A stretch of DNA of 64,000 bases. Source: Chthonomonas sp. (GTDB taxonomy: Bacteria; Armatimonadota; Chthonomonadetes; Chthonomonadales; Chthonomonadaceae). The stretch lies in NCBI RefSeq assembly GCF_035294505.1, contig NZ_DATGKU010000174.1, positions 73,610 to 137,609 of the forward strand, written 5' to 3'. The translations under genes and the position numbers were made by a program. Positions within the stretch are counted from its first letter, which is position 1. Each line of letters starts with the position of its first letter. Of this stretch, positions 1 through 64,000 are shown piece after piece. The notes below the pieces were generated by a model, which worked only from the letters and a program-made list of their open reading frames with translations, was not told the origin of the DNA and ran no database searches.

Positions 1-649
1 AGGTGCGAGCCGGTCGGTGCGCTGTTTAAAGTAGGCCGCCATGCGCTCTGCAATTCGTAAAGCCTGCTCATTGCCGCAAAGCGTATAGGCATCCACAAGG
101 CCGGCCATGATCTTATGAATGGTGTAGTAGGGCGCCCAAACGGGTTTACCCGTCTCTAACCTGTCGAAAAACGAGGTAGGAAAGGCGGAAAGATACTCGC
201 CTCCTAGCGCTTTCTGGCATTTTGCCAACTCCGCCACCAGGTAGTCCACACGCCGTTTGAACGCCTTATCCCCTGTAGCTCTATAGAGCAAGGAACAGGC
301 AGAAAGGTAGTGTCCAACAAAGTGGCCCCGAAGCTCACAATCGGGCGCCTCCCAACCGCCTAATGGTCGGCCCGGATGCGGCAAGCCTGCATTAACACGA
401 AAGTTATAGAGCAGTCGGTCAGGATCAAGGGAAAGTAGGTAGTGCGCATCGGCCTCACGCGCCGTAAGAAACGGGCTTGGCAGCAGTCGAACGTCGCGCA
501 TATCGAACGGCTGAACGACTCCCGGCCAGAAGGAGTGCGGCAGCATCTTTGCACCGCTTGCTGCCGCTTCCCCTCCTAAGCCTACAATCGCGCACAAAAT
601 GCCGATGGCACCAAGCACTCTACCGGGAATGCGCCGTCTGCTCAACTTC
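1..649 (-). CDS. Glycoside hydrolase family 127-like (DUF1680) secreted protein, N-terminal fragment. Gene continues beyond left edge of window
   Basis: Minus-strand frame is open from ATG at 649 to position 1. It is absent from the ORF track because no stop lies inside the window. Translation MKLSRRRIPGRVLGAIGILCAIVGLGGEAAAS... has a signal peptide and the ...ELRGHFVGHYLSACS... motif I associate with DUF1680/GH127 beta-L-arabinofuranosidase-like enzymes. Overlaps the 3' end of the upstream GH2 gene by 30 nt. Confidence 0.5.
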
Positions 650-2920
650 ATTCCCCTCTCCAACAAACTCCACATCCACATACTGGCCTCCCGTCGTCTG
701 GTGGCAGTGCACCGCAAGTAGATTTGGTCCGGGATGCAGGGTTTTTAGAGCCTCCGGTCGTATCGGGACAACCTCATACTCCGTGAGAAAGCCAGGTTCT
801 TCAAACGCAAGGACGCCATTGATATAGACCTGCACATCCTCATCGTGATGCAGCAGCAATAGCGGATGTTTTAAGAGATCGGCCTTCAGGTCTACCGTAC
901 GCCGCAACCAGATGTCGTCCGTGTTCCATTCGGTATGGACGATAGCTCCCGGCGTGCCCTGCGTGCCGAACCCCGCCGCCCCCTCTTTCCATCCCGAATC
1001 GTCGAAGCCTGGCTTGAACCACCCCTCCCCGGGTCTCTGAGTAGTATATCTCCAAAGGATGGTCTTCGTCAGCACGGCCGGCTCGGGCAAAGGAGGTACA
1101 TTATCGAATCGGCCCTCGTTTACCTCTGTCATGATCTTCGGGTTCATCTTGATCTCGGCGCGGTCATAGGTCATGATCCCATTGCACTCCGTCTCCACAT
1201 CGCTTAACTGGGTATATACTGCCGCGCTCAGCCCGGGCTTTTCGTGCAGCTGCCACACCTTTTGCAGCAGTTGGGCGTAACGCAATGTGAGCATCTCGCG
1301 ATTTGGTAGCCCCTGATAGCCCCAAGATTTCTGCGACCACGTATGCCCTTTCACCGCAAAACCAAGCCCGCCAAACTCACCTAGCACAGCGGCGCGATTC
1401 GGCTCCGGCTTAGGACTCCCCGGCCCCGGATAGTTGTGCATGTCAATTACATCGCCGACCCCTTCATCCGTCCATCCACTTGCGTTATCCACCAGGCGGG
1501 AGGGGTCCAGCTCCTTTATCATCGAGACAATGCGCGCCGTATCAAACTGCCCCCATCCCTCATTAAACGGCACCCACATGATGATGCAAGGATGGTTCCA
1601 GTGTGTCTGGATCATCGCCTTGAGTTCATGTTCGAACTCTTGATCGCGCCGTGCCAAAATCTCCGGGTCTAAATTCGCCGGGCGGCTGGCGCTGGGCATG
1701 TCTTGCCACACCAAGATGCCAAGATGGTCGCAAAGAGAATACCAGACGTCCGGCTCAACCTTCACATGCTTGCGTAAAAGATTGAACCCAAGCCGCTTGA
1801 TCGTCTCCAAATCGTAGCGCATAGCAGCCTCACTCGGCGCCGTGTATAGCCCATCGGGCCAAAACCCTTGGTCTAACAGACCGATTTGAAAAATCGGCTT
1901 GTTATTCAGCAGGATGCGCGTAATGCCCTTTTCATCCGGCCCTATCGAGATTTTGCGCATTCCGAAGTAACTCTTCACCATGTCCACAGCGCCGCCAGCG
2001 TTGCGCAGCGTTACCGTTAGCCCGTAAAGAAACGGATCGTTGGGTGACCATAATTTTTCATTAGGAATGGAAAGCGTTAGCTCCGCATTTGGCGCTCCCG
2101 AACCTCGTGCCACCACACGATTCTGCTCCGTTGCCTGCGCTTCCACCTGGTAGCCTGTTATTGAGCCGTTAACGAATACCGTTAGATGTAGTTGAGAGTG
2201 GTCTATATCGGGGACGATCTTGAGATCGGATATATAGGTATGGGGTACCGGCTCAAGCCAAACGGTTTGCCAAATCCCTGTGGTCGGTGTATACATGATA
2301 CCGCCGGGATGTAGTGTCTGCTTGCCATGCGGTTGCAGTCCACCCTCTTCGCCGTCTGTCGGATCATAAACCGAAACCAGCAGGTCTTGCGAGCCGCTCG
2401 GCTTTAGCGCCTCGGTGATGTCGAAGGTAAACGGATCGTAGCCCCCTCTGTGCGTACCGACCTTTTTCCCATTTACCCATACGTTCGTCTCCCAATCTAC
2501 AGCCCCAAAATGCAGCAACACGCGCTTCCCATGCCAGCTCGGAGGCACATCGAAAGTGCGATGATACCACACGCGCTCATTTGGCGTGACCGATCGCATG
2601 ACTCCCGATAGCGCCGACTCCACAGGGAAAGGCACCAGAATGTGACCATCAGCCGCTCCCGACCAGGAAGCATCCTTCGGGATAATGGCATACTCCCAAA
2701 GCCCATTGAGATTCTGCCAAACGCTTCTCTCCATCTGCGGTCGTGGGTACTCTGGGTGATCGTTTGTTGGCGACACCGAGTCGGTCCACCGCGTTTTCAA
2801 AGGGCCTATGGCCGCGTGCCATTCCTCCCCTCTTACTTGACTCTGCATGAGTACTCCTCCTAAAAGAAAGGCTGTTAATGTGACTACGACGTTGGCAAAC
2901 CGGTAAAATCCACGATCCAT
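620..2920 (-). CDS. Glycoside hydrolase family 2 (beta-galactosidase/beta-mannosidase/beta-glucuronidase-like), secreted
   Basis: 766-aa ORF. N-terminal hydrophobic signal/TM. GH2-type motifs NHPCIIMWVPFNEGWG (cf. NHPSIIMWSxGNE) and LLRKHVKVEPDVWYSLCDHLGILVWQDMP (cf. RTSHYP...WYxLCDxxGxxVxxE). Confidence 0.75.
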   Translation of the reverse strand: MDRGFYRFANVVVTLTAFLLGGVLMQSQVRGEEWHAAIGPLKTRWTDSVSPTNDHPEYPRPQMERSVWQNLNGLWEYAIIPKDASWSGAADGHILVPFPVESALSGVMRSVTPNERVWYHRTFDVPPSWHGKRVLLHFGAVDWETNVWVNGKKVGTHRGGYDPFTFDITEALKPSGSQDLLVSVYDPTDGEEGGLQPHGKQTLHPGGIMYTPTTGIWQTVWLEPVPHTYISDLKIVPDIDHSQLHLTVFVNGSITGYQVEAQATEQNRVVARGSGAPNAELTLSIPNEKLWSPNDPFLYGLTVTLRNAGGAVDMVKSYFGMRKISIGPDEKGITRILLNNKPIFQIGLLDQGFWPDGLYTAPSEAAMRYDLETIKRLGFNLLRKHVKVEPDVWYSLCDHLGILVWQDMPSASRPANLDPEILARRDQEFEHELKAMIQTHWNHPCIIMWVPFNEGWGQFDTARIVSMIKELDPSRLVDNASGWTDEGVGDVIDMHNYPGPGSPKPEPNRAAVLGEFGGLGFAVKGHTWSQKSWGYQGLPNREMLTLRYAQLLQKVWQLHEKPGLSAAVYTQLSDVETECNGIMTYDRAEIKMNPKIMTEVNEGRFDNVPPLPEPAVLTKTILWRYTTQRPGEGWFKPGFDDSGWKEGAAGFGTQGTPGAIVHTEWNTDDIWLRRTVDLKADLLKHPLLLLHHDEDVQVYINGVLAFEEPGFLTEYEVVPIRPEALKTLHPGPNLLAVHCHQTTGGQYVDVEFVGEGNEVEQTAHSR

Positions 2921-3194
2921 CTCAGCGACTCCGTGATAAAGTTTGTGGGCGACCTCGCCCTATGCAAGCGGTTGTTTGATAGAGAATACCCGAAAATATT
3001 CTCTTATGCGCAACCTTTCTACTGGTTGCGAACAAAAATTAGCCGTTGGCTGCCCATTTTCCTTCCCCCTATCCATCCTCCGTCTGCCCTTAAGCTGAGT
3101 GCCTCCATAACCGAAAATAGACACACCCTTCATTGCAGACAGTGCTATTTGCTGGGTAAGTACGCTCACTTCGATGACGTTGAAGGATACGACT

Positions 3195-3836
3195 ATGACA
3201 TCACAAAACCGAACAATGCGATTCTATATCGGAACTCTTTTTATTGCCACCATGTTGGCCGGCCTAACACGCACCAAACCGGTCTCGGCCGAACTCCGCT
3301 TCTACGATGATGCTCCCCATGCCGGTGAATGGCAGGCCTTCTACAACCAACTGCCTGCCGTTTGGAAAACCGACAAGATCATCATCGTGCAAGAGGTCTC
3401 GCATCAGCAGCTCGTGCAGATTTTCAAAGAGGCCTATGGCAAAGTGCCTGCCAACGCCGACGGCATAGATGGCTGCTATCAGTTTGGAGGCGAGCGGATA
3501 GATGCCGACGCAACTATCAGCCTCTTGAATACACTCCACGGAGACGCCGCCATCGAGGTCTTCGCCCACGAATACGGGCACTTCGTGTGGGACCAGCTTC
3601 TGAATCATGCCCAACGTGAGGCTTACCGCCAACTTTGGCAGCAACAAAAAGCCCAACACCATCTCATAACCGGCTATGCAGCAACCTCACCAGAGGAGGG
3701 GTTTGCAGAGACCTTCGCCTACTTCTTTTGTAATCGTAAGGAGCTTGATGCCAAAGCTCGCTCCTCGGAAATCTTTCTGTCCGATCTGCTAGACACGTCC
3801 GCTGCTCAGAGACAAGTGGCACAATCCAATCCTTGA
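3195..3836 (+). CDS. Putative secreted zinc metallopeptidase (HExxH motif), uncharacterised family
   Basis: ORF track gives 3174..3836. I prefer the ATG at 3195 because GAAGGA lies 8 nt upstream and it yields the signal peptide MTSQNRTMRFYIGTLFIATMLAGL. Contains FAHEYGHFVW (HExxH zinc-binding consensus). Confidence 0.5.
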   Translation: MTSQNRTMRFYIGTLFIATMLAGLTRTKPVSAELRFYDDAPHAGEWQAFYNQLPAVWKTDKIIIVQEVSHQQLVQIFKEAYGKVPANADGIDGCYQFGGERIDADATISLLNTLHGDAAIEVFAHEYGHFVWDQLLNHAQREAYRQLWQQQKAQHHLITGYAATSPEEGFAETFAYFFCNRKELDAKARSSEIFLSDLLDTSAAQRQVAQSNP

Positions 3837-3941
3837 CTCCTAGCTGAGAAAACGACATAATAAAAGTTAACTTAAGGCCGGTACTCTTCTTTGTACCGGC
3901 ATTCTTTGCAATCTTCACGTTCTAAAAAAGGAGAAAGATTC

Positions 3942-4988
3942 GTGCGAAACGTTGCGCGCTTTGTTGCCTTCTGCGCGGTGGCTTTGACGCCCACCTTTGC
4001 AGCCGCGCAAGTCTGGAGCCCTGATGCCAAACAGCTGATTATCGAGGGTACGCCCCCCTTACGCATTGACTTTACTTCAGCCTCTGCTGCCGTTGCGCCT
4101 ACCCCCACCCCTTTGTTGCCCAATAACGCGACTGGCTCTCTCTTTGCCTTCTCTCCAGATGGCAAAACGCTCGCCTATCGTAATGGTAGTGGCGATCTGG
4201 TGCTCATGGATATACCTACCGGCAAAACTATCCCCATTGAAAGCCATCTCGAGGCTCCTGTAAGTTGGGCACCGGATTCTAAAACGCTTGCAGCGGTCTG
4301 CCGCAACGATGCCGGCCAACTCATTCTGCATATAGACTACCGAGAGGGGGGTTATCGCATAAAGCCTATCACACTTCCTTTCCATCATTTGGCCGGCACC
4401 TGCCCGCCCGTACAATGGGTGCCAGAAACCGATAACGTCCTCCTTGTAGGCGGAGACGGCACGAAGCGAGACCTCTGGCTCGTAGATGCAGGCATTCCAA
4501 CACAACTAACACAAACCGGCGATGTGCTCGGTTTCGTGGTCTCGCCAGACGGTAGTCGCGTAGTTTGGATACGCCGTAGCCCAAACACCCACTATATTCT
4601 CTTCTCGCTCTACGAACTTATCATCAACGCACGCAGTCTGCGCAAACTCGATTTTCCCAATCGCCTTCCCCAAGTCAATCCCAATCCGCACGACGCCGTG
4701 GATGCCGTGATACAGGCTGTGCTCTCTACCGACCTAACCCACATCGCCTTTGTCACCGTTCAACACAAATCGCCTGCCACAGTAACAGTTTGGCTCACAG
4801 ATATCAAAGGGAGCATGGTTCAGAAGGTCACCACGCTTACTTCCCCTCCAACAACCCTGCCCTCCTTCTCACCAGATGGGCATCTGCTTGCTGTTCTTGG
4901 AAGACAGAAGCAAACTCCCGTGCTCGTTCTCTTCGACCTGCAAGCCAACCTCGGTCGAACGATAGTGCTGAACCCACTAGGACAGTAG
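3942..4988 (+). CDS. TolB-like PD40/WD40-like beta-propeller repeat protein, secreted
   Basis: ORF track 3891..4988. Likely start is GTG at 3942, preceded by AAAAAGGAGAAAGATTC, giving signal peptide VRNVARFVAFCAVALTPTFAAAQ. Repeated FSPDGKTLAY / WAPDSKTLAA / VSPDGSRVVW / FSPDGHLLAV PD40-type motifs. Confidence 0.6.
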   Translation: MRNVARFVAFCAVALTPTFAAAQVWSPDAKQLIIEGTPPLRIDFTSASAAVAPTPTPLLPNNATGSLFAFSPDGKTLAYRNGSGDLVLMDIPTGKTIPIESHLEAPVSWAPDSKTLAAVCRNDAGQLILHIDYREGGYRIKPITLPFHHLAGTCPPVQWVPETDNVLLVGGDGTKRDLWLVDAGIPTQLTQTGDVLGFVVSPDGSRVVWIRRSPNTHYILFSLYELIINARSLRKLDFPNRLPQVNPNPHDAVDAVIQAVLSTDLTHIAFVTVQHKSPATVTVWLTDIKGSMVQKVTTLTSPPTTLPSFSPDGHLLAVLGRQKQTPVLVLFDLQANLGRTIVLNPLGQ

Positions 4989-4994
4989 ACCACC

Positions 4995-5780
4995 ATGTTG
5001 CTCGCGCTCGATGTCGGAAACACCAATATCGTCTTCGGGGTCTATCCCAATCATCGAGACCCAATCATCGGTCCTTGGCGGCTTCATACCGATCGCGATC
5101 GCACCGCCGACGAGCATTTTGTGCTTATCAAAGCGCTGCTCGAACACAATGGGCTTCATCTTAGCGATATCCATCATGTGGCTCTATCAAGCGTCGTTCC
5201 CACAATGAATGACACTTTGGTGGAACTGGCACAACGTTATTTCGGCGTACAGCCCTTCATCGTTACATCTCATGTTCAACTCGGTATCACCATCCACTAC
5301 TCACCACCCTCCGATGTGGGAGCCGACCGCCTTTGCAATGCGGTGGGCGCTTTCGCCCGCTATGGCGGCCCTGCCATCGTAGTGGACTTTGGAACGGCCA
5401 CCACTTTCGATGCCATCGCTCCTAATGGCGACTATTTAGGCGGGGCGATCCTGCCCGGCATCGGCATCTCGATGGATGCGCTCTTCCGCCAAGCCTCTCG
5501 CCTTTTCCGGGTGGAATTTGCCGCTCCTCCAAAAGCTGTCGGAACCAACACCGTCCACGCCATTCAAAGTGGTCTCGTCTTCGGTTATGCCGGCCAAACC
5601 GATGCCATGGTAGAGAGAATACGCAGTGAAATCGGGCAGAACGCCCGCGTCATTGCAACAGGAGGTTTGGCAGAACTGATCCACAGCGCAAGTCGAACGA
5701 TTGAGATCGTTGACCAGCTCGTTACCCTGGACGGTCTCCGCATCTTGTTTGAGCGAAACCACTCAGACGACTCGAAATAG
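4995..5780 (+). CDS. coaX: Type III pantothenate kinase
   Basis: 261 aa. N-terminus MLLALDVGNTNIVFGVY and overall length/pattern are typical of CoaX (Bvg accessory factor family). Confidence 0.9.
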   Translation: MLLALDVGNTNIVFGVYPNHRDPIIGPWRLHTDRDRTADEHFVLIKALLEHNGLHLSDIHHVALSSVVPTMNDTLVELAQRYFGVQPFIVTSHVQLGITIHYSPPSDVGADRLCNAVGAFARYGGPAIVVDFGTATTFDAIAPNGDYLGGAILPGIGISMDALFRQASRLFRVEFAAPPKAVGTNTVHAIQSGLVFGYAGQTDAMVERIRSEIGQNARVIATGGLAELIHSASRTIEIVDQLVTLDGLRILFERNHSDDSK

Positions 5781-5826
5781 GCTCACCCTATTTGGAACCG
5801 GTGGGGTAGAATATTTGTTGTTATAA

Positions 5827-5846
5827 GTAAAGCGCTTTACTTTTCC
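5827..5846 (+). terminator. Rho-independent terminator candidate downstream of coaX
   Basis: Perfect inverted repeat AGTAAAGC|GCTTTACT (5827-5842) followed immediately by TTTT. Confidence 0.5.
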
Positions 5847-5894
5847 TATCGCGCGCGTCTCGAAACCCTTCAAACAAACCCTCTGGAGGTAACA

Positions 5895-7565
5895 ATGCAA
5901 TCACGAAAACGTTCTTCTGCCCGAAACGCCCAGCTTTCACGGCGAACACTGCTTACCGGTGCTATAGGCGGGTTTTTAACGCCTCTCGCGCTTCAGATTC
6001 GTTCTCGCTCCCAAGGCCCGGCTCTTCATGTCAATGTACTGCTTCAGCGTCACCCCATCAACCCACACATCTATGGCATTAACGAATATGGTATTGATCC
6101 TAGTTTGGCTAAAGAGATCAGACTGCCGGCTACGCGATGGGGTGGCGACGGCACCACACGTTATAACTGGAAAGTAGACGCCTCCAATGCTGGTGGAGAC
6201 TGGTTCTTCATGGCCGGAGATGGCAAGGATAATCCTGTACCAGGCCAATCCTCCGACGAATACGTACAAAACGCTCTCGCAGTAGGAGCTAGCCCCATCA
6301 TCACCATCCCTATCATCCAGTATATCAATAAGGTCTCACAGTGGGACTGCTCCTTCCCCGTCTCCATCTTTGGTCCGCAACAGGCGGTCAACCCCTATGT
6401 TCATCCTATCGTCAACGGCAAACAGACCGATGCCGGTAACGGCGTTCGCCCCGATGGAAGCCTCATTACTTTAACCACCGACCAAATCCTGCGCATTCAC
6501 ATTGTAAACACGCCCGACTTCCAAAAAACGTGGATACGGCACCTAGTCCAAAAGTTCGGTACGGCAGCCCATGGCGGAGTGCCGATCTACCAAATGGACA
6601 ACGAGCCGTTCGGTTGGTCGAATACCCATCGCGATGTCCATCCTAACCAGCCCACCTATACCGAGATCGTGGAAAGGACGATCCCCTTCGCGAAAGCCGT
6701 GAAAGAGGTGGACCCAACGGCCAAAGTTCTTGGCCCCGGTGATTTCGGTTTTGCAGCCTATCGCGGATCGCCGGAGAAGAACCCGGGCCACCTTTGGAAC
6801 GTCCAGTACTATCTGCAGGCGCTGCATCAAGCCTCGGAACAAGCCGGTGTCCGTCTGCTAGACTACCTCGATGAGCACTACTATCCCACCAAAGATGACG
6901 GACTTCCCGATAACGACAACGACCCCGCCGTACAAGCGTGGCGTCTGCGGGCCACACGCTCTCTTTGGGACCCCACCTACGTCGAGAAAGACTGGATAGG
7001 AAAGTACTTCGGCCCTATCGCGCTTATTCCCTCTATGAAAAAGTGGGTAAGCCAGTTCTTCCCCGGATGCAAAATCTCCATCACCGAATATAATTTCGGC
7101 GCCCTGAACACCCTTAACGGAGCGCTAGCGCAAGCGGATGTGCTGGGTATCTTCGGGCGGGAAGGACTAGACCTTGCCACACTGTGGGGTTCCCCCAAAG
7201 CGACCGATCCCGGCGCCTATGCCTTTCGTATCTACCGCAACTACGACGGAAAGGGTAGCGCTTATGGAGACATATGGGTTCAGTCTGTCAGCGCGAACCA
7301 AGATCAGCTTGCTATCTATGGGGCTCAGCGCTTGAAGGATCATGCCTTAACGCTGGTAATCATCAACAAAACCGACAGCGACCTCACCAGTCAACTTCAT
7401 CTCACCGGTTTCTACCCGAAGAGCACAGCAGAGGTCTATCGCTACAGCGGAGCCAATCTGCAGGCCATTGAGCGCCAACCAAATCTAACCGTCTCCAACA
7501 CGGGCTTCCAGGCCACCTATCCCGCCAACTCCATCACGCTTATCGTGCTCCACCCTAACATGTAG
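5895..7565 (+). CDS. Glycoside hydrolase family 44-like enzyme (putative endoglucanase/xyloglucanase), Tat-secreted
   Basis: 556 aa. N-terminus SRRTLLTGAIGGFL is a twin-arginine signal. RWGGDGTTRYNWKVDASNAG resembles the RWGGN..TRYNW signature I recall for GH44. GGAGG lies 7 nt upstream of the ATG. Confidence 0.55.
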   Translation: MQSRKRSSARNAQLSRRTLLTGAIGGFLTPLALQIRSRSQGPALHVNVLLQRHPINPHIYGINEYGIDPSLAKEIRLPATRWGGDGTTRYNWKVDASNAGGDWFFMAGDGKDNPVPGQSSDEYVQNALAVGASPIITIPIIQYINKVSQWDCSFPVSIFGPQQAVNPYVHPIVNGKQTDAGNGVRPDGSLITLTTDQILRIHIVNTPDFQKTWIRHLVQKFGTAAHGGVPIYQMDNEPFGWSNTHRDVHPNQPTYTEIVERTIPFAKAVKEVDPTAKVLGPGDFGFAAYRGSPEKNPGHLWNVQYYLQALHQASEQAGVRLLDYLDEHYYPTKDDGLPDNDNDPAVQAWRLRATRSLWDPTYVEKDWIGKYFGPIALIPSMKKWVSQFFPGCKISITEYNFGALNTLNGALAQADVLGIFGREGLDLATLWGSPKATDPGAYAFRIYRNYDGKGSAYGDIWVQSVSANQDQLAIYGAQRLKDHALTLVIINKTDSDLTSQLHLTGFYPKSTAEVYRYSGANLQAIERQPNLTVSNTGFQATYPANSITLIVLHPNM

Positions 7566-7590
7566 GGGCGGGTTTGAAACCTGCTCCTAC
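7562..7590. repeat. REP-like palindromic element copy 1 (GTAGGGGCGGGTTTGAAACCTGCTCCTAC), bidirectional terminator-like hairpin
   Basis: 13-bp arms (two G-U wobbles on the + transcript) around a 3-nt centre. Overlaps the TAG stop of the + gene (7563-7565) and the CTA (reverse TAG) stop of the convergent - gene (7587-7589). A near-identical perfect palindrome occurs at 31569-31597. Confidence 0.6.
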
Positions 7591-10163
7591 TTTGCCTGGA
7601 TCCCAATCGTTTTCAAGAACTTAGGCATGTCGGTGGCGGGCAAGGGGACAGGGCGTATCGTGGTACGCGGTGTGAACGGCAAGGAGGATGGCGTAATGAG
7701 CAGGGCGTCAATGGAGAAGGTGTAGAGCCTCGTCCGCGGCGCCGTGTCGGCAATCTTGATCGAGAGCGCATGTGAGCCTTGTGATAAGGACGCTCGGCCT
7801 AAGTAAATCCAACCGAAATATCCGCTAAGATAACGCGGCCCCGCCGGCGTTGTGGTGGTAGGAGGTTGAGGAGGTTGATGATCGATATACCAAGTGAACG
7901 GGGACGTTTGCGGCCCCGGAATCGTGCCGGCGAGCCAAATGTCGTAATCGCCGGATGCATTTACCTCGAAAGTATATCGCGCCGCGTATTCATGAATGAT
8001 CTGCAAAGGCTCTTCAGGAGTTGAAAGTCGCAGATAGGCTCCTCCGGAAGCGCCCGCATTCTGCGCGATCTCGGTAAAATTGTCTAATGCAGGGTTCTCG
8101 CCCTCGATCCAAATAAAAGGACTAAGCGCCGCTGCTAGCCCCTCCACAGCAGGGCGTACTGCCGTGTAGGCACCTAGGTAGTCTTTGCGCCGCAGAAGCA
8201 TCGCTGCCTGATCACGCTGCAACTCTCCGAGCGCCCGATCGGCCTTGCTAGCATGAGGCAATAGCATCGTCACCAAGGTTACAGCATCGGTGGCAGCCTC
8301 TGTTGGGATTGGGCTTTCCCCCACCCCGGTAAACACGAGCGGCACATTCGCAAAGCGAACTTCGATGAGGTCTTTTCCTACAACTTTAACGGGAACGGGG
8401 GCACCATCCGGTGTAAAGGCACGTGCTATGTGCGGGTCCGGCACTTGAAGGCGAACCACACGAGGCCCTAAAAGCGAGACCAGAACCGTCTCCGACCCGC
8501 TAGGAAGATGGATAGTATAGCCGCTAAACGAGGGCCACCAGTCGTCAAGCGTCCCCTGAACCGGAGCCGGTATCCAAAATACCGATTCGTCTCCAGGCAC
8601 CTGTCCGGTAAACGCTGGGCCTGGCGCTTGAAAGGGATAGTACAGCACTCGTGGAGTTTGCAGAGCGGCAATAGGCGAATCGGTTAGCGTATGCGCCGCC
8701 CGCTTAAGCCAATCGAGATGATCCGGTGTGACTCCGGTAACGAAGAAGCCTTTAAACCCGAGGTTTTGTAGACTTGCCAACTGCCCTATCAGATCGGTGT
8801 AGGAAGCGTAGCTACCTGCGGTGCCCTCTGGTACCGCAATGAGCCATCGTGGAGGACGACTTAGCGAAGCCACACCGTAAAGCGGCGCCATCGAGCGATT
8901 GAGGGAAGGTGGCTCTTCAGGCGAAAAAGCTGCGGCCAATCCATCGGGTGGCGAAGAGTCGTTCAACGAAACGTTGGACAGACTTTGCAGCCCGCCGCTG
9001 TAGACAACCGGCACGTCGGCCACATAGCGCTGCAACTCATCTGCAATGGTTTTTAACGCATACCGCAGAGTCTGAGCACGCCAATCGGAGAAATCGTCCC
9101 ACCAAGTGGAGAGAGTAGGTTGTGTTACGCGATAGGTATCGCCCGTTGCAGGGTCGTAGAAGTAGGGAAAGCCACGTCCTAAAGACCATAATGGGATCAG
9201 ACGTGCCATCTCTTGGAGAGAGGAAAAGCTTTTTGAGAGCTGCCACTTGGCCGTCAAAGCATCGGGCGTGCCGTATTTGCGAGAGAGGTAGCTCTCCCAC
9301 GATATCCGAAACATCTCTGAGTTAGGCACCATAAAAAGGGCTTCGTCGCTAAAACCAAGGGTTGGCCCCAGCGGGTCAAGAAAAAACCGCAGGCCCGCCC
9401 CAAAATGGATTTGCCGCAGCAGGCCTAGAAGACGGTCACGATAGCTATCGAACTCTCCCCACACGTCCGGCAGGCTAACTCCATCGGCATCTGGAGTGAG
9501 TGTTAGCAAAGGCAACAGCAAGGCGACAGGATGCGCCGTTCCATGAAAATCATCCAGCGAGATGCTTGCCACACCGCCATTGATCGTGGCCATCCCGGCC
9601 CCGATAAGCCTACTATCGGCCGCAGCATCTACAACAAAATAGGCTGCAGATTGCGCATGGCTCACCTGCCACAAAGCCACATTGCGGTTTGGATCGTCAA
9701 ATCGGTAGACCGCCGGACGCACTTCAAAACCGGTGAGTGGCTGCTCAATCCCCTTCCCAAACCCAATGCCATAGTGGAAACCTCGCGCCTCCATCGCATC
9801 TATGAGCCGCTGTACCGCCGATGGAGACACCTCCACAAGAGAGCCTGGTGGGGTTATCAACACATCGGTAATGCCGTGTGCTTTGAGGGCATCGAGATAG
9901 GCTTCATCCGAATGCCAAGCAGAGGGTGTATCCTCCTTAAAAGAGGAGGGAGTAAAGGCAATGCCCACAGGCATGTAAGGCACACTGTTCCAATTAAGTG
10001 TGTTACTTGCCGTTACTTGCCATGTAAACGCCGAGGAGGCTGCAGCAGGCCGATAGGTTCCTGCACGAAAACGGTCAGAGCTTACTGCCTGGGCGCGGCC
10101 ATAGAGACCGGGGAGTTGCAGGCAAAGAAACCCAAGTGCGCATAAAAGATGGCGTTTGTGCAT
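7587..10163 (-). CDS. Large secreted hypothetical protein (858 aa). Possible carbohydrate-active enzyme by context
   Basis: ATG start MHKRHLLCALGFLCLQLPGLYG is a signal peptide. No motif I can place. Lies in a glycoside-hydrolase neighbourhood. Confidence 0.45.
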   Translation of the reverse strand: MHKRHLLCALGFLCLQLPGLYGRAQAVSSDRFRAGTYRPAAASSAFTWQVTASNTLNWNSVPYMPVGIAFTPSSFKEDTPSAWHSDEAYLDALKAHGITDVLITPPGSLVEVSPSAVQRLIDAMEARGFHYGIGFGKGIEQPLTGFEVRPAVYRFDDPNRNVALWQVSHAQSAAYFVVDAAADSRLIGAGMATINGGVASISLDDFHGTAHPVALLLPLLTLTPDADGVSLPDVWGEFDSYRDRLLGLLRQIHFGAGLRFFLDPLGPTLGFSDEALFMVPNSEMFRISWESYLSRKYGTPDALTAKWQLSKSFSSLQEMARLIPLWSLGRGFPYFYDPATGDTYRVTQPTLSTWWDDFSDWRAQTLRYALKTIADELQRYVADVPVVYSGGLQSLSNVSLNDSSPPDGLAAAFSPEEPPSLNRSMAPLYGVASLSRPPRWLIAVPEGTAGSYASYTDLIGQLASLQNLGFKGFFVTGVTPDHLDWLKRAAHTLTDSPIAALQTPRVLYYPFQAPGPAFTGQVPGDESVFWIPAPVQGTLDDWWPSFSGYTIHLPSGSETVLVSLLGPRVVRLQVPDPHIARAFTPDGAPVPVKVVGKDLIEVRFANVPLVFTGVGESPIPTEAATDAVTLVTMLLPHASKADRALGELQRDQAAMLLRRKDYLGAYTAVRPAVEGLAAALSPFIWIEGENPALDNFTEIAQNAGASGGAYLRLSTPEEPLQIIHEYAARYTFEVNASGDYDIWLAGTIPGPQTSPFTWYIDHQPPQPPTTTTPAGPRYLSGYFGWIYLGRASLSQGSHALSIKIADTAPRTRLYTFSIDALLITPSSLPFTPRTTIRPVPLPATDMPKFLKTIGIQAK

Positions 10164-10194
10164 AACTATCCCGATGCCACACAGAAGCCTTTCC

Positions 10195-10557
10195 TTAAGT
10201 AGGTAGCGGATACTCTTCTACCGGCGAAAAGTGTACCACCGTAACCGTGTCTTCAACGGAGATATCGCTAGAATAGATACGCCTGAGAAGAGCCACAACA
10301 TCATCCACAGAGCGGAACTCCGGGTTCTCCTTTTGAATCTCTCTCGGCGAGAGAGCATCTATGGTCTTTACCTCTACCCTATCCAATATGGCAGTGAAGA
10401 GCTTCTGACGCTTTCCGAAGCGCGGCCCTATCGTCACCCAAACGATCATCCCGGCTTTATACTTATCGGTCTTATCCCCAAGACGAATCGTCACTGTTTT
10501 ACGACCGGTACGTAAAGCCTCCTCATAGTACTCCGAATAGAAGTTGAGCGCATACAT
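10195..10557 (-). CDS. ASCH (PUA-like) domain protein
   Basis: 120 aa. ALRTGRKTVTIRLGDK...GMIVWV resembles the ASCH-domain G-K-K-T-E-R core. Low certainty. Confidence 0.45.
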   Translation of the reverse strand: MYALNFYSEYYEEALRTGRKTVTIRLGDKTDKYKAGMIVWVTIGPRFGKRQKLFTAILDRVEVKTIDALSPREIQKENPEFRSVDDVVALLRRIYSSDISVEDTVTVVHFSPVEEYPLPT

Positions 10558-10674
10558 AGGGTACGAGATATCCTCTTTGTCCTCTTCAACGGTTTATGGA
10601 GACCGTATTGCCTTCCCGTAAGAGCATCGGCCTCCTTCAAAGTCGGCATATGAGCCTAAAGTTTAGCACAAAAC

Positions 10675-12528
10675 TTAAGAGCCGTCAATTTCACGCCCCT
10701 CCTCTGCTGCGTTGTTATCGGCACGCTCCATTCGCTCGGGTGCGGAAACGCCGAGTAAGCCCAATAGGTTATTCAGCACTATCCGAGCGCAATTCACCAA
10801 CGCCAGTCGAGCCTGCACAAGAGAACGATCGGGCTCTCCCTGCGAATTAGGCAAGACCCGACAGTTCTCGTAAAACAGGTTCAACAGGCTGGCCAAATCT
10901 ATTGCGTAGCGCGTTAAGCGATGAGGGGCAAAACGCTCCGAGGCCGTTGCCACCTCCTCAGGATAGTCGGCCAGCTTTCGTAAAACCTCTAGCTCCCTCG
11001 GATGGGTCAGCAGATTCCGGTCTACCTGCGCTGCCGACAATACGGCAATGCCCATCTCTTCTGCCTTTCGGAGAATACTGCAAAGCCGCGCATGCGCATA
11101 CTGAACATAGTACACGGGGTTTTCGTTCGATTGACGCTTGGCCAACTCCACATCCACGGTGGCAGGAGTCTCATAGGAGTTCAGAAGGAAATAGAAGCGT
11201 GCCGCATCACGACCGATCTCATCTACCAAGTCTTCCTTCAGTTCGATGATGGCACCTTTTCGCTTGCCTCCAATAATGGCCTCTCCATCGCGCATCAGCG
11301 AAACCATTTGGGTAAGAATAATATATAGCCGCTCCACGGGATAACCAAGGGCCGCCACAGAAGCCCGCAAACGGGCGACATAGCCGTGATGATCGGCCCC
11401 AAAAATATCTACGAGGTGGGTAAAGCCACGCTCAAATTTGTCTCTATGATAGGCTGCATCCGCTGCGATATAGGTGGCCTTTTCATTTGAACGCACCAAA
11501 ACCCTGTCTTCATCGTCGCCAAAGGCGGATGTCTTCAACCAAAGTGCCCCATCCTTGCGGTAGGTATATCCACGCTCGGTAAAGAGGCGGATGACCTCCT
11601 CTACCGCTCCCGATTCGTAGAGACTACTCTCGAAAAACCAACGATCGAAGAAAACCCCAAACGCCTCCAACGCCTGCCGTTGCAACTCCAGGATAATGCG
11701 CAGTGTGGCTTCTCGAAAATATCGATCTTTCTCCTCCGCCTCGCTACTCGCGGTCTCCTCGTCTCCAAGCAGCTCCTTCACCACCGCGGTCTCGTACCGG
11801 TTTCCGATCTCCTCTACGATACGTCGGGCAATGTCGCGCACATATTCACCCAAGTAGCCATTTTTAGGGAAGGGAATGATCGGCTTACTCGCATCCCCAG
11901 TAGAAGGCTCGGTCTCCACATCGCCTTCCGGCATCGCAATGGGATAGCCAAGCTCTTGCAAGTAGCGAACCTTCACCGTCCGAGCAAAAAGCTCTAGCTG
12001 CAACGAGTTGAGCGCATCATTTACGTAGAACTCTCGCTGTACCTCGGCTCCCTCTGCTGCAAATAAGTTGGCTAACACGTCGCCCAGCGCCGCCGCACGA
12101 CCGTTTACAACGCTGATCGGGCCGGTTGGGTTCGCGCTAACAAACTCCAAAAGAATCTTCTGACCGACTCGCGCCTGAGAGCGCCCATAGTCTTTTCCTA
12201 ACTCCTCAATGCGCACCAAGGTGTCGTAAAGCCAGTTTGGATTCAAAAACAGGTTAAGAAATCCCGGCCCCGCCACCTCCACACGCTCAATAATCTTATC
12301 GGGGTCTTCAATATGCCGACGGATGATCTCGGCAATCGCGCGACTATCTGCCACATCGGTGAATTTACGCAGAGTCAACGCCAGGTTGCTTGAATAGTCC
12401 CCAAACTGCTTTGACGGGGGCATCTCGAGTTTTACCGTGAAATCATCTGTTGTCAGCTTTAGCTCACCGGCCTCACGCGCTGCCAAAACGGCTCGCCTGA
12501 GGATGTTTGCCAGCTTTTCCGTAATCAC
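10675..12528 (-). CDS. argS: Arginine--tRNA ligase
   Basis: 617 aa. N-terminus MITEKLANILRRAVLAAREAGEL... and overall organisation are typical of class I ArgRS, including an anticodon-binding C-terminal domain. Confidence 0.9.
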   Translation of the reverse strand: MITEKLANILRRAVLAAREAGELKLTTDDFTVKLEMPPSKQFGDYSSNLALTLRKFTDVADSRAIAEIIRRHIEDPDKIIERVEVAGPGFLNLFLNPNWLYDTLVRIEELGKDYGRSQARVGQKILLEFVSANPTGPISVVNGRAAALGDVLANLFAAEGAEVQREFYVNDALNSLQLELFARTVKVRYLQELGYPIAMPEGDVETEPSTGDASKPIIPFPKNGYLGEYVRDIARRIVEEIGNRYETAVVKELLGDEETASSEAEEKDRYFREATLRIILELQRQALEAFGVFFDRWFFESSLYESGAVEEVIRLFTERGYTYRKDGALWLKTSAFGDDEDRVLVRSNEKATYIAADAAYHRDKFERGFTHLVDIFGADHHGYVARLRASVAALGYPVERLYIILTQMVSLMRDGEAIIGGKRKGAIIELKEDLVDEIGRDAARFYFLLNSYETPATVDVELAKRQSNENPVYYVQYAHARLCSILRKAEEMGIAVLSAAQVDRNLLTHPRELEVLRKLADYPEEVATASERFAPHRLTRYAIDLASLLNLFYENCRVLPNSQGEPDRSLVQARLALVNCARIVLNNLLGLLGVSAPERMERADNNAAEEGREIDGS

Positions 12529-12568
12529 CTAATAGCCACTCCTCGAAAAAGATAAAAACGATCGTATC

Positions 12569-13804
12569 CTAGCGCAGAAACGCGCTGAGGGAGGGTATGT
12601 AAGAGATAAGAAGGGCAACAATTCCCATTCCGATAAGGGCCTGCAGCAGCCCCATACACCATATTTTTCGGAGAATATGTGGCCGCTTTGGATAGCTCTG
12701 CAAGTAGCGTTCGATCAGCTCTTGCCCGGCCTGAATGCCCTTCTCCAACTGATGCACACTCGCAGGACGCGTGGTGAACCAGGCCTGCAAAAAAGCCCCG
12801 ACACGACGCCATGTGAAGAGCGTCACCAAGCCTGCAAGCACGATAGCGGCATCCTGCAGCCACGGGAAGCAACTGGCCAGCTCCGCCACAAAGGCAAATA
12901 TTCCCATCGCTGCCACCAGATTCGTGCCACAGCGCGGGTGTACCCGAGGCATCCGCCGAACGACTGCCACAACAAGCGGCTCCTGGCGCTCTATGGCGTG
13001 AACCGTCTGGTGCTCTGCAGCGTGATAGCCTGCCAGCACCGAAAATCGCATCAAAAGGAGATAAGGCAAAATAACAACGCTACGCACACACACCGCGCAA
13101 GCCGACCACCACGGATGAGCCTCCTGAAGTGCGGCATTCATATTGAAAACCCAACGAGGAATAGATGGGACTAACAAGGCCAGTCGCTCTAGTCCCCAGC
13201 TCGAAAGCCATAGGCTTCCGAAAATGAGCAGACCCATAAAAGCTCCGGTTGCCACAAGAGCTAGATTGGATGCTCCGGCTTGGATGCGGCCATCGGTAAG
13301 GTAGACCCCAAACAGCGTGGCCATCCCCCCAATAGGCGGAAGTTGCGGACGCCACACAGGCTCGGGAAAGAACAGGTCGAGGGGATGAACATAGCCCAGG
13401 CAGTAGCCCTCTTTATCCACTACCGGCAGCGCCGGTAGGCCTTGGTCTAAACGGCTATGCCAGCGCTCGCGTAACATATCTAGCGAGGTCTCCGGCGCTA
13501 CGGTCTCCGCGGCCGGCTCGATAAAGTCGCCCACAGAGGCCCACTTTACCTCATCATCTAGTCCCTTCTCTTTGGCGTAACGCAACAGAGTTTCGCGCCT
13601 CACCATACCCATCAGATGGCCGTCAAGCGTTACCGGCAAGGCTTCTACTCCATAGGTTCGCATCAGATGTAACGCCCGCTCCATACTGTCCTCAGGAGCC
13701 GGCAGAGGCCCTTGACGCAACAGCCCCCTCAGCGTTAGCGGCCAGCGTTCTTGGGTTGCTACCGATGCATTTTGATCTAAAAACCTAACATCGCGATCTG
13801 ACAT
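12569..13804 (-). CDS. CBS-pair domain fused to DUF1385 (YqhQ-like) membrane metalloprotein
   Basis: N-terminal 130 aa show two CBS-like units (VEALPVTLDGHLMGMVRRETLL; LPALPVVDKEGYCLGYVHPLDLF). The C-terminal part has the DUF1385 signatures YHAAEHQ and HPRCGT plus several TM helices. Confidence 0.6.
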   Translation of the reverse strand: MSDRDVRFLDQNASVATQERWPLTLRGLLRQGPLPAPEDSMERALHLMRTYGVEALPVTLDGHLMGMVRRETLLRYAKEKGLDDEVKWASVGDFIEPAAETVAPETSLDMLRERWHSRLDQGLPALPVVDKEGYCLGYVHPLDLFFPEPVWRPQLPPIGGMATLFGVYLTDGRIQAGASNLALVATGAFMGLLIFGSLWLSSWGLERLALLVPSIPRWVFNMNAALQEAHPWWSACAVCVRSVVILPYLLLMRFSVLAGYHAAEHQTVHAIERQEPLVVAVVRRMPRVHPRCGTNLVAAMGIFAFVAELASCFPWLQDAAIVLAGLVTLFTWRRVGAFLQAWFTTRPASVHQLEKGIQAGQELIERYLQSYPKRPHILRKIWCMGLLQALIGMGIVALLISYIPSLSAFLR

Positions 13805-13836
13805 GGAAATCTATCATCTAAAAAAAGCGATTAGCG

Positions 13837-13861
13837 CCGATAGAGGCGGCGCTTTTGAAAA
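13837..13861. other. Palindromic hairpin AGCGCCG-ATAGAGG-CGGCGCT in divergent intergenic region. Followed by a U7 run on the minus strand
   Basis: 7-bp perfect stem. Reading the minus strand, the hairpin is followed 6 nt later by TTTTTTT, about 20 nt before the ATG of the CBS-DUF1385 gene. Possible leader attenuator or protein-binding site. Confidence 0.35.
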
Positions 13862-13882
13862 TTATACCTTACGCAGCCCTCA

Positions 13883-14941
13883 TTGAAGAAGAAGACTTGC
13901 CTTTGCAATTCGTATCGGAATATATATCTCTGGCAAATCTCTGGAATTCGCAGACCGAACCTATCCTCACTACCAGACTTCAGAAAGGGTTGCAACTTGA
14001 CACCAGAAGACCTCGCACAAAAAGCGCGACAGATCGCCAATGCCGTGGAAACGGCCATAATCGGCAAAAGCGAAGTGGTCGAGTTGGCGCTTGCCGTGCT
14101 GCTAGCCGAAGGCCATCTGCTCATTGAAGATATCCCCGGTGTGGGCAAGACCACGCTCGCCAAAGCGCTGGCGCGCGCTTTGGGCATCTCCTTTAAACGC
14201 ATCCAGTTCACGCCCGATCTCCTCCCTGCCGACATCACCGGCTCCTCCGTTTATAACCAAAAACAGGGGGAATTCGAGGTGCGTCCCGGCCCGCTCTTCG
14301 CCAATATCGTGCTTGCCGATGAGATCAATCGGACAACACCTAAAACCCAGGCCGCCCTGCTCGAATCGATGGAAGAACGCCAAGTTACCATAGATGGCAA
14401 CTCGATTCCCCTTCCCTCCCCCTTCTTTGTCATCGCGACTCAGAACAATATCGAAATGGCCGGCACCTATCCCCTCCCCGAAGCTCAACTTGATCGCTTC
14501 ATGGCGCGCCTGGCCATGGGTTACCCCGATCGCGCCGCTGAACGACGCATCCTATCTCAGCAGCAACATACCCGCCCTTTAGAACAGATCGAACCTGTTA
14601 CCCATGCCGAAGAGATTGTCGCCATCCAAAAACAGGTGCGCCAAGTTCACGTGGATGCAAGCCTTCAAGAATATGTGCTAGATATTGTAAACTATACGCG
14701 AAACCAGCCCCAAGTGGTGTTGGGGGCTAGCACGCGCGGCGCCTTGTGCCTGATGCACGCCGGGCAGGCATTAGCGGCGATAAGAGGCCGCACCTATGTG
14801 AAACCGGATGACATCAAAACACTTGCGGTGGCCGTGCTCGCTCATCGCATTATTGTAAGACCGGAATTCCGACTGCGGGGTACAACCCCTCAAAGTTGCG
14901 TGGAAGAGGCCATACAGCGTATTCGCGTGCCGGTTGACTAG
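13883..14941 (+). CDS. MoxR-family AAA+ ATPase
   Basis: Walker A GVGKTTLAKALA and the MoxR-typical LIEDIPGVGKT context. The first ~38 codons of the tracked ORF look non-native. The true start may be TTG at 13997 (AAAGGG 6 nt upstream), giving LTPEDLAQKARQIANAVETAIIGK. Confidence 0.85.
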   Translation: MKKKTCLCNSYRNIYLWQISGIRRPNLSSLPDFRKGCNLTPEDLAQKARQIANAVETAIIGKSEVVELALAVLLAEGHLLIEDIPGVGKTTLAKALARALGISFKRIQFTPDLLPADITGSSVYNQKQGEFEVRPGPLFANIVLADEINRTTPKTQAALLESMEERQVTIDGNSIPLPSPFFVIATQNNIEMAGTYPLPEAQLDRFMARLAMGYPDRAAERRILSQQQHTRPLEQIEPVTHAEEIVAIQKQVRQVHVDASLQEYVLDIVNYTRNQPQVVLGASTRGALCLMHAGQALAAIRGRTYVKPDDIKTLAVAVLAHRIIVRPEFRLRGTTPQSCVEEAIQRIRVPVD

Positions 14942-14974
14942 TGAGCGCCTCGTTGAGGAAGGATAGGTTAGAGC

Positions 14975-16237
14975 ATGCAGCATAGCAAATGGATTGTGCT
15001 CGGTTTTGGAGCGCTCTGCCTGATCACTGTAGCCACGGTGATCCCGCCGGCCCAACATCTCTACTATATGGCTGCCATCCTCATCACCCTGCCTGCTATC
15101 TCCTATTTTGCGGGCTGGGCTATGCTGCGCGGGCTTACATTTCAACGCGAACTCCCTTCTGCCGCTATGGAAGAGGAAGAGATCGATATCGTCTATGTGG
15201 TTTCAAATGACACCCGTTTTATGCGCTTTTTCCTCAGCACCTATGAGGAGTTTCCGCCCTGGCTTACCCCCGTTGAAGAGGAGCCGCTCTTTAATGTGCC
15301 CGCAAAGGGCACCGTCCGTGTCGCTCGCAGGGTGCGCTGTCTACGCCGTGGCGTCTATAACACAAATAGTTTTCATGTCTCCGCGATGGATCCGCTCGGG
15401 GTATTCGCATTTACGCAGTCGGTGGCAACAGAGGGCGAACTCGTCGTCTATCCTTCCCCATATAAACTTCCTCAAACCGTTATAGGCGGCGGCGAGCAGT
15501 TTGGGCTACAACAGATCGTGGCCTCTTTTCGTCAAGGTACAAGCGTAGACCTCTCCGGCGTCAGGCCCTATGTGCCAGGAGACCCCCTTCGCCGAATTCA
15601 TTGGCGCCAAACCGCCCGAACGGGTCAGCTTAATGTCGTGGAGTTTGAGGAGATGCAGTCCTCGCGTCTGGTTTTGCTCCTCGATGCCCATCGCGGCTGC
15701 GATAAAGGCATAGAACCCCTGACCCCACTGGAGTACATGATTAAAGTGGCTGCAGCGCTGCTTACGGAAGCCCTCGAAGCCGGAGCCTGGAGCCGGCTCT
15801 GTATTACCGATGGACGTGCGCCGGCCGGCTTCCTCGACACCGGAGGAGATCGAGGTCAGACCCACCGTCACCTTTTGCTCGGCGAGCTGGCTCGGGTTGA
15901 GGCTACCGGTGAAATCTTGCCCAGCGATGTTATCTCCGCCATCTATCCCTCTCTCACGCCCGGCCTTGTGCTCGTGCTTATTACCACAACGGAAGACCCT
16001 GCCCTCCCGCAGGTGCTTTCCGATATCGTCACGGCACTCGGCATCCGCGCCTTTGTTATCGGCTTTGATGTCTCTTCTTTCCCCGAGTCCCCTCCAACAA
16101 CCGGCAATTTCCATAACTTTCTCTCCTCTCTCGCCGCGGCTAAAGCGCAAACCCTCTTGCTAAGCTATCAAGCGGAAGCAGGGCTTGTTATAAAGGAGCA
16201 CTTCTATGAACCCAGAAGCCACGCCTCGCACCGTTGA
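14975..16237 (+). CDS. DUF58 domain protein (MoxR partner) with N-terminal TM segment
   Basis: DUF58 core VRPYVPGDPLRRIHWRQTARTGQLNVVEFEE. AGGAAGGA SD upstream. Directly downstream of the MoxR gene. Confidence 0.8.
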   Translation: MQHSKWIVLGFGALCLITVATVIPPAQHLYYMAAILITLPAISYFAGWAMLRGLTFQRELPSAAMEEEEIDIVYVVSNDTRFMRFFLSTYEEFPPWLTPVEEEPLFNVPAKGTVRVARRVRCLRRGVYNTNSFHVSAMDPLGVFAFTQSVATEGELVVYPSPYKLPQTVIGGGEQFGLQQIVASFRQGTSVDLSGVRPYVPGDPLRRIHWRQTARTGQLNVVEFEEMQSSRLVLLLDAHRGCDKGIEPLTPLEYMIKVAAALLTEALEAGAWSRLCITDGRAPAGFLDTGGDRGQTHRHLLLGELARVEATGEILPSDVISAIYPSLTPGLVLVLITTTEDPALPQVLSDIVTALGIRAFVIGFDVSSFPESPPTTGNFHNFLSSLAAAKAQTLLLSYQAEAGLVIKEHFYEPRSHASHR

Positions 16238-18440
16238 GGTTACCTCATCGGCAACCCCAGAAGAACGTCCAAGTATCCTGCTCTATCTCGCGGGACTGGC
16301 CGTTACGCTTAGCGGACTGTTTGCGGTGAACTATACCTACAACGGCCCCGGAGCGCAGCTTATCTACCTCCTCGCTATATTTGGCTACGCCTCAAGCTAC
16401 CTCCTTCGCCGCCGTGGCGTCAAAACGCTTTCCGTGGGGCTGCTTCTCCTTATGATAGGCCTCGCTTTTGTTACCTTCGTGAATCCCTCCACCCTGCCCT
16501 TCTTTAATCAAGACCAGACCGATGATCGCATCCTCGGACTGCTGCAGCTCTTTGTCTGGGCATCCATTCTACATAGTTACACCCTCCTTAACGATTCAAC
16601 CGTCCTCTTTGCCTGCGTGCCCTGCATGACTATGCTCGCCCTGGTGAGCGCTCGAAATCCCGACCCGGTCATCCACCAAGACTTTCTTGTCTTCGTGGCG
16701 GCCTCCATTTTTCTCCTGATCCATGAAAACTACCTGCGAACCACCCATACGCGCATCTTCACGGCTCCAAAACAAAAACGTTCGCTCTATTCCGGCCAGA
16801 TCGCTCTTGCGCTTGCTTGCCTGTTCTGTACGTTGGTGCTCTCTAATATCGTCGCTACACCCTTACGCGCGATGGGACAAGCCCTTTTCGGAGCTATATT
16901 CCAACAATCCCCCTACTATCCACACTATTTACCGCTTTCGAACTCACCGAGCACCCAAGTGCAGGTTAGCGAGAGAAACCATGTTCGTGTTGCTAGCGGG
17001 CCTGTCACAAGCAGCGATCAGCCGCTTTTTGAGGTAACCTCCTCACGTCCGCTCTACTGGCGCGGCGAGGTTTTAACCTTCTACGATGGTATCGGTTTTG
17101 AAGCCGCGTCTGGGTCGTCGTCCACCGAACAACTGTTCCCTGAAGAACAATCCGACACGCAACGCATTCAGCAATATGAGGATATTACAGGCCCCATGGA
17201 GTCTAGGGATACCTCGCCCCATCACTTCCTCCTTCCGCAAAGCCCGATGGAATTAGACGATACCCAAATGCAACATAGCATGGAGATCAAGCAGCAAGTG
17301 CGTATCGTAGGGGGAACGATTCTCCAAATCTATGGCGCGGGCAATATTCGTTCATTGGACGTACCCTATAACACGCTGGCCTACGATCCACTTTCAGAAA
17401 AGCTCAGCGCGCCCGACCCGCTGCACATTCAGACGACCTATACCGTCGTATCACGCGTGCCCACCGAGGATCCGTCCATTCTACGCAAGGCACCCTCTTC
17501 GATCAACGATATCCCCTCCATTATTCGCGATACCTGCCTTCAAACTGCAGTGAATGGACATGACGATCCGGCCTTACGTAAACTCGCTCAGCAGATCACA
17601 AAAGGGCTTCACAATAACTACGATAAAGCATCCGCCATTCGAGCCTATATTGCCGGCCATTGCAAATACAACCTGCATGCTCCGCCGGCACCTGCCGATC
17701 AAGATGTCGTGGACTACTTCCTCTTTAAAGCGCGCCAGGGCTATTGTGATAGCTTTGGGGCTGCTATGGTCATGTTATGCCGCTATGCAGGCATCCCAGC
17801 GCGTTTGGCCTCTGGTTTCATCACCGGCGAAGTGCGTGGCGATAATACCTACCTGGTACGTGAGAAAGATAAGCACATCTGGGCGGAGGTTTTCTTCCCC
17901 AAAATCGGCTGGGTTCCATTCGATGCCACAGAGGGTGCTCAAGAGGTGACTACCTCCCCCGGACTGATGGGCCATATCAAGGATTTTCTTTCGTGGTGCT
18001 TCGCACATGGCGCCCTGCCCGCCTTCATCTTTTGTACCGTGATCGCTCTCTTGATCTTTGTGCTGTGGAACGAACTAGGACGACGCCTTCACTGGCGCCG
18101 TCGGGCTGCACTCCTCGCACCTGAACGCTTTGCCACAAACCGCGATGTCATCGCTCAGTATCTTGAGCTTTGCAATTTCCTCGCCCGTAAAGGTCTTGCG
18201 CGCGGCTCTTCTATGACCCCCGACGAGTATCTCCACGCGCTCACACAAACACTCGGAGATGGAGACTGGAAACCCCTTATGGGAGTCATTACCCAACTCT
18301 ATACCGAGGCTCGCTACAGCCCTCGTGAACTGTCACCGGAAGAGGTTGATAGGATGAAACAGCACATCTCTCAACTACGTGCTCTGCTGCGTCACTATGC
18401 CGCCCCTGCCTCTAGGGTAACGGCACCGGCCACTACCTAA
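16206..18440 (+). CDS. Transglutaminase-like cysteine protease domain membrane protein
   Basis: 744 aa. About 6 N-terminal TM helices. TGase core GYCDSFGAAMVMLCRYAGIPARLASGF ... HIWAEVFFPKIGWVPFDATEG (Cys-His-Asp). AAAGGAG 8 nt upstream of the ATG. Overlaps the DUF58 gene by 32 nt. Confidence 0.8.
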   Translation: MNPEATPRTVEVTSSATPEERPSILLYLAGLAVTLSGLFAVNYTYNGPGAQLIYLLAIFGYASSYLLRRRGVKTLSVGLLLLMIGLAFVTFVNPSTLPFFNQDQTDDRILGLLQLFVWASILHSYTLLNDSTVLFACVPCMTMLALVSARNPDPVIHQDFLVFVAASIFLLIHENYLRTTHTRIFTAPKQKRSLYSGQIALALACLFCTLVLSNIVATPLRAMGQALFGAIFQQSPYYPHYLPLSNSPSTQVQVSERNHVRVASGPVTSSDQPLFEVTSSRPLYWRGEVLTFYDGIGFEAASGSSSTEQLFPEEQSDTQRIQQYEDITGPMESRDTSPHHFLLPQSPMELDDTQMQHSMEIKQQVRIVGGTILQIYGAGNIRSLDVPYNTLAYDPLSEKLSAPDPLHIQTTYTVVSRVPTEDPSILRKAPSSINDIPSIIRDTCLQTAVNGHDDPALRKLAQQITKGLHNNYDKASAIRAYIAGHCKYNLHAPPAPADQDVVDYFLFKARQGYCDSFGAAMVMLCRYAGIPARLASGFITGEVRGDNTYLVREKDKHIWAEVFFPKIGWVPFDATEGAQEVTTSPGLMGHIKDFLSWCFAHGALPAFIFCTVIALLIFVLWNELGRRLHWRRRAALLAPERFATNRDVIAQYLELCNFLARKGLARGSSMTPDEYLHALTQTLGDGDWKPLMGVITQLYTEARYSPRELSPEEVDRMKQHISQLRALLRHYAAPASRVTAPATT

Positions 18441-18573
18441 GCAAGTAAACTGCCGCCTAAAGACAGCAGGTAGGGGCTGGTTTACAGCAGCCCGACGAGT
18501 CTTCGGACCCGTCGCGAGCCTCTCCTTCAGGAGGGTGTCTTGAGACCGAATTATTCGCTAACTGTCAACAAAG

Positions 18574-18634
18574 AAAGGAGGGGGCGCTTCCTCTGTCGCC
18601 TAAAGACGACAGTCTCCGCGCCGAAATTTCGATG
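18574..18634 (+). promoter_or_regulatory. Conserved 5' leader element upstream of holA
   Basis: AAAGGAGGG box 58 nt upstream of the ATG, a hairpin CTGTCG-CCTAAAGA-CGACAG, then an AGTCTCC box. No SD proximal to the ATG. Alignable (~70% identity with compensatory stem changes) with the nadC leader at 60824-60883. Confidence 0.4.
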
Positions 18635-19786
18635 AGTAGAGAGATTGTTTACACCCCCAGTAGTCCGCAACTGCTCTGGCAAAAACAGTTGCTCCCGATC
18701 TATCTTTTTTGGGGATCGGCAGATAAGCTCAAAGAGGAGGCCATCGCTGCTCTCAAACACCATCTCATCGAACCGTCTTTTGCCGAGTTTGACTATGAGG
18801 TTCTCGACGCCGCTACCACCTCCCTCGATGCCATTCTCGCCGCGGCGTGCCAGGCCCCGTTCGGCTCTAGCCGGCGGCTCGTGGTCGTGCACGGAGCGGA
18901 GATTTGGCGCGAAAAGGCGCGATCCAATGAGGCCGATAGACTGGCCGAAGCTATCTCCCATCTTCCAACCTCCTGCTGCGTAGCCCTCATCGTTGCTGCA
19001 CAGAATGATGAGGACAAACGCAAGACAGTCCTTACCCCACGCCTCGATAAAGCTATTGGAGAAAAAGGAGCTTTGGTCTCCTGTCGATCGCCTTCCGCTG
19101 ATACCTTAAAAAAGTGGCTCCTACAAAAAGCTCAGAAGGAAAACAAAACCTTTGAGCCGGCAGCGCTTGAACTTCTACTCACAACCACCGGTCACGAGCT
19201 GCACACGCTTGAGCAGGAGTTGGCCAAGTTGCTCGCCTATAGCGGCACACGCCCCGTGATCACCAAAGCCGACGTACAAACGCTTGCCACCGATACCCCA
19301 GAAGATGTTATCTTCGCTGCGGTTGATGCCGTCGTTAAGCGTCAAGCGGAACTGGCGCTCCAACTCCTCGCCGAACTTCATCGTTATGAGCCGAAACCGC
19401 AGGCCGTAGCCGCCAAGTTTCTTGCGCTGCTTGCCCGCCAGTTCCGCTTGTTATGGCAGGCCAAGCTGTTGATTGAGCTGGGCATTAGCCCCAACCAAGT
19501 TTCCCATCTGCCGGAGGATATCGCTGCAGAATTGCCTAAAGAGGCTTCCATCACCGGGATGCACTGGAAAGCACGAGAGCTATTCGATCTGGCGAAACAG
19601 TGGTCGTGGCACGACTTAGCCGCCGCCATGGATCAGCTCTTAGAATGCGACACCGCCAATAAAGGTGCGGCAGTCCTCGATATCGGGCTTTTCGGAGCCG
19701 ACCCGGCCCGTAACCTTCAAATTCTCGTTCTATCCCTCGCGTCCACACCCCTATCAACAGCAAACCCCACTATCTCTAAGAGATAG
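18632..19786 (+). CDS. holA: DNA polymerase III subunit delta
   Basis: 384 aa. N-terminal LLPIYLFWGSADKLKEEAIAAL matches the HolA YLLxGxE...L pattern. Length and helical C-terminus are consistent. Confidence 0.8.
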   Translation: MSREIVYTPSSPQLLWQKQLLPIYLFWGSADKLKEEAIAALKHHLIEPSFAEFDYEVLDAATTSLDAILAAACQAPFGSSRRLVVVHGAEIWREKARSNEADRLAEAISHLPTSCCVALIVAAQNDEDKRKTVLTPRLDKAIGEKGALVSCRSPSADTLKKWLLQKAQKENKTFEPAALELLLTTTGHELHTLEQELAKLLAYSGTRPVITKADVQTLATDTPEDVIFAAVDAVVKRQAELALQLLAELHRYEPKPQAVAAKFLALLARQFRLLWQAKLLIELGISPNQVSHLPEDIAAELPKEASITGMHWKARELFDLAKQWSWHDLAAAMDQLLECDTANKGAAVLDIGLFGADPARNLQILVLSLASTPLSTANPTISKR

Positions 19787-19791
19787 TGGGG
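19765..19791. terminator. Bidirectional terminator hairpin between convergent holA and rpsT
   Basis: Perfect 27-nt palindrome CCCCACTATCTCT-A-AGAGATAGTGGGG that includes the holA TAG stop codon. U-rich flank on the minus side. Confidence 0.55.
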
Positions 19792-19821
19792 CTATTCAGG
19801 GAAGCAAAGGTACGATCCTAA

Positions 19822-20112
19822 TCAAGATGCGTTTTGACCGGCCTGCTGTAACTGTTTATGATAGTACTTCATGAGCCGAGACTTACGCCGCGCAGCCTGG
19901 TTTTTATGGATGATACCCCGCTCGGCGGTTTTATCAATCACCTTATAGGCAAGCTGTATGGCCTTCGCAATCTCCTCTTCTGCAGCGCCGCTGTCTATGG
20001 CAAGACGCGCCTTCTTGATAAAAGTCTTCATGGCCGACTTGGCCGCCACGTTCCTCAAATGATTCTTACGTGACTTGATAACATCCTTTTTAACCGATTT
20101 AATGTTGGGCAA
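19822..20112 (-). CDS. rpsT: 30S ribosomal protein S20
   Basis: TTG start preceded by AAGGGGGGGAG. Translation (M)PNIKSVKKDVIKSRKNHLRNVAAKSAMKTFIKKA... is the classic S20 N-terminus. Confidence 0.9.
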   Translation of the reverse strand: MPNIKSVKKDVIKSRKNHLRNVAAKSAMKTFIKKARLAIDSGAAEEEIAKAIQLAYKVIDKTAERGIIHKNQAARRKSRLMKYYHKQLQQAGQNAS

Positions 20113-20205
20113 AGATGCTCCCCCCCTTAACGCTTAGAGCGTAATAGTATCCTGGTTCGTTTCGGAAGTATACCGCATCAAACCTATCTTGTGCAAGTTA
20201 AGCCA

Positions 20206-22368
20206 TCACGAAATCCCTCCGGACAGTCTCTCGGTTCGCCTGCCTCCTTCGCACAACACCAGCCCTAACCCCTGCTGCGCTAACAGGGCCGCCGCCGGAA
20301 CGCCGGCATCGTTGAACAACAGGGAACAGACAACGCCTCCATAAAATCCCAGCCACATCGCGCGTTCCACAACTCCCTGCTGCGCTTTCTGTAAACGATG
20401 GAGGTAACCCGTAGCCATAAGATTGCCTAGTAAAACGGCCGCCCATGGACTATGGAACAATAGAAATCCTTCCATCCTCAGTTTTCGCAAAACGACTACG
20501 GCAAAACTTCCACCGCCCTCACCTTTCAAAGCCCGCGCGAGATGCGATTCATTGGCACCATGAAAATGAAGGTCTATTAACGCCAAACCCTCGAAAAGCA
20601 GCAGTGCCAGCACACCAAGCCAGGCTATCTCTTTCCAGCCAACCCGATCTTTTATCGAAGCGAAGAGAGCAAGACCGAATGCCCCGATCCCTGTCGGTAT
20701 CGCCCCAACCTTTGCTCCCCATTGCGGCCACGCCACAACAAATAAAATAACAGCATAGACTACTACCGCCTTTAGCCATTTTCCCTTTTCCCCTATCAGC
20801 CACGGCAACATCACCAACGCAGCCCCGAACAAGGCACCCATGTACTCGTTGCCAATACCAAAGAACCGTGCCCCCTCCATCATCGAGTAGCTCATCCAAG
20901 CCCGGCGAATAAGATGAGAGCCTGTTAGCAGATCTCCGACCACGCATACTACGAAAACGCCGGCCATTGTCCTAAATACCGATACGGCGTCCCGTTGGGT
21001 ACGCCACATCCATTCCCCCAGAGCAGCAAGACCCATCAAGCTGATCCCTAAGGCGATTCCGGCGGTAATTTCATTGAAAGCAAACAATGCCGGCAGCACA
21101 AGCAGGAGAAGAGGCAAAAGTCCGATTATCAATCCAAAAACCGATGGTGAGAGCTTCTGCCGTTTCCAGCATACCACGCCGCCCAAAATACACAACAGTT
21201 GTAGGGTTGGCAAGCCTCCATAAAGATTCTGCAACTCGGCTTGCATCACAAGCGACCGAAAATAGTCGCAAAAACTTTTGTAGGAGAAGCTTCGCCCTGC
21301 TTTAAACTCCCAAGCACGCCCTACAACGCTACGCGGTATGCGGTGTAGGCCAAGCTGTCGTGCGATTGTGGGCAAGAGATCGGTATTTACCCCAAGCCCA
21401 TCCCACCGGGTAGAAGGGGGAAAGATCGTTCCATGTGGAACTCCCTGCCCCATTAAAAGCACCGGAGCTAAACGCTCACCTGTCGTTGCATTGGAACTTG
21501 GGCCTGGAGCGCAGCACCAGAAAATGGCGTCGGGACGGCTTCGAACCCACTCGATCACACCCAGCATCAACCGACCTAGCCGCCCTAGCGCCTCGCGACG
21601 ATATGTCGCGACCATAGAAGGGAGACAGGAAGTGGCCTCCTCTGTCGCTCTCTGCAGATCAAAGAAGCTGATAACGGTCAGGCGTGTATTTGGCGGCAGT
21701 TGATTGAAGGCCCTAAGCATTCTGTCAACATCCGCCTCTGCGCCTTCCGGTGCCAGGAGGTTTGCCCTCGCACAAAAGAGTCGAGGCCCTGCCAAGTCCA
21801 CAAAGCCATCCGCATCCATGGCCACCAGCAAAGCCTCATTCGCACGGACGTTGTTGTCAGCATCCGCAAAGGCCGCAGTCGCCCCGCCATAGAGGTGCAC
21901 AAACGCACCTAAGAGACCGATATCTATCGGGTACCCGATGCGCCTGTTGACCTCATAACATTGTCGGAGCAAGGCCACATTCAACGCGCTTCCCTCAAAT
22001 CTGTTCATGGATGTAGGGGGATATTCTGCCAAAATGCCATTGGGTGGCGCTACTGCACGACAGCCCGTTCCTAGGCTCAACAACAGCGAAGCAAGCCGAT
22101 CGGCACCCTTTGCATTCAGCAGGTTGCGTGGCACGTTTGATGCAGCCCGACACACCATCCAGCCGCATACTCCCTGCGACGAAAACGCCTGCATAGCCGG
22201 GCGGAGAGGGAGTGTTTTCAAATCGGCACAGGTAAGGTCGGGGACAATGAGCAGAACAATACGTGGTGCCGCCGTGCAACTTCGCTGCAATACAAGCAGC
22301 AGCCAGAACGCCAACCAGCCCACAATTCGTTTTCTGACAGATAAGTGATGAATGGAATCCACACGCAT
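20206..22368 (-). CDS. Hypothetical polytopic membrane protein with N-terminal exported domain
   Basis: 720 aa. Signal/TM at the N-terminus, about 300 aa soluble domain, then about 10 predicted TM helices. No confident family assignment. Confidence 0.45.
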   Translation of the reverse strand: MRVDSIHHLSVRKRIVGWLAFWLLLVLQRSCTAAPRIVLLIVPDLTCADLKTLPLRPAMQAFSSQGVCGWMVCRAASNVPRNLLNAKGADRLASLLLSLGTGCRAVAPPNGILAEYPPTSMNRFEGSALNVALLRQCYEVNRRIGYPIDIGLLGAFVHLYGGATAAFADADNNVRANEALLVAMDADGFVDLAGPRLFCARANLLAPEGAEADVDRMLRAFNQLPPNTRLTVISFFDLQRATEEATSCLPSMVATYRREALGRLGRLMLGVIEWVRSRPDAIFWCCAPGPSSNATTGERLAPVLLMGQGVPHGTIFPPSTRWDGLGVNTDLLPTIARQLGLHRIPRSVVGRAWEFKAGRSFSYKSFCDYFRSLVMQAELQNLYGGLPTLQLLCILGGVVCWKRQKLSPSVFGLIIGLLPLLLLVLPALFAFNEITAGIALGISLMGLAALGEWMWRTQRDAVSVFRTMAGVFVVCVVGDLLTGSHLIRRAWMSYSMMEGARFFGIGNEYMGALFGAALVMLPWLIGEKGKWLKAVVVYAVILFVVAWPQWGAKVGAIPTGIGAFGLALFASIKDRVGWKEIAWLGVLALLLFEGLALIDLHFHGANESHLARALKGEGGGSFAVVVLRKLRMEGFLLFHSPWAAVLLGNLMATGYLHRLQKAQQGVVERAMWLGFYGGVVCSLLFNDAGVPAAALLAQQGLGLVLCEGGRRTERLSGGIS

Positions 22369-22547
22369 AAAAGCTTCCGCGACATCCTTTCACAAAGTTC
22401 CTCGCACATTCATTCTAGCCCTATTATAAGGGGTTTCCATACTTCGCTGCCATTTTTCCTCTTGCGAGAAGCGCTCTCTAAAGCAGGAATCCTGAGGTCT
22501 TAAAGTGAATTGGTAGGTGGAATACGCTGCAGAGATGAGGAGTAAAG

Positions 22548-23528
22548 ATGCGCCTTGTGTTGGGTGTAGATGGAGGGCAAACGCGCACTCTGGCCGTTGT
22601 TGCCGACGAAACGGGCAAGCTGCTCGGTTTCGGCATCGGCGGCCCTGCCAATCACATCCACGAGCCGGGCGGCATCGAGCGCGTACAACGCTCCCTTACC
22701 GATGCCATTCAGGGCGCTTTGAACACTGCCGGGCTGCCTCAAGGTCGCCTAGCTGCCGCCTGTTTAGGCATGACTGGTAGCTCTGCAGCTATGGAGGCCA
22801 TCTGTACCCCACTCGTGCCTGCGGAACAGATAATCTTCGGTCACGATACACGCATTGCATTTTATTCCGTCACGTTTGGTAGCCCGGGTGTTGTTGTTAT
22901 TGGAGGTACCGGCTCGGTTGCCTACGGTGTCAACGCGCAGGGGGAAGAGGCGCTTGTCGGCGGCTGGGGTTATCTTATGGGCGATGAAGGAAGCGGCTAC
23001 TGGATCGCTCTGAAGGCGCTCAATGCCTGTTGTCGCGCTGCCGACGGCATCCTCCCTCCTACTCTCCTACAGCCGCTTATTCTACGGCACCTGGAGGTGG
23101 AGAACCTAAAGCAGCTTCATACCCTCCTCTATTCCGGCAAGCTTTCTCGCCCCGACATCGCCGCTCTGTCCGAAATCGTTGGGATGGCGGCAGCACAAGG
23201 CGATGCCATAGCACAACAAATCTTGCGTGAGGCAGGTCGGGAGCTTGCTCTCCTTGCCGTTACCGCTATCTGCCGATTGGGTATGGAGAAACAAGAGGTC
23301 ACCGTTGGCACCGTCGGCGGTGTTTTTCGGGCAGGTCGCTCCATCCTACGCCCCTTCCGCACCGCCATTAAGCGACGAGCCCCCTATGCCTGTATAACCT
23401 CTGCTCGTCTTCCGGCGGCGGTGGGAGCCGCGCTCATCGCGTTGGAGGCCATTGGCGTTCCCCCCAACGAACCGCTCCTTCATCATCTCAGGCAGAGTCT
23501 AAAAAAGAGAAACCTCTTGAAGTCTTGA
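22548..23528 (+). CDS. BadF/BadG/BcrA/BcrD-type ATPase (N-acetylglucosamine kinase-like, ASKHA superfamily)
   Basis: MRLVLGVDGGQTRTLAVVADETGKLLGFGIGGPANH is the typical N-terminal phosphate-1 motif of this family. 326 aa. Confidence 0.7.
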   Translation: MRLVLGVDGGQTRTLAVVADETGKLLGFGIGGPANHIHEPGGIERVQRSLTDAIQGALNTAGLPQGRLAAACLGMTGSSAAMEAICTPLVPAEQIIFGHDTRIAFYSVTFGSPGVVVIGGTGSVAYGVNAQGEEALVGGWGYLMGDEGSGYWIALKALNACCRAADGILPPTLLQPLILRHLEVENLKQLHTLLYSGKLSRPDIAALSEIVGMAAAQGDAIAQQILREAGRELALLAVTAICRLGMEKQEVTVGTVGGVFRAGRSILRPFRTAIKRRAPYACITSARLPAAVGAALIALEAIGVPPNEPLLHHLRQSLKKRNLLKS

Positions 23529-23609
23529 GCCATTTTGTGCGTAAATAAGAAATAAGCGGCAATAATATAAAAAGACGCGCATATTGGTGCGAGCGCGCAT
23601 GAAGGTGGT

Positions 23610-25244
23610 ATGGAAACACATTGGGCTATTGATTTAGGAACAACCAATACACTCATCGCCAAGTGGGTTGGAACCCACGCGGTAACTATCGCCCTAGAAG
23701 ACCTGGTGGATTACGAGCCGGCCTGGCAAACGCCTCTTATCCCGTCGGCCATCTTTTTTCAAGATACGCAGCGGGCTATTATCGGAAAGCCGGCCCTTGC
23801 CTCTCGCGAAATTCTGCACGGGCTCGATCTGCAGGGGCTAGGCCCACTCGCGCGTTCCTTCAAGAGAACTCTGGCCCGCGCAAGCCAACAGGCCGTTGCA
23901 CAGGTAGGCTCAGAGACCATTTCGGCTCGCCAATGCGCCACCACCTTTTTACGCGAGCTGCTGGCCGCCACCGCCGAATACGAGCGTCAAAAATCGGACC
24001 CACACCGCACGCGCCTACAGCGTTTCATTAGCCTCTTACGATGGTGGCGCAAGGAGGGACAGGTAACCGATCTCACGATGACGGTGCCTGTGGAGAGCTA
24101 CGAGCCTTATCGGGCTGAACTCTACCAGATCGCCCGCAAACTCGGTGTCAGCCATTTCCGCACCCTCGATGAGCCGGTGGCCGCGGCCCTCGGCTATGGT
24201 ATTGACCTTAGCGATGAAAAGCATCTGCTTGTTGTGGATTTCGGTGGAGGCACGCTCGACCTCGCCGTTGTTCGAACACACCCTACCCACCCCTCCGGTC
24301 GTGATGCCTCCCAACATCGCGCTACCCTCCTGGCCGGCCGCGGCGCTGAACTTGGCGGCGAAACGGTAGACCAATGGCTTGCCGACTTCGCCTGCCAAAA
24401 GCTACGCGCTCATCAGATGGCTTTGCGACCGGTGCTTCTCGCTCAAGCCGAAGCCGTTAAGAAAGACCTTAGTAACAAGGCCTCCATCGCCGATAGCAGC
24501 TTTTTCCTCCTACAAGGTGCCGGACGCATCGAAATTACGCGCCAGGAGTTTATTGACCTGCTGGAAGAACGCGGCCTCTACCGCACTCTCGAGGTGTTAA
24601 CCGACGCGGTTCTGGACGACTGCCGTCATGAACTTGATGAGGCCGACATAGATGCCGTTCTCCTCGTTGGGGGTTCGACCCTTCTCCCCGGCGTCCGCGA
24701 TCTCTTCGAGAAGCTTTTCGGGCCTCAGCGAGTTCACTACTGGGAGCCGTTTGAGGCCGTAGTAAAGGGAGCGGCCATCTTCGGAGCCGGATATAGCGTA
24801 GACCAGATCATCCACCATGACTACGCCATCCGCGTCTATAACGATGCGGAACAGAAAGCCGAATATGAGCGTCTGATCCGAAGGGGCACGAGCTATCCTA
24901 CTCCGGTGCCCTTTGAGACACGCTACTACGCCGTAACCGAAGGCCAGCAGCTGTTCCGCCTCCCCGTCTGCGAGGTCGGCTACGCGGGGCGTATGAATCT
25001 GCCGTGGAAGCGCCGTAGCAACGGCAATGAATACTGGATACCTACCGAAGCCGAGGAGGCCGAGTGCGTTATCACCCTCAACGAGGGCGATACTTTGCGC
25101 CTCATACCGCCAGGACAAGGGCCCCAGGCCCGCCTGCGAATCGATTTCTCAATAGATAGCAATCGCTATCTCTGTGCAACGATTCACGATCTGCTGAAAC
25201 AGCGCGACCTGCGTACGGATGAACGTGTTGTAAAACTGCGCTGA
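23610..25244 (+). CDS. Non-canonical Hsp70-family ATPase (DnaK-like nucleotide-binding domain, atypical short C-terminal region)
   Basis: WAIDLGTTNTLIAKW (phosphate 1), LVVDFGGGTLDLAVV (phosphate 2), VLLVGGSTLLPGVRDLFEKLFG (adenosine motif). The C-terminal ~150 aa is not a canonical substrate-binding domain. Confidence 0.7.
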   Translation: METHWAIDLGTTNTLIAKWVGTHAVTIALEDLVDYEPAWQTPLIPSAIFFQDTQRAIIGKPALASREILHGLDLQGLGPLARSFKRTLARASQQAVAQVGSETISARQCATTFLRELLAATAEYERQKSDPHRTRLQRFISLLRWWRKEGQVTDLTMTVPVESYEPYRAELYQIARKLGVSHFRTLDEPVAAALGYGIDLSDEKHLLVVDFGGGTLDLAVVRTHPTHPSGRDASQHRATLLAGRGAELGGETVDQWLADFACQKLRAHQMALRPVLLAQAEAVKKDLSNKASIADSSFFLLQGAGRIEITRQEFIDLLEERGLYRTLEVLTDAVLDDCRHELDEADIDAVLLVGGSTLLPGVRDLFEKLFGPQRVHYWEPFEAVVKGAAIFGAGYSVDQIIHHDYAIRVYNDAEQKAEYERLIRRGTSYPTPVPFETRYYAVTEGQQLFRLPVCEVGYAGRMNLPWKRRSNGNEYWIPTEAEEAECVITLNEGDTLRLIPPGQGPQARLRIDFSIDSNRYLCATIHDLLKQRDLRTDERVVKLR

Positions 25245-25278
25245 TCGCCACAAATAAGGAACATGAAGGAGATGGCCG

Positions 25279-27087
25279 ATGCCCACTCAAAGAGAGGCAG
25301 GCCTGCGTGCACTCAAACAAGGGGATTTTGAAAGGGCGCGTGTGTTGTTGGAAAGCGCCTGTTGGCAGTACCCCGAAGACTTCAAAGCACACTACCTACT
25401 CGGTGCCGTCTATTATAACTGCCGGCGCTACGACCAGGCCGTCTCGGCTCTACAGAGAGCCGTGTTTCTTAAGCCGCATTCGCCACAAGCCCACTACAAC
25501 CTCGGCATTGCCCTGGAACGCATAGGCAAATGGGAAGATGCGGCCAATGAGGTGCGCAAAGCGCTGGAACTCGACCCACACTATGAGGTCGCCTCCGGCA
25601 CCCTACGCAAATGGGCACGCGCCGGTAAAATCTCTCTAACTCCTGAAGAAGAAGCCAAACTGTTGGCCGGCCTGCCCCGCAACTGGCTAACTCAACAAAA
25701 TGCCGACACATCGGCCGCTTCTATGGAGGCACCTTCCGACGCAGTGCAGAGTTCCCCAGAAGCCGAACCTCAGAAGGCAGCCCCATCCGCACAAGCAGCC
25801 ATGCTGCCGCCCTTTGTTGAGATCGCGCCTTCGAGGCCGGAAAGCATCAGCCCGCCTCTCAATCAACCGATTACCGCTCAGGATACCCCCTCCGATTTGT
25901 CATCTGTAAATCCGCCTAATCTTGCCAGCGATTCCGCAACGGTCGTCGAGACAACCACTCAACCGGGGGAGGCGCGGACACAGACCTCCTCCGATGAAAT
26001 CAAAGAGGATTCTCTACAGACGGATATCCCTGTTCTGCAGCCAACCTTGCTCACACCACCACCCATCGAATGGTCTCAACCTGACGAGGTGCCGCTGGTA
26101 CCCGAGCCGCCCGATCCTATCCTCTTGCAGGAAGTCATGGAGTCCGACGACGTTGCCACAACAACACCCCCGCCCATTCTCTCTGAAGTGGTTTCACCAC
26201 CCAAAGCGCTTCAAGAGAAAACCGCTGATAATAATACGGAACCGGCAGAGCCATCAGCCATAGCGGTACCTGAAGAGGTATCCGCCCCACCTGAAGTAAC
26301 AGAACCTTCCGACGTCAACGTCCTCGACCTGCTTGCCCCACCCGAGGTGTTCGAGCTACCCACCCCCGAATCACTCCCAACGCACCCCGTGCCTCCCCCG
26401 GTTATCGAGACAAGGGAAGAGGAATCGAATCTCGTAAGGGCTTCTGCACCGACCGATTCCGCTCTCCAACAAGAGGATATCAGCCCTACCACTACCGCTC
26501 TGGAGCCACCTGCTGTTGCTCTCAACGATCCCACAGTGCTCGAAACAGAGACAACGCCCTCCTCCACCGTATCTCCGCAAGCCCAACCACAGCCCACATT
26601 CTCGGAGCCTTCGATTGGCGAACCGCTTCTCGGTCACGCCAGCCGTGAATCCGTACAAGAGAGAGCCTCTGCCCAACAGACTGCCGCTTCCCCTACCCAC
26701 GAGCCATCTCAATCGGCAGAAGCGCCTGAAGAGGCTGTAAGTGCCGAGATTCCACCGCACGTTCAACCCAAATCGCGCCAAACAAAAGCACGGGGCTCGG
26801 TCGAAGATGACGCGGAGGACTATAGCTACTTTGTGCCCGTTCCTTGCCAAGAGGCCACCGAAGCGTTACAAATCGCCATCGCCAGCCTCATCCTCTTTGT
26901 AATAGGTGTTGTTTTAGGCCCCATCGCCATTCGTAAAGCAATCGAAGCCAAACGTTGGATCGCTGCTAGCCCCTATTTCACAGGCGCCACACAAGCAAAC
27001 ATCGCCCTCGTACTGGGCATTCTCAGCACCGTCATTTCCCTGCTCTTCTGCATTCACTACGCCCCTTCCCTATTCTCGACCCATTAG
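25279..27087 (+). CDS. TPR-repeat protein with long Pro/Thr/Ser/Glu-rich linker and C-terminal DUF4190-like two-TM domain
   Basis: N-terminal ~120 aa TPR (AHYLLGAVYYNCRRYDQAVSALQRAVFLKPHSPQAHYNLGIALERIGKWEDA). About 350 aa low-complexity PT-rich linker. C-terminus AIASLILFVIGVVLGPIAIRKAIEAKRWIAASPYFTGATQANIALVLGILSTVISLLF resembles DUF4190. Confidence 0.6.
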   Translation: MPTQREAGLRALKQGDFERARVLLESACWQYPEDFKAHYLLGAVYYNCRRYDQAVSALQRAVFLKPHSPQAHYNLGIALERIGKWEDAANEVRKALELDPHYEVASGTLRKWARAGKISLTPEEEAKLLAGLPRNWLTQQNADTSAASMEAPSDAVQSSPEAEPQKAAPSAQAAMLPPFVEIAPSRPESISPPLNQPITAQDTPSDLSSVNPPNLASDSATVVETTTQPGEARTQTSSDEIKEDSLQTDIPVLQPTLLTPPPIEWSQPDEVPLVPEPPDPILLQEVMESDDVATTTPPPILSEVVSPPKALQEKTADNNTEPAEPSAIAVPEEVSAPPEVTEPSDVNVLDLLAPPEVFELPTPESLPTHPVPPPVIETREEESNLVRASAPTDSALQQEDISPTTTALEPPAVALNDPTVLETETTPSSTVSPQAQPQPTFSEPSIGEPLLGHASRESVQERASAQQTAASPTHEPSQSAEAPEEAVSAEIPPHVQPKSRQTKARGSVEDDAEDYSYFVPVPCQEATEALQIAIASLILFVIGVVLGPIAIRKAIEAKRWIAASPYFTGATQANIALVLGILSTVISLLFCIHYAPSLFSTH

Positions 27088-27106
27088 AGAGGATCACATT
27101 GTTTCT

Positions 27107-28057
27107 ATGCACATTCTCGTCACAGGCGCAACCGGTTTTCTGGGTAAAGCCCTCTGCGCTCAACTGCTGAGGGATGGACACACCCTAGCGGTTGTAACAC
27201 GCCACCCTGAGGGAGTTCCTCGCCTTTTTGGAGCGAATGTCAAAAGCATCTGTTGGAACGATAAAGAGGCTCTTCACACAGCTTTAGAAGAGTCTCAGGC
27301 TGTGATCAACTTAGCGGGGGCTTCTATCGCCGGTAAGCGCTGGAACGCTGCCTACAAGGAGGAGCTGGTGCGCTCGCGTGTGGAGACCACACATACCCTC
27401 GTGGAGTGCATGCGCAACTGTAAAAATCCTCCCTCCACTCTTCTCTCCGCCTCTGCCGTAGGCTACTACGGAGACTGTAACGATAAGATGATCACCGAAG
27501 AGCGGCCCGCCGGCTCCGATTTTTTGGCAGAGCTTTGTCTTCAGTGGGAGACCGAGGCCAACCGCGCGCGCCAATGCAAAGCTCGTGTGGCGACCATGCG
27601 ACTGGCTACGGTGCTTGGGCCAGGCGGTGCCTTAGCGAGGATGCTACGGCCTTTCCCCTCCATCCCCTTCAACCCATGGAAACTCGGTTTAGGAGGCCCG
27701 TTCGGATCGGGAAAACAGTGGATGCCCTGGATCCATCTTGAAGATGCCGTCGGCCTCTTCCTCTGGGCACTTCAGGAAGATCGTCTGGATGGCCCGTGCA
27801 ACGCCGTAGCGCCCGAAACGATAAGCAATCTAGAGTTCGCCCGCGCCCTTGCAGCCATCTATGGGAAGCGCCCCTCCTTCCCGCTCCCCGCATTCGTATT
27901 GCGTATCCTTTTAGGAGAGTTTGCCGATTCGCTGCTCGCCAGCCAGCGCGTGGTTCCTACCGTAGCAAAACGCCTTGGCTATACCTACCGGTATCCCGAG
28001 CTTATTCCGGCCCTAAAACAGAGCGTAACCGCGTTGGAGACAAGGCCGAAGGGCTAA
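27107..28057 (+). CDS. TIGR01777-family NAD-dependent epimerase/dehydratase (YfcH/SDR39U1-like, with DUF1731 C-terminus)
   Basis: MHILVTGATGFLGKAL Rossmann motif. About 300-aa length. C-terminal PLPAFVLRILLGEF region is typical of this family. Confidence 0.8.
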   Translation: MHILVTGATGFLGKALCAQLLRDGHTLAVVTRHPEGVPRLFGANVKSICWNDKEALHTALEESQAVINLAGASIAGKRWNAAYKEELVRSRVETTHTLVECMRNCKNPPSTLLSASAVGYYGDCNDKMITEERPAGSDFLAELCLQWETEANRARQCKARVATMRLATVLGPGGALARMLRPFPSIPFNPWKLGLGGPFGSGKQWMPWIHLEDAVGLFLWALQEDRLDGPCNAVAPETISNLEFARALAAIYGKRPSFPLPAFVLRILLGEFADSLLASQRVVPTVAKRLGYTYRYPELIPALKQSVTALETRPKG

Positions 28058-28103
28058 ATAGGGTTTGAAGAGCCTAACCTCAGCCCTCAAAGCAACCCAT
28101 GCA

Positions 28104-29081
28104 TTAGCGTCCTTTTTGATGCGTAACCTGTTTCTTGGACTGTACTTTCTCCTTTTGCTTGATAGCCTGCTCTAACCGTGCACGTAGGCGCGAGAGATAC
28201 TCATAACCGGCCTGCTCTTCGGGCGTTTTAGGTCTAATGGGGGTAACCGTAGGTGGATAGGCAACGTACTTGCCGTTTATTTCATAATACATTTTGCCAT
28301 TGTGCAGACCGATGGACGGATAACCAACCTCTGTGGCATACTGCCTCCAAAGCAGGTTTGCTGCTCGGCGCAAGTATTTGAGTTGCTTCACAGAAAGACC
28401 GGTGGGAATCGGCGGTTGCGGCCCCTTCCAGTGGCTGTGGGCAGCACGATCCAATACGGCAAACATCCTCTCTCCTCCAATACGCCTTATTAAATCTTTG
28501 GCAAGAAACGATTCGGAGGGAAAAGGCTTATACACATCTACATCCTCATAGGCCTGGCAAAGGGCGTCCACGCTGAGAGGGCTATGTGTTTGCAAATAGA
28601 ACTGGTAAAGATTATCGAGACAGAGCTTCACTAACTTTTGCTCAAAAGGCGGATACTCGGCAAATGGCCGCAAGATGCGGTCGCGCTCTTGTTTCATGTA
28701 GAGGGCCAGCATACCCAGTTTAAACAGGTTCATGGGCGTCGGTTGGGTTTGCGCATCCTGTTGCCACCGTTCTAAAAGAATATCGCGCTTATGTCCTATC
28801 GCCTGCAGGTATCCTACCGCAGCCACATAGTCCTGAGGGTTTTGGAGCATCTCCTTTTGGAACAGAGGCGCTGCCTGATCGTACTTGCCGGCTTTCAAGA
28901 GAGAGTAGGCCTCGCGGAATAAGGGTGTCTCTGTTTCAACGTATTCCGTTAATGGAATGGAGAACCAGAAGCAACCGGGAAAGTAGGCATTGTCGGTAAA
29001 GTTATCTGCCCAGGCAGCTGCTAGGCAACAGACCAACAGAAAACTAACTAGCATAGATACACATGCACAATTTTTCTTCAT
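28104..29081 (-). CDS. Secreted hypothetical protein (325 aa), lower-GC gene
   Basis: Signal peptide MKKNCACVSMLVSFLLVCCLAAAWA. TAAGGAG SD on the minus strand. No recognisable domain. Noticeably more AT-rich than its neighbours. Confidence 0.5.
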   Translation of the reverse strand: MKKNCACVSMLVSFLLVCCLAAAWADNFTDNAYFPGCFWFSIPLTEYVETETPLFREAYSLLKAGKYDQAAPLFQKEMLQNPQDYVAAVGYLQAIGHKRDILLERWQQDAQTQPTPMNLFKLGMLALYMKQERDRILRPFAEYPPFEQKLVKLCLDNLYQFYLQTHSPLSVDALCQAYEDVDVYKPFPSESFLAKDLIRRIGGERMFAVLDRAAHSHWKGPQPPIPTGLSVKQLKYLRRAANLLWRQYATEVGYPSIGLHNGKMYYEINGKYVAYPPTVTPIRPKTPEEQAGYEYLSRLRARLEQAIKQKEKVQSKKQVTHQKGR

Positions 29082-29372
29082 GGGGCTGGTCTCCTTAGTT
29101 ATTGTCTTGCGTCAAAGCCTTTGACATCATGACGCGCTGTTCTGGTTTATACAAGTAGCCCCTCAGTCTCGATAACAGCATGCTATATGTTACATCGCGA
29201 ATATTAAGCGGTGGTTAACATAAAATTAATTTTCTATTAAGGCTGCCACCGTTCTCCAAAAACACTCTATGCCGATAACTCTTTCCATCGAGTGAGAGAT
29301 TGAGAGCTAAACCTCATTCGAAGTGTGTATACTAACTCTGCTTCCAAAGTTGTCGTGGAGGGGGAGGAAGGC

Positions 29373-31568
29373 ATGCAAAGGGTCTATCGTCAAATTCTCA
29401 TCTTGGTCGCCGTTGCTCTGGTGCACTTAGCATTGTCTGTCCAAGCCGTATTGGCGGCAAACAGTCGTTCCTATCCGGTGATGCTTGGAGGCATCGGGTC
29501 GGGTGCCGTTCTGCTCGATAACACGGGAACGATTTCCGCTGCAGCGCCCATTCCCGATCGCCCTCGCAGGTTTTCGCCGGATGAAACCGGCTTTCTTGCT
29601 GCACGCATTCGCATTGGGGACGAAACGCATGCCTTCGCCCTCTCTTCTCAGAGTGTGAAGCAAATCCCTTGCCTGCCTTCCTTACTCAGCACTCCTGGAT
29701 TTCCTATCTCCGAGTTTGAAGTGCCAAGCACCGACTCGCCGATAGCAACCCAACTTCGCATCTTCTCTCCCTTCATCCCTCACGATCTGCCCAATTCCAC
29801 GCTGCCGGCAGTCGCCTTTATTGTCACCTTTCACAATCCACTCCCTATTGCGGCCAAGGTAAGCGCGCTCATCTCATGTCCATCGCTCTTCGTAGCCCCC
29901 GACCAGGCCGAGATATTGCCCGCCTCAAATGGCTTCTTTGGAGCGCACATCACGAGCGCACAGGGTGAAACGGCAGTCTATACCTACCCCCAAAGAGGAG
30001 ATGCCACCGTAACCTCCCTGTGCTGGAACGGATCCGAGCAAACGGTAAGTTGGTGGCGTTCCTTTGTGGATACAGGGAACCTCACCGGATCGCAGCAGCT
30101 CCACGAGGTCGCCAAACCGGCCATAGCCCTTGCCGTGCATCTGACACTAGCACCCCACGATCAGGTGCAAATTCCTTTTGTGTTAGCCTGGTACGCCCAC
30201 ACGGCCCAATCGTTTTACTACGCAACCCTCTTCCCGAACGCCACGGCCATAGCCCAACGACTTCTTGCTAACTGGCTTGCGCTTTATGCCCTCACTGCGG
30301 AGTGGCAAGACAACCTTAAGTTTTCAAACCTTCCAAGTCCGCTCATTCAAAGGCTCGGTGACTGCCTTCAACCGCTGCTCACCGAAGCGGCTATAGACCA
30401 CGACGGTTTTCTAAGCATCCCCCGCAGCGATACACGTATGGAAACAGGCTCACTCAGCCCTGCGGAAGATGCGATCAGCAAACAATTGTCTCTCTCTCTT
30501 CCGCTACTTGACCTCTATCCAGACCTGATAGCCAAAGAAATCGAAAGTCTGGGAACGGCCTTTCGGCAACACAAAGATTATGCCGTCGCCGTCCCGCTGC
30601 TGCTGCTCAGCGACGCCTATGTCCGACAAACAGGTAACCTCTTTCTGGTTCAAAACGAGAAGCCCATCCTCCATGACGCCTCTCAAATGCTCGATTCCAC
30701 CTCTCAGCCGACACTCAGTCTGTGGAGATGGGGGGCCCTTTCAGCGGCGGTCTCTCTGGCAAACCTTCTCAATGATAAAGACCTCGCGACGCATCTACTG
30801 CAATCGCTTGCCGAAGAGACCCAAACGATCGGCAACATTTTCCACAATTCCATAACTTCACCCGAGCCTTCCCTCGTGAATCCTTCGCACTGGCTAGTAC
30901 CGGCCGCGCTCCTCCATGCTTTCGACGAAAATCTCTCTTTGCCTATTCCATCCATCCCCCCCACATACCCTAACGTATCTACCATGAACGACATCCTCTT
31001 GCCCGCTTATCTCTACGTCCTTATCATGCAAAACCATCCAGATGCAGGACTACGCTATTCTCTTTCCTACCACCCTATCGAGACGAATAACCCCCTCCAG
31101 TGCATTCTTTGGGGCTTACTTGATGTGTTGTCCGGTTTTCAAGTCGATCAAGTTACCGAAAGTGTCTGGCTTCTACCCGATATCCCCGGCGACTGGCCTC
31201 GCCTGGAATGCCCTATCTTCTCTGCCAATCTTTGGGCCACTCTTCATTACACACCTACAGCCCGAGGCGAAAACATGCGGTTATACATCGCTCGCCTTTT
31301 CGCTCCAGGGCCACTCGCCTATCCCCCTAGCTCCGAACTGCTTCCCAAACTCCCTCCGCCACATCTCATCATCAGGTCACTCTTCATACCGGCACCACCT
31401 CGTGGACTGCATCACCTATCCACGAGTCTTCCGGAAGTCCATCTCAGCCTAGCCCAACGCCCACTTGGTTTTCGCCTGAAGCCCGTTAATCCTTCTGTTC
31501 TCTGCCTGCAACTCGATACTCCCCTGCAATTAACTGCTGGCGATACGCTCGATATTGAAGTCCACTAA
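29373..31568 (+). CDS. Large secreted hypothetical protein
   Basis: ORF track starts at 29325. The ATG at 29373 is preceded by GGAGGAAGG and gives signal peptide MQRVYRQILILVAVALVHLALSVQAVLA. About 730 aa. No family recognised. Confidence 0.5.
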   Translation: MQRVYRQILILVAVALVHLALSVQAVLAANSRSYPVMLGGIGSGAVLLDNTGTISAAAPIPDRPRRFSPDETGFLAARIRIGDETHAFALSSQSVKQIPCLPSLLSTPGFPISEFEVPSTDSPIATQLRIFSPFIPHDLPNSTLPAVAFIVTFHNPLPIAAKVSALISCPSLFVAPDQAEILPASNGFFGAHITSAQGETAVYTYPQRGDATVTSLCWNGSEQTVSWWRSFVDTGNLTGSQQLHEVAKPAIALAVHLTLAPHDQVQIPFVLAWYAHTAQSFYYATLFPNATAIAQRLLANWLALYALTAEWQDNLKFSNLPSPLIQRLGDCLQPLLTEAAIDHDGFLSIPRSDTRMETGSLSPAEDAISKQLSLSLPLLDLYPDLIAKEIESLGTAFRQHKDYAVAVPLLLLSDAYVRQTGNLFLVQNEKPILHDASQMLDSTSQPTLSLWRWGALSAAVSLANLLNDKDLATHLLQSLAEETQTIGNIFHNSITSPEPSLVNPSHWLVPAALLHAFDENLSLPIPSIPPTYPNVSTMNDILLPAYLYVLIMQNHPDAGLRYSLSYHPIETNNPLQCILWGLLDVLSGFQVDQVTESVWLLPDIPGDWPRLECPIFSANLWATLHYTPTARGENMRLYIARLFAPGPLAYPPSSELLPKLPPPHLIIRSLFIPAPPRGLHHLSTSLPEVHLSLAQRPLGFRLKPVNPSVLCLQLDTPLQLTAGDTLDIEVH

Positions 31569-31597
31569 GTAGGGGCAGGTTTGAAACCTGCCCCTAC
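31569..31597. repeat. REP-like palindromic element copy 2 (GTAGGGGCAGGTTTGAAACCTGCCCCTAC, perfect palindrome)
   Basis: Immediately after the TAA stop of the + gene and 66 nt from the stop of the convergent - regulator gene. 27/29 identical to the element at 7562-7590. Confidence 0.6.
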
Positions 31598-31662
31598 ATG
31601 TTGCAGCGGCTTCTATAGGCTCAATACCCTCCTACTCCGCTCTTGCCTAAATGCAATGCCGA

Positions 31663-32811
31663 TTACCCTGCTAGGGCCGGTTGAAGCAGATTTTGAGGCT
31701 CGATAACCTCAAATACGCCGCGCGCCGCCCAACCGTACTGAGAGGTAAGGCGCGGCAGAAGGTACATAGGCACTTTGCGCACAATCGGCGGGCGCTTTAC
31801 CTGCCCATGCTGGCGTTCCCACAGCAGATCGGCGGCCTCCCGACCGATCTGTTCCCACGGCATGTAGAGCGTGGTGAGAAAATGGGCACCGCCGATGGCC
31901 GTATTATCGAACCCTACCAAGGCCGGCCATCTTACGGTCGGCACATCGCTGTTGCGCAAAACCGAAAGTACACCGAGCGCTATGCGATCATTGGCAGCGA
32001 CTATCGCGGTCATCTCACCTATTCGGCGTAACAGAGCCTCCCCGAGTTCGATACCAATGTGGAACATCGCCTCTCCCGTCCACGTTGGCACCTTGGAAGG
32101 GTGAAACGCAAGCCCTTGCGGGCTAAGCCCACTTGCTTCTAACGCTTCACGCCACCCCTCCTCACGCAATGCAGACCATTCAAAGCCCGGATGCAGATTC
32201 GAGGAGGTATGTGCCCCCAAAAAGGCGATTTGGCGATGTCCCAACCGGATAAGATGGTTGGTCGCCATACGCCCTCCCTCAAACTCATCAAAGGCCACCA
32301 CATCGCCTAACCCCTCGAGTGAATGGGAGGCATAGGTTACGTTGGGCAGAGCCTCGTGGTCGAAATAGGCGAACATTTCCCTGTTCTCCGGGGAGGAGAT
32401 ATCGCCAAAAACGCCCAAAATGGCGGGAAGCTGCCCTTGTTGAAAAAGCTCTCTCAACTGTGACGGGCGCATGGCCAGAGTGGCCGCACCGAGCTGAGCC
32501 ATGCGCATCTCGAATCCATGTTGTGCAGCCAGAGGAATGCCGTCCTGGACGAGCCATAGATAGAACCCCTCCAGAGGAACAGGGCGCCTTCGCACGAACG
32601 TCCCCACGCGAGAGACCGTGCAGAGCAATCCTTCTTCCACCAGAGTTTGCATAGCACGATGGGTAACATTGACTGAAATGTTATATTTTTTCGCTAACTC
32701 CTTCATGGGAGGCAGTGTCTCACCAGGTTGTAAACTGCCAGAACGCACCGCCTCACGCAAATCTTGAATGAGCGCGTTCCGACGTCGTTCCACCTCTCTT
32801 CGTGTTGCCAT
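31663..32811 (-). CDS. Transcriptional regulator with N-terminal GntR-type winged-helix HTH and C-terminal LacI/periplasmic-binding-protein-type sugar-binding domain
   Basis: N-terminus ...LPPMKELAKKYNISVNVTHRAMQTLVEEGLLCTVSRVGTFV is a GntR-like HTH. The remainder resembles PBP type I ligand-binding domains. Confidence 0.65.
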   Translation of the reverse strand: MATRREVERRRNALIQDLREAVRSGSLQPGETLPPMKELAKKYNISVNVTHRAMQTLVEEGLLCTVSRVGTFVRRRPVPLEGFYLWLVQDGIPLAAQHGFEMRMAQLGAATLAMRPSQLRELFQQGQLPAILGVFGDISSPENREMFAYFDHEALPNVTYASHSLEGLGDVVAFDEFEGGRMATNHLIRLGHRQIAFLGAHTSSNLHPGFEWSALREEGWREALEASGLSPQGLAFHPSKVPTWTGEAMFHIGIELGEALLRRIGEMTAIVAANDRIALGVLSVLRNSDVPTVRWPALVGFDNTAIGGAHFLTTLYMPWEQIGREAADLLWERQHGQVKRPPIVRKVPMYLLPRLTSQYGWAARGVFEVIEPQNLLQPALAG

Positions 32812-33018
32812 AACTTACACTCTCCAAAGGGACTACTTCGCGTACTTTAGGTCTTAACGGTATACGCGAAAATTCACATAGTTTAAAACAGTTAGTATTT
32901 CCTAAAAAGTTCCCTCACCGATATAGCCTCCCCCTAAAGAGGCCTCTTACTAGGAAATACCTGTATCGAAAGACTCTTTTAACGCCGAAAAGTTTCGCCT
33001 TTTCTCAACACATCGAAA

Positions 33019-33036
33019 TGCAGGACATCGGCATGT
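33019..33036. promoter_or_regulatory. 7-4-7 inverted repeat AGGACAT-CGGC-ATGTCCT, candidate operator in divergent regulator/ADH intergenic region
   Basis: Perfect 7-bp arms about 50 nt upstream of the alcohol dehydrogenase ATG, in an AT-rich divergent promoter region shared with the GntR-type regulator. Confidence 0.4.
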
Positions 33037-33085
33037 CCTTGTTGAAGTTATAGGTTAAACAGAATCGAGGAGGAGGAAGGAGAAT

Positions 33086-34207
33086 ATGTCGAGCCGTCAA
33101 GGGAAAGCGGTACTGCTGAACGCCCCCGATACGCCCGCCGTTGTTGAGGATATCCTTGTAGACCCGCCCGGCCCCAATGAGGTTCTTGTGAGAATCGTCG
33201 CCAGCGGGGTATGCCATACAGACCTCACGGTGAAAAATCTGAAAGGCATGGGCATGCCTTTCCCCATCGTACTCGGCCATGAGGGCGCCGGTTATGTCGA
33301 AGAGGTAGGGGAAGGGGTAACCCATCTCGCGCCAGGCGACCCGGTGGTACTTGCCTACCGCGCCCCTTGCGAACAGTGCCCGGCCTGCCGTCGGGGAGAT
33401 CCACGCCACTGCTACGTAGCCCTACGTCCCAAACAACGCATTCACCGCAAGCGCGATGGTGCTCTCTGTTCGCAAGTGCTTCGCTGCGGCACCTTCAGCA
33501 CCTATACGGTGGTTCATGCAAAGGCTGCCATCAAGATGCCTACGGATATGCCCCTCGACAAGGCATGTCTCATTGCCTGCGGAGTCGTCACCGGCGTCGG
33601 TGCTACCTTCAACACCACCCCGGTCTTTGCCGGCTCTCGCGTGGCCGTTATTGGCTGCGGAGGGGTGGGGCTAAGTGTCATTCAGGGTGCAAAGCTAGCC
33701 CATGCGCGTCAGATCATCGCCATTGACATTAACCCAACGAAGCTGGAATGGGCCCGAAAGTTCGGAGCCACGCACACCGTTAATGCGCGCGAGACAGACC
33801 CTGTTGCCGTCGTGCGCGCCCTTACCGAAGATGGCTACGACGGTGGGGTAGAGTTCGCCTTTGAGGCCACCGGCATCCCCTCCTGCATCGAACAGGCCGT
33901 ACGCATGCTCGCCTATGGAGGTACCGCAACAACCATAGGCCTTCCTGCAGCCACCGATAGCGTTACCCTTAATTTGGGCGATATGGCCACCGGTGTCTAT
34001 TGGAACAAAGCCGCCCTGCGGGTCTGCCATGCGGGCGATACGCTTCCGTCACACGATTTTCCCCTCCTGGCCCAGCTCTACCTACAAAAACAGCTTAATC
34101 TCGACGACATGGTCACCCGAATTATCGGGCTAGAGGATGTGGAAGACGCCTTCCATGAGATGGAAACAGGCAATGTGATCCGCTCGGTCATTAAACTTCC
34201 TGTATAA
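33086..34207 (+). CDS. Zinc-dependent alcohol dehydrogenase (class III / S-(hydroxymethyl)glutathione dehydrogenase-like MDR)
   Basis: GVCHTDL, GHEGAGYVEEVGEGV and the GxGxxG Rossmann motif VAVIGCGGVGLSV. 373 aa. Confidence 0.85.
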   Translation: MSSRQGKAVLLNAPDTPAVVEDILVDPPGPNEVLVRIVASGVCHTDLTVKNLKGMGMPFPIVLGHEGAGYVEEVGEGVTHLAPGDPVVLAYRAPCEQCPACRRGDPRHCYVALRPKQRIHRKRDGALCSQVLRCGTFSTYTVVHAKAAIKMPTDMPLDKACLIACGVVTGVGATFNTTPVFAGSRVAVIGCGGVGLSVIQGAKLAHARQIIAIDINPTKLEWARKFGATHTVNARETDPVAVVRALTEDGYDGGVEFAFEATGIPSCIEQAVRMLAYGGTATTIGLPAATDSVTLNLGDMATGVYWNKAALRVCHAGDTLPSHDFPLLAQLYLQKQLNLDDMVTRIIGLEDVEDAFHEMETGNVIRSVIKLPV

Positions 34208-34227
34208 AGGGGGGGCACCTGCACCGG

Positions 34228-35337
34228 GTGAAGATACAACGAGCAACACAACTCTACAACGAATGGATGGCCCTTTATACCGTGCCGGTAGAATCGGATC
34301 TGCAACTCAAATACAAGGCCATGGCCTCCGGCGCATTCCCTTTTTTACGGGCCACCTTCTATCGCTGGATGCAGCGTTGGCCGAAGGTTTGCTCCGAGTT
34401 TGCTAAAGCGCCTGTTGTGCTTGCCGTTGGCGACCTCCATGTGGAAAACTTCGGCACCTGGCGCGACGCCGAGGGACGCCTTGTTTGGGGCATCAACGAC
34501 TTTGACGAGACGGCGCATTTCCCCTATACTCTTGACCTTACCCGCCTCGCAACAAGTGCTCTCTTGGCTATCAAGGAGAACCACCTTCATCTCGCAGCCG
34601 ACACGGCCTGCACGGCCATTCTGGAGGGCTATCTTGAAAGCCTTGAGAAAGGTGGGCGTCCTTATGTTCTTGCCGAAGAGCACGGTTGGCTACGCCGTTT
34701 AAGCACCGGTGAACTGCGTAACCCCGAAAAGTTCTTCCAAAAAATGAACGCCCTACCCGATCCGGAAGAGCCGATTCCAGAAAGCGCCCAAGTGGCGCTG
34801 GAACACCTTTTACCGGCGAAGGGGCTAGCTTATAAGCTGAAACGCCGCATCGCAGGACTTGGTAGCCTCGGACGCCCGCGCTATGCGGCTATCGCTGAAT
34901 GGGAAGGAGGTCTGGTTGTTCGTGAAGCGAAAGCGCTCCTTCCCTCGGCAGCCCTTTGGGCAGCGGGGCTGGAGCGTGCTCCTGAAATCTATTACCAGGC
35001 TATTCTCGATCGCTCCGTGCGCTGTCGTGATCCCTTCGTTCGCCTTGAAGGGCACTGGATCGTCCGCCGTCTCGCGCCCGATTGCTCGCGGATCGAGCTA
35101 TCTCAGTTGCCTCAGGAGCGTGATGAAAAAAGGCTTCTCCATGCCATGGGCTTTGAAACAGCCAACGTTCACCTCGGCTCCGCAAACTGCTTAGCAGATG
35201 TCTTTCCACACGCAAAACGACTTAAAGCCGGCCAACTACTTTCTGCAGCTCAAGCGATGGCAGAAGCTACCCTCGACGATTGGCAGAAATGGTGCCAAGA
35301 ACCCTTGCCTGAGAAAAAAACGACGAAGTCACGCTAG
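34228..35337 (+). CDS. DUF2252 domain protein (kinase-like fold, unknown function)
   Basis: VLAVGDLHVENFGTWRDAEGRLVWGINDFDE matches the DUF2252 signature as I recall it. Confidence 0.6.
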   Translation: MKIQRATQLYNEWMALYTVPVESDLQLKYKAMASGAFPFLRATFYRWMQRWPKVCSEFAKAPVVLAVGDLHVENFGTWRDAEGRLVWGINDFDETAHFPYTLDLTRLATSALLAIKENHLHLAADTACTAILEGYLESLEKGGRPYVLAEEHGWLRRLSTGELRNPEKFFQKMNALPDPEEPIPESAQVALEHLLPAKGLAYKLKRRIAGLGSLGRPRYAAIAEWEGGLVVREAKALLPSAALWAAGLERAPEIYYQAILDRSVRCRDPFVRLEGHWIVRRLAPDCSRIELSQLPQERDEKRLLHAMGFETANVHLGSANCLADVFPHAKRLKAGQLLSAAQAMAEATLDDWQKWCQEPLPEKKTTKSR

Positions 35338-35441
35338 AGCCTCATCGCGCAACCTCTTTTTGGGGTATTGGTATTAAGAAGGAAAATCGTGCCGCTAGCA
35401 ACGGCATGTGTCGAGCCTTACTTTAGAACAGGGAGCTTTCT

Positions 35442-36539
35442 ATGGAAAGAATCTATAACTTTAGCGCCGGCCCCGCCATGTTGCCCCTACCGGTGCTCGA
35501 AGAAGCGAGCAAAGGCGTGCTCGAAATCCAAAATTCCGGCATGTCCATTCTAGAGGTCAGCCATCGGGGCAAACACTATGAAGCCATTCACCACGATACC
35601 ATCCAACGTGTGCTCTCCGTGCTCAACCTCTCCCCCGACGAATTCGATGTTCTCTTTTTGGGCGGAGGGGCGAGCTTGCAGTTTGCCATGCTCCCAATGA
35701 ACTTCCTTCGTGCCGGTCAAACGGCCGACTATGTCAACACCGGCGAATGGGCTGTTAAAGCCATCGCCGAGGCAAAACGCTTCGGCACCGTGAATATTGC
35801 CGGCACCTCAGAAGATAGACGCTATTCCTACATCCCTACCGACCTGCATCTCTCCCCAAACGCGCGCTATGTCCACATCACTACAAACAACACAATCGAA
35901 GGTACCGAATGGCATACCCTACCGGTGACCAACGGGGTGCCGCTGGTGGCAGACTGCTCCTCCGATATCTTTGCACGCGAATTAGACTATTCGCGTTTCC
36001 ACCTCTTTTATGCCGGCGCTCAAAAAAACGCCGGCCCCGCGGGCGTTACCCTCGTGGTGGCGAGAAAAGAGTTTCTGCAACAAGCTGCCGACGATGTGCC
36101 CGTTATCCTCTCCTACAAAACCCACGCGAAGGCGAATTCGCTCTACAATACACCCCCAGTATTCGCCATCTACGTGATGAACCTGGTTCTGAAATGGATC
36201 GAGGCCCAGGGAGGCCTCAAAGCCGTTGAAGCGAATAATCGCCAGAAAGCAGCCCTCATCTACGACGCCCTCGATGCGCACCCCGATGTCTACGAACCCA
36301 CCGTAACGCAAAAGGCCGATCGCTCCCTCATGAATGTGACCTTCCGGCTTAAAAACACGGAATGGGAAACGGCTTTCCTAGAAGGCGCCAAGGCGAGAAG
36401 AATGGATGGCTTGAAAGGCCACCGATCCGTAGGAGGGTTTCGCGCCTCCATCTACAATGCATTTCCTTTAGAAGGCTGTCAGGCGCTTGCAGACTATCTC
36501 CATGCATTCGCCTCCAACCCCACATCAAAAGCGAGCTAA
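35442..36539 (+). CDS. serC: Phosphoserine aminotransferase
   Basis: MERIYNFSAGPAMLPLPVLEEA... is the canonical SerC N-terminus. 365 aa. Confidence 0.9.
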   Translation: MERIYNFSAGPAMLPLPVLEEASKGVLEIQNSGMSILEVSHRGKHYEAIHHDTIQRVLSVLNLSPDEFDVLFLGGGASLQFAMLPMNFLRAGQTADYVNTGEWAVKAIAEAKRFGTVNIAGTSEDRRYSYIPTDLHLSPNARYVHITTNNTIEGTEWHTLPVTNGVPLVADCSSDIFARELDYSRFHLFYAGAQKNAGPAGVTLVVARKEFLQQAADDVPVILSYKTHAKANSLYNTPPVFAIYVMNLVLKWIEAQGGLKAVEANNRQKAALIYDALDAHPDVYEPTVTQKADRSLMNVTFRLKNTEWETAFLEGAKARRMDGLKGHRSVGGFRASIYNAFPLEGCQALADYLHAFASNPTSKAS

Positions 36540-36549
36540 GAGGCAAGAA

Positions 36550-37950
36550 ATGGATCAAGCTATAGAAAAACTGCACCGTTGGATTGATGAACACCAGAAT
36601 GAGATCGTCGAGATGCTTCAGGGGGTTTTGCGCATCCCAAGTGTGGAAGGTCCACCAGAACCCAATGCGCCCTATGGCCGCGCCGTTCGCGAGGCTCTCG
36701 ACTATACTCTCGAACTGAGTCGCAAACTCGGCTTTCGCGTGCGCGATATTGACGGCCACGCGGGAGATGCGGAGTTCGGTGAAGGCCCCGAATATATAGG
36801 GGTATTAGGGCATCTCGATGTTGTCCCTGAAGGAGATGGATGGCACCACCCACCCTACGGCGCCGAAATAGAAGATGGCTATATCTACGCGCGGGGCGCC
36901 TCTGACGATAAAGGCCCAACCTATGCCGCGCTCTACGCGGCGAAAGCGCTCATGGAGAGTGGCTTGCCGCTTCGTCGCCGCGTCCGCATTATCTTCGGCT
37001 GCAATGAGGAGAGCGGTTTTGGCTGCATGCATCATTACTTCGATGTAACAAAGCAAGAGCGCCCTCTCTACGGATTCACGCCCGATGCCTCCTTCCCTCT
37101 CATCTATGCCGAGAAAGGCATCGTGAATCTTACTCTCTCCAAACTCCTCCCGAAGAACAACGCCGGTCTCTACATCGCCCATGCACAAGGAGGCCGCCGT
37201 CCCAATATGGTGCCCGATCACGCAACCGCCCTCCTTGCCGGCAGCGAAGAAGCGTTGCGTGAGGCAGAAACCCGCCTACACCGCTACTGGGATCGTAACA
37301 TTACGTTCAGCTATACCGATGGAGGCATCAAAATAGAGGCCATCGGCAAATCGGCACACGGCAGCCACCCTACCGCAGGCGACAACGCCATCGTGCGGCT
37401 TGCCCGCGTCTTATGCGAGCTTGAGTTGCCCGAACGCTCCCTCTGGCTCGATTGGGTTGTACACGCCTCCGATACAGCCGGCAGCGGCTTGGGAATCGCC
37501 CATCGGGACGATGTGTCCGGCCCTCTCACCTCCAACCTCGGTGTCCTAGAATACAAGGAAGAACGGGTTTTTCTTACCTACAATATCCGTTATCCTGTTA
37601 CCTGGCCGTTAGACAGTCTTCTGGCGCAAGGACGCCCGTTTTGGGAGAAAGAGGGATGGAACTACGAGGTTACTCAAGGGCATGCCCCTCTCTACGTGCC
37701 GCTTGATCAGGAACCGGTGGCAACTCTTCTGCGCGTCTATCGCGAGGAAACCGGCGATACGAAAAGCCAGCCCGGCACGATGGGCGGTGGCACCTATGCA
37801 CGGGCCACACCCCGCACCGTTGCCTACGGAGCCGCTTTCCCCGATGGGAAGGATGGCCCAGCGCACGAACCGGACGAGCGCATTGCGATCCAGTCCTTGC
37901 TGAAAGCGGCAAAAATCTACGCTCATGCCCTATACGAACTCGCTAAGTGA
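36550..37950 (+). CDS. M20-family dipeptidase (PepV/Sapep-like)
   Basis: ORF track starts at 36487, overlapping serC. The ATG at 36550 (AAGAGG 6 nt upstream) gives MDQAIEKLHRWIDEHQNEIVEMLQGVLRIPSV. Motifs GASDDKGP and GHLDVVP are M20 family. Confidence 0.8.
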   Translation: MDQAIEKLHRWIDEHQNEIVEMLQGVLRIPSVEGPPEPNAPYGRAVREALDYTLELSRKLGFRVRDIDGHAGDAEFGEGPEYIGVLGHLDVVPEGDGWHHPPYGAEIEDGYIYARGASDDKGPTYAALYAAKALMESGLPLRRRVRIIFGCNEESGFGCMHHYFDVTKQERPLYGFTPDASFPLIYAEKGIVNLTLSKLLPKNNAGLYIAHAQGGRRPNMVPDHATALLAGSEEALREAETRLHRYWDRNITFSYTDGGIKIEAIGKSAHGSHPTAGDNAIVRLARVLCELELPERSLWLDWVVHASDTAGSGLGIAHRDDVSGPLTSNLGVLEYKEERVFLTYNIRYPVTWPLDSLLAQGRPFWEKEGWNYEVTQGHAPLYVPLDQEPVATLLRVYREETGDTKSQPGTMGGGTYARATPRTVAYGAAFPDGKDGPAHEPDERIAIQSLLKAAKIYAHALYELAK

Positions 37951-37966
37951 TTCTGCCCTGAGCAGA

Positions 37967-37995
37967 TGCCAAAACAAAGGGCTGCGTGCGATAAC
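37967..37995 (+). terminator. Hairpin terminator candidate after the dipeptidase gene
   Basis: GGGCTGCGTG-CGATAACAA-CACGCAGCCC is a 10-bp perfect stem. No downstream U-run on + (A-rich instead), so termination activity is uncertain. Confidence 0.4.
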
Positions 37996-38161
37996 AACAC
38001 GCAGCCCAAACCCTATCAAAACACAACTTAACTTTGCAAGGAGTTGTCGTCTTACGAACGGTTAGACGATACTAGGCTAAGAAAGTTCAGAATCGAAGTA
38101 GGCAGGAAACATCCCGGCCAATAGAGTATATACAACGGACAACCTAAAGAGGAGTGCGAAA

Positions 38162-38995
38162 ATGATCACGTCTGCAGAGACTTTACCCGATCTCTCCTCA
38201 CCTTATCCGCTCAAAAAAGAGCAGATAGAGGCCTATCAACGGGATGGCCACATTCTACTGAGAGGCGTTTGCTCACCCGAAGAAATAGCCGTTTACGGCC
38301 CTATCATCCGTGAAGCCGCTTATCGCTACAACACCCAAAATCTGCCCATCGAACAACGCGATACCTACGGCAAAGCGTTCCTTCAAATTATGAACCTCTG
38401 GGTTCGAGACGAGCGGGTTCGTAAATATGTTCTGGCCCGTCGTTTTGCGCGCATCGCGGCGGAGCTGATGGGCGTGGAGGGCGTCCGAATCTATCACGAT
38501 CAAGCCCTCTTTAAGGAGGCAGGGGGTGGCCCAACCCCATGGCATCAGGATTTCTACTACTGGCCTCTCGATACCGACAAGACGATCACCACGTGGATGC
38601 CATTAGTAGATGCCGACGAGACGATGGGCACCATGACCTTTGCTTCCGGCTCTCACACCCAAGGCTTTCTCGGGCACTTTGAGATCGGTGATACATCCGA
38701 AGAGTACTTCAGAAATTTCGTAGCTGAACACGGCTTTCCCCTTAGCCCGGCAGGGGCTATGAAAGCGGGCGATGCCACATTCCATGCCGGTGCCACCCTC
38801 CATTCCGCCCCCGGCAATAAAAGCGATCGCAACAGAGAGGTCATGACCATCATCTACTTCGCCGATGGCGTTCGCGTGATGGAGAAGCCCGACAATAAAA
38901 ATCGCTGGCTCGACCTTGAAACCTGGCTCCCAGGTGTGAAACCCGGAGAGCTAGCGGTGAGCAAACTGAATCCTTTAGTCTATCGAAAGGAGTAA
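38162..38995 (+). CDS. Phytanoyl-CoA dioxygenase (PhyH) family Fe(II)/2-oxoglutarate-dependent oxygenase
   Basis: WHQDFYYWP and HSAPGNKSDRNREVMTIIY match PhyH-family motifs. AAAGAGGAG SD. Confidence 0.75.
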   Translation: MITSAETLPDLSSPYPLKKEQIEAYQRDGHILLRGVCSPEEIAVYGPIIREAAYRYNTQNLPIEQRDTYGKAFLQIMNLWVRDERVRKYVLARRFARIAAELMGVEGVRIYHDQALFKEAGGGPTPWHQDFYYWPLDTDKTITTWMPLVDADETMGTMTFASGSHTQGFLGHFEIGDTSEEYFRNFVAEHGFPLSPAGAMKAGDATFHAGATLHSAPGNKSDRNREVMTIIYFADGVRVMEKPDNKNRWLDLETWLPGVKPGELAVSKLNPLVYRKE

Positions 38996-39011
38996 CCAAC
39001 CTATTTCAGGA

Positions 39012-39803
39012 GTGCGTCAGTTCATGAACAAAGCACAACTTGTACGCATAGGGCGGCTCTTAAGCCCCTTGCTTTTGGCCGGTCTGTTCTTTGCCACCAT
39101 GCACGCCCATTCTCTACCTCAACAGGCGTCTGAGCCGGCCCCAAAACCGGTGGAAAGCCCACCGGTGCCCCCTCCACCCGGAGCGAAGAATGTGGTCTAC
39201 CTTTTCACCGGCAAGCCCAACGAAATCGCCGAAAACTGGGTCTACCGAGGCAGTCACCAACCCGCTCAGTGGATATTCGACCACGGCACCATGAGGCCAC
39301 GAGGTGGGGACATAATCTCGAAACAGACCTTTACCGACTTCCACCTCCACGTCGAGTTCTGGGAGCCGTATATGCCCAACGCCCACGGGCAGGAGAGAGG
39401 AAATAGCGGCGTGGCACCCTATGGCCTCTACGAGATTCAGGTGCTCGACTCTTACGGCATTCCCGATCCCGGAACCGGAGATTGTGGGGCCGTCTATGGC
39501 CAGACAGCCCCGCTCCTTAATGCCTGCAAGCCCCCACTGCAATGGCAAACCTACGACATTATCTTTCGTGCGCCCCGATGGGATGCCAATGGAAAGAAAA
39601 CGGAAGATGCACGGGTTACCGTCCTTCAAAACGGGATTGTGGTTCAAAACAACACCATCATTCCTGAACCTACGGGCATCGCCTACGGTCGTAAGGAGCA
39701 CCCCGGGCCAGGACCTATCTTACTCCAAGACCATGGCTCGCCCGTCCGCTTCCGTAATGTCTGGGTGATCCCATTACCGGAGCATGGTGCAACACACTAC
39801 TAA
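39012..39803 (+). CDS. DUF1080 (3-keto-disaccharide hydrolase-like / LamG-fold) secreted protein
   Basis: Signal peptide. C-terminal LLQDHGSPVRFRNVWVIPL resembles the DUF1080 HG..V.FRNI.I terminus. Confidence 0.6.
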   Translation: MRQFMNKAQLVRIGRLLSPLLLAGLFFATMHAHSLPQQASEPAPKPVESPPVPPPPGAKNVVYLFTGKPNEIAENWVYRGSHQPAQWIFDHGTMRPRGGDIISKQTFTDFHLHVEFWEPYMPNAHGQERGNSGVAPYGLYEIQVLDSYGIPDPGTGDCGAVYGQTAPLLNACKPPLQWQTYDIIFRAPRWDANGKKTEDARVTVLQNGIVVQNNTIIPEPTGIAYGRKEHPGPGPILLQDHGSPVRFRNVWVIPLPEHGATHY

Positions 39804-39822
39804 AGTCTGATATAGGTCCAAA

Positions 39823-39863
39823 AATCCCCTTCCTCTCCTTCACTAAGGAAGGGGATTTTTGTC
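39823..39863. terminator. Bidirectional rho-independent terminator between convergent DUF1080 gene and histidine kinase gene
   Basis: AAAAATCCCCTTCC-(13 nt loop)-GGAAGGGGATTTTT. This is a perfect 14-bp stem flanked by an A-run on the left and a T-run on the right. Confidence 0.7.
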
Positions 39864-39895
39864 ATCCTATACGATGCTGAGGTAAGTGAAGCGTT

Positions 39896-41254
39896 TCAAG
39901 AAACCTGGTTCGCTTGCAGGGGCAAGCGCACGGTGAAGGTGCTCCCTTGCCCGGGTGCGCTCTCTACCGAGATCGTGCCCTTGTGAAGGTCTACAAGGTG
40001 CTTCACCAGGTAAAGCCCTAAACCGGTTCCCTGAATGTTGCGAATCTCCTCTCGCTCAAGGCGCTCGTAGGGACGGAAGAGTCGCGCACACTCTTCTTGT
40101 GTCATACCGACTCCGTGATCTTTTACCCGCACAACCAGTGCATCCTCCTCTTTCCGTGCCGTAATACGTACCTCTCCACCTTGAGGAGAGTATTTAAGGG
40201 CATTACTGATAAGATTCGAGAAGATCATGGTTAGCTTGTCCTCATCCGCCTCAATGGTGTTGGGCACATCATCGGCAACATCGAGGACAAGCTGATGACG
40301 ATCGGTATAGAACTTATAATAGCGATAACGGTTCACCAATCGCTCTAAAACGGCGCGAATATCTACCTCGCGAATCGCTAGGGTCAAGGGCCGTCCCGCC
40401 TCAAGACGAGCTACATCGAGCAACTCGTTGATCATATCCAGTAAACGATCGGCGTCTGCTTCAATGGCACGATAAAACTCTTGCTTGGTCTCCTCATCTA
40501 GCGTATGGTCGGTATCGGCTAAAATGGTCTGGACGTAGCCTCGAATAGTGGTCAGAGGATTGCGTAGTTCATGAGCGACGAAGCCAATGAAGTCCGATTT
40601 TAGCCGATTGGCCTCTTCCATGGCCAAACGTCGTGTCTCTTGTTTGTGAAGTTCATCTTGTAAGCGCAAGCGCTCTTCTAAAGAACGACGTAGATTCTCA
40701 TAAAGCCGTGCGTTTTCCAAGGCAATGGCCGCTTGATTGGAAAAAGCCTGTAGCATTTGAAGATGCTCTTCAGAAAACACTCCCGTTTTCAGACGATTGT
40801 CGAGATAAATAACACCAAGCAGTTTGTCTCGTACCAACAGAGGCACACAAAGCACAGAGCGCAGGTTATGAAACTGCACGCTTTGGCGCGAGGCAAACCG
40901 CGGATCCTCCATCGCATTGTAGGAGATCACCGGCTGCCGTGTGGTCAGCACGCTTTCCACGATAGTCTTGCTGATCTCCGCCTGGTTGCCTCCCTCTCTT
41001 CCAGAAAAAGCTGCCTCAAGCGCCGCTCGGTCAATCTGGTACATGGCCTCTCCCCAAACTTTTCCGGTGGCCACATCTACCAAGAGAATGAACCCTCTCT
41101 CCGCTCCGACAAATTTGATCACCTGCTCCATCGCTATATCGAGAACCTGCTTAAGCTCAAGGGTCGAGTTCATGAGCTGGCCAAGCTCGAGTAGCTTTTC
41201 TAAATAGTTCTCCTGGGAAGGCGACTTTGCTGTTGTCTCCGCCATTCTATTCAC
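39896..41254 (-). CDS. GAF-domain sensor histidine kinase
   Basis: N-terminal GAF-like region. HisKA H-box FIGFVAHELRNPLTTIRGY. C-terminal HATPase_c with N/G boxes (ISNALKYSPQGG ... GTGLGLYLVKHLVDLHKG). Confidence 0.8.
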   Translation of the reverse strand: MNRMAETTAKSPSQENYLEKLLELGQLMNSTLELKQVLDIAMEQVIKFVGAERGFILLVDVATGKVWGEAMYQIDRAALEAAFSGREGGNQAEISKTIVESVLTTRQPVISYNAMEDPRFASRQSVQFHNLRSVLCVPLLVRDKLLGVIYLDNRLKTGVFSEEHLQMLQAFSNQAAIALENARLYENLRRSLEERLRLQDELHKQETRRLAMEEANRLKSDFIGFVAHELRNPLTTIRGYVQTILADTDHTLDEETKQEFYRAIEADADRLLDMINELLDVARLEAGRPLTLAIREVDIRAVLERLVNRYRYYKFYTDRHQLVLDVADDVPNTIEADEDKLTMIFSNLISNALKYSPQGGEVRITARKEEDALVVRVKDHGVGMTQEECARLFRPYERLEREEIRNIQGTGLGLYLVKHLVDLHKGTISVESAPGQGSTFTVRLPLQANQVS

Positions 41255-41383
41255 TCCTTATTTCTCTATATCCCTAAAAGAATCGGCCTGTAAATTAAGA
41301 AACCGCATCCGTACTCAGAAATGTTCCCTTCCTTTGGGAGTTTCGTAAGGATAGATAGGCCTTTAGCCGATTACGGACTGCAT

Positions 41384-42379
41384 CTAGGATTTGGTTTCGC
41401 CATGTTTTTCCTGCCAACGCCGAGCGTAATCCAGCGCATGATAGGTCAGGATGATGTCGGCACCTGCGCGTTTGAAAGCGGTCAAAATCTCCTCTACGAT
41501 GCGCGCCTCCTCTATCCAACCGTTCAGCGCTGCAGCCTTCACGAGGCTATACTCTCCTGAAACATTATAAACGGCGAGCGGCACATCGAAGCGCTCGCGG
41601 GCAATGCGCAGCACATCCAGATAGGCCAGTCCCGGCTTCACCATCACGATGTCGGCTCCCTCCCGAATATCCAGCGCTATCTCGCGCATCGCCTCGCGTA
41701 GGTTCGGCGGGTCCATCTGATAGCTGCGCCGATCGCCGAACTGTGGGGCGCTTCCTGCGGCTTCACGGAAGGGCCCGTAAAAACCGCTTGCATACTTCGC
41801 GCTATAGGCCATGATGCCTACCTGCGTAAAACCGTTCGCATCAAGCGCCTCACGAATGGCGGCCACACGCCCATCCATCATATCCGAAGGGGCAACGATA
41901 TCCGCCCCGGCTTCCGCATAGCAGACCGCAGCACGCGCCAACAACTCCAACGTGGGGTCGTTTTGCACCTCGCCCTCTTTAATCACCCCGCAATGCCCGT
42001 GCGACGTATACTCACAAAGGCACACGTCGGGCACAATGAGCAGCGAATCACCGAAATTTTTGCGCAACGCGCGAATGGCACGGGGCACTATGCTTGTTGG
42101 CTGATAAGCTTGGCTTCCCATCTCATCCTTCTCTAGGGGAATGCCAAACAACATCACCGCTTCAATACCTGCCCGAATCACCTCCTCCACTTTTCGACAG
42201 ATGTCGTCTAGGGTGTATCGCCAAATGCCCGGCATCGAGGGAATCTCTCGACTCTCTGTCTCCTCTGTAACAAACATCGGGTAGAGAAGGTCACAGGGCA
42301 GTACCCATGTTTCTCGCACAAGTCGTCGCAAGGCCTCCGTACGTCGTAACCGACGTGGACGTTCGATCAGCCTATCCAT
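41384..42379 (-). CDS. hemB: Porphobilinogen synthase (delta-aminolevulinic acid dehydratase)
   Basis: [21 protein letters not shown]... matches the HemB N-terminus (cf. E. coli MTDLIQRPRRLRK). The tracked TTG start at 42400 would overlap the upstream gene. ATG at 42379 preferred. Confidence 0.85.
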
Positions 42380-43979
42380 CGCCTTTGCCTCTCTTTGCAA
42401 AGTAGCTCTCTAAAGCCTTCACAAGCCCCGCCATGGTGTGCTCCTCAGCTACGATTGTCGGTTCAAAACCATATTCTTTCAACGTCTGCCCGGTCACCGG
42501 CCCGATCGCCGCCAGACATACCCCCTTGAGATATGCCCCGAGGTTGCTCTCAGCCGACCCGATAGCGAGCGCCTGCATGAGATTCTTTACGGTAGAAGAA
42601 GCGGTGAAGGTTATGGCATCTATATTTCCCGCCCTCAAATCCTCTAACAGAGTCTCCGGCTGCTCCATAGCCACCGTCTCATAAACGGGGATGACATCCA
42701 CTATCGCTCCCATAGCGCGCAGCCGCTCCGGCAGCATCTCCCGTGCCTCTCGGGCACGTGGTAAGAACACCCGTTTGCCCCTCATTTCCCTATCTGGCCA
42801 CTGGTCTATCAACGCTTCAGCCACAGCCTCCGTAGGCACGAAATCGGCGCGTATTCCCAGCTTCTCTCGCAAAATGCTTGCCGTCGCCGGGCCAATCGCT
42901 GCGACTTTGGTCATCGCGAAAGCACGTGCATCGCGCTCTAAAGCCTCTAGGCGCTCGGCTATCACAGGAACGGTGTTTACACTGGTAACAACCATCCAGG
43001 CGTAGCGCTCTAGGCTCTGCAAGGCCCCATCTAACTCGGTCATATCCTTTAATTTTTCGATCCGGATGGTAGGATACTCCAGCACCTCAGCGCCGCGGGT
43101 CCGTAACATATCCACAAGGCCACTTGCCTGTTCTCGCGCTCGCGTAACCACGATCCGCTTTCCAAAAAGAGGTTGTCGCCGCGGATCGTCGAACCACTGT
43201 AATCGTCCCCTCAAACGAACTACCTCACCGACCACGCAAACGGCCGGAGGTCTCAAGCCCGCTTCGCGTACGCGTTCCACAATATCGGCCAGTGTGCCAC
43301 TAACCACTCTCTGCTGAGGCCACGTTCCCCATTGTACCAGTGCGATAGGGGTCTCCGGCTCTCGCCCGTGCTCTTGCAAGCGCGCCACAATCTCTGGCAG
43401 CGCCTCAACCCCCATTAAAAAAATGAGCGTATCCGCGGCGTGCGCCAAACGCGCCCAGTCCCTACGTCCCTCTGCCTGCCCAGCTGCACGTCGTCCCGAC
43501 TCTTTACCGTCCTCCCTTTCGTGGCCTGTGATCACACAGAAAGAGGAGGCTGCATCACGATGCGTCACAGGAATGCCTGCATAGGCCGGTGCCGCAATGG
43601 CCGAGGTGATTCCGGGCACCACAACAAAAGGCACTCCTGCCGTTCGGCAAGCCTCAGCCTCCTCTCCACCTCGCCCAAAGACAAAAGGATCGCCTCCCTT
43701 CAAACGAGCTACTCGCTTCCCTTCCTGGGCATGTCGAATCAGTAGGGCGTTGATCTCCTCCTGAGTTAGCGTATGCCTTGCGCTGGCCTTCCCCACAAAG
43801 ACACGCAACGCCTCCGGCCTCGCATAGTCCAACACCGCCGGATGCACCAACCTATCGTAAACCACCACATCCGCCTGCGCCAATAGTTCCCGCCCGCGCA
43901 GTGTCAATAGACCAGGGTCTCCCGGCCCTGCGCCGATAAGATAGACGATCCCTTGCTTGTTTTCCGGCTCTAACACCAC
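42372..43979 (-). CDS. cobA-hemD: Uroporphyrinogen-III C-methyltransferase / uroporphyrinogen-III synthase fusion protein
   Basis: GTG start. N-terminal [17 protein letters not shown] (SUMT signature). C-terminal ~250 aa HemD-like. 535 aa. Confidence 0.8.
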
Positions 43980-44136
43980 TTAATACCCTTGCTGACTGTA
44001 CTAAGCAGTATACCACCCCCAGTTCGATGGAATGTGGAGGTCACCGGAGAGGAGGCCTGCGTCCTCCATCCGCCTAAAGATAGGAAGGAGAATAGGTATA
44101 ATAACCCTTGAAGCTAGCCTATGGGAAGATCGCCCT

Positions 44137-46026
44137 ATGTACCCAAACATCCAAGAAGTCCTTCTGCCCTTCCAACCCAATAAAATCGCGTTCGAGAAGC
44201 TCCTCCTCAAGGAAGCATACCCCGCACCCGTCGACGGCTTCAGCTTCTTCTTCTTTAAACACCATACCCTCGAACACGGACACTTCTTCTCTTTCCTCCC
44301 ACCACAATACCTCGACACCTTCGACTGGGATACTGATGACCACTGGACGGATTTCTGTGCCTTCCTTAGCCCTCGAATATCCGACCTACAAACCTTGAGC
44401 GAAATCGAAAGCCAGACGATACGGGCAAAAGGACACCACCATCAACGCATCGTCTCCCAATGGCTTGCCCATCACCCCCAAGCCTGCATCCTCTGGCAGT
44501 ACGGCGACCCCGATTTCCCAAAACAGATTGCCCCCTTTAACTACCTCCTCTCCTACGATGCCGACCTCTATCTGCTCCTCACACACCAACAGTTCCGCAC
44601 CTACGGAGAGAACGCCATCGGCAGAACACGATCTGTCAACTTGGGCGGTTACCCCTCCTTCTTTGTTCTCACCCTCCTCCCGCCCCATTTCCCCCAACAA
44701 CCTAGCCCCGCGGCCCTCACCATTCCCCCCGATGTCCTCGAATTTATGGCCGCCCACACCCAACTCCTCGGACTGGCAGGGGTCTTTCAAGGAACCGTAG
44801 ACATCCTCTGGCAACGAGACCCCCAACCTCGCTATCCCTTCACCCCACGCTACGGCCTCTGCACCGGTGCCTCCCCTACAGGACATCTCACCACCCTCAA
44901 CGGAGGCCAAGCCCAACAAGGACTCCTCCTCAATCTCTCCCCTAACCAACCCCCACAAATCGTCCATCCCTTTGCAGCAGACCCTGCAGGCCAACCGGTA
45001 GCCGGCCTCCGAAGGGCCCCCAACGGCACCCTCTACGGCATTACCCTCCGAGGAGGAGACTTCGATACCGGAACCCTCTACGCCCTCGACCCCAACACCC
45101 AAACCGTCGAGGTGCTCTACCAAGGAGAAGAGGGAGGGCCACGACACCCCATCGGATTGCCGGTCTGGACGGAGGAGGGAGGCCTCTACGGGGTGAGTTT
45201 GTTCGGAGGCCAACACAATGCCGGCACCCTGTATCGCTTCGACCTGCAGAGCAAACAGATGCAGATACTGCACAGTTTTGCGGGGCCGGAGGGCGCCCAT
45301 CCGTTGGAGGCACTGGTTTTAGGAGCGGATGGCTGGCTGTACGGCATGACGGATGCCGGAGGGGAGCATGGGGAGGGGGTGCTGTTCGGCTACCACATCC
45401 CCCAAAGACGCTTCGAGGTTTTATGGCACCTGTGCAGAACTCCTCTGAGCAGGAAAAAGGCCAAGCAAAACCGGTCAAAGGAAGTCCCTACAACCTACTC
45501 TTCGGACATAGTAGGAGGTGCCAGTCTGTTATGGCACCCACAGGGCGCCTTGTACTATCCTTTTAATCAATTTGTTAATCTGTTTGGTCAAGAGAGGTCC
45601 GCAGATTCCTCTTCCTCGGAGGGCACGCCATCGGGTTCTGTGCAGGAACGGAAGGTCTATCGTTATTGGGTGAAGGAGCGTCGTTGGGAGCGAGTGGTTT
45701 TTGTGCTTGGGGAGGAGCCGGTGAGTTGGAGGGATTATCATAGCTGGTCATGGTTTCTGGGTACGGACGGGCGGATTTATGGGACTGATGGTCGTGTGAT
45801 TTATCGTTGGGAAGTGGGAGAAGAGGAGGGGGAGATACTGTATCGTTTGCCGTATTATAAGCGGAAGGAGGAATATGGGAAGGGTGAGGCGATGCATGGG
45901 ATAGGGGATTTTGTGTTTGGGGAGGACGGTTATGTGTATGCATGGAACTGGCACTATGTGTATGGTTTGAACATGCAAACGGGGGAGTGGCGTCTCTTGC
46001 TGCGGTATGATGAGGCAATAGAATAG
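44137..46026 (+). CDS. Hypothetical protein with GTLYG-type beta-propeller-like tandem repeats. Gene shows extreme intragenic GC-skew flip
   Basis: ORF track 44032..46026. The ATG at 44137 follows a TATAAT box (44097-44102). Repeats GTLYGITLRGGDFDTGTLYALD / GGLYGVSLFGGQHNAGTLYRFD / GWLYGMTDAGGEHGEGVLFGY. See finding for the compositional anomaly. Confidence 0.45.
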   Translation: MYPNIQEVLLPFQPNKIAFEKLLLKEAYPAPVDGFSFFFFKHHTLEHGHFFSFLPPQYLDTFDWDTDDHWTDFCAFLSPRISDLQTLSEIESQTIRAKGHHHQRIVSQWLAHHPQACILWQYGDPDFPKQIAPFNYLLSYDADLYLLLTHQQFRTYGENAIGRTRSVNLGGYPSFFVLTLLPPHFPQQPSPAALTIPPDVLEFMAAHTQLLGLAGVFQGTVDILWQRDPQPRYPFTPRYGLCTGASPTGHLTTLNGGQAQQGLLLNLSPNQPPQIVHPFAADPAGQPVAGLRRAPNGTLYGITLRGGDFDTGTLYALDPNTQTVEVLYQGEEGGPRHPIGLPVWTEEGGLYGVSLFGGQHNAGTLYRFDLQSKQMQILHSFAGPEGAHPLEALVLGADGWLYGMTDAGGEHGEGVLFGYHIPQRRFEVLWHLCRTPLSRKKAKQNRSKEVPTTYSSDIVGGASLLWHPQGALYYPFNQFVNLFGQERSADSSSSEGTPSGSVQERKVYRYWVKERRWERVVFVLGEEPVSWRDYHSWSWFLGTDGRIYGTDGRVIYRWEVGEEEGEILYRLPYYKRKEEYGKGEAMHGIGDFVFGEDGYVYAWNWHYVYGLNMQTGEWRLLLRYDEAIE

Positions 46027-46141
46027 ACAATGCTACTTCCATCCCGCTGCCGGCTTGCCCTGAAGGTTACAGACAACATCCTTCTCGCGAAACAGTATAA
46101 TTAAATGATGAGCTATCATCTGCAGAGGTAAGGACTATCTT

Positions 46142-46696
46142 ATGCACGACCGACAGGCCGCTTGGCAGCTGGTAACCGAATGGACGCAAAGCGAAAGCCT
46201 TCGCAAACATATGCTTGCAGTAGAAGCCGCCATGCGCTTCTATGCGCGCAAATTCGGTGAGGATGAGGAGCTTTGGGGCAATACCGGACTTCTACACGAT
46301 TTTGATTATGAACGCAATCCCGATCCGCCCGAGCACCCCACCGTCGGCATGAAAGTGCTCGCCGAACAGGGCTGGCCTCCGGAGATGATCGAGGCGATCG
46401 GAGGCCATGCGGAGTATCTTCATATTCCTCGCACCACCCTCCTGGCCAAAACTCTCTATGCCGTAGATGAGCTTTGTGGGTTCATTCTCGCCGTGGCCTA
46501 CACCCGTCCTTCTCGCACTTTGGCCGAGGTCGAAGTGAACTCCGTGCTCAAAAAAATGCGGCAGAGCGGCTTCGCCAGAAACGTCAGCCGAGAAGACATT
46601 GTGCGTGGAGCCGAGGAGCTTGGTATTCCTCTTGAAGAGCATATCGCCAACTGCATTGAAGCCCTCCAGTCCATCGCGCCTAGCTTAGGGCTTTGA
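46142..46696 (+). CDS. HD-domain phosphohydrolase
   Basis: LHDFDYE and MLAVEAAMRFYARKFGEDEELWGNTGLLHD (H...HD metal-binding motif). 184 aa. Confidence 0.7.
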   Translation: MHDRQAAWQLVTEWTQSESLRKHMLAVEAAMRFYARKFGEDEELWGNTGLLHDFDYERNPDPPEHPTVGMKVLAEQGWPPEMIEAIGGHAEYLHIPRTTLLAKTLYAVDELCGFILAVAYTRPSRTLAEVEVNSVLKKMRQSGFARNVSREDIVRGAEELGIPLEEHIANCIEALQSIAPSLGL

Positions 46697-46698
46697 AT

Positions 46699-49359
46699 TT
46701 AGGGAGGGGTTAAAAGCTTGTGCCGTTGCATATCGTAAAGAAAATGCACCGGATGGGCTGTATGCAGTATCTGCTTGCCATCTAGATAGACGGCAAACCC
46801 GCGAAAGTCTTTCGCGATATGGCCACCTTCCGCATCGTAGGCGAGGGTGATGTCGTGCCCTCTATAGGCTTGTCCATCTAAAATCCACCAACGCCATGCC
46901 CCATCCGGCAACAGAGGGTCTATTTCAAGAACGTCATCGGCACGCGGAACAAACCCAATGAGGTCGCTGATTAACGGATCGATCCATGTGGAGTGGAAGT
47001 AATCCCGCTGATCGGTTTTCCATTGCCCCGTTTCCCCATTGTAGAACTCGCCCGTCCATGGGTAGAGCGGATTCTGGTTTTTATACTGCGCCTTCGTAAA
47101 CGAGTAGAAAAGCTCGTAAAGCTTCTGACGGGTGAGCGCACAAGGAGCGTAGTGGCGCAGGGTGTTTGTCATCGCCCGCATCACTAAACTATTGGCATGA
47201 GGCCATGTGGGCCCGTTCCACATGCACACGCTTCCTCCAGGGCCAACGGGCCAGCCATCTTGAGAGTAGGCGGGGCAACTCTTTGCCGTAGATGCGATCG
47301 GCCATGGCGTCCAAAAGAGATTGGGGTTCAGCGCCGTTTCCCAAACCGTTTCGTAGCCCTTACCCGCGGGTGGAAGATTAAAAGCGAACGGATAGAGACC
47401 GATCACCTCCAAAGCCGGCGAAGGCGCATCATCTGAAGCCCGTAAGTCCACAAACCAGTGATCTTTTGCATCCCACATTTTCTCGATAACAGCCTCACGA
47501 ATGGCCTTCGCCAACTGTTCCATCTTCTCGGCTTGGGCGTTGCGCCCCAATAACCGGTCAATTTTGGCCACCGCCACCGCATTACCGTAGTTGTAGGCCG
47601 TGAGGTCCACACGGCGCAGCGGAGTCATGTATTTCGGATCGGTGCCTGCTCCGCCTCCGGTCTCATAATGGGCAAACGAAAAGAAGGCTGGCTGCCACTC
47701 CATGCCCGTCCACCAATGGCTATCTACTACCAAAAGCGGACTGCCGCCCCAACCGTAAACCTTCTGCCACCCCTCCACGTTGCGCTCGAGAGCCGGGGCG
47801 ATCTTTGCCAGGAGAGCTTTGTTCGGATGTACCTCGTTCAACCCCCAGGCACAAGAGGTGATCCAGTCTGTGTACTGCCCTCCTTGCTGTCCCTGCAAGG
47901 TTACATGGCTCGGATAGATGCCGTCAGGACGAGGATTGCTTACAAAAGTCAACAGATGCCCCCAACAGTAGGAGGGGTCACGCAACCACCGCGCCTCATA
48001 CATCTGATGCCCGGCCCCGTAAGAGATCACGTTGGCATACCAGTCGGAAGTCCAACGCCCCTCCGAGAAGGCGCGATACATAAGGTGCCCCATGCGTGGG
48101 TTCATGCTGTTCTTTTTCAGTAAGTACCAACGATGGTAATACATTTTCGTTATAAGGGGATCGCTGCAGGCAAAGTAGGCGATGTTCTTGTCAAACCACC
48201 CCTGATAGGCCGCCACTTGCTGTGCTAAAGGATGAATAGAGTGTAATTCAGCCTCTAGCTTCTCGTGCGCACCCGAGCGAGAGGTTGCAAGCGCACAGGC
48301 GAAAAGAAAACGTCTCGCGGTCTTGGCAGGAATTTGCTCGGTAAAACGAATTCCCTCCCCCTTCCCATCGAACCCAACGGCCTCTAACCATACCGGATAG
48401 CCATCTATGCTTCGCATCTCCTTAAAGCGATCGGAGGCCGATTTTAAACCGGATGACATCACGATGGAAAAAGGATGCGCCGTTGTTGAGGGGTTTGTCA
48501 CCCGAATTTCTGCGACCAGCACATCGTTCTGAGTGATCCACTTGTCCCCTTCGATGTGCAATGGAGAGTGAAACTCTTGCTGCTTTGCTTCGGGCGCATA
48601 GTGCGGGTCAAAACCATACAGCCCGGTATATAGATTTGTCCCACGATGATGAAATACCAGCTGCACCCTTTCTGCCAGCTGGGGCGGGTCGAAACGCAGG
48701 GTGTTTTTATCCGGCTTCAGGTCTGTTAAAAGGTGCCCCCAAGGCACCCATCGCCCATGCCGATAGAATAGAACCTCCATCTGCGCCGGCGGCGCACATC
48801 CCCCACCTCGTGGGACGTCGTTGTAAAAATAGAGGTCTAAACCGGTGAGCTTTCGCAAGCCACCCAGAGCGACCGTGTACGTATCCACCCGATGCCCGCT
48901 GGACCAACAAGTCCATCGCTTTTCAGGCACAAAGGGGGGAGTTAACGGATTCTGGGCATTGTCTATAACATAAGTAAAGGAGGCCGTTGCTTTTAACAGC
49001 GTTCCAGGCGCCCCCACCATATGCACATGGCTTGGAGTGTATGTCGCTCTTTGCACGATGTACGATTGACCGTCTGCGGCTACGTCAAGGTCAAAAGCAT
49101 CGAGATTGGTGATGTAAAGTAGCTGCACCCCATCACGAAACGCCCATCCTTGCGGGCTTGTGGCCCAAACACGATCCCCAGAGGCCCCGAAGGGAACCGT
49201 GCTATCATAAGGCCGAGCCAAAATCTTGTCTATCGAAAAACGGCTAGCGGGAAACACACGGTGCGCTAAAGGCTTCGGCGGAAAGCTGGCTTTTGCTCCC
49301 CTACCACAACTGCCGAACAGAAGCAGCGTACCCAGGCAAACAACCCCATATCGTTTCAA
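46699..49359 (-). CDS. Large secreted hypothetical protein (886 aa), possible glycosidase
   Basis: TTG start with AAGGAG 8 nt upstream. Signal peptide (M)KRYGVVCLGTLLLFGSCG. No family confidently recognised. Confidence 0.5.
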   Translation of the reverse strand: MKRYGVVCLGTLLLFGSCGRGAKASFPPKPLAHRVFPASRFSIDKILARPYDSTVPFGASGDRVWATSPQGWAFRDGVQLLYITNLDAFDLDVAADGQSYIVQRATYTPSHVHMVGAPGTLLKATASFTYVIDNAQNPLTPPFVPEKRWTCWSSGHRVDTYTVALGGLRKLTGLDLYFYNDVPRGGGCAPPAQMEVLFYRHGRWVPWGHLLTDLKPDKNTLRFDPPQLAERVQLVFHHRGTNLYTGLYGFDPHYAPEAKQQEFHSPLHIEGDKWITQNDVLVAEIRVTNPSTTAHPFSIVMSSGLKSASDRFKEMRSIDGYPVWLEAVGFDGKGEGIRFTEQIPAKTARRFLFACALATSRSGAHEKLEAELHSIHPLAQQVAAYQGWFDKNIAYFACSDPLITKMYYHRWYLLKKNSMNPRMGHLMYRAFSEGRWTSDWYANVISYGAGHQMYEARWLRDPSYCWGHLLTFVSNPRPDGIYPSHVTLQGQQGGQYTDWITSCAWGLNEVHPNKALLAKIAPALERNVEGWQKVYGWGGSPLLVVDSHWWTGMEWQPAFFSFAHYETGGGAGTDPKYMTPLRRVDLTAYNYGNAVAVAKIDRLLGRNAQAEKMEQLAKAIREAVIEKMWDAKDHWFVDLRASDDAPSPALEVIGLYPFAFNLPPAGKGYETVWETALNPNLFWTPWPIASTAKSCPAYSQDGWPVGPGGSVCMWNGPTWPHANSLVMRAMTNTLRHYAPCALTRQKLYELFYSFTKAQYKNQNPLYPWTGEFYNGETGQWKTDQRDYFHSTWIDPLISDLIGFVPRADDVLEIDPLLPDGAWRWWILDGQAYRGHDITLAYDAEGGHIAKDFRGFAVYLDGKQILHTAHPVHFLYDMQRHKLLTPP

Positions 49360-49476
49360 ACTTCGAGACTCCTTCAGGCTTTTTTGGAAGAAGGTTCGTC
49401 AAACCGCTCCTTCTATCCTGCCGATGTTTGCAGAGACAAGCTCATAAAGAGAAGACCTCAAACCCATGATAGAGCC

Positions 49477-50997
49477 TTAACGTCCCTTTAGCCACCTATC
49501 TCGAAGGGCAATAGCCTCCTCAGCAGCGCCTGGGATGGGTTCACAATCCGCATCTAGTCCTGCATGAGCAAGGCACGCGCCAAAGGGCATCTCTTCCGTT
49601 GTTTGTATCAACCTATTGTAAAAGTCAGATAAATCGCTTGCAGCCACCTCATTGATAGCGTTTCGCAATTCTTCTTCCGTATAGCCAGCATGTGGAGGGG
49701 CATAGCGACGCAAAAGAAGGCGCATTACATCGGCCAGACTTCGCGTGTTGTGCGTCACATAACGCAACTCAAGATCGAGACAAAGACCTATTAACGCACC
49801 CTTATCATAGTAGGATAGCCCCTCGTAGCCTTCACTGTTGCCGGCGTCCCACACATGCCAGCTCGCCTGCTCTGCGCTTACCTGTAGCCGCGCCGGATTG
49901 GCCATGTAGCTCTGAATAGCTCGCCGCCAGTGAGCTAAAAACTGTTGCGGTGTAATGAGGCCCGCACGTAAAATAGATAGCCAAGCGAAATAGTCCGTTA
50001 CGCCCTCCACAAACCACAGGCTGCGTGTATGAGGGGGATGTACGTAGTCGAACGGCCCCAACACCTTCGGACGAATCCGTTTGACATTCCACAAATGGAA
50101 AAACTCGTGGGCGGCGAACGCGGCGAAATCGGTTAAGGTCTCCTCCGGTAGATACACCAAACGCGCTGAGTTTCGATGTTCTAACCCTCCTCCACGGCCA
50201 TCTACATCGAAGTAGAAAATGTATTGCGAATAAGGCAGACCTCCCATCATCTCCCCTTCCGCTTGCACAATACGCTGCAAAGTCTTTGTGAGGGTCTGAG
50301 GCTCCGTTACCTCCTGCGGATGATCGAAAAAGATCACGCGGTGGACAATACCGTCTACCACGAACTGCTGTATCAGCAGGTCGGCAGGCGCAGCGATGAG
50401 AATCGGCGAATCGGTGAGCGCGTCGTAGTCCTCTGCACTATAGACAACACTTTCAGCCGTCTGCTCGGGTGTGAGCGGCACGATCACCTGCCAACCTTTG
50501 GGCGCATCCACCTCGAGTCGAGTAGGGCACTCTTTCTCACCCACCACGTAGAGGAAAGCGGCCGTCCCGCTCACGAAAACCTGGTCGGGCCTTATCTGCA
50601 CGTTCTCACAAAAAATGCCGGGCGGCTCTTGGGGAACTCTATAGGAGATAACGACATCCTCCGCAACATTCGTCTGCACTTGCCAGGTGTTTTCATCGAG
50701 CCGTTTTATAGCCAATGCATGGCCGTATCCGTCTTCCGCCCGCAAACGGGAAACGTATTGGGCAAAATTCTGCACATGGTAGTCGCCCGGACACCACACA
50801 GGCATCTGCAAACAGGGGTTTTGCACTTCGGGCACTCTCAGCGTGATCTCTAAATAAGGCGTGTTGCCCCAAATCGGCTTTAGACGATAGCTAATCGTCC
50901 CCTCGGAGGAGGGGGGCGCCGCCGCATAAGCACCAGCACCTTTTGCGAGTACATAACAAAGAAAAACCCCTATGATATGCCGGCAAACACGCATAGC
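49477..50997 (-). CDS. M61-family glycyl aminopeptidase-like metallopeptidase
   Basis: HEFFHLWNVKRIRP (HExxH...WN) matches the M61 signature as I recall it. Preferred start MRVCRHIIGVFLCYVLAKGAGAYA (signal peptide) at 50997 rather than the tracked 51060. Confidence 0.6.
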   Translation of the reverse strand, partial: AMRVCRHIIGVFLCYVLAKGAGAYAAAPPSSEGTISYRLKPIWGNTPYLEITLRVPEVQNPCLQMPVWCPGDYHVQNFAQYVSRLRAEDGYGHALAIKRLDENTWQVQTNVAEDVVISYRVPQEPPGIFCENVQIRPDQVFVSGTAAFLYVVGEKECPTRLEVDAPKGWQVIVPLTPEQTAESVVYSAEDYDALTDSPILIAAPADLLIQQFVVDGIVHRVIFFDHPQEVTEPQTLTKTLQRIVQAEGEMMGGLPYSQYIFYFDVDGRGGGLEHRNSARLVYLPEETLTDFAAFAAHEFFHLWNVKRIRPKVLGPFDYVHPPHTRSLWFVEGVTDYFAWLSILRAGLITPQQFLAHWRRAIQSYMANPARLQVSAEQASWHVWDAGNSEGYEGLSYYDKGALIGLCLDLELRYVTHNTRSLADVMRLLLRRYAPPHAGYTEEELRNAINEVAASDLSDFYNRLIQTTEEMPFGACLAHAGLDADCEPIPGAAEEAIALRDRWLKGR

Positions 50998-50998
50998 G

Positions 50999-52330
50999 CT
51001 ACTCCTTTTTGGCCGGAAGCCCCATCGGAACCCGTGCCGAAGCCACCTGTGTGGCTGCATACAGTCCGGTTTCTAGCAGTTTCAGCGTCGTTCCTCCCGC
51101 CCCGAGCGGGCGGTTTCGTGCGGTGGCATAGACAATATAGGACCGATCGGGCGACCAGTCCATGTCCGCGCTGTCTATTGTCCCCACCACCCAGTGGCGC
51201 CCTGTGCTGAGATCGAACACGACAACATCAAAGCGAGAGCCATGCGGAGAAAGCGCCCCTACCTTGTCTAGCCCGATCCATTCTGGCGCAAAATAGCCTT
51301 TTCCGTCTCGTGGGCTAATGCGTCGTAGATGCCTGCCCCGCGCATCCACCGTCCATATCTCATACCGATGAAAATTGAGGGCGTCCGGCGTAAGCACGAA
51401 GGCCAGAGCGCGTCCGTCGGGTCTCCATACGATGTCGCCGATCCGCAGAGCGATATTGGAGGAGCGTTGATTTGCCGGCAGCGTCGCGAGATAGTCTCTC
51501 GCGCGTACTCTCACGATCTCAGCAGCCGCACCCTGTTGTGCGCTTCCGGGTTGCAGACGCCGAATCGTCTCGGTGTTAGGCGCGGCGAGAGCATGAACAA
51601 TGCCCTGCCGAAATGCTAAAACGGGTTGGGGGTCGGCACGGGTGGGCAGTGTCGGGCGCCAGACAGGCCAGTCGCTTTGGGTATAGACATCGAAACGAGG
51701 TGGTATCTCCTGTGGCAGCTGATGGGCGTGGAGCGGATGCACAAAAATAGCTCTCTGCCCGTTGATCCCCTCACCGACAAAAGCCACATAACGACCGTCG
51801 GGCGACCATACAGGGGTATGGTAGAAGTAGAAAAGAGAGTGATAGGGCGTCTTATGCAGAGCGAGCGGGGCGAGGGCACCGCTAGCGATATCCAGCAACC
51901 ATAACCCTGTGCCGGGCATCCATGCCCCATCCTCAAACCGAAACCACTCTGTGCGCTCGATGGCGAGCTGACGATCGTTAGGCGACCAAGAGAGCCTATC
52001 GGGGCTACTGTAGCTCTCCCAACTCGCGTCAAACGGTCGATCGGGATTGATCATCTCCGGTCGCAGCAACGGAACCACCCGGTGCAGTCGGGCATCAACC
52101 ACGCATAATTGGTACCGTTCATCAGACAGAGCGCGCAAAAAGGCGATATAACGCCCATCGTGAGACCAACGTGGCGCGATGTCGCAGAAGCTCAAAGGGC
52201 CTGACGCCCTCTCTCTTCGCAAAGACTTAGGGACCCCGCAACTCATCAAACAAAGGAGGAGGAAGAACCAAATCAGCCTCCTTCCTCCTCCCTCTAAAAG
52301 ACGATACCGTTGACTCGTTGGCCAATACAT
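50999..52330 (-). CDS. TolB-like PD40 beta-propeller repeat protein
   Basis: WSHDGRYIAF, WSPDGRYVAF, WRPDGRALAF and DWSPDRSYIVYAT are repeated PD40 motifs. Signal peptide. Confidence 0.65.
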   Translation of the reverse strand: MYWPTSQRYRLLEGGGRRLIWFFLLLCLMSCGVPKSLRRERASGPLSFCDIAPRWSHDGRYIAFLRALSDERYQLCVVDARLHRVVPLLRPEMINPDRPFDASWESYSSPDRLSWSPNDRQLAIERTEWFRFEDGAWMPGTGLWLLDIASGALAPLALHKTPYHSLFYFYHTPVWSPDGRYVAFVGEGINGQRAIFVHPLHAHQLPQEIPPRFDVYTQSDWPVWRPTLPTRADPQPVLAFRQGIVHALAAPNTETIRRLQPGSAQQGAAAEIVRVRARDYLATLPANQRSSNIALRIGDIVWRPDGRALAFVLTPDALNFHRYEIWTVDARGRHLRRISPRDGKGYFAPEWIGLDKVGALSPHGSRFDVVVFDLSTGRHWVVGTIDSADMDWSPDRSYIVYATARNRPLGAGGTTLKLLETGLYAATQVASARVPMGLPAKKE

Positions 52331-52341
52331 AACCGTTTGAA

Positions 52342-53463
52342 CTACTCGCAGGTGAGAATGCGCTTCACCACATCAATTACGTTGGCCACCTCGCCCGACT
52401 CCTGGGCCTGCTGTAACCTATCACGCACGGAATAGATGGCAAGCGCCTTCTTCATTGCGTTTGCAAACAACTCCTTTGAAAGCCGCATCGCACGCACCGG
52501 GTCCATGCGGTAGGTAAACTGGTCTTCACCAAACCAACCATCGTAGCCCGTATCTACCGCAGCATAGCAGAACTCGGCGAGGCGCCAGATGTCGTCGGTG
52601 CCCGTTACACGGTCTTCGTCGTTCGAATTGTACTTTGCGGCATTGATATGGAAGTTGGCAATGGGCACTCCCATTCGCTTCAACAAATAGAGACTATCGG
52701 CAGGCTGGTTGCCCACCATCTGCTCGTGGCCGTAGTCTATCACCACGCCCATTGCGGTCGTCCCCAAGGCCTCGTTCACCGTCTTGGCAACAAGTGCGGC
52801 TTTCGCAGTGGTATTGAGGATCATATTGCCTTCCCGTGGCTCTTTCTGCTTGGCCTCGGTGCCAAACAGCAGGCCATAGCCATTGGCCTTTCGAGCGATC
52901 TCCACGCACCCCTCGATAAACCAATCGAGCTGTTTTCCGTAGTTCACCTCAAAATGGTAGTCCCACCCATCTGAACCGGGCCAAAGCTGCACACTGCGCG
53001 TGCCCACTCGCTTGGCGATCTCCACCGTCTGTAAGCAGTAGTCCAGCGCCTCACGACGACGCCCCGGATCGGGGTTTGTGATGCTGCCCATTCGAAAACG
53101 CGCCCTTGTCCAGATGTTCGTGTTCATGTTGGTCGCGATCAGGTTATGCGCCTGCAGAGCCTCTTTCACAGTACGAATAGCATTATCATCAATTTGAAGA
53201 TGCTCGTCCAGAAACATCTCATTGTTCAACTCGATCCCCTTTATACCGGCCTCCGCCACACGGGCTATCTGCCCCACCGCGCTCTCATCCAGGGGGACTT
53301 CGGCATAGGAACGGCAGAATCGATCGCTGAACCCACCGGCGCACCAGTGGCCGGCAGAGAAGTTGATACCGTAGGTCTCAAAAAACTGGTCTACCCGCTC
53401 CCCTTCGAGATAGCCTCGGAATTGCGAAGAGAGCAGCGCTAGGTTCTCAATGTTGACGCGCAT
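52342..53463 (-). CDS. xylA: Xylose isomerase (class I)
   Basis: FSAGHWCAGG (cf. FTFGLWTVG), EPREGNMILNTTAKA (cf. EPKPNEPRGDILLPTVGHA) and the catalytic GVVIDYGHEQMVG (cf. GVNPEVGHEQMAG) motifs. 373 aa. Confidence 0.8.
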   Translation of the reverse strand: MRVNIENLALLSSQFRGYLEGERVDQFFETYGINFSAGHWCAGGFSDRFCRSYAEVPLDESAVGQIARVAEAGIKGIELNNEMFLDEHLQIDDNAIRTVKEALQAHNLIATNMNTNIWTRARFRMGSITNPDPGRRREALDYCLQTVEIAKRVGTRSVQLWPGSDGWDYHFEVNYGKQLDWFIEGCVEIARKANGYGLLFGTEAKQKEPREGNMILNTTAKAALVAKTVNEALGTTAMGVVIDYGHEQMVGNQPADSLYLLKRMGVPIANFHINAAKYNSNDEDRVTGTDDIWRLAEFCYAAVDTGYDGWFGEDQFTYRMDPVRAMRLSKELFANAMKKALAIYSVRDRLQQAQESGEVANVIDVVKRILTCE

Positions 53464-53793
53464 CGTTGTAGTTCCCCTCTACAGAGTTTGACTTTCTGTA
53501 TGTTTCGCCCTCTGCAAGAGGAGTTCCTGCTTAGGTCTCTTGGAGCATCTCCCATCCCAAAAACCTCTCCAATCCCACAAGCTACCTTTGCGCAGAGGAT
53601 ACACCGGCGAGGCCTACGAGAACCTATCTTCAAAACCAACAAAAGAAGGAATCTCACCGCAGCGATGGCGAAATAGCATTTTGCAAAGAGATGCCGACAC
53701 ATTTCAACCATTGAAACCAAAATCGCGTTTTTTCGATATTCTAAGTGAAGGACGAAAATCGGTGCGAGCGCTCTTTGCAGCGAGGAAAGGCCC

Positions 53794-54408
53794 ATGATTA
53801 CTTTCATTGTGCTGATGTTTACGGGCTTAATCGGGCTTGTGCTCATGGCGCTTCCGGGGTTCCTTCACCATGGCGGTCAGCTCTCCCATGCGGTACACAC
53901 CCCCCATGCGCCGATTGGTGCCCATCACGGGGTTCATCTTCATGCGCCCTCCGTCGCCAAAATCTCGGCAAAGATGGGCAAGCCCAACTGGCTGCGCCTT
54001 GTTCCATCGCCAAGGGCTATCTTTTCCTTTCTGGCGGCCTACGGCGCCTTCGGAGTGCTCTTCATGGCAGGTCTGCACTTCTCGGCAACGCTGTCAGCAT
54101 GGAGCGCCATTCTACCCGCTATTGCCTTTGAACGGTTTGTCCTTCGGCCCTACTGGAACTGGCTCACCAGCTTTGGCGCCACACCGGCCTCTCCGTTAAC
54201 CACTTTGGTGTTTACCGAGGCGGTGGCCGTCTCCAATTTTCAAAACGGCCGAGGCATCGTTCAGGTAGAACACGATGGCCGTGCCGTGCAGATGATGGCC
54301 TATCTCACCCCGGAACAGTGCCATATGCCCGTGCATGTTGGAGACCGACTGCGCGTGGAGTCGGTAGATGAAAAGAAAGAGCGCCTCACCGTTTCGTTGT
54401 CGCATTGA
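53794..54408 (+). CDS. NfeD-like membrane protein (short form with C-terminal OB-fold)
   Basis: TM helices at the N-terminus. C-terminal GRGIVQVEHDGRAVQMMAYL...VGDRLRVESVDEKKERLTVSL resembles the NfeD beta-barrel. Immediately upstream of an SPFH/flotillin gene. Confidence 0.5.
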   Translation: MITFIVLMFTGLIGLVLMALPGFLHHGGQLSHAVHTPHAPIGAHHGVHLHAPSVAKISAKMGKPNWLRLVPSPRAIFSFLAAYGAFGVLFMAGLHFSATLSAWSAILPAIAFERFVLRPYWNWLTSFGATPASPLTTLVFTEAVAVSNFQNGRGIVQVEHDGRAVQMMAYLTPEQCHMPVHVGDRLRVESVDEKKERLTVSLSH

Positions 54409-54451
54409 GATGTCCTCATGACCGTTTGAAATAAAATAAGGAGATAGAAAC

Positions 54452-55834
54452 ATGGATAACTCGACTATGTGGATCGTCATCGCCTGTGCCGTGCTTTTAG
54501 CGGTGATTATTCTCGTCCCCATCATCGTGAATGCCTTCTACCGCACGGTAGATGCCGGCCAGATACTGCTGGTGAGCCGACCCGGAGGAGGGCCTCCGCG
54601 GGTTCACCGCGGCCCCTGCAAGGCCTGGGTCATTCCCCTCCTCACCGCCACCCAAGTGATCCCGGCTCAAGCCATTAATGTGGATATTGACATCACCGAC
54701 CAAACTGCCGATGTGGATGCCAATGGCAGACCGGCCCCGGTAAAGGTGAACGTGAAAGCCTCTGCCATCGTCAGCGTCGGGGAAAGCGATTCGATGGTGA
54801 TCACGGCGGCAAATAAGTTCTTCTCAAAACCGCCAGCAGACCAGCTTTCCACCCTCACCGACGTGCTCTCCTCCGCCGGACGACGCGCCATAAACCTCCT
54901 CACCCTCGACCAGCTCTTCAACGCCCGAACAGCCCCCTCTCCTGCGGCAACCACCTCGCTTGTGCCTGCAGGCGTTAGCGATGTGTTGGCACGCGGAGAG
55001 GACGACGCCTTGGCTGTGATCATTAAAGAAGCCTGCTCTCGTAAACTGCAAGACCTTGGGCTTACCTTCAACAGCCTCAACATCAAGGCTGTGCTTAGCG
55101 ACGTGGCCGAAGCGCGGCGTCGCGAATCGGCAGCACGCGCCAAAGCCAGCGCCGACGTGGTGCAAGCGCAAGAGGAACAACGCGCCCGCATCGCCCAACT
55201 CGTTGCACAGCAGAAGATCAACGATCAGGAGCGCGAGCTGAATATGCAGATCGCCGCCAATGGCGCCGCCGTTGCACGCGCCGAGGCCGAGCGCATGCAG
55301 GCCGTGCGCACCCAACGAGAGGCCGAACTGGCCGCCACCCAGATCACTCAAGCGCGCGCCGACGCCGAGCAGACCGTCATCAAACAAGAGGCAGAGGGTC
55401 GAGCGCAAGCTGCCCGCATTCGTGCCATCGCGGCCGCAGAAGCCGAATCCATCCAAATGAAGGCGAAAGCCCTCGCCGAAGCCGGACCGGCCTACCTCGA
55501 GCTGCGCAGGCTTGAATTGGCTCCCGAATTAACACGCCAGATATCGGCAGCTCTCTCCAATGGGCAGTTCATCAACTTCGGGACTGCCGGCAACGACGGC
55601 CATACAGCAGCCACTACCGCATCAGACGATGTGATGCGCGTGGTGCAAACGCTCATGGCCGCCCAGGTCATTGCCAACAGCAACTTCGGTGGAAACCATA
55701 AATCCGAGGAGCCGGCTGCCCCCACCTCTCTCCCCTCCTCGCAACAGCCCGCCGCTCCCTCCATAAGGCCGGCCTCTCCACCCGCCCAGCCTGCCATTAA
55801 GCCCGACCAGAAACCGAACCAACCAAACCGATGA
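54452..55834 (+). CDS. Flotillin-like SPFH-domain protein with long Ala/Arg/Glu/Gln coiled-coil
   Basis: N-terminal TM, an SPFH-like region, an extended EA-rich coiled coil (ARRRESAARAKASADVVQAQEEQRARIAQLVAQQ...) and a Pro-rich C-terminus. Paired with the NfeD gene. Confidence 0.7.
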   Translation: MDNSTMWIVIACAVLLAVIILVPIIVNAFYRTVDAGQILLVSRPGGGPPRVHRGPCKAWVIPLLTATQVIPAQAINVDIDITDQTADVDANGRPAPVKVNVKASAIVSVGESDSMVITAANKFFSKPPADQLSTLTDVLSSAGRRAINLLTLDQLFNARTAPSPAATTSLVPAGVSDVLARGEDDALAVIIKEACSRKLQDLGLTFNSLNIKAVLSDVAEARRRESAARAKASADVVQAQEEQRARIAQLVAQQKINDQERELNMQIAANGAAVARAEAERMQAVRTQREAELAATQITQARADAEQTVIKQEAEGRAQAARIRAIAAAEAESIQMKAKALAEAGPAYLELRRLELAPELTRQISAALSNGQFINFGTAGNDGHTAATTASDDVMRVVQTLMAAQVIANSNFGGNHKSEEPAAPTSLPSSQQPAAPSIRPASPPAQPAIKPDQKPNQPNR

Positions 55835-55958
55835 TCAAAGAAGGCACAAAACAACTATCGTTTAAAACAGGGTAAACTGAAAGGAGGGAACAGCAGTAAG
55901 TCGAGGAGGACTCTTGCTGCACCGGCGTACCGGCCTTTTACTGTGAGCAAGAGAGTCT

Positions 55959-56615
55959 ATGCATATTGCTAATTTTGCCTATCCGTCAGCACGAGCGCTC
56001 CTTTTGGGGGCTTGTGTGCTGGCGGTTTTGCATGGGTTTTTGCCCTCCCATTGGCTTACGTTCGTAGCTGTGGGGCGTCTGCGACGCTGGTCGGGACGCC
56101 GCACGCTTGGCGTTGCCGCAGCAACAGGGTTTGCACATCTCTTTGCAACCGTTATTCTTGGCTTCTTGCTCGCGCTCTCGGGTAAACACGTTTGGGCCTA
56201 TCTCCACCTGCCGCCCCAGCTGGAGAAAACGGCCATCTCGATTGTCACCATCGGCTTAGGAGTCGTCTTCGTGCTCCAAACGCTTGTGCCTCATAAGGGG
56301 CATCATCATGAAACGGTTCCGACGACCTCTTCAGGAGATAGTGCCATCATCGCGACGCTCTTTATGGGCATGGTGCTCTCCCCATGCCTCGATCTTCTCC
56401 CGCTCTACGTCGTCGGTGCCAATTACTCCATAGCCGTTTTGAGCCTCATGAGCCTGCTTTTCGTAGGAATCACCGTGGGAGTGATGCTCACCCTTATCTG
56501 GCTTACCCTGCAAGGAATGAAACGCCTTAACCTGGAACCGCTCGAACACTACGAGGGTCTCCTCATCGGATGTGTGCTCATTCTATTAGGAATTACGGTC
56601 AACTTTCTGAAGTAA
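55959..56615 (+). CDS. Polytopic membrane protein with His-rich loop, putative metal-ion transporter
   Basis: About 6 TM helices. PHKGHHHETVP loop. Immediately upstream of a CDF transporter. Family not confidently identified. Confidence 0.35.
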   Translation: MHIANFAYPSARALLLGACVLAVLHGFLPSHWLTFVAVGRLRRWSGRRTLGVAAATGFAHLFATVILGFLLALSGKHVWAYLHLPPQLEKTAISIVTIGLGVVFVLQTLVPHKGHHHETVPTTSSGDSAIIATLFMGMVLSPCLDLLPLYVVGANYSIAVLSLMSLLFVGITVGVMLTLIWLTLQGMKRLNLEPLEHYEGLLIGCVLILLGITVNFLK

Positions 56616-56654
56616 GTCATAACGGCGAACGATAATCATAGGAACGGTGAGAAG

Positions 56655-57641
56655 ATGACACATGGAAACGGCGGCTGCGCCCATCATCATGCAGCAGGCA
56701 TTGGAGAGAGGCGGCTTGCCTTCTCTCTACTGGGAACGATTCTTTTCGTCGCCATCGAAATCGGTGTCGGCTTGTGGGCTAACAGTTTGGCTTTGATCTC
56801 CGACGCCGGTCACAACTTCACCGACGCCATGGCGCTGGCCCTATCCTGGTATGGGCTTCGCGTGGCACGCCGGCCTGCCAATGCCATGCGAACCTACGGC
56901 TATCATCGTGTGGGCATCCTAGCGGCCTTCATTAACTCCGCTACGCTGTTTGTGCTCGCCCTCTGGCTTCTCAAAGAGGCTTTTCTACGCCTACTTCATC
57001 CGGAGCCGGTAGCCGGCGTTCCCGTTATCATCGTGGCGGCCATCGCATTGTTGGTGAACACCGTCATCGCCGTTGGCCTCCATCGCGCCTCGCAACATAG
57101 CCTCAATGTTCGTAGCGCTTTCCTGCATATGGTGGGGGATGCGGTGGCCTCCATCGGGGTGATCCTGGCCGGCATTCTGATCGCCATAACCAAATGGACT
57201 CTTATAGACCCGCTGGTCTCCATCGGCATCTCAGGGCTTATCGCCTGGTCTTCATGGGGCATCATTCGTGACAGCCTCAATGTGCTGCTCGAAGGCACTC
57301 CTCGCGGGCTGAATGTGGAGGAGATGACCCGGCATATGCTGGCGGTGCCCGGCGTCAGCGACGTGCACGATCTGCATGTCTGGACTATCGGCGATGGGAT
57401 GACGGCTCTCTCTTGCCACCTCATCGTAGATAAGGAGAAGATCGATCAGGCTCCCGATGTCGTTCGCAAGACAAAACAGATGCTGGCCACGCGCTATTCG
57501 GTAGGCCATGCAACCATCGAAACGGAATGCGGTGGGTGTGGCCAACCGGATGAACCCTACTGCCGCCTTGAACCGCTGCCCAATGAGAACCCCCCGAATC
57601 ATCACGAGCATGATCATCACGAATGCGATCACGCGCACTAA
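56655..57641 (+). CDS. czcD: Cation diffusion facilitator family metal (Zn/Co/Cd) efflux transporter
   Basis: SDAGHNFTDA signature. His-rich N- and C-termini (HHHAAG ... HHEHDHHECDHAH). Six TM helices plus a C-terminal cytoplasmic domain. Confidence 0.85.
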   Translation: MTHGNGGCAHHHAAGIGERRLAFSLLGTILFVAIEIGVGLWANSLALISDAGHNFTDAMALALSWYGLRVARRPANAMRTYGYHRVGILAAFINSATLFVLALWLLKEAFLRLLHPEPVAGVPVIIVAAIALLVNTVIAVGLHRASQHSLNVRSAFLHMVGDAVASIGVILAGILIAITKWTLIDPLVSIGISGLIAWSSWGIIRDSLNVLLEGTPRGLNVEEMTRHMLAVPGVSDVHDLHVWTIGDGMTALSCHLIVDKEKIDQAPDVVRKTKQMLATRYSVGHATIETECGGCGQPDEPYCRLEPLPNENPPNHHEHDHHECDHAH

Positions 57642-57784
57642 ATGTAACTACAGCTTTGTTTTGCACAAAACGCCTCTTTCGCCCAATTATAGGGTATATT
57701 CTGATGTTTGGACGAAATAAGCCTGTTTTGCGCCAATAGGCCTCTAAGAGAGAGAACTCATCAAGTCATGCTGTGAGGACATTC

Positions 57785-59878
57785 ATGTCAGACCCACAAA
57801 TAAGTTCAAAAGAGCCAACCCCACCGTTGGAGCCGGTGCCCCCGCCACAGCCGTCGCTCCTCAAACGGTTTATACGCGTCCTTCTTGGGCGTCCGCTCTC
57901 CTCCTCCCAAATGGAGCACACCCTGCTACCGAAATTTTTAGCCCTTCCGGTGTTCTCCTCCGATGCCATCTCCTCGGTGGCCTATGCAACGCAAGAGATT
58001 CTTCTTGTGCTCGGCGGCGCCGGACTTTGGATCAGCAGCGCGCAACCGCTCTATTCACACTACACCATGCTGATCACCACCCTCATCGTCATCCTCTTGG
58101 CGATAGTCGTCGCCTCCTACTGGCAAACGATACACGGTTATCCCAACGGAGGAGGCTCTTACATTGTCGCTAAAGATAACCTAAAACCCCGCTTTATGCC
58201 CGATCTGCCCGGTCTCATCGCAGCCTCCGCCCTTCTCATAGACTATGTGCTTACCGTAGCCGTATCCATTGCATCGGGAGTTCAAAACCTTGAAAGCCTG
58301 CCACTTCCTCCCTGGCTGCAATGGCTTCACTTCGATCATCTCGTTCTTTGGTGTCTGCTCTTTATTGGCCTGCTCACTTTGGCCAATCTCCGCGGTCTCA
58401 AAGAATCCGGCTCGATGTTCGCCATCTTCACTTACGGCTTCGTGATCATGTGCTACCTCATGATCTTTTTAGGAGTGTTTGGGCATGCCTTTCTCGGCTG
58501 GCATGTGCACCCGCAGTATGCTAACCAGCGTTGGTGGGATGGCTCTACGGCACAATCGCCAGGGGCAAACACCATGGGAACCGTAGGACTTTTCCTTCTG
58601 CTCAGCGCCTTCGCGAATGGATGTTCCGCCATGACCGGAACCGAGGCCGTTAGCAACGGCATCCCGGCCTTCCGAGAACCGAAATCGCACAACGCGGCTT
58701 GGACGCTGATCTATATGGGCATCATTCTCGGAAGCATTCTGCTCGGAATCTCTTACCTGGCCGTGAATTTTCACGTGGTCTACTGGGAACATGCCGGACA
58801 GACCGCCCCCGCCGTAATAGACCAGATATCCGGCACCGTCTTTGGCAAAACAGGGCGCTGGCAGTTCCTCTACTGGGCCGCACAGTTCTTTACTGCGGCC
58901 ATTTTGGTGCTGGCAGCCAACACAAGCTATGCCGATTTTCCTCGCCTCTCCTCTATCCTCGCCCGTGATCGCTATATGCCTAAACAGATGGCTAACCTCG
59001 GCGATAAGCTGGTCTTCACCAATGGCATTTTGCTTCTGGGTCTCTTTGCCAGCCTGCTCATCGTATGGAAAAAAGGCAACGTGGACGCTCTCATTCCCCT
59101 CTATGCCATCGGCGTCTTCACCGCCTTCACCCTCTCTCAAGCCGGTATGGTCGTGCACTGGTACAATCTTCGCAAAGTCGTACGAGGCTGGCAAGTGAAG
59201 GCGTTCTTCAACGGCCTGGGCGCCGTCGCCACCGGTTTGGTCTTTATTGACCTCATCATCGAAAAATCGCCTGAGGGTGCCTGGATCGTTTTAATTCTTG
59301 TGCCCATCATGGTCTATCTTTTCAAAAGAATCCATGCCCACTACGAAGAGGTCGCCAAGCTGTTAACTCTCGATAACTACTGCCCTCCTAAAGAACCTCA
59401 GAAAAACATCGTCCTCGTGCTCGTCCCCACCCTGCATCGTGGCGTTATGCAAGCTCTGGAATACGCTCGCTCGATATCCAGTGACTGCCGCGCCGTCCAT
59501 GTCTGCGTAAACCCCGAAGAGACACCACGGCTCATCCAACGCTGGGAGCAATGGGTACATGATGTGCCTCTTGTGATCCTCAACTCGCCCTACCGCACCC
59601 TCATCGAACCGATTATGCGCTATCTTGATGCCATTCACCTGGAACGTCCCAACACCACCATCACCGTCGTTATCCCAGAGTTCGTTCCCCCAAAATGGTG
59701 GCATGCGTTTTTACATGGCCAGTCGGCAGCCCGCCTTAAGCTGGCGCTGCTCGGTAGAGAAGACGTTGTGGTGACCAATGTCCGCTACTTCCTTCATCCC
59801 TGCGAGGAAGGAACGTCGCCCAAAATGTTGAATAATCCAACATTGCTCCCTCAGAAACAAACAGGGGCTGTGAAATGA
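57785..59878 (+). CDS. APC-superfamily permease with C-terminal Usp-like (degenerate universal stress protein fold) cytoplasmic domain
   Basis: ORF track starts at GTG 57773. The ATG at 57785 follows GAGGA. About 12 TM helices. C-terminal ~150 aa NIVLVLVPTLHRGVMQALEYA...TVVIPEF is Usp-like. Confidence 0.65.
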   Translation: MSDPQISSKEPTPPLEPVPPPQPSLLKRFIRVLLGRPLSSSQMEHTLLPKFLALPVFSSDAISSVAYATQEILLVLGGAGLWISSAQPLYSHYTMLITTLIVILLAIVVASYWQTIHGYPNGGGSYIVAKDNLKPRFMPDLPGLIAASALLIDYVLTVAVSIASGVQNLESLPLPPWLQWLHFDHLVLWCLLFIGLLTLANLRGLKESGSMFAIFTYGFVIMCYLMIFLGVFGHAFLGWHVHPQYANQRWWDGSTAQSPGANTMGTVGLFLLLSAFANGCSAMTGTEAVSNGIPAFREPKSHNAAWTLIYMGIILGSILLGISYLAVNFHVVYWEHAGQTAPAVIDQISGTVFGKTGRWQFLYWAAQFFTAAILVLAANTSYADFPRLSSILARDRYMPKQMANLGDKLVFTNGILLLGLFASLLIVWKKGNVDALIPLYAIGVFTAFTLSQAGMVVHWYNLRKVVRGWQVKAFFNGLGAVATGLVFIDLIIEKSPEGAWIVLILVPIMVYLFKRIHAHYEEVAKLLTLDNYCPPKEPQKNIVLVLVPTLHRGVMQALEYARSISSDCRAVHVCVNPEETPRLIQRWEQWVHDVPLVILNSPYRTLIEPIMRYLDAIHLERPNTTITVVIPEFVPPKWWHAFLHGQSAARLKLALLGREDVVVTNVRYFLHPCEEGTSPKMLNNPTLLPQKQTGAVK

Positions 59879-60675
59879 TCATCGAAACCCAGGACGATGT
59901 CGTGCGCCTCTCCGGCTCGCTACGGCAAAACCAGTGGCCGACCATTCGCGCCGTGGCCGGCATGTTGCTCCACGATCATCCCGAAGGCATCATCATAGAT
60001 TGCGCCAACCTTCAGGATATTTCCGAGGAGGGCGCCAAAACCTTTCTCGAAGCCATGCGCGATATCGAGGCTGCCGGCAAACGCATTATTGTGGCGAACC
60101 TACCGGAACATGTTCTTAATGTCATCAAAAGCGTACCTGGTATCCGTTCTCAACTCCCTATCGCGAACTCGGTCGAAGAGGCACGCGCCTCGTTGCATAG
60201 ATTGCCTCAACATGCCTCTCCTACAGCCCTATCCCCAAAAGGCAGATCGCTTCTAGTGCTGCTTGTACCGGGAATTGACCTAACCCCCGGCGCGTGGCTC
60301 GCCACCCAAATGGCACGCGCACGCCGTTCAGAGGTCGCATTCGTCTTTCTCCTCGAAGTGCCCCGCGACCTGCCTCTTAATACCCCACTCGGCGAACAGG
60401 AGGATGAAGCACAACACGCCCTGGAGGTTGCCATGAACTTCGCAAAACATGCCGGTGTCACAGCCACACCCCATATTGAGCGCGTTCGCGATCTCATTGA
60501 TGGCTCCCTTGCTATGATCCGACAATATGAGGTAGAGCGTGTCGTGTTCGCCACTAGTCGGCAAAACCTCGATACCGGAAACGAAGAGATCTTCTATCGC
60601 CTTGTGGACGCGCTGCTGCACCGGGCCCCATGTGAGGTGATCGTAGGACGATTGAAAGCGGAAAGAATCGGGTAA
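59875..60675 (+). CDS. STAS (anti-sigma-factor-antagonist-like) domain fused to Usp-like domain
   Basis: ATGA overlap with the permease stop (translational coupling). N-terminal ~110 aa STAS-like (IIIDCANLQDISEEGAKTFLEAMRDIEAAGKRIIVANLPEHVLNVI). C-terminal Usp-like domain paralogous to the permease tail. Confidence 0.55.
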   Translation: MIIETQDDVVRLSGSLRQNQWPTIRAVAGMLLHDHPEGIIIDCANLQDISEEGAKTFLEAMRDIEAAGKRIIVANLPEHVLNVIKSVPGIRSQLPIANSVEEARASLHRLPQHASPTALSPKGRSLLVLLVPGIDLTPGAWLATQMARARRSEVAFVFLLEVPRDLPLNTPLGEQEDEAQHALEVAMNFAKHAGVTATPHIERVRDLIDGSLAMIRQYEVERVVFATSRQNLDTGNEEIFYRLVDALLHRAPCEVIVGRLKAERIG

Positions 60676-60823
60676 CTGTTCCCCGTACCGAGACTAGGGT
60701 TTTGTGGGTCTTCCAGACAGGAGGAGATCGGCGTTATGGAGGACTGAGGTCTGAAACTTTGTAGGCATCAGCCGTCTTGAGGATGCAGCTTTCGTGGGTA
60801 TATATATAGCAGGTTTTTCTGAG

Positions 60824-60883
60824 AAAGGAGGGTGGCATTCGTCTCCCGCCTAAACGTGGGAGTCTCCTGCCGCAATCTTTATG
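60824..60883 (+). promoter_or_regulatory. Conserved 5' leader element upstream of nadC (homologous to holA leader)
   Basis: AAAGGAGGG box 57 nt upstream of the ATG, a hairpin CTCCC-GCCTAAACGT-GGGAG, then an AGTCTCC box. A TATATAT -10-like box at 60800-60808. Confidence 0.4.
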
Positions 60884-61774
60884 AACGCCTTCTCTTCTAA
60901 ATCCAAAGAGACCAGCCCTTACGCTCCCTTCAGAGATTTCCCCGGTCTGGCCTCCATCGTGCAACAGGCTCTTAGGGAAGATATCGGCACGGGAGATATC
61001 ACCACGCAACTCGTGATCCCCTCAACCGCCCGTGCAAAGGCCAATATCACTACACGAGTTGCAGGGGTCATCGCCGGCCTACCGGTTGTTCAAGAAGTCT
61101 ATCGTCAACTCGACCCCAGCGTTCAGGTGGAGTTGATCGTGCAGGACGGCGACTCGGTGGAGGCGAACACGCCGCTTGCCATCCTCTCCGGGTGTGCCCA
61201 AAGCCTCCTCACCGGGGAGCGAGTGGCTCTTAATTTCGTACAACGTCTTAGCGGCATCGCCACGCTCACCGCAAAGTTTGTGGCAGCCGCCCGCCGAGAA
61301 GGTCTACGAATTGTAGACACACGCAAGACAACGCCCGGACTTCGCCTCTTAGAAAAGTATGCGGTGCGAGTCGGTGGGGGTCACAACCATCGCTTTGGCC
61401 TCTATGATGCCGTCTTAATTAAAGATAACCATATCGCCGCTTGCGGTTCCATCACAGAAGCGGTTCGTGCCGCCCTTACCGGTGCACCGCATGTTATGAG
61501 CGTCACCGTAGAATGCGACACGCTCGAACAAGTGCAAGAAGCGCTCGATGCTGGCGCCGATGTCATTCTTCTCGATAACATGTCCCCCGAGCAGCTGCGT
61601 GCAGCGGTTGCATTGGTGAACGGCCAAGCCATGGTCGAGGCCAGCGGAGGAATTACCTTAGAGACGATCGCCGAGGTGGCTGCTACCGGTGTGGACATCA
61701 TCTCTATCGGCGCTCTCACCCATTCCGCACCCGCCCTCGACATCGGTATGGATTTCGTCATGACAAGTCTCTGA
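60881..61774 (+). CDS. nadC: Nicotinate-nucleotide pyrophosphorylase (quinolinate phosphoribosyltransferase, carboxylating)
   Basis: N-terminal ALREDIGTGDITT, central RKTTPGLRLLEKYAVRVGGGHNHRFGL and C-terminal LLDNMSPEQL...ASGGITLETI are NadC hallmarks. Confidence 0.85.
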   Translation: MNAFSSKSKETSPYAPFRDFPGLASIVQQALREDIGTGDITTQLVIPSTARAKANITTRVAGVIAGLPVVQEVYRQLDPSVQVELIVQDGDSVEANTPLAILSGCAQSLLTGERVALNFVQRLSGIATLTAKFVAAARREGLRIVDTRKTTPGLRLLEKYAVRVGGGHNHRFGLYDAVLIKDNHIAACGSITEAVRAALTGAPHVMSVTVECDTLEQVQEALDAGADVILLDNMSPEQLRAAVALVNGQAMVEASGGITLETIAEVAATGVDIISIGALTHSAPALDIGMDFVMTSL

Positions 61775-61951
61775 CGCTCCCCGGCAGAAAAGCAACGGTA
61801 CTCGGCTCTCCGACCCGCCCAACCGCAAAGCCTCCCCGCTGCTTCATACACCCACACCCCTCCCGACTGGGAACGGTGTCGTTAATAGAGTATACTGGTC
61901 TACGCGGATGGTCACCCTCTCCGCTGCGGACTTGAGGCACAGTGTTTTCAG

Positions 61952-61976
61952 CCCCGCCTCACGAAGCGGGGGTTTT
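61952..61976 (+). terminator. Rho-independent terminator / attenuator-like hairpin between nadC and birA
   Basis: CCCCGC-CTCACGAA-GCGGGG followed by GTTTT. Lies only about 20 nt upstream of the birA ATG and downstream of a TATACT box. Confidence 0.5.
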
Positions 61977-61994
61977 CCGCATCGGGCTATAATC

Positions 61995-62828
61995 ATGGCA
62001 CTCTACCATCTTTCAAGCGTTCCCTCCACGATGGACGTGGCACGCGATCTACTTCATTCCGATCCACTTGCCTTACAGCGCTGGGACGGCGTTCTCGCCG
62101 ACGAACAGACCCAAGGACGCGGCCAACGTGGCCGCAGCTGGTTTGCCCGTGCTGGCGAGAGCCTCTGTGCCACCTTCTTCTATCCCCAAACGTTCCCAAT
62201 GCCCTCTCATCCTCATGACGAGCCTCTACAAAGAGTTGCCATGCTCTCTATATTGGCCGGGGTTGCCGTCGCCGAGTCGATCCATCGTGCCCTCCTCAAG
62301 GCGCTGGGCCTCCCGATATCCAACCGGCCGACCCCGTCTAAGCCCGATATCGGCCTCAAATGGCCCAACGATCTCCTTCTCAACCACAGAAAAACGGGGG
62401 GTATCTTGATAGAACTGGCCCAACTGCCGACAGGAGAACACATCCCTCTTATCGGTGTGGGCATAAACCTGTACATTAGGGAGTTTCCTCCGGAGCTGGC
62501 TTCACGCGCCACCTCCTTTCTCCGCGAAGGCATCCAAGGCATAACTCCCCTGTGGCTAGGGGCCCAGATAGCGATCTCTCTCAAGTTGTGGGCAGAACGT
62601 TATGCCGCCGGCGGCCCGGAGAGCGTCATGCGCCGATGGCAATACTACGACCGAACAAAAGGCACGGCCTATACGGTCTCTATCGGGGAACGGCAGGTTA
62701 GAGGCGTCGCCGTGGAGGTCGCTTCAAATGGCACCTTGCTGCTTCAGCTTGAGGATGGAACGCTCTTTCCCTGCTTTACTGCCAGCTCCGTGCAGCAAGA
62801 GGATAACAGACTCGATGCTACCGAGTAG
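61995..62828 (+). CDS. birA: Biotin--[acetyl-CoA-carboxylase] ligase, class I (no DNA-binding domain)
   Basis: ORF track starts at 61908. The ATG at 61995 gives MALYHLSSVPSTMDVARDLL. Catalytic GRGQRGRSWF motif (cf. GRGRRGRxW). Confidence 0.8.
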   Translation: MALYHLSSVPSTMDVARDLLHSDPLALQRWDGVLADEQTQGRGQRGRSWFARAGESLCATFFYPQTFPMPSHPHDEPLQRVAMLSILAGVAVAESIHRALLKALGLPISNRPTPSKPDIGLKWPNDLLLNHRKTGGILIELAQLPTGEHIPLIGVGINLYIREFPPELASRATSFLREGIQGITPLWLGAQIAISLKLWAERYAAGGPESVMRRWQYYDRTKGTAYTVSIGERQVRGVAVEVASNGTLLLQLEDGTLFPCFTASSVQQEDNRLDATE

Positions 62829-62899
62829 GAAATGACGACCTGTTTGGCGAACGAAAGCACATCGGAACATCACGCCTCTCATAAGGAGACCCATGCGCC

Positions 62900-63967
62900 A
62901 TGTTAAACCAAGCCCGTATCGGCATCGGCATTCTCTCTTTCGCCCACGGACATGTGAACGCCTATGCCGAGCGCATCCGTCAGTTTGATGATGCTCAACT
63001 TATCGCCTGCTGGGATAGCGATGAGTCGCGAGGGAAGCGCCAAGCAGCGCACTTTGGCATCCCCTACTCGCCGCATCTTGAGGACGTACTCAACCGCAAA
63101 GATATTGACTGCGTGATCATCGCCTCAGAAACCAACCGCCATGCCGATCTGGCCGTCGCAGCCCTCGAAGCGGGGAAAGCTGTTTTCCTACAGAAGCCAA
63201 TGGCCATCACTTTGGCAGATTGCGATCGGATTATCGCCGCGGTGGAACGGTCTGGATGCTGGTTCAGTATGGCCTTCCAAATGCGATGCGACCCTCAAAA
63301 CATCCGTATGAAGCAGCTGGTCGAGGAGGGTGCCGTTGGTCGTGTCGGAACCATTCGGCGTCGCCACTGCATCCCCGTGCTCTTTGACAAAAACTTCGTG
63401 GAAGGCCCCACCCGATGGCACATTCTGCGCGAAACCAACTTCGGCATGTTTTTTGACGACGCCACCCATGCCCTCGATTGGCTCGTCTGGATGCTAGGCA
63501 AACCTCCCGTTTCGGTCATCGCAGAAATTGATAACGTGTTAACCCATGTCGCTCCCGATGATACCGGAGTGGCCATCTACCGTTATGAGGATGGCCTGTT
63601 TGCTGAAGTTTATAACTCCAGCGTTACTCTGGCCGGAGAGAACACCACCGAGATATATGGTGACAGAGGTGTCATTATTCAGAATCATGGCGACGCTCCT
63701 TCGGCCATGATCAAGCCTCCGCATCCTATCGGGGTAAAACTCTATCAGCGCGACAAGGCCGAGTTGGGCTGGCAAGACCTCGGCCTTCCCATTCCTGCCT
63801 CTCACGGAGAGCGGATTGCCGGTGTAGCCCGCCCCTTTATTGACGCCTTCAAAAGCGGTAAACCGTTGTGCACCGCTCAAGAAGGGCGCCTCTCGGTGGA
63901 AATGTGCCTCGCCGCCTACAAAGCGGCAGAAACCGGCCAACGTGTCTTCTTCCCCTTTTCGGGTTAG
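62900..63967 (+). CDS. Gfo/Idh/MocA-family NAD(P)-dependent oxidoreductase
   Basis: N-terminal IGIGILSFAHGHVNAYAE Rossmann. EKPMA motif (FLQKPMAITLAD). C-terminal alpha/beta domain. Confidence 0.8.
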   Translation: MLNQARIGIGILSFAHGHVNAYAERIRQFDDAQLIACWDSDESRGKRQAAHFGIPYSPHLEDVLNRKDIDCVIIASETNRHADLAVAALEAGKAVFLQKPMAITLADCDRIIAAVERSGCWFSMAFQMRCDPQNIRMKQLVEEGAVGRVGTIRRRHCIPVLFDKNFVEGPTRWHILRETNFGMFFDDATHALDWLVWMLGKPPVSVIAEIDNVLTHVAPDDTGVAIYRYEDGLFAEVYNSSVTLAGENTTEIYGDRGVIIQNHGDAPSAMIKPPHPIGVKLYQRDKAELGWQDLGLPIPASHGERIAGVARPFIDAFKSGKPLCTAQEGRLSVEMCLAAYKAAETGQRVFFPFSG

Positions 63968-64000
63968 AAGTAGTGCTTCCCTACCCCACTAGGGGTGCAG

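Follow-up and report, generated by a model that had tools for sequence, protein, structure and literature searches.

The stretch of Chthonomonas sp. DNA analysed here, 64,000 nucleotides long and hereafter called the window, contains two genes whose start codons are preceded by look-alike segments. By Pfam, the first gene encodes DNA polymerase III delta (holA, ATG at 18632) and the second quinolinate phosphoribosyltransferase (nadC, ATG at 60881), and both open reading frames (ORFs) are still full-length and intact. On alignment, the segment before holA (18574-18631) and the segment before nadC (60824-60880) were identical in 42 of 59 columns, that is, 71%, as against the roughly 70% given by a first-pass annotation of the same DNA. 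The elements which that annotation had described were all found in both segments. Each opens with AAAGGAGGG, each contains a hairpin with a TAAA loop whose stems differ by compensatory changes (CTGTCGCC with GACGACAG at holA, CTCCCGCC with CGTGGGAG at nadC), and each carries AGTCTCC 3' of the hairpin. The annotation was also right that neither start codon has a Shine-Dalgarno (SD) sequence within 15 nt, and no other SD was found within 50 nt of the two starts beyond the AAAGGAGGG of the segments themselves. It had overlooked an outer helix around the hairpin, formed by GGCGC and GCGCC at holA and by (GT)GGCA and TGCC(GC) at nadC. This outer helix covaries in every further copy described below.

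The resemblance might have been a chance similarity of two unrelated 5' regions. In favour of this, AAAGGAGGG taken alone is weakly enriched in the window, with 3 sites versus 0.68 expected, about 4-fold, and 5 of 100 shuffles reached 3. The 11-mer CCGCCTAAAGA, allowing at most one mismatch, occurs 7 times versus 1.2 expected. We scanned for further copies, first with a three-box pattern and second with a looser pattern that left both helices free. The three-box pattern yielded two more copies, both in Anaerolineae MAGs, which keep the outer helix with another sequence (CCGCA with TGCGG and GGCGGT with ACCGCC). The looser pattern yielded at least 80 loci in metagenomes and 7 loci in viral contigs, with multi-copy families present within single metagenomes. 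Aligning 61 distinct copies gave a consensus made of an outer helix of 6 bp (P1), a 5x5 all-pyrimidine internal loop, an inner helix of 8 bp (P2) and a TAAA loop. In this alignment, 93% of the cells were paired, and all six P1 pairs as well as three P2 pairs changed on both sides; none of 500 shuffles reached the observed covariation score. A covariance model built from other genomes only, with no window sequences (R2), recovered both sites in the window, at 68.9 bits (E 7e-19) for holA and 55.3 bits (E 1.7e-14) for nadC. Run on ~42 kb of syntenic DNA from Chthonomonas calidirosea T49, the same model found no match. With more than 80 further copies bearing covarying stems, and E-values of this order from an independent model, the chance explanation can be regarded as negligible. 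Covariation and the recovery of both window sites by R2 indicate that the similarity is not fortuitous and that the structure is under selection.

The first-pass annotation had taken the two segments for a family of leaders or riboswitches. A dedicated cis-regulatory leader RNA of holA and nadC (a riboswitch, a thermometer or a protein-binding leader), sequestering or presenting a distant SD, would fit a structure that is real, conserved and covarying. Rfam 15 gave nothing at gathering threshold in the window, and a permissive search with the leader and with the copy L058 returned chance-level matches only (E > 4). No Rfam family therefore fits, and the conserved loops could in principle form a binding site. 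Yet the covariation expected of such an RNA is explained equally well by a DNA hairpin, and covariation alone cannot separate the two. What can separate them are the orthologous sites that lack the segment and the genes that neighbour its copies.

HolA from the window shares 81% identity with its counterpart in C. calidirosea T49 and 88% with that of a metagenomic relative. A neighbouring protein matches one from a Chthonomonas sp. MAG at 100% identity and, together with HolA and NadC, assigns the window to a Chthonomonas sp. MAG. The segment is absent before holA in T49, L084, L085 and L086. On blastn, T49 and the window aligned collinearly, the gap at this point measuring 0 in T49 and 187 in the window. 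In the empty sites of T49 and of the 88% relative, a transglutaminase-like gene stop is followed by 4 nt and then by the holA ATG. In the window, the transglutaminase-gene stop (18438-18440) and its 4-nt spacer GCAA are separated from the holA ATG by the additional 187 bp. The empty site reads ...CCTGAGCAG joined directly to ATGAATAGAGAG in L084 and L085, and ...CACGTAAGAAA joined to ATGGGTAGAGAA in T49, whereas the filled site of the window reads ...CCTAAGCAA, then the 187 bp, then ATGAGTAGAGAG. This is a precise insertion, with no target duplication.

The same holds for nadC, whose product is 88% identical to its T49 orthologue. Here, an insertion of ~209 bp lies between a STAS-domain gene and the nadC ATG, exactly 5' of ATGA and again with no target duplication. 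In the empty sites of T49 and L090, the STAS-gene stop TGA overlaps the nadC ATG (...AAGATCCTATGAACGCC). The window shares this insert with L089, whose NadC is 96% identical. The segment before nadC in L089 scored 42.7 bits, and its supposedly conserved boxes have already drifted to GTCTAAA and GGTCTCC, which speaks against a leader RNA.

The further copies point in the same direction. Groups of copies from one metagenome share identical sequence upstream of the motif and across it, and diverge directly after ...ATGA. Among the matches listed, an ATG stands 12-14 nt after the core in 74 of 82 copies and the base that follows it is A in 79 of 82. Many of the ORFs opened by these ATGs are only 2-30 codons long. 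Downstream of the copies, we found lipoproteins, methyltransferases, ACP, phage genes and short non-genes, with no coherent functional set. Upstream, many copies have an ORF on the opposite strand that starts 30-130 nt away and has a TnpB-like N-terminus. By Pfam, the divergent neighbour ORFs are TnpB (OrfB_IS605 PF01385 plus Cas12f1-like TNB PF07282) in 7 of 7 cases tested and IS200 TnpA (Y1_Tnp PF01797) in 2 of 2 tested. A local HMM search placed tnpB and/or an IS200-type tnpA next to 43 of the 68 copies that, among the matches listed, had enough flanking DNA, with tnpA then tnpB at two of these 43.

Read on the tnpB-sense strand, the homology between the copies of one family begins exactly at TCAT, beyond which the flanks differ. 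Full-length copies then show, in order, a left-end (LE) hairpin, GGAGA-CTGCCACC-TTTA-GGCGACAG-AGGAA, then CCTCCTTT, a promoter of the form TTGACA-N17-TATACT, the tnpB gene and another hairpin resembling the first. Their right end (RE) reads ...CTGTCTGC-TTTA-GCTGACAG-TGGTTTAC, ending in ...GGTTTAC, after which the copies diverge. The boxes of the two segments fall into place on this strand. AGUCUCC corresponds, in reverse complement, to the invariant GGAGA(CT) found 5' of the inner hairpin, and is explained at the DNA level by an invariant internal loop beside the transposase hairpin. A GTCAA that recurs upstream represents the -35 box of the tnpB promoter read on the opposite strand, and the TCAT target site explains why the spacing to the ATG is constant.

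Collectively, the empty sites largely refute the leader-RNA reading. The many further instances and the covarying hairpin do exist and are not due to chance, but they do not make a leader specific to these genes: the segment is missing before the orthologous holA and nadC of T49 and other close relatives, the genes downstream of its copies are unrelated or are short non-genes, tnpB or tnpA adjoins 43 of the 68 judgeable copies, and identical copies diverge exactly at the ATGA junction. We consider a dedicated leader RNA very improbable. The two segments carry the end signature of the IS200/IS605 family, and we are highly confident that they are the LEs of non-autonomous elements of this family, of the PATE/MITE-like kind. 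The holA and nadC elements are hence an ordinary kind of mobile DNA and not a new regulatory RNA, and the covariation of the hairpin reflects a DNA hairpin recognised by the transposase. For annotation, this removes a false lead, as a covarying "leader RNA" with no Rfam match turned out to be a transposon end. The features of the two elements are as follows.

18445-18631, minus strand: 187-bp insertion, a complete non-autonomous IS200/IS605-type element, PATE/MITE-like (from empty sites, blastn and the presence of LE and RE)
18445-18469, minus strand: RE (from the covariance models and an architecture as in full-length copies)
18574-18582, plus strand: AAAGGAGGG, SD-like purine tract that faces out towards holA and abuts the 5' base of P1
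18583-18622, no strand assigned: imperfect palindrome of the holA LE (from the 61-copy alignment and the MFE fold)
18583-18587 with 18618-18622: P1 of the holA LE, GGCGC with GCGCC
18588-18592 and 18613-18617: all-pyrimidine internal loop of the holA LE, TTCCT and TCTCC
18593-18600 with 18605-18612: P2 of the holA LE, with the TAAA loop at 18601-18604
18623-18635, plus strand: 9-nt linker GAAATTTCG closing the element, then host ATGA
60672-60880, minus strand: second insertion, ~209 bp, left boundary uncertain by about 2 nt (from the empty sites of T49 and L090)
60824-60884, plus strand: nadC LE with the adjoining host ATGA (R2 55.3 bits, RNA fold)
60824-60832: AAAGGAGGG of the nadC LE
60832-60837 with 60868-60873: P1 of the nadC LE
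60843-60850 with 60855-60862: P2 of the nadC LE, with the TAAA loop at 60851-60854 and an internal loop of TTCGT and TCTCC
60881-60884: host ATGA, preceded by the linker AATCTTT

The top strand of the holA element is the minus strand of the window, and the target (TAM) TCAT appears on the plus strand as the host ATGA, which comprises the holA start codon and the A after it. At its other end, the plus strand of the window reads GTAAA followed by a hairpin, CTGCCGCC-TAAA-GACAGCAG (18450-18469), which on the top strand becomes CTGCTGTC-TTTA-GGCGGCAG-TTTAC at the element boundary. Both covariance models matched 18450-18469 over model positions 30-49, that is, P2 only (16.5 bits, E 0.036 and 0.049). 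The annotation had noted a recurrence of the core in this region: the hairpin is real, but the position was misplaced, CCGCCTAAAGA lying at 18453-18463 and not at 18462. A longer relative of the holA element, L039, has homologous RE and LE (RE hairpin 21.8 bits with the covariance model) and different flanks, and also sits at ATGAGT. The nadC element differs from this scheme. It is 71% identical to the holA element in the LE and only about 52% elsewhere, where the two are unrelated. Searches with the covariance model, BLAST and DNA folding detected no RE hairpin in it. Possibly this element has only one end, or has been rearranged or has decayed.

Two other sites of the window had been grouped with these segments, and we set both aside. 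The box before the membrane-protein gene at 55959, a AAAGGAGGG at 55880, belongs to a native intergenic region that has the same length and is 87% identical in T49, and it matches no model. The 11-mer at 44070 is recognised by neither covariance model either, and the only homologue with flanking DNA, L093, is not alignable upstream; this occurrence is probably a coincidence or a decayed relic. We also considered an upstream ORF or an N-terminal extension with a non-canonical start. At nadC, an ATT-initiated frame of 15 codons ends at a TGA that overlaps the ATG, whereas the equivalent frame at holA is in-frame with the ATG. Across copies, the distance from core to ATG is 12, 13 or 14 nt, so that the TAA of the loop falls in different frames. 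This reading was rejected. A sigma-70 promoter scan around both leaders found none, and the only "terminator" found around them was the RE hairpin read on the minus strand.

In IS200/IS605 elements, the LE is always inserted 3' of a target of four or five nucleotides, and a guide located 5' of the foot of the LE hairpin recognises this target (PMC5027513); known TAMs include TTCAT, for ISGst5, and TTTAT (PMC10055086). Gene-less PATE-like copies that share the ends of full elements have been described in G. stearothermophilus (PMC10055086) and in haloarchaea (PMC3119063). At the level of sequence, the holA and nadC elements agree with IS200/IS605 elements (IS608, ISDra2, ISGst1-5) and with PATEs in every respect that we tested. 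As in these, similar imperfect-palindrome hairpins lie subterminally at both ends with no terminal inverted repeats, in the holA element and in the full-length copies, the nadC element showing the LE only. As in these too, the LE abuts a fixed TAM of 4-5 nt, here (N)TCAT, to be compared with the TTCAT of ISGst5 (PMC10055086), with no target-site duplication: ATGA follows the LE in 79 of 82 copies, and the holA and nadC junctions are precise. The RE stops a few nt past its hairpin in a TAM-like motif (TTTAC, TTGAT or TTGAC), and tnpA (Y1) and/or tnpB lie between the ends in other copies (43 of 68). The window has neither gene: the ten ORFs examined, 261-556 aa long and including every TnpB-sized candidate (338-382 aa), all belong to other families. 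The mobilising transposase was therefore not seen, an absence expected for non-autonomous copies. Mobility is indicated by the two copies in the window, by L039 with its other flanks and by presence or absence among relatives. Like PATEs, the holA element and L039 are gene-less, span 187-340 bp with LE and RE, and are presumably mobilised in trans; the nadC copy departs from PATEs in showing the LE only.

Several features set these elements apart from known IS200/IS605 members. Around the LE hairpin and an all-pyrimidine 5x5 internal loop there is an extra, strongly covarying helix, P1. The LE also bears an SD-like tract pointing outwards, and the target coincides with ATG+A start codons. In the full-length copies, tnpB is apparently read from a leaderless mRNA, its ATG lying 6 nt after the -10 box. 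In the IS200/IS605 literature cited here, we found no description of a P1, of an outward SD-like tract or of a start-codon target, nor, including the PATE papers, of an Armatimonadota host or of such an LE type. The LE gave no BLAST match in plasmid and phage record collections, so that no curated IS name could be attached. The copies define a family of TnpB proteins with a predicted TCAT TAM, for which gene starts are the natural targets. The same LE type stands before dozens of genes that are unrelated to one another, in several phyla and in large phage contigs.

By analogy with the IS608 paradigm, transposition of these elements might proceed as follows. Their top strand is organised as 5'-TCAT/linker-P1'-GGAGA-hairpin(TTTA loop)-AGAGGAA-P1-CCTCCTTT...RE hairpin-TTTAC/-3', the slashes marking the element boundaries. 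A Y1 (HuH) TnpA encoded elsewhere would bind the subterminal hairpins on single-stranded DNA and so mobilise the elements in trans. One cut would fall 3' of the target TCAT and the other at the right end, after which the excised single strand would re-insert 3' of another TCAT with no duplication of the target ("peel-and-paste"). Both the cleavage chemistry and the single-strand route are borrowed from IS608. To our knowledge, P1 is not part of that paradigm. A candidate DNA guide for TCAT is the invariant GGAGA that, on the top strand, immediately precedes the inner hairpin; its invariance is not independent evidence of this, because GGAGA was fixed by the search pattern. Since TCAT is the reverse complement of ATGA, many surviving insertions lie exactly 5' of start codons, and the LE becomes the 5' leader of the gene that starts there.

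This position raises one unusual feature, namely, that a transposon end may supply the ribosome-binding site of the gene it lands on. The holA and nadC insertions replaced a tight translational coupling to the upstream genes. Both genes have lost the ancestral arrangement (a 4-nt spacer at holA, an ATGA overlap at nadC) while keeping intact ORFs, and in one case the gene concerned encodes the clamp-loader delta subunit. The only SD-like sequence left to them is AAAGGAGGG, 50 nt upstream at the base of P1. The anatomy of the two LEs suggests that the outward AAAGGAGG tract, together with P1, may now serve holA and nadC as their ribosome-binding site. Complementing their identity as transposon ends, the LEs could have evolved, or been co-opted, as portable translation-initiation regions with a "split" SD bridged by the hairpin, a reading that we hold tentatively, as a possibility of some substance. 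In phage T4, genes 38 and 25 have a stable hairpin that probably brings a distant SD to functional spacing from the AUG. Likewise, with P1 and the hairpin looped out, the SD of our elements would come to lie about 4-12 unpaired nt from the ATG. The present case differs from T4 in being a hypothesis, in the looping out of a transposon end of ~40 nt and in its occurrence before many unrelated genes.

Several observations argue for such a role. The SD-like tract abuts the 5' base of P1 in 44 of the 61 distinct LEs, and in these the two unpaired linkers sum to 4-12 nt. In four other LEs a GGAGG stands 3' of the hairpin instead, 5-8 nt ahead of the start codon, and no LE has both placements. P1 covaries at all six of its pairs, and the RE, with about 8 nt beyond its hairpin, has no room for a matching outer helix. 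A subfamily comprising L003, L059 and related copies has a good outward promoter, TTGACA-N17-TATGTT, just upstream of the SD. Of 62 insertion sites, 25 open an ORF of 80 aa or more, as compared with 21% of all ATGA in the same loci (p = 4e-4); many insertion sites are, however, not at real genes. Within P1, read in the mRNA sense, G.T wobbles outnumber A.C by 12-13 to 4 (p = 0.05-0.08), but the counts over all pairs showed no strand bias (29 versus 30).

The split-SD anatomy that fits these 44 LEs also fits both window folds, with a reservation for nadC. The MFE fold of the holA RNA gave P1 and P2 and left the SD largely unpaired. P1 and P2 were present as well in the fold of the nadC LE (z = -3.2), but part of its SD tract pairs with the linker, which would sequester the SD and not present it. 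Further points weigh against a portable ribosome-binding site. Thirteen of the 61 LEs have no clear SD, the CCTCC/GGAGG tract could function in the DNA, perhaps paired with the GGAGA strand, and initiation could be SD-independent, on the A/U-rich linker. The comparative data are compatible with the possibility, raised by the annotation, of a fold that brings a distant SD to the start codon.

A broader form of this proposal, which we hold a little more tentatively still, is that of an IS200/IS605 lineage whose LE is a self-contained, outward translation-initiation module that neutralises the cost of its own insertion. The module would consist of the SD, of a covarying P1 that loops out the transposase hairpin and of a short A/U-rich linker, with an outward promoter in one subfamily. 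On insertion, the upstream signals of the gene would be separated from its ATG, and the AAAGGAGG of the LE, on the mRNA-sense strand, would take over. The captured genes (holA, nadC and many phage genes) would stay translated, so that insertions at start codons could be tolerated. If the built-in SD and helix are functional, they would show how elements that target start codons stay harmless.

Other mobile hairpins offer partial parallels. IStrons, which combine an IS605-family element with a group I intron, lower the cost of insertion by a device acting at the RNA level (PMC4227781). They differ from the present elements in that they splice themselves out of the transcript, whereas here the proposed device is a built-in ribosome-binding site with no ribozyme. 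REP/BIME sequences are short hairpins repeated in intergenic DNA, and a Y1 HuH enzyme, RAYT (TnpA-REP), recognises them (PMC8266576). In contrast to our elements, they have no LE and RE bounds, no link to tnpB and no positioning at start codons. Should the LE prove functional, it would amount to a naturally portable ribosome-binding module.

We compared the nadC insertion of the window (60814-60887) with the orthologous one of a close relative (L089, 1961-2034), and found that the latter has changed at three stem positions. After each of these changes the position can still pair on the mRNA-sense strand (Watson-Crick or G.U), while on the transposon top strand the same changes would yield an A.C mismatch. 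This held for all three changes (3/3, p = 0.125), a sample too small for significance. The loop and box sequences of the L089 insertion had drifted in the meantime.

Among the matches listed, a few copies of the left end (LE) of the element (L012, L071) showed GTGA or TTGA at the LE junction in place of ATGA, that is, an alternative start codon followed by A. Judging from these junctions, conservation of the target may be limited to TCA(N). Exceptions to the start-codon-plus-A junction were L010 (ATGG) and L081 (AGGA).

In L022, L023, L072 and other full-length copies, a near-consensus TTGACA-N17-TATACT promoter was observed 5' of tnpB, between the LE hairpin and the gene, with the tnpB ATG located merely 6 nt past the -10 box. 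Such a short distance implies that the tnpB mRNA would be leaderless. The GTCAA box found 5' of many "leaders" corresponds to the -35 element of this tnpB promoter, read as its reverse complement.

The same IS ends, at times several each, were also present in very large contigs classed as viral by IMG/VR, namely:

L035 and L095: 259,732-bp contig, viral per IMG/VR
L059, L081, L098 and L100: 140,188-bp contig, viral per IMG/VR

This AT-rich group carried, among the matches listed, about 10 near-identical LE cassettes, located 5' of different small genes and with an outward TTGACA-N17-TATGTT promoter just 5' of the SD-like tract.

Within the window, an exact second copy of CCGCCTAAAGA lies at 44070-44080, about 60 nt 5' of the annotated start (44137) of a GloVer-repeat protein, with ~0.03 exact copies expected by chance in 64 kb. 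This site gave no match to the LE covariance models, nor did it show a clear hairpin; it may be what is left of another insertion after decay, or may have arisen by coincidence.

For the gene encoding the 218-aa membrane protein, the window leader (55835-55958) matches that of C. calidirosea T49 at 87% identity, identity in the surrounding region being slightly lower, at ~83%. The features of this leader include:

within 55835-55958: AAAGGAGG box, membrane-protein gene leader
within 55835-55958: long stem CTCTTGCT...AGCAAGAG, membrane-protein gene leader

Rfam gave no match for this leader, possibly a real 5' UTR structure in its own right that has been conserved.

Incidentally, we noticed that a third segment is specific to the window: ~215 bp (61775-61995) located between the nadC stop and the start codon (ATG) of the birA-like gene (BPL_LplA_LipB). 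In T49, the spacer from the nadC stop to ATGGCTCTATACC is just 5 nt long (TCACC). This insert bears no relation to the IS end. A hairpin resembling a terminator (CCCCGC...GCGGGG-TTTT) lies within it, and it also has a TATAAT box immediately 5' of the birA-like ATG. The gap between nadC and the birA-like gene is likewise enlarged in L089.

Follow-up and report, generated by a model that had tools for sequence, protein, structure and literature searches.

The locus analyzed here, from Chthonomonas (Armatimonadota), a genus in a family of soil bacteria, gives grounds for proposing a chaperone–adaptor pair not described before, in which a lidless Hsp70-family ATPase is encoded immediately upstream of a protein with a TPR head and a C-terminal membrane module. 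We assign a probability of about one half to the reading that these two genes are the functional unit, the second product serving as a membrane-anchored adaptor of the first. It is the conserved pairing of the two genes that suggests this reading. The features of the window, that is, of the whole 64-kb stretch of DNA that was analyzed, are as follows:

22548–23528, + strand: BadF-type gene (gene 1), 326 aa
23610–25244, + strand: Hsp70-like gene (gene 2), 544 aa; predicted lidless Hsp70-family ATPase, NBD at about residues 1–393 and diverged SBDbeta at residues 404–542
25245–25278, + strand: 34-nt spacer separating the Hsp70-like gene from the TPR gene, with a Shine-Dalgarno-like GAAGGAG 7 nt 5' of the ATG (read from the sequence)
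25279–27087, + strand: TPR/membrane gene (gene 3), 602 aa
25279–25668, + strand: TPR head (residues 1–130), three TPR repeats plus capping helices, no signal peptide
25669–26844, + strand: disordered linker of about 390 aa, acidic and Pro/Glu/Ala/Ser/Thr-rich
26845–27087, + strand: DUF4190-like module of two hydrophobic helices, assigned as membrane anchor
27107–28057, + strand: YfcH-type SDR gene, the fourth same-strand gene, 19 nt 3' of the TPR gene

An ORF check reproduced the positions and strand of the first three genes and the gaps of 81 nt (BadF-type to Hsp70-like) and 34 nt (Hsp70-like to TPR) given in the initial annotation, from which the YfcH-type SDR gene was absent. The Hsp70-like and TPR genes are probably co-transcribed. 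No terminator-like hairpin was detected within the 34-nt spacer, and promoter and terminator scans yielded nothing usable on operon structure. We regard the two flanking genes, for the BadF-type sugar kinase on the 5' side and the YfcH-type SDR on the 3' side, as ordinary neighbours.

Architecture and relatives of the Hsp70-like ATPase

The Pfam Hsp70 profile (PF00012) matched the Hsp70-like protein with an E value of 6e-31 (107.8 bits, cut-off 20.6), the match covering profile positions 4–373 of 599 only, which is the NBD. The initial annotation had reported all NBD motifs to be present, and indeed DxGTTN, K85, E188, DFGGGTLD and LVGGST are invariant in family alignments that cover 37 close members and 25 distant ones; from these intact catalytic motifs the protein is predicted to be ATPase-competent. 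The same annotation had also described it as lacking both a canonical substrate-binding domain and a lid, of which only the second part stood. In the AF2 model (mean pLDDT 79.6) residues 404–542 form a beta domain, and Foldseek searches with the whole model returned as best matches two-domain and lid-truncated Hsp70s, including lid-deleted DnaK (5obu), with alignments to two-domain Hsp70s spanning 565–600 columns. A profile built from the last 150 residues alone and searched against the PDB retrieved almost only Hsp70 SBDbeta chains, in register, with a best E value of 2e-4. The alpha-helical lid (SBDalpha) and the disordered C-terminal tail are absent, as judged from the AF2 model and the end of the Pfam match: the modelled protein ends two residues past its last beta strand, and the sole helix in its C-terminal domain comprises residues 480–486. 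The model thus describes a protein with an NBD, a conserved interdomain linker (VDQIIHHDYA) and a diverged beta-sandwich SBDbeta, in which only the alpha-helical lid is missing. The SBDbeta carries an insertion of about 25 aa (estimated by eye), and the C-terminus reads ERVVKLR.

The possibility that this protein is HscC or another named bacterial Hsp70, which the initial annotation had raised, was dismissed on scores and architecture. Its scores fell far below the cut-offs of the NCBIfam equivalogs for DnaK (99 bits vs 648) and HscA (122 vs 620) and of PRK11678, presumably the YegD model (57 vs 331). The alignment to HscC, at 28% identity, was confined to the NBD and stopped at query residue 431, at the start of the SBDbeta, and the query has no lid. 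The protein belongs instead to a broad, unnamed family of lidless Hsp70s of about 510–570 aa, comprising at least 168 clusters at 50% identity and recognizable by the linker motif IxHDYA, by CE(V/I)G and LNE, and by a C-terminal VVxLR consensus. The gene is present in 51 Chthonomonadales or Armatimonadota species-level genomes, with ATPase identities of 72–99%.

Fusions to HEAT or WD40 repeats were found in 15 of 150 cluster representatives, in other phyla. All 14 representatives of at least 790 aa carry such repeats at the C-terminus (12 HEAT and 2 WD40), as does one 642-aa representative (HEAT). HEAT-repeat genes also adjoin standalone relatives in 5 of the 12 sampled (Gammaproteobacteria, Chloroflexota and other lineages), these distant neighbourhoods comprising 12 single look-ups and one plasmid match. 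Because the HEAT/WD40 relatives are only around 30–40% identical to the window ATPase, they lend support to a pairing with TPR repeats by analogy. Some relatives are flanked by GrpE genes, which argues for a genuine Hsp70-type nucleotide cycle in the family. With the J-domain of E. coli DnaJ as query, phmmer found no J-domain in the 64-kb window or in 52 Chthonomonadales loci, and one match in an Acidobacteriota locus (L052) served as positive control.

The TPR/membrane partner and the conservation of the pair

TPR Pfam families matched residues 1–105 of the partner protein with E values down to 9e-16, and AF2 pLDDT is 87–97 over residues 1–130. The linker (residues 119–530: P 16%, E 12%, A 11%, S 11%, T 9%; net charge -54) has AlphaFold pLDDT values below 50 over most of residues 148–520; the linkers of orthologues are instead P/Q/Y/G-rich and 60–250 aa long. 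AlphaFold places two long helices at the C-terminus (523–561 and 569–600), where DUF4190 (PF13828) matches residues 533–589 with E values of 4e-5 to 4e-6 and 23.8–26.9 bits, below the Pfam cut-off of 35, which the L015 orthologue exceeds at 36.3 bits. The membrane module is interchangeable while the TPR head stays constant: among 29 partners, 14 end in Yip1, 10 in DUF4190 (E <= 0.01) and one in RDD, the remainder being of other types. No signal peptides were found on the TPR heads, which are probably cytoplasmic. The two hydrophobic segments of the DUF4190-like module are joined by a K/R-rich loop; by the positive-inside rule this loop would be cytoplasmic, and with a plain hairpin the TPR head would then lie outside the cell. 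Only an IFITM/dispanin-like re-entrant first helix would allow the head to be cytoplasmic, and the topology of the TPR/DUF4190 protein is uncertain.

TPR repeats had been put forward in the initial annotation as a classic Hsp70-interaction module, a view that did not survive in its eukaryotic form. In the BLASTP register against TPR1 of Hop, four of the five residues that make up the carboxylate clamp are missing from the TPR head, with R5, L9, L40, Q70 and N74 aligned to Hop K8, N12, N43, K73 and R77. The consensus of 26 aligned heads likewise has L9, L40 and N74, and position 70 is Q in most, not all, of them. As the ATPase ends in VVKLR and not in EEVD, docking of the eukaryotic EEVD/clamp type was rejected.

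The neighbourhood comparison proposed in the initial annotation bore out the co-conservation of the Hsp70-like and TPR/membrane genes. Of the 36 species-level loci from Chthonomonadaceae, 27 have one or more TPR-head genes immediately 3' of the Hsp70-like gene and on its strand, among them that of Chthonomonas calidirosea (L029), a member of a culturable genus. Among 19 pairs whose gap was measured, 12 have one of 10–34 nt; in some loci it is 60–550 nt, and seven loci carry two or three tandem paralogues. An HMM of the TPR head retrieved 33 orthologous heads from 53 related loci, all directly 3' of Hsp70-like genes, and the head family occurs once in the 64-kb window; the pairing exceeds chance. 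When neighbours were clustered, TPR heads were found at 24 loci (33 ORFs, with three further TPR-head loci missed by the clustering), followed by rsmB-like genes at 11, yfcH at 9 and badF at 8, making the TPR-head family by far the most co-conserved neighbour of the Hsp70-like gene. The genes upstream and further downstream of the pair are shuffled between loci, and the ATPase is 72–83% identical across Chthonomonadaceae, its neighbours 36–57%. Operons are reported to be unusually dispersed in Chthonomonas genomes (PMC4959169).

The positive loci all fall within one bacterial family, so that phylogenetic inertia is lessened without being removed. No TPR gene accompanied any of the 16 orthologues in other Chthonomonadales (56–65% identity), and within Chthonomonadaceae it is missing from 9 of the 36 loci. 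At three of these (L002, L003 and L005) an rsmB-like gene, which follows the TPR gene or genes in eight other loci, is retained 0.2–2 kb 3' of hsp70, so that the TPR gene looks lost there. Stand-alone small TPR genes some 3.5–5 kb away in L033, L037 and L048 were considered as split heads and rejected, their sequences being different, generic TPRs; they adjoin large multi-pass membrane proteins, which from an impression of their motifs we presume to be YfhO-like. Searches from the TPR side, with a single head and with a 26-sequence profile, returned short TPR fragments and generic TPR proteins only, without usable context.

Proposed mechanism and alternative explanations

According to our reading, the first gene of the module would supply a cytoplasmic, ATPase-competent Hsp70-family protein with an SBDbeta and no lid, and the second an adaptor consisting of a cytoplasmic three-TPR head, a long flexible linker and a swappable membrane module, in one to three tandem paralogues. 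The lidless ATPase would cycle between ATP and ADP states, its SBDbeta closing as a clamp on extended peptide segments with fast on and off kinetics. Partner or client specificity would come from the repeat scaffold, with TPR repeats acting in trans at this locus and, in relatives, HEAT or WD40 repeats acting either in cis or in trans. In Chthonomonadaceae the membrane-anchored scaffold may concentrate ATPase activity at the cytoplasmic face of the membrane; alternatively, the ATPase might act on the adaptor's own disordered tether or C-terminal membrane module. We infer both a physical contact between TPR head and ATPase and the identity of the clients. More tentatively, the lid may be functionally replaced throughout this widespread lidless class by a repeat scaffold (HEAT or WD40 fused at the lid position, or HEAT or TPR in trans) that selects clients and locations without a J-protein, the Chthonomonadaceae version being membrane-tethered TPR adaptors with interchangeable Yip1, dispanin-like and RDD anchors; we regard this generalization as possible rather than probable.

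The TPR/membrane proteins could be clients rather than adaptors, that is, tail-anchored-like substrates for which the lidless Hsp70 acts as a holdase or insertion helper, the TPR head binding some other ligand. The conserved pair and the missing docking clamp would fit such a scheme, as would the position of the membrane module, which lies at the C-terminal end of every partner behind 60–400 aa of low-complexity linker, the DUF4190 anchors being the last 70–80 residues. An insertion helper should, however, track the membrane module, and it is the head that stays constant while the modules vary; moreover, the repeats fused to or encoded beside relatives are soluble HEAT and WD40 repeats without any membrane part, and Yip1-type modules, with at least five transmembrane helices, are open to co-translational targeting. 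We judge this explanation unlikely. That the two genes have no functional link, their association being inherited synteny or operon hitch-hiking in one family and the TPR/membrane proteins a lineage-specific expansion at the locus, is in our view unlikely. It would account for the restriction to Chthonomonadaceae and for the absence of the TPR gene from a quarter of their loci and from every more distant orthologue examined; TPR proteins are also abundant and promiscuous, and the longer gaps permit separate promoters. Against this, the pair persists in 27 species-level genomes amid shuffled flanks in a lineage of dispersed operons (PMC4959169), paralogues with different anchors accumulate only at the position 3' of the Hsp70-like gene, and relatives are independently tied to other repeat scaffolds by fusion.

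A role outside proteostasis, with the lidless Hsp70 as a STAND-type NTP-dependent switch and TPR, HEAT or WD40 repeats as sensors in signalling or conflict, appears decidedly unlikely, even though the WD40 and HEAT array fusions resemble STAND architectures, Hsp70 components occur in GTPase-centred conflict systems (PMC7159879), and some relatives lie beside RVT_1 and FGE-sulfatase genes or AbiEii, PIN and RelE genes, or within GrpE-DUF1257-DUF2997-AAA clusters. The one PADLOC match (PDC-M61B) was weak (E 8e-6) and was rejected as identifying a defence system, the context in the window being housekeeping (holA, transglutaminase, sugar kinase, SDR and GH116), with no effector, GTPase or nuclease gene adjoining the pair; nor does an ATPase conserved at 72–99% identity over 51 genomes resemble patchy, fast-evolving defence genes. 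Finally, cooperation of the BadF-type ATPase, the Hsp70-like ATPase and the TPR protein in a three-gene ASKHA system, the grouping suggested by the initial annotation, is largely refuted by the neighbourhood data and highly improbable. The shared strand and short gaps in the window favour it, and about nine loci, which form a sub-clade, share the order badF-hsp70-TPR-yfcH. The BadF-type gene adjoins the Hsp70-like gene in only 8–10 of the 36 loci and is therefore not part of the system; the association was absent from the relatives' neighbourhoods sampled outside the sub-clade, and BadF-type proteins are 44–57% identical between genomes whose Hsp70-like proteins are 75–80% identical. Its product, a match to BcrAD_BadFG (PF01869; E 1e-44, 153 bits, cut-off 31.5), is on sequence grounds a MurK/NagK-like sugar kinase: among solved structures it is closest to a MurNAc/GlcNAc kinase (8zo3; E 3e-40, full length) and to a hexokinase, and it scores 129 bits with the NagK_SO3507 equivalog (cut-off 370).

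The two-gene adaptor reading offers a concrete handle on one family of lidless 'DnaK derivates', one with a conserved partner gene in a genus that can be cultured, and the fusions in other phyla point to repeat scaffolds as the specificity element replacing lid or J-protein. If the pair is confirmed, bacterial Hsp70 targeting would extend beyond J-domain proteins, and the common bacterial membrane modules DUF4190, Yip1 and RDD would gain a first functional context. Should the repeat-scaffold reading be true, the locus would encode an Hsp70 machine dedicated to work close to the membrane, of a type for which no bacterial example has been described. We found no description of such an Hsp70-like/TPR-membrane pair in the literature, in line with the initial annotation, which knew of no such described chaperone system.

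Comparison with known systems

In GTPase-centred conflict systems, non-canonical Hsp70s, some of them without a peptide-binding domain, occur with TPR- or J-fused partners and GrpE, the hallmarks being a linked GAP1-N2-type GTPase, a protein in which FNIII repeats are joined to either TPR or a J domain, and GrpE (PMC7159879). Some relatives of the window ATPase likewise adjoin GrpE, but the window ATPase keeps its SBDbeta, and no GAP1-N2 GTPase, FNIII-repeat protein, tubulin, effector or GrpE was found among the nine genes around the pair. With Tom70, Toc64, Sec72, Hop and CHIP the pair shares the concept of a three-TPR module, often membrane-tethered, that recruits a cytosolic Hsp70. Those proteins are defined by a carboxylate clamp that the window TPR head lacks, their partner chaperones end in EEVD whereas the window ATPase ends in VVKLR, and the DUF4190, Yip1 and RDD anchors of the window family are unrelated to those of the eukaryotic TPR receptors.

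E. coli HscC with its J-proteins DjlB and DjlC, of which DjlC is membrane-anchored, is likewise a specialized, shortened Hsp70 encoded beside dedicated partners. A review suggests that HscC, DjlB and DjlC act on membrane proteins, and the E. coli locus also has the TPR-like Sel1-repeat genes ybeQ and ybeT. HscC, however, retains a shortened lid where the window ATPase has none, and its partners carry J-domains, whereas here the partner is anchored via a TPR-head protein and the 52 loci contain no J-domain.

Architectural parallels are the lidless or lid-shortened Hsp70s, namely the bacterial 'DnaK derivates', which according to a 2026 review are many in bacteria with complex proteomes and functionally unknown (PMC13580251), yeast Ssz1 and human HSPA14, and engineered DnaK without SBDalpha. 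The window ATPase likewise combines NBD, linker and SBDbeta without a functional lid, and its model superposes on lid-deleted DnaK (5obu), lid-truncated BiP (7a4u) and Ssz1 (6sr6). Ssz1 works only in a fixed complex with its partner zuotin. The lidless paralogues are, however, only around 20% identical to the window family, which has a signature of its own and whose recurrent partners are repeat scaffolds rather than a J-protein.

Gene layout and structure of the Hsp70-like protein

Listing and translating the open reading frames established a run of four same-strand genes with intergenic gaps of 81, 34 and 19 nt and good Shine-Dalgarno-like motifs ahead of the second and third:

22548-23528, +: BcrAD_BadFG-family ATPase, 326 aa (Pfam/NCBIfam E 1e-44)
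23610-25244, +: Hsp70-like protein, 544 aa; match to the nucleotide-binding domain (NBD) only, profile positions 4-373 of 599
25279-27087, +: TPR/DUF4190 protein, 602 aa; TPR repeats 1-105, DUF4190 match 533-589, sub-threshold
27107-28057, +: YfcH-type SDR, 316 aa (TIGR01777 above cut-off)

The initial annotation had reported the first three as a cluster, and its positions, strand and gaps of 81 and 34 nt were essentially right. It had also described the Hsp70-like protein as truncated and lacking a canonical substrate-binding domain. The AlphaFold2 model (37 homologues, mean pLDDT 79.6) places the NBD at residues 1-393, followed by a low-confidence linker (397-402) and an all-beta domain with a single short helix (404-542), the chain stopping two residues past the last strand. 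The best PDB matches found by Foldseek were two-domain Hsp70s, including an SBDalpha-less DnaK (5obu, E 1.5e-29), lid-truncated BiP and Ssz1. A profile of the C-terminal 150 residues from 20 family members retrieved almost exclusively Hsp70 beta-sandwich (SBDbeta) chains, with two motifs in register (LIxRGTxYPT in the family vs LIKRNSTIPT, and PPxxxGxxRLxVxFxVDxNRxLxVTVxD vs a segment of 28 residues), and the catalytic residues (DxGTTN, K85, E188, D210/T215/D217) are invariant family-wide. Truncation is therefore upheld and the missing domain is not: as modelled, the protein is lidless rather than devoid of a substrate-binding domain.

A genome scan assigned the window to Chthonomonas (Armatimonadota). 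In L001, the closest public locus, the Hsp70-like protein shares 99% identity with the window copy, and the neighbouring genes only 81-96%. Family-wide identity is 72-83% for this protein vs 36-57% for its neighbours, a degree of sequence constraint that is unusually strong for an uncharacterised paralogue. Assignment to DnaK, HscA or PRK11678 was rejected, all scores falling far under the curated-model cut-offs. Nor did it prove to belong to HscC, the known family raised at the outset as a possibility: identity to E. coli HscC (NC_000913.3) is 28% and limited to the NBD, and a review describes HscC as retaining its lid.

Full-length alignments relate the BadF-type protein to a MurNAc/GlcNAc kinase of known structure (8zo3, E 3e-40) and to a hexokinase. 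Its copies in different genomes share 44-57% identity, and it neighbours the Hsp70-like gene in just 8-10 loci. We read it as an ordinary sugar kinase in the local synteny badF-hsp70-[TPR]n-yfcH of one sub-clade, and the YfcH-type SDR behaves in the same way. Divergent from the kinase gene lies a 720-aa protein (20206-22368, -) with a large N-terminal soluble region and about 10 C-terminal transmembrane helices; no Pfam or NCBIfam family matches it, its L001 counterpart shares 86% identity with it, and an 800-aa membrane protein of locus L044 shares 24%. Between yfcH and a GH116-like gene is a 325-aa protein (28104-29081, -) whose N-terminus resembles a signal peptide and whose one match, a faint one, is to TPR. 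L001, collinear in other respects, lacks it, which indicates a recent insertion or deletion.

Conservation and anatomy of the TPR partner

We compared 53 loci from GTDB species representatives, with neighbours mapped by tblastn, ORF calling and an HMM of the N-terminal 3-TPR head. In 27 of the 36 Chthonomonadaceae loci with readable downstream sequence (Hsp70-like protein 72-99% identical), the gene immediately following on the same strand encodes a TPR head. The gap is 10-34 nt in 12 of 19 measured pairs, and seven loci hold two or three tandem TPR-head paralogues. Clustering of flanking ORFs placed the TPR-head family in 24 loci (33 ORFs; three more loci came via HMM or tblastn only), an rsmB-like gene in 11, yfcH in 9 and badF in 8; only the TPR-head family is a widely shared neighbour of the Hsp70-like gene. 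In the 53 loci the HMM never placed a head copy upstream of an Hsp70-like gene, and the whole 64-kb window yielded a single copy. Genes upstream differ widely from locus to locus, and the lineage is reported to have unusually dispersed operons (PMC4959169). Of the three genes originally grouped together, the Hsp70-like/TPR pair is thus co-conserved and the trio is not.

Every positive pair comes from one bacterial family, the Chthonomonadaceae, in which nine of the 36 loci have no TPR gene. In three of these (L002, L003, L005) the rsmB-like gene is still present, 0.2-2 kb downstream of hsp70, and since this gene comes after the TPR gene(s) in eight other loci, the TPR gene looks lost there. 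L024 (OZ251990.1) is a Chthonomonadaceae assembly without an adjacent TPR gene. Orthologues of 56-65% identity from other Chthonomonadales (n=16) all lack the gene as well. Neither the window nor any of the 52 Chthonomonadales loci encodes a J-domain protein; the positive control was a DnaJ-linked outgroup locus from Acidobacteriota.

In L007 (7858-9533), a TPR-head ORF lacking a membrane part and a Yip1-type ORF overlap in different frames, and the two are probably a single partner gene broken by a frameshift (sequencing error or pseudogene); L004 has a similar frame break. Near Chthonomonadales orthologues without the TPR partner, on the opposite strand, there is a large multi-pass membrane protein of 776-859 aa (L033 8727-11504; L040-L042 about 7580-10170; L048 10565-13341), which looks YfhO-like from its sequence motifs alone. 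It follows a small generic TPR protein in L033 and L048, and a TPR-like stretch stands at or beside its N-terminus in L040-L042; all of these are probably unrelated to the TPR-head family.

The partners' shared heads are 32-48% identical to that of the window, and none carries a signal peptide. The linker is of low complexity; that of the window partner spans about 400 aa and is acidic and P/E/A/S/T-rich, and that in most other genomes is P/Q/Y/G-rich. The C-terminal membrane module varies (n=29: Yip1 14, DUF4190 10, RDD 1, the rest including a DUF2628-like type, assigned by eye only, and others), with a weak CD225 match in one. An unchanging head joined to differing anchors suggests that a single cytoplasmic ligand is presented in different membrane contexts. 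Single-sequence AlphaFold of the window partner gave a confident TPR domain (residues 1-130, pLDDT 87-97), disorder over most of 148-520 and two long terminal helices. With 3-6 Lys/Arg in the loop between the DUF4190 helices and a neutral to acidic N-flank, the positive-inside rule predicts a cytoplasmic loop; a cytoplasmic head would then need the first helix to be re-entrant, as it is in IFITM/dispanin proteins. Such a head is favoured by the lack of a signal peptide and by the N-in topology that Yip1 proteins have. We found no description of this membrane-tethered partner family in the literature.

Distant relatives of the Hsp70-like protein

Searched exhaustively, 1.84 billion cluster representatives yielded at least 168 clusters matching end to end at E < 1e-30, mostly of 510-570 aa, from Armatimonadota, Chloroflexota, Gammaproteobacteria and Cyanobacteria. 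They share a signature (linker IxHDYA; GTxYPT; CE(V/I)G; LNE; C-terminal VVxLR), and their sole annotation is 'Hsp70 family protein'. Lid-deleted 'DnaK derivates' are explicitly listed as functionally unknown in a 2026 review (PMC13580251); the subfamily is already known, but only under that unnamed heading.

All 14 representatives of at least 790 aa bear C-terminal fusions, to HEAT repeats (n=12) or WD40 propellers (n=2), at the position where the lid would be, and a 642-aa member is also a HEAT fusion. P0182 is one example of these natural HEAT fusions. Among 12 standalone distant representatives with readable contigs, five have a HEAT-repeat gene adjoining or in the same apparent operon (P0123, Gammaproteobacteria; P0134 and P0169, Chloroflexota; P0129; P0133), and the HEAT partners are soluble apart from one that has a hydrophobic helix at its N-terminus. 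A recurrent GrpE-Hsp70-DUF1257-DUF2997-AAA cluster, in some cases with FGE-sulfatase-domain genes, contains other relatives, and one relative has only a GrpE-like gene adjoining. This GrpE linkage argues for a real Hsp70 nucleotide cycle in the family.

The cluster (GrpE, Hsp70, DUF1257, in brackets an ATP-binding protein, DUF2997 and AAA ATPase), which we did not find described as a system in the literature, is seen on a Pseudanabaena galeata plasmid (L067, NZ_CP112875.1, 7123-15280) and in L068 (1387-8057), L065 (232-4632) and L061 (12-839), the Hsp70s being distant lidless members. At L061 3823-5634, just upstream of an Armatimonadota Hsp70-like member, an RVT_1 reverse transcriptase lies beside an FGE-sulfatase-domain gene, a layout that resembles a diversity-generating retroelement.

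Proposed mechanism and comparison with known systems

The best-supported reading, at a probability of about 0.5, is a two-component module in which an ATP-driven lidless peptide clamp would be the source of activity and the TPR scaffold, tethered to the membrane by its long flexible linker, would provide specificity or location. The repeat scaffolds recurring in cis or trans make a functional TPR partnership in Chthonomonadaceae plausible by analogy, but the relatives concerned share only about 30-40% identity with the window protein; the TPR-less loci and distant orthologues count against an obligate partnership. Overall, the interpretation first offered is partly supported, in that the pair holds and the trio does not. 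It is unlikely, if the strongest of the alternatives, that the anchored proteins are themselves clients requiring post-translational handling. Somewhat more doubtful is inherited synteny with no functional link. A STAND-like signalling or conflict switch would be improbable, since the context is one of housekeeping genes and the ATPase is very strongly conserved, and the three-gene system first proposed, with its sugar kinase, is hardly credible.

For the two-component module, eukaryote-style TPR docking was considered and rejected. In an alignment with Hop, four of the five carboxylate-clamp residues are missing from the TPR head, and the ATPase ends in VVKLR, so any contact must use another surface. 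The conserved concave face of the TPR head is a candidate: most of the 26 aligned heads keep Q70, Y73, N74 and E80, H38 and Y40 being less constant, and we infer that these residues line that face. At the E. coli hscC locus (L058, NC_000913.3, 1-7394), a three-gene set is present twice (ybeQ-ybeR-djlB and ybeT-ybeU-djlC), encoding a Sel1-repeat (TPR-like) protein, a DUF1266 protein and a J-protein; a repeat-protein neighbour is thus also seen at the only specialised Hsp70 locus to have been characterised.

Follow-up and report, generated by a model that had tools for sequence, protein, structure and literature searches.

A GRINS-like flip of GC skew inside a repeated, Rhs-associated GloVer gene of Chthonomonas

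Within the 64-kb stretch of Chthonomonas sp. DNA analysed here (the window), the strongest GC skews of both signs fall in one plus-strand open reading frame, 44137..46026, which encodes a protein of 629 aa. We think it probable, taking the two statements jointly, that the flip from C+A-rich to G+T-rich within this frame belongs intrinsically to a 1.96-kb cassette, in which it is conserved, and not to the chromosomal position, and that it is explained by a GRINS-like, recombination-linked strand bias acting on that repeated cassette; the evidence points to such a bias over hypermutation. The cassette occurs at two loci per genome, locus A following cobA-hemD and locus B following an Rhs toxin tip, with different flanks. 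The parts of the cassette, as found in the window, are these:

44096..46058, plus strand: repeat unit (cassette), 1963 bp (1.96 kb), made up of the gene, 41 nt upstream and about 32-59 nt downstream
44097..44102, plus strand: TATAAT hexamer at the left cassette edge, 35 nt 5' of the ATG, read from the sequence
44137..46026, plus strand: CDS, 629 aa, with an N-terminal domain, three GloVer repeats (TIGR03803) and, at the C-terminus, degenerate repeats
44137..45036, plus strand: C+A-rich, G-starved (5') zone, N-terminal domain, residues 1-300
45037..45576, plus strand: central weak-skew zone, three GloVer repeats (about residues 286-432) and linker
45577..46026, plus strand: G+T-rich, C-starved (3') zone, C-terminal degenerate repeats
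45231..45232, no strand: A-to-B switch point of the window contig, recombination junction or assembly join
44386..45300, minus strand: antisense ORF, 304 aa, codon-aligned antisense to a frame without TTA, CTA and TCA
45575..46042, minus strand: antisense ORF, 155 aa, omega 2.19 against contig L003

The GC skew of the plus strand is about -0.42 to -0.45 across 44.1-45.1 kb of the gene and about +0.57 to +0.6 across 45.6-46.0 kb; in 200-nt windows it runs from -0.30 to -0.49 (44100-45099) and from +0.41 to +0.62 (45600-45999), and background is regained within about 100 nt outside the start and stop codons. The cumulative skew reaches its minimum at about 45000-45199 and the sign changes at about 45100-45250. 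The first-pass annotation had drawn attention to this gene from hand counts (about 19 G and 48 C in 44581-44700, about 10 C and 48 G in 45841-45960), which exact counting alters by a single base at most (49 C beside the 19 G in the first stretch, 47 G beside 11 C in the second), and it was right to expect sliding windows to mark it as an outlier: the two zones are the most extreme 300-nt and 500-nt windows in all 64 kb, for which the 300-nt windows have a mean skew of -0.10 (sd 0.11). Measured as skew3 over sliding 100-codon windows, the gene extends from -0.90 to +0.85, as against -0.63 to +0.52 in 757 background windows, and passes through -0.43, +0.14, +0.06 and 0.00 in the central zone. 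The runner-up among the skewed regions of the window, 30751-31550 in the C-terminal part of a GH116-like gene, has a skew3 of about -0.5, and is judged ordinary because this lies within the range of other plus-strand genes.

Third codon positions carry 55-57% C and 7-12% G in 44137-45036, and 48% G, 33% T and 8% C in 45577-46023. The bias peaks at four-fold degenerate sites, with 63.5% C and 7.1% G in the 5' zone and 52% G, 28% T and 9% C in the 3' zone (chi-square p = 3e-19 between the zones), compared with 43% C and 21.5% G in the remaining plus-strand genes. Purines occupy a fraction of 0.27 of these sites in the 5' zone and 0.63 of them in the 3' zone, with the background at 0.37; transitions alone cannot bring about such a shift, so that transversions or selection must contribute. 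The two zones mirror each other, C+A against G+T: the plus strand of the 3' zone has 18 runs of three or more G and none of three or more C, and that of the 5' zone has 36 runs of three or more C. GC and TA skews are correlated in the gene, at r = 0.43 (p = 6e-4) for all sites, against -0.06 in the background, and at r = 0.74-0.80 for third positions. The amino-acid composition follows, as had been noticed at the outset from the abundance of P, L, F, H, Q and T in the 5' half and of W, G, E, Y, V and R in the 3' half; the counts agree, with L 13%, P 11%, Q 8%, F 8%, T 6% and H 5% in the 5' zone and E 13%, G 12%, R 9%, Y 9%, V 8% and W 6% in the 3' zone. Selection on amino acids as the sole cause is ruled out because four-fold and two-fold sites are themselves skewed; the skew acts on the nucleotides, and the amino-acid composition is pulled along.

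Two further candidates were tried and set aside. No signature of a context-specific deaminase was seen: TC, at 1.27 in both zones, shows no depletion, and the dinucleotide profiles of the two mirror zones are uncorrelated (r = 0.03). Pairing of the 5' and 3' parts at the RNA level gives a duplex of -321 kcal/mol, compared with -311 +/- 9 in composition-matched shuffles, and no long inverted repeat was found between the C-rich 5' zone and the G-rich 3' zone.

All the sequences compared are metagenome assemblies, with complete and partial copies of the cassette drawn from NCBI, JGI, ENA and Logan data. The full flip is present in the complete copies on L010 (a 129-kb JGI contig; locus A) and on L003 (NCBI) and L011 (ENA; both locus B), and the flip is found in partial copies as well. 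What defines the cassette is the stretch that the locus A copies share with the locus B copies, and the skew domain has the same extent. On the left, homology of six contigs to the window (L001, L003, L004, L006, L009, L011) begins at 44096-44098, and on the right it ends at 46058 (L007, L002) or 46085 (L010). Outside these limits the GC skew is modest and negative on both sides at both loci (left and right flanks: -0.12 and -0.08 in the window, -0.12 and -0.09 in L010, -0.16 and -0.06 in L003). The TATAAT at the left edge could be a -10 element that belongs to the cassette, though this is only a lead, since a promoter scan found no -35 to match it.

The assembly GCA_035294165.1 carries both copies, on L003 and L009; these are 90% identical over 691 bp, a length limited by a contig end. 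L010, a full-length locus A copy, is identical to L009 in the overlap; its identity to L003 is 91% in the 5' zone and 99% in each of the central and 3' zones. The 64-kb window holds no second copy, and that of its own strain is found on L011, whose right flank is identical. In both strains the A and B copies are 91-92% identical in the 5' zone and 99-100% identical in the central and 3' zones, compared with 92% identity (8% divergence) in the 3' zone between the strains. In both of these strains the homogenised tract starts somewhere within 45030-45260, and its edge, which like the skew sign change lies in the central zone, falls at that sign change. The 5' zone is a mosaic among strains, L011 being the same as L001 over 44096-44596 with 34 mismatches beyond, and the paralogue P0003 has 93% nucleotide identity over 44992-45432 only, a converted central block. 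The A and B copies thus compared evolve in concert, their central and 3' parts probably being kept alike by gene conversion.

The window contig itself passes from one locus to the other. Its left flank is collinear with the locus A contigs L009 and L010 and its right flank with the locus B contigs L003 and L011, and against L011 it has 81 mismatches in 44106-45231 and none in 45232-55026; the copy in the window is an A/B hybrid at 45231/45232, whether by genuine recombination or through a join made in assembly. The first-pass annotation had warned of a chimera near 45.2 kb, and in this it was correct, but its suggestion that such a join might account for the flip fails, given that the full flip stands at locus A (L010) and at locus B (L011 and L003) alike.

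Selection on the protein persists. The plus-strand frame has omega values of 0.42, 0.18 and 0.22 in the three zones, indicative of purifying selection. Between strains, the four-fold sites of the 5' zone differ by 3.5-13%, as against 24.8% in the flanking genes, which counts against simple hypermutation, and the hypermutated locus that had been considered plausible is not borne out as a recent event; this low synonymous divergence leaves selection, biased conversion or recent exchange between strains as possible causes. Synonymous changes that can be polarised are few (13-18 per zone) and may include recombination imports. Among them, C in the 3' zone was gained 3 times and lost 5 times, where the expected P(gain) is 0.88 (P = 0.0009), and T was gained 7 times and lost twice (P = 0.0008); among recent changes on the plus strand of this zone, C>T stands at 4/12 as against 0/75 for G>A. 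Recent synonymous changes in the 5' zone are compatible with the background process. Of the biased substitutions predicted for each half, then, the C>T excess of the 3' zone is present and a counterpart in the 5' zone is not, and the skewing process seems to go on in the 3' zone, which converts, and to have relaxed in the 5' zone, which does not. The founding mutation spectrum, sought at sites conserved among paralogues, gave no signal, the changes being too few.

Of particular relevance here are the GRINS reported in 2021, chiefly from polyketide synthase genes of Streptomyces (Nivina et al. 2021; PMC8256042). By definition they are longer than 500 bp, match a second region in their genome or cluster at over 80% DNA identity, and have a mean |GC skew| above 0.15 and a mean |TA skew| above 0.15, and the survey covered five phyla, Armatimonadota not among them (PMC8256042). 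By the same measures, with 150-nt windows and a step of 30, the Chthonomonas cassette is a duplicated coding segment of 1963 bp whose copies are 90% identical over the 691 bp available in GCA_035294165.1, and its mean |GC skew| is 0.343 in the window and 0.350-0.358 in three other copies, against a background of 0.132. Its mean |TA skew|, 0.140 in the window and 0.126-0.135 in the others (background 0.124), falls just below the threshold; at third codon positions the figure is 0.19-0.24. The descriptive features of GRINS are likewise present: C+A-rich sequence turns abruptly G+T-rich within 1 kb of one strand, an intense GC skew is positively correlated with TA skew and maximal at third positions, Pro, Thr, His and Gln rise where the skew is negative and Gly, Val and Trp where it is positive, the product is still a functional protein, and gene conversion takes place between copies, at domain boundaries. 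The cassette closely resembles GRINS, matching them on all tested criteria but the formal TA-skew threshold, and because of this resemblance the flip is considered unusual but no new kind of phenomenon. The differences, besides the TA skew of 0.13-0.14, are that the host belongs to the Armatimonadota, that the gene is Rhs-associated, immunity-like and of the GloVer type, neither a polyketide synthase nor a transposase gene, that whole-gene cassettes at two loci take the place of modules within one gene cluster, and that the strongly skewed 5' part of the cassette escapes homogenisation.

A second comparison is offered by the vls system of Borrelia, in which the coding strand has a GC skew of about 0.52 compared with 0.18 for the chromosome, G-rich coding strands go together with gene conversion, and a non-converting paralogue is without skew, from which selection for skew has been inferred (PMC11499132). 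It shares with the present case a very high GC skew bounded by the gene and sequences diversified or homogenised by gene conversion. In vls, however, the skew has a single sign along the cassette and the G runs are clustered, conversion is one-way from silent cassettes to one expression site, the location is a linear plasmid and the role is immune evasion, while in Chthonomonas the sign flips within one ORF and the two copies that exchange sequence by conversion both look expressed.

In the explanation that we consider probable, copies of the cassette at the two loci would recombine, the 3' and central part being homogenised by gene conversion and the C+A-rich 5' part staying about 9% divergent and mosaic. 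A strand-specific bias tied to the recombination or gene-conversion intermediates would enrich G+T on the exposed strand, acting either on mutation of the transiently single-stranded DNA or on the fixation of alleles, and purifying selection would preserve the protein meanwhile. The early suggestion of single strands exposed in opposite ways agrees with the mirror symmetry of G+T and C+A and the C>T excess on the plus strand of the 3' zone. A more specific version, put forward tentatively and in our view more apt to be wrong than right, ties the sign of the skew to position in the conversion unit, C+A to the left and G+T to the right with the flip at the tract edge, and attributes it to strand-specific events in the intermediates of recombination. 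Such events could be deamination or biased repair of the single strand in resected 3' tails or R-loops; the converted part would then still be gaining C>T on the plus strand, and the non-converted part would be drifting back to background.

Transcription might also write such an asymmetry, if G-rich sense transcripts of the 3' zone formed R-loops that expose the plus strand and start recombination, and an antisense promoter mirrored this in the 5' zone. The polarity suits divergent exposure of non-template strands, the G and C runs are distributed as this would have them, the 3' zone is the converting part with the C>T excess, and in Borrelia vls gene conversion occurs alongside G-rich coding strands (PMC11499132). 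A promoter-like site does lie on the minus strand at 45881..45854 (10 of 12 matches), but the two such sites found are no excess over the 1.3 expected in shuffles, antisense RNA from 45854 would start C-rich, and the 5' zone has no ongoing bias. The transcription-associated skews that we know of in bacteria are, moreover, much weaker than those seen here. As an explanation in its own right this seems unlikely to us, and it may underlie the GRINS-like pattern instead of truly competing with it. We think it just as unlikely that mutation is unbiased and that the skew is kept by selection on the nucleotide sequence, to promote or confine recombination of the cassette or for a function at the RNA level. 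Four-fold divergence 2-7 times below that of the flanks in the 5' and central zones (3.5-12.9% vs. 24.8%), the survival of the skew through 8% divergence, and the proposal of the GRINS authors that skew raises the frequency of conversion (PMC8256042) would all agree with this; recent exchange of cassettes between strains explains the low divergence equally well, however, and is supported by the mosaic mismatch maps, the complementarity between 5' and 3' RNA is no greater than composition gives, and it is the strongly skewed 5' zone that is left unhomogenised.

The remaining possibilities are weaker. A chimeric gene, with halves of opposite mutational history (from opposite replication strands or foreign donors) joined at about 45.2 kb, would suit a family that recombines at domain boundaries, as in the P0003 mosaic, a tract edge at 45030-45260, a contig that is hybrid at 45231/45232 and zones that behave differently today. 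It is nevertheless quite improbable: no homologue or paralogue of uniformly extreme skew was present among the sequences found, the N-terminal domain family numbers just 7 proteins in 1.84 billion representatives, the four-fold sites of this genome show a replication-linked skew of only about 0.2, far under the 0.7-0.8 of the gene, and both halves are collinear in one frame with paralogues of normal composition, an alignment over the full length of the protein that also disposes of an assembly from two foreign segments. Slighter still is the chance that two unrelated sequences mis-joined at about 45.2 kb created the flip; the window contig does pass from locus A to locus B there, and for at least 827 bp the copies do not differ at all, a length beyond what short-read assemblers resolve, but the ORF is unbroken and homologous to paralogues across the junction, and a mis-join is refuted as the cause of the skew because both parental loci (L010; L011 and L003) carry the whole of it. 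A local replication origin or strand switch, or the origin of an integrated replicon, is hardly more credible. The order of negative and then positive skew is that of an origin, as had been pointed out, but the skew domain is 1.9 kb long and stops at the limits of the 1.96-kb unit, the flanks share one sign (-0.06 to -0.16) on both sides at both loci, and the switch sits inside a conserved coding repeat that is under purifying selection.

The protein itself is identical to the NCBI entry 'choice-of-anchor tandem repeat GloVer-containing protein [Chthonomonas sp.]'. The GTLYG-type repeats recognised at first sight, in what is indeed one uninterrupted frame across both halves, belong to TIGR03803 (110.3 bits against a cut-off of 44, E = 2.6e-32, in three stretches). 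Like other TIGR03803 proteins it has three GloVer repeats, but typical members are larger, secreted, equipped with T9SS or other anchors and of normal composition; this protein is without a sorting domain and, judged by eye, without an obvious signal peptide, and its N-terminal domain is private to it. A profile of that domain finds 3 proteins in a set of 5.8 billion and 7 in the representative set of 1.84 billion, the latter mostly from one small lineage-specific family, and the protein is specific to this Chthonomonas lineage. Of the five array paralogues profiled on L001 and L007 (L007 602..2362 makes a sixth), four have a skew3 of about -0.6 to +0.25. The AF2 model is unreliable (mean pLDDT 39.8), and no contig was found carrying P0075.

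An ORF for an Rhs core and tip precedes the gene on the same strand at locus B, its stop lying 90 nt ahead of the start of the gene (L003 6613-7911, with the tip at about 7170-7911: TIGR03696, E = 2.5e-21; TIGR01643, E = 1.7e-6; PF05593, E = 4.8e-6), and the same order, with an orphan 222-aa tip, recurs in L011 and L001. In the window, cobA-hemD lies directly upstream and the toxin is absent. Because the family sits in arrays beside Rhs C-terminal toxin tips, we infer from gene position that the protein is a candidate immunity-type partner of the tip, for which neither Pfam nor the PDB has a relative. The YD repeats, Rhs-associated core and variable C-terminal tip upstream at locus B, the paralogue arrays interspersed with orphan tips on related contigs, and an array GC of 50% against 54-56% for the chromosome are all as in polymorphic toxin-immunity modules. 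A protein of 629 aa with propeller-like repeats is, in contrast, far above the typical size of an immunity protein, and the toxin is missing from the window. Our search of the literature found no report of intense skew as a feature of Rhs loci.

These observations extend the GRINS-type phenomenon to the deep-branching Armatimonadota and to the Rhs-associated genes of conflict systems, and illustrate how skew can reshape the amino-acid composition of a protein while purifying selection persists. A compact two-copy cassette, with clear unit boundaries, one half homogenised and the other not, and several natural alleles, may be a far simpler system for finding what writes GRINS skews. Should the sign of the skew prove to be tied to position in the conversion unit, the cassette may reveal how such skews arise, and a candidate polymorphic-toxin immunity gene would be in the course of being recoded by a recombination-linked process. 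On the practical side, a contig that is hybrid inside a repeat is a warning for synteny based on metagenome-assembled genomes (MAGs). The two long minus-strand ORFs, dismissed as junk from the beginning, carry a similar lesson: 44386..45300 has an omega of 0.83 and a stop inside it in L003, 45575..46042 has the omega of 2.19 given above, and neither matches Pfam, so that both are rejected as genes and are compositional by-products, traps of base composition for gene callers.

The GC-skew flip that the first-pass annotation reported inside a single repeat-protein gene (44137..46026, + strand, 629 aa) is real and holds in detail, although its interpretation proved only partly correct. Its hand counts stand, with exact figures of 19 G against 49 C for 44581-44700 and 11 C against 47 G for 45841-45960. 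In 200-nt windows, GC skew lies between -0.30 and -0.49 across 44100-45099, crosses zero at about 45100-45200, remains near zero or weakly positive until 45600 and reaches +0.41 to +0.62 across 45600-45999, and no more than about 100 nt from either the start or the stop codon it is back at background. At both the 300-nt and 500-nt scales the gene holds the two most extreme GC-skew windows in 64 kb (window-wide mean -0.10, sd 0.10-0.11). The effect is strongest at third codon positions, with 55-57% C and 7-12% G over 44137-45036, and 48% G, 33% T and 8% C over 45577-46023. Sliding third-position skew runs from -0.90 to +0.85 here and within -0.63 to +0.52 in the other genes of the window, bearing out the remark that no neighbouring gene is like it.

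Base composition at four-fold degenerate sites (independent of amino-acid choice), and four-fold divergence between strains
5' zone, 44137-45036, + strand, C+A-rich: C 63.5%, G 7.1%, T 9.6%; divergence 3.5-12.9%
Central zone, 45037-45576, + strand: divergence 6.7-8.9%
3' zone, 45577-46026, + strand, G+T-rich: C 9%, G 52%, T 28%; divergence about 15-16%
Other + strand genes: C 43%, G 21.5%, T 20.6%
Flanking genes: divergence 24.8%

The 5' and 3' zones differ in four-fold composition at p = 3e-19, and the purine fraction at these sites is 0.27 and 0.63, respectively, against a background of 0.37, a shift that transitions alone are insufficient to cause. Reverse-complemented, the 5' zone (G 0.40, T 0.23, A 0.20, C 0.17) nearly matches the 3' zone (G 0.39, T 0.27, A 0.21, C 0.13), so the gene contains two mirror-image domains, the first C+A-rich and the second G+T-rich.

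A Chthonomonas sp. (Armatimonadota) MAG protein in NCBI, named 'choice-of-anchor tandem repeat GloVer-containing protein', matches the ORF that starts with the ATG at 44137 without a difference. The three TIGR03803 repeats of the ORF (110 bits vs. a cut-off of 44) lie between a private N-terminal domain, about 285 aa long, and degenerate repeats on the C-terminal side. The N-domain family is tiny, with 7 matches among 1.84 billion representative proteins, most of them in the same small lineage-specific family. Sequence comparison shows that the + frame is a true coding frame. Its alignment with paralogues of normal composition is full-length, and omega against the orthologue in the related contig L003 is 0.42 in the 5' zone, 0.18 in the central zone and 0.22 in the 3' zone. 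On the same kind of comparison the long antisense ORFs, dismissed as junk at first reading, are compositional by-products, with omega of 0.83 and 2.19 and, in L003, a stop that breaks one of them; overlapping antisense genes were rejected on these figures as the cause of the flip. The JGI gene caller places a 442-aa antisense gene inside a related copy (L010 8836-10164, minus strand), so the compositional ORF misleads automatic annotation.

Together with 41 nt on its upstream side and about 32-59 nt on its downstream side, the gene forms a repeat unit or cassette (44096 to 46058/46085) that occurs in related contigs at two kinds of locus, which co-occur in assembly GCA_035294165.1 (L003 and L009). 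A TATAAT hexamer at 44097-44102, exactly on the left edge of the unit and 35 nt before the ATG, may be a -10 element carried by the cassette itself.

Sites of the cassette, and its paralogues on JGI contig Ga0209061_1003113 (L001 1-13531 plus L007 1-10209)
Locus A (L010; L009, which ends inside the gene): ALAD, cobA-hemD (minus strand), gene, YtxH/YbjN/GcvT/RecG
Locus B (L003, L011, L001, L004): Rhs fragment or orphan tip, gene, HD, GH63-like gene, M61
L007 602..2362: paralogue
L001 1-1344: paralogue, reaching upstream into L007
L001 3447-5258: paralogue
L001 8001-9794: paralogue P0003
L001 9810-11552: paralogue
L001 12527-end: paralogue

The copy in the window is a hybrid of the two. Its left flank is that of locus A, collinear with L009 back to 38136 and with L010 to 35131, and its right flank that of locus B, collinear with L003 out to 53967 and with L011 to 55026. 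The window differs from L011 at 81 sites across 44106-45231 and at none across 45232-55026, so that an A-type 5' part continues as sequence matching the locus B contig throughout. As the two copies have at least 827 bases of identical sequence in common, the hybrid may be the assembler's path through the repeat or a true recombinant. A mis-assembly at about 45.2 kb, proposed as a trivial source of the flip, does not account for it, since the full pattern is present on three separate contigs, L010 for locus A and both L011 and L003 for locus B.

At locus B in L003, an ORF with YD repeats and an Rhs-associated core (TIGR03696, E = 2.5e-21) stops 90 nt upstream of the gene, and its variable tip has no known relatives in Pfam or the PDB. 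In L003 6613-7911, L001 11769-12437 and L011 2161-2829, the Rhs C-terminal tip has a Gly/Ala-rich linker and, after it, about 120 aa bearing an H-N-D-L-G-H ... P-H-W-D-W-H motif; the tip may be an undescribed toxin domain, and the position of the gene beside it suggests a putative immunity-type partner. The six paralogues of the JGI contig are interspersed with small ORFs, orphan Rhs-type tips and a 394-aa membrane protein. Four profiled paralogues besides P0003 have ordinary composition (third-position skew about -0.6 to +0.25), and P0003 shows a mild form of the same polarity; the extreme skew is thus derived in this cassette and is no requirement of the protein family. The array has 50% GC vs. 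54-56% in the chromosomal flanks, and of the contig's two termini one holds a cassette 3' end and the other a cassette 5' part. Short, intensely negative patches (third-position skew -0.8) lie inside small array ORFs at L001 1801-2150 and 6974-7123. A degenerate copy with a different N-terminus (L002 1-1552, Logan SRR24490440) lacks two internal in-frame segments that the window has, and the related protein P0066, another degenerate copy, shifts to a different frame beyond the window protein's residue ~150; decay of some copies is possible.

Copies of the cassette undergo gene conversion. Identity patterns among the sequences compared, all of them metagenome assemblies, point to two strains, window/L011 and L010/L009/L003. 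Within a strain, loci A and B are 91-92% identical in the 5' zone and 99-100% identical in the central and 3' zones, while between strains the 3' zone is only 92% identical, indicating concerted evolution of the 3' kilobase. In both strains the homogenised tract has its edge at 45030-45260, coinciding with the skew sign change and with the boundary between N-domain and GloVer repeats. P0003 is likewise a mosaic, in which exactly the three-GloVer-repeat block (window 44992-45432, L001 8829-9269) has been converted, with 93% nucleotide identity between flanks of about 35-45% protein identity. Its last 105 nt are 82% nucleotide-identical to the window gene, and its first 300 nt have a strong negative third-position skew of their own (-0.70, -0.56) without nucleotide similarity to the window. 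The 5' zone is also mosaic among strains, L011 equalling L001 over 44096-44596 before 34 differing sites.

Several causes of the flip can be weighed against these results. The origin-like switch first suggested is contradicted by flanks of the same skew sign at both loci, and a chimera of segments with opposite histories is without any plausible donor. Selection on amino acids was rejected as the sole cause on the composition of four-fold sites, and specific RNA pairing between the 5' and 3' parts of the gene was not supported. We polarised synonymous changes unique to one lineage and compared base gains and losses with a reversible background matrix from 2463 four-fold sites of the flanking genes. 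The 5' zone fits this background (C 4 gains, 11 losses; expected P(gain) 0.32), and its C-richness is thus, if anything, relaxing. The 3' zone departs from it, with C 3 gains and 5 losses against 88% gains expected (P = 0.0009), T 7 gains and 2 losses against 23% gains expected (P = 0.0008), and, at third positions, C>T in 4 of 12 Cs vs. G>A in 0 of 75 Gs (P = 2e-4). This is suggestive of a skewing process still active in the 3' zone, graded so because the counts are small and imported alleles possible. The locus is not hypermutated, as had been thought plausible, since cassette four-fold divergence is below the 24.8% of the flanking genes; the lower synonymous divergence points to fixation bias (sequence selection or biased conversion) or to recent exchange of cassettes among strains.

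This leaves a recombination-linked, strand-specific bias that is intrinsic to the cassette and whose molecular steps we infer. Single strands exposed in R-loops or in resected tails might be mutated, or, equally possibly, conversion or selection might be biased. Exposure at R-loops fits the 3' zone, which is rich in G runs, converting and gaining C>T, but for the 5' zone would require a putative antisense transcript; a promoter-like site at 45881..45854 is the sole pointer to it, and shuffles contain sites of this sort just as often.

The cassette has a close parallel in GRINS, defined as duplicated regions of >500 bp and >80% identity with mean |GC| and |TA| skews >0.15 (PMC8256042). These have correlated skews, abrupt G+T-rich/C+A-rich switches within 1 kb, an effect that peaks at third positions, and more Pro/Thr/His/Gln at negative and Gly/Val/Cys/Trp at positive skew; their products are functional, they are linked to gene conversion and present in several phyla and gene families, and their mechanism is described as unknown (PMC8256042). 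The cassette agrees in length, duplication, codon-position and amino-acid effects, gene conversion, mean |GC| skew (0.34-0.36, above the threshold) and skew correlation (r = 0.43 overall, 0.74-0.80 at third positions). Its mean |TA| skew of 0.126-0.140, however, falls narrowly under 0.15, and for this reason we term the cassette GRINS-like without counting it as a GRINS in the formal sense. In Borrelia vls, a gene-bounded high GC skew (~0.52) is likewise tied to gene conversion, but has a single sign (PMC11499132), whereas that of the cassette flips. The cassette is best filed with GRINS, as a case from a new phylum and a new, Rhs-associated, immunity-like gene class. Later papers citing GRINS are confined to PKS biology and add no mechanism; a small two-copy system in which the tract edge coincides with the skew sign change could make that mechanism testable.

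Four-fold sites across the window (1-64000) are C-rich on the + strand in either gene orientation, and this C-rich strand carries two thirds of the genes. Genes on the + strand have a four-fold skew of -0.33, and minus strand genes have one of +0.12 on their coding strand, which implies two components, about -0.22 from the strand and about -0.10 from the coding strand. The second most skewed stretch, 30751-31550 (raw GC skew -0.48), is the Pro/Leu/Ser-rich C-terminal part of a GH116-N-domain gene (29325..31568), and its third-position skew of only about -0.5 is inside the range of other + strand genes. The highest TA-skew block, within 54452-55834, lies in the gene for a 460-aa membrane-anchored protein, SPFH/flotillin-like by eye, with a long Ala/Gln/Glu-rich coiled-coil-like region, and owes its TA skew to the amino-acid composition of that protein.
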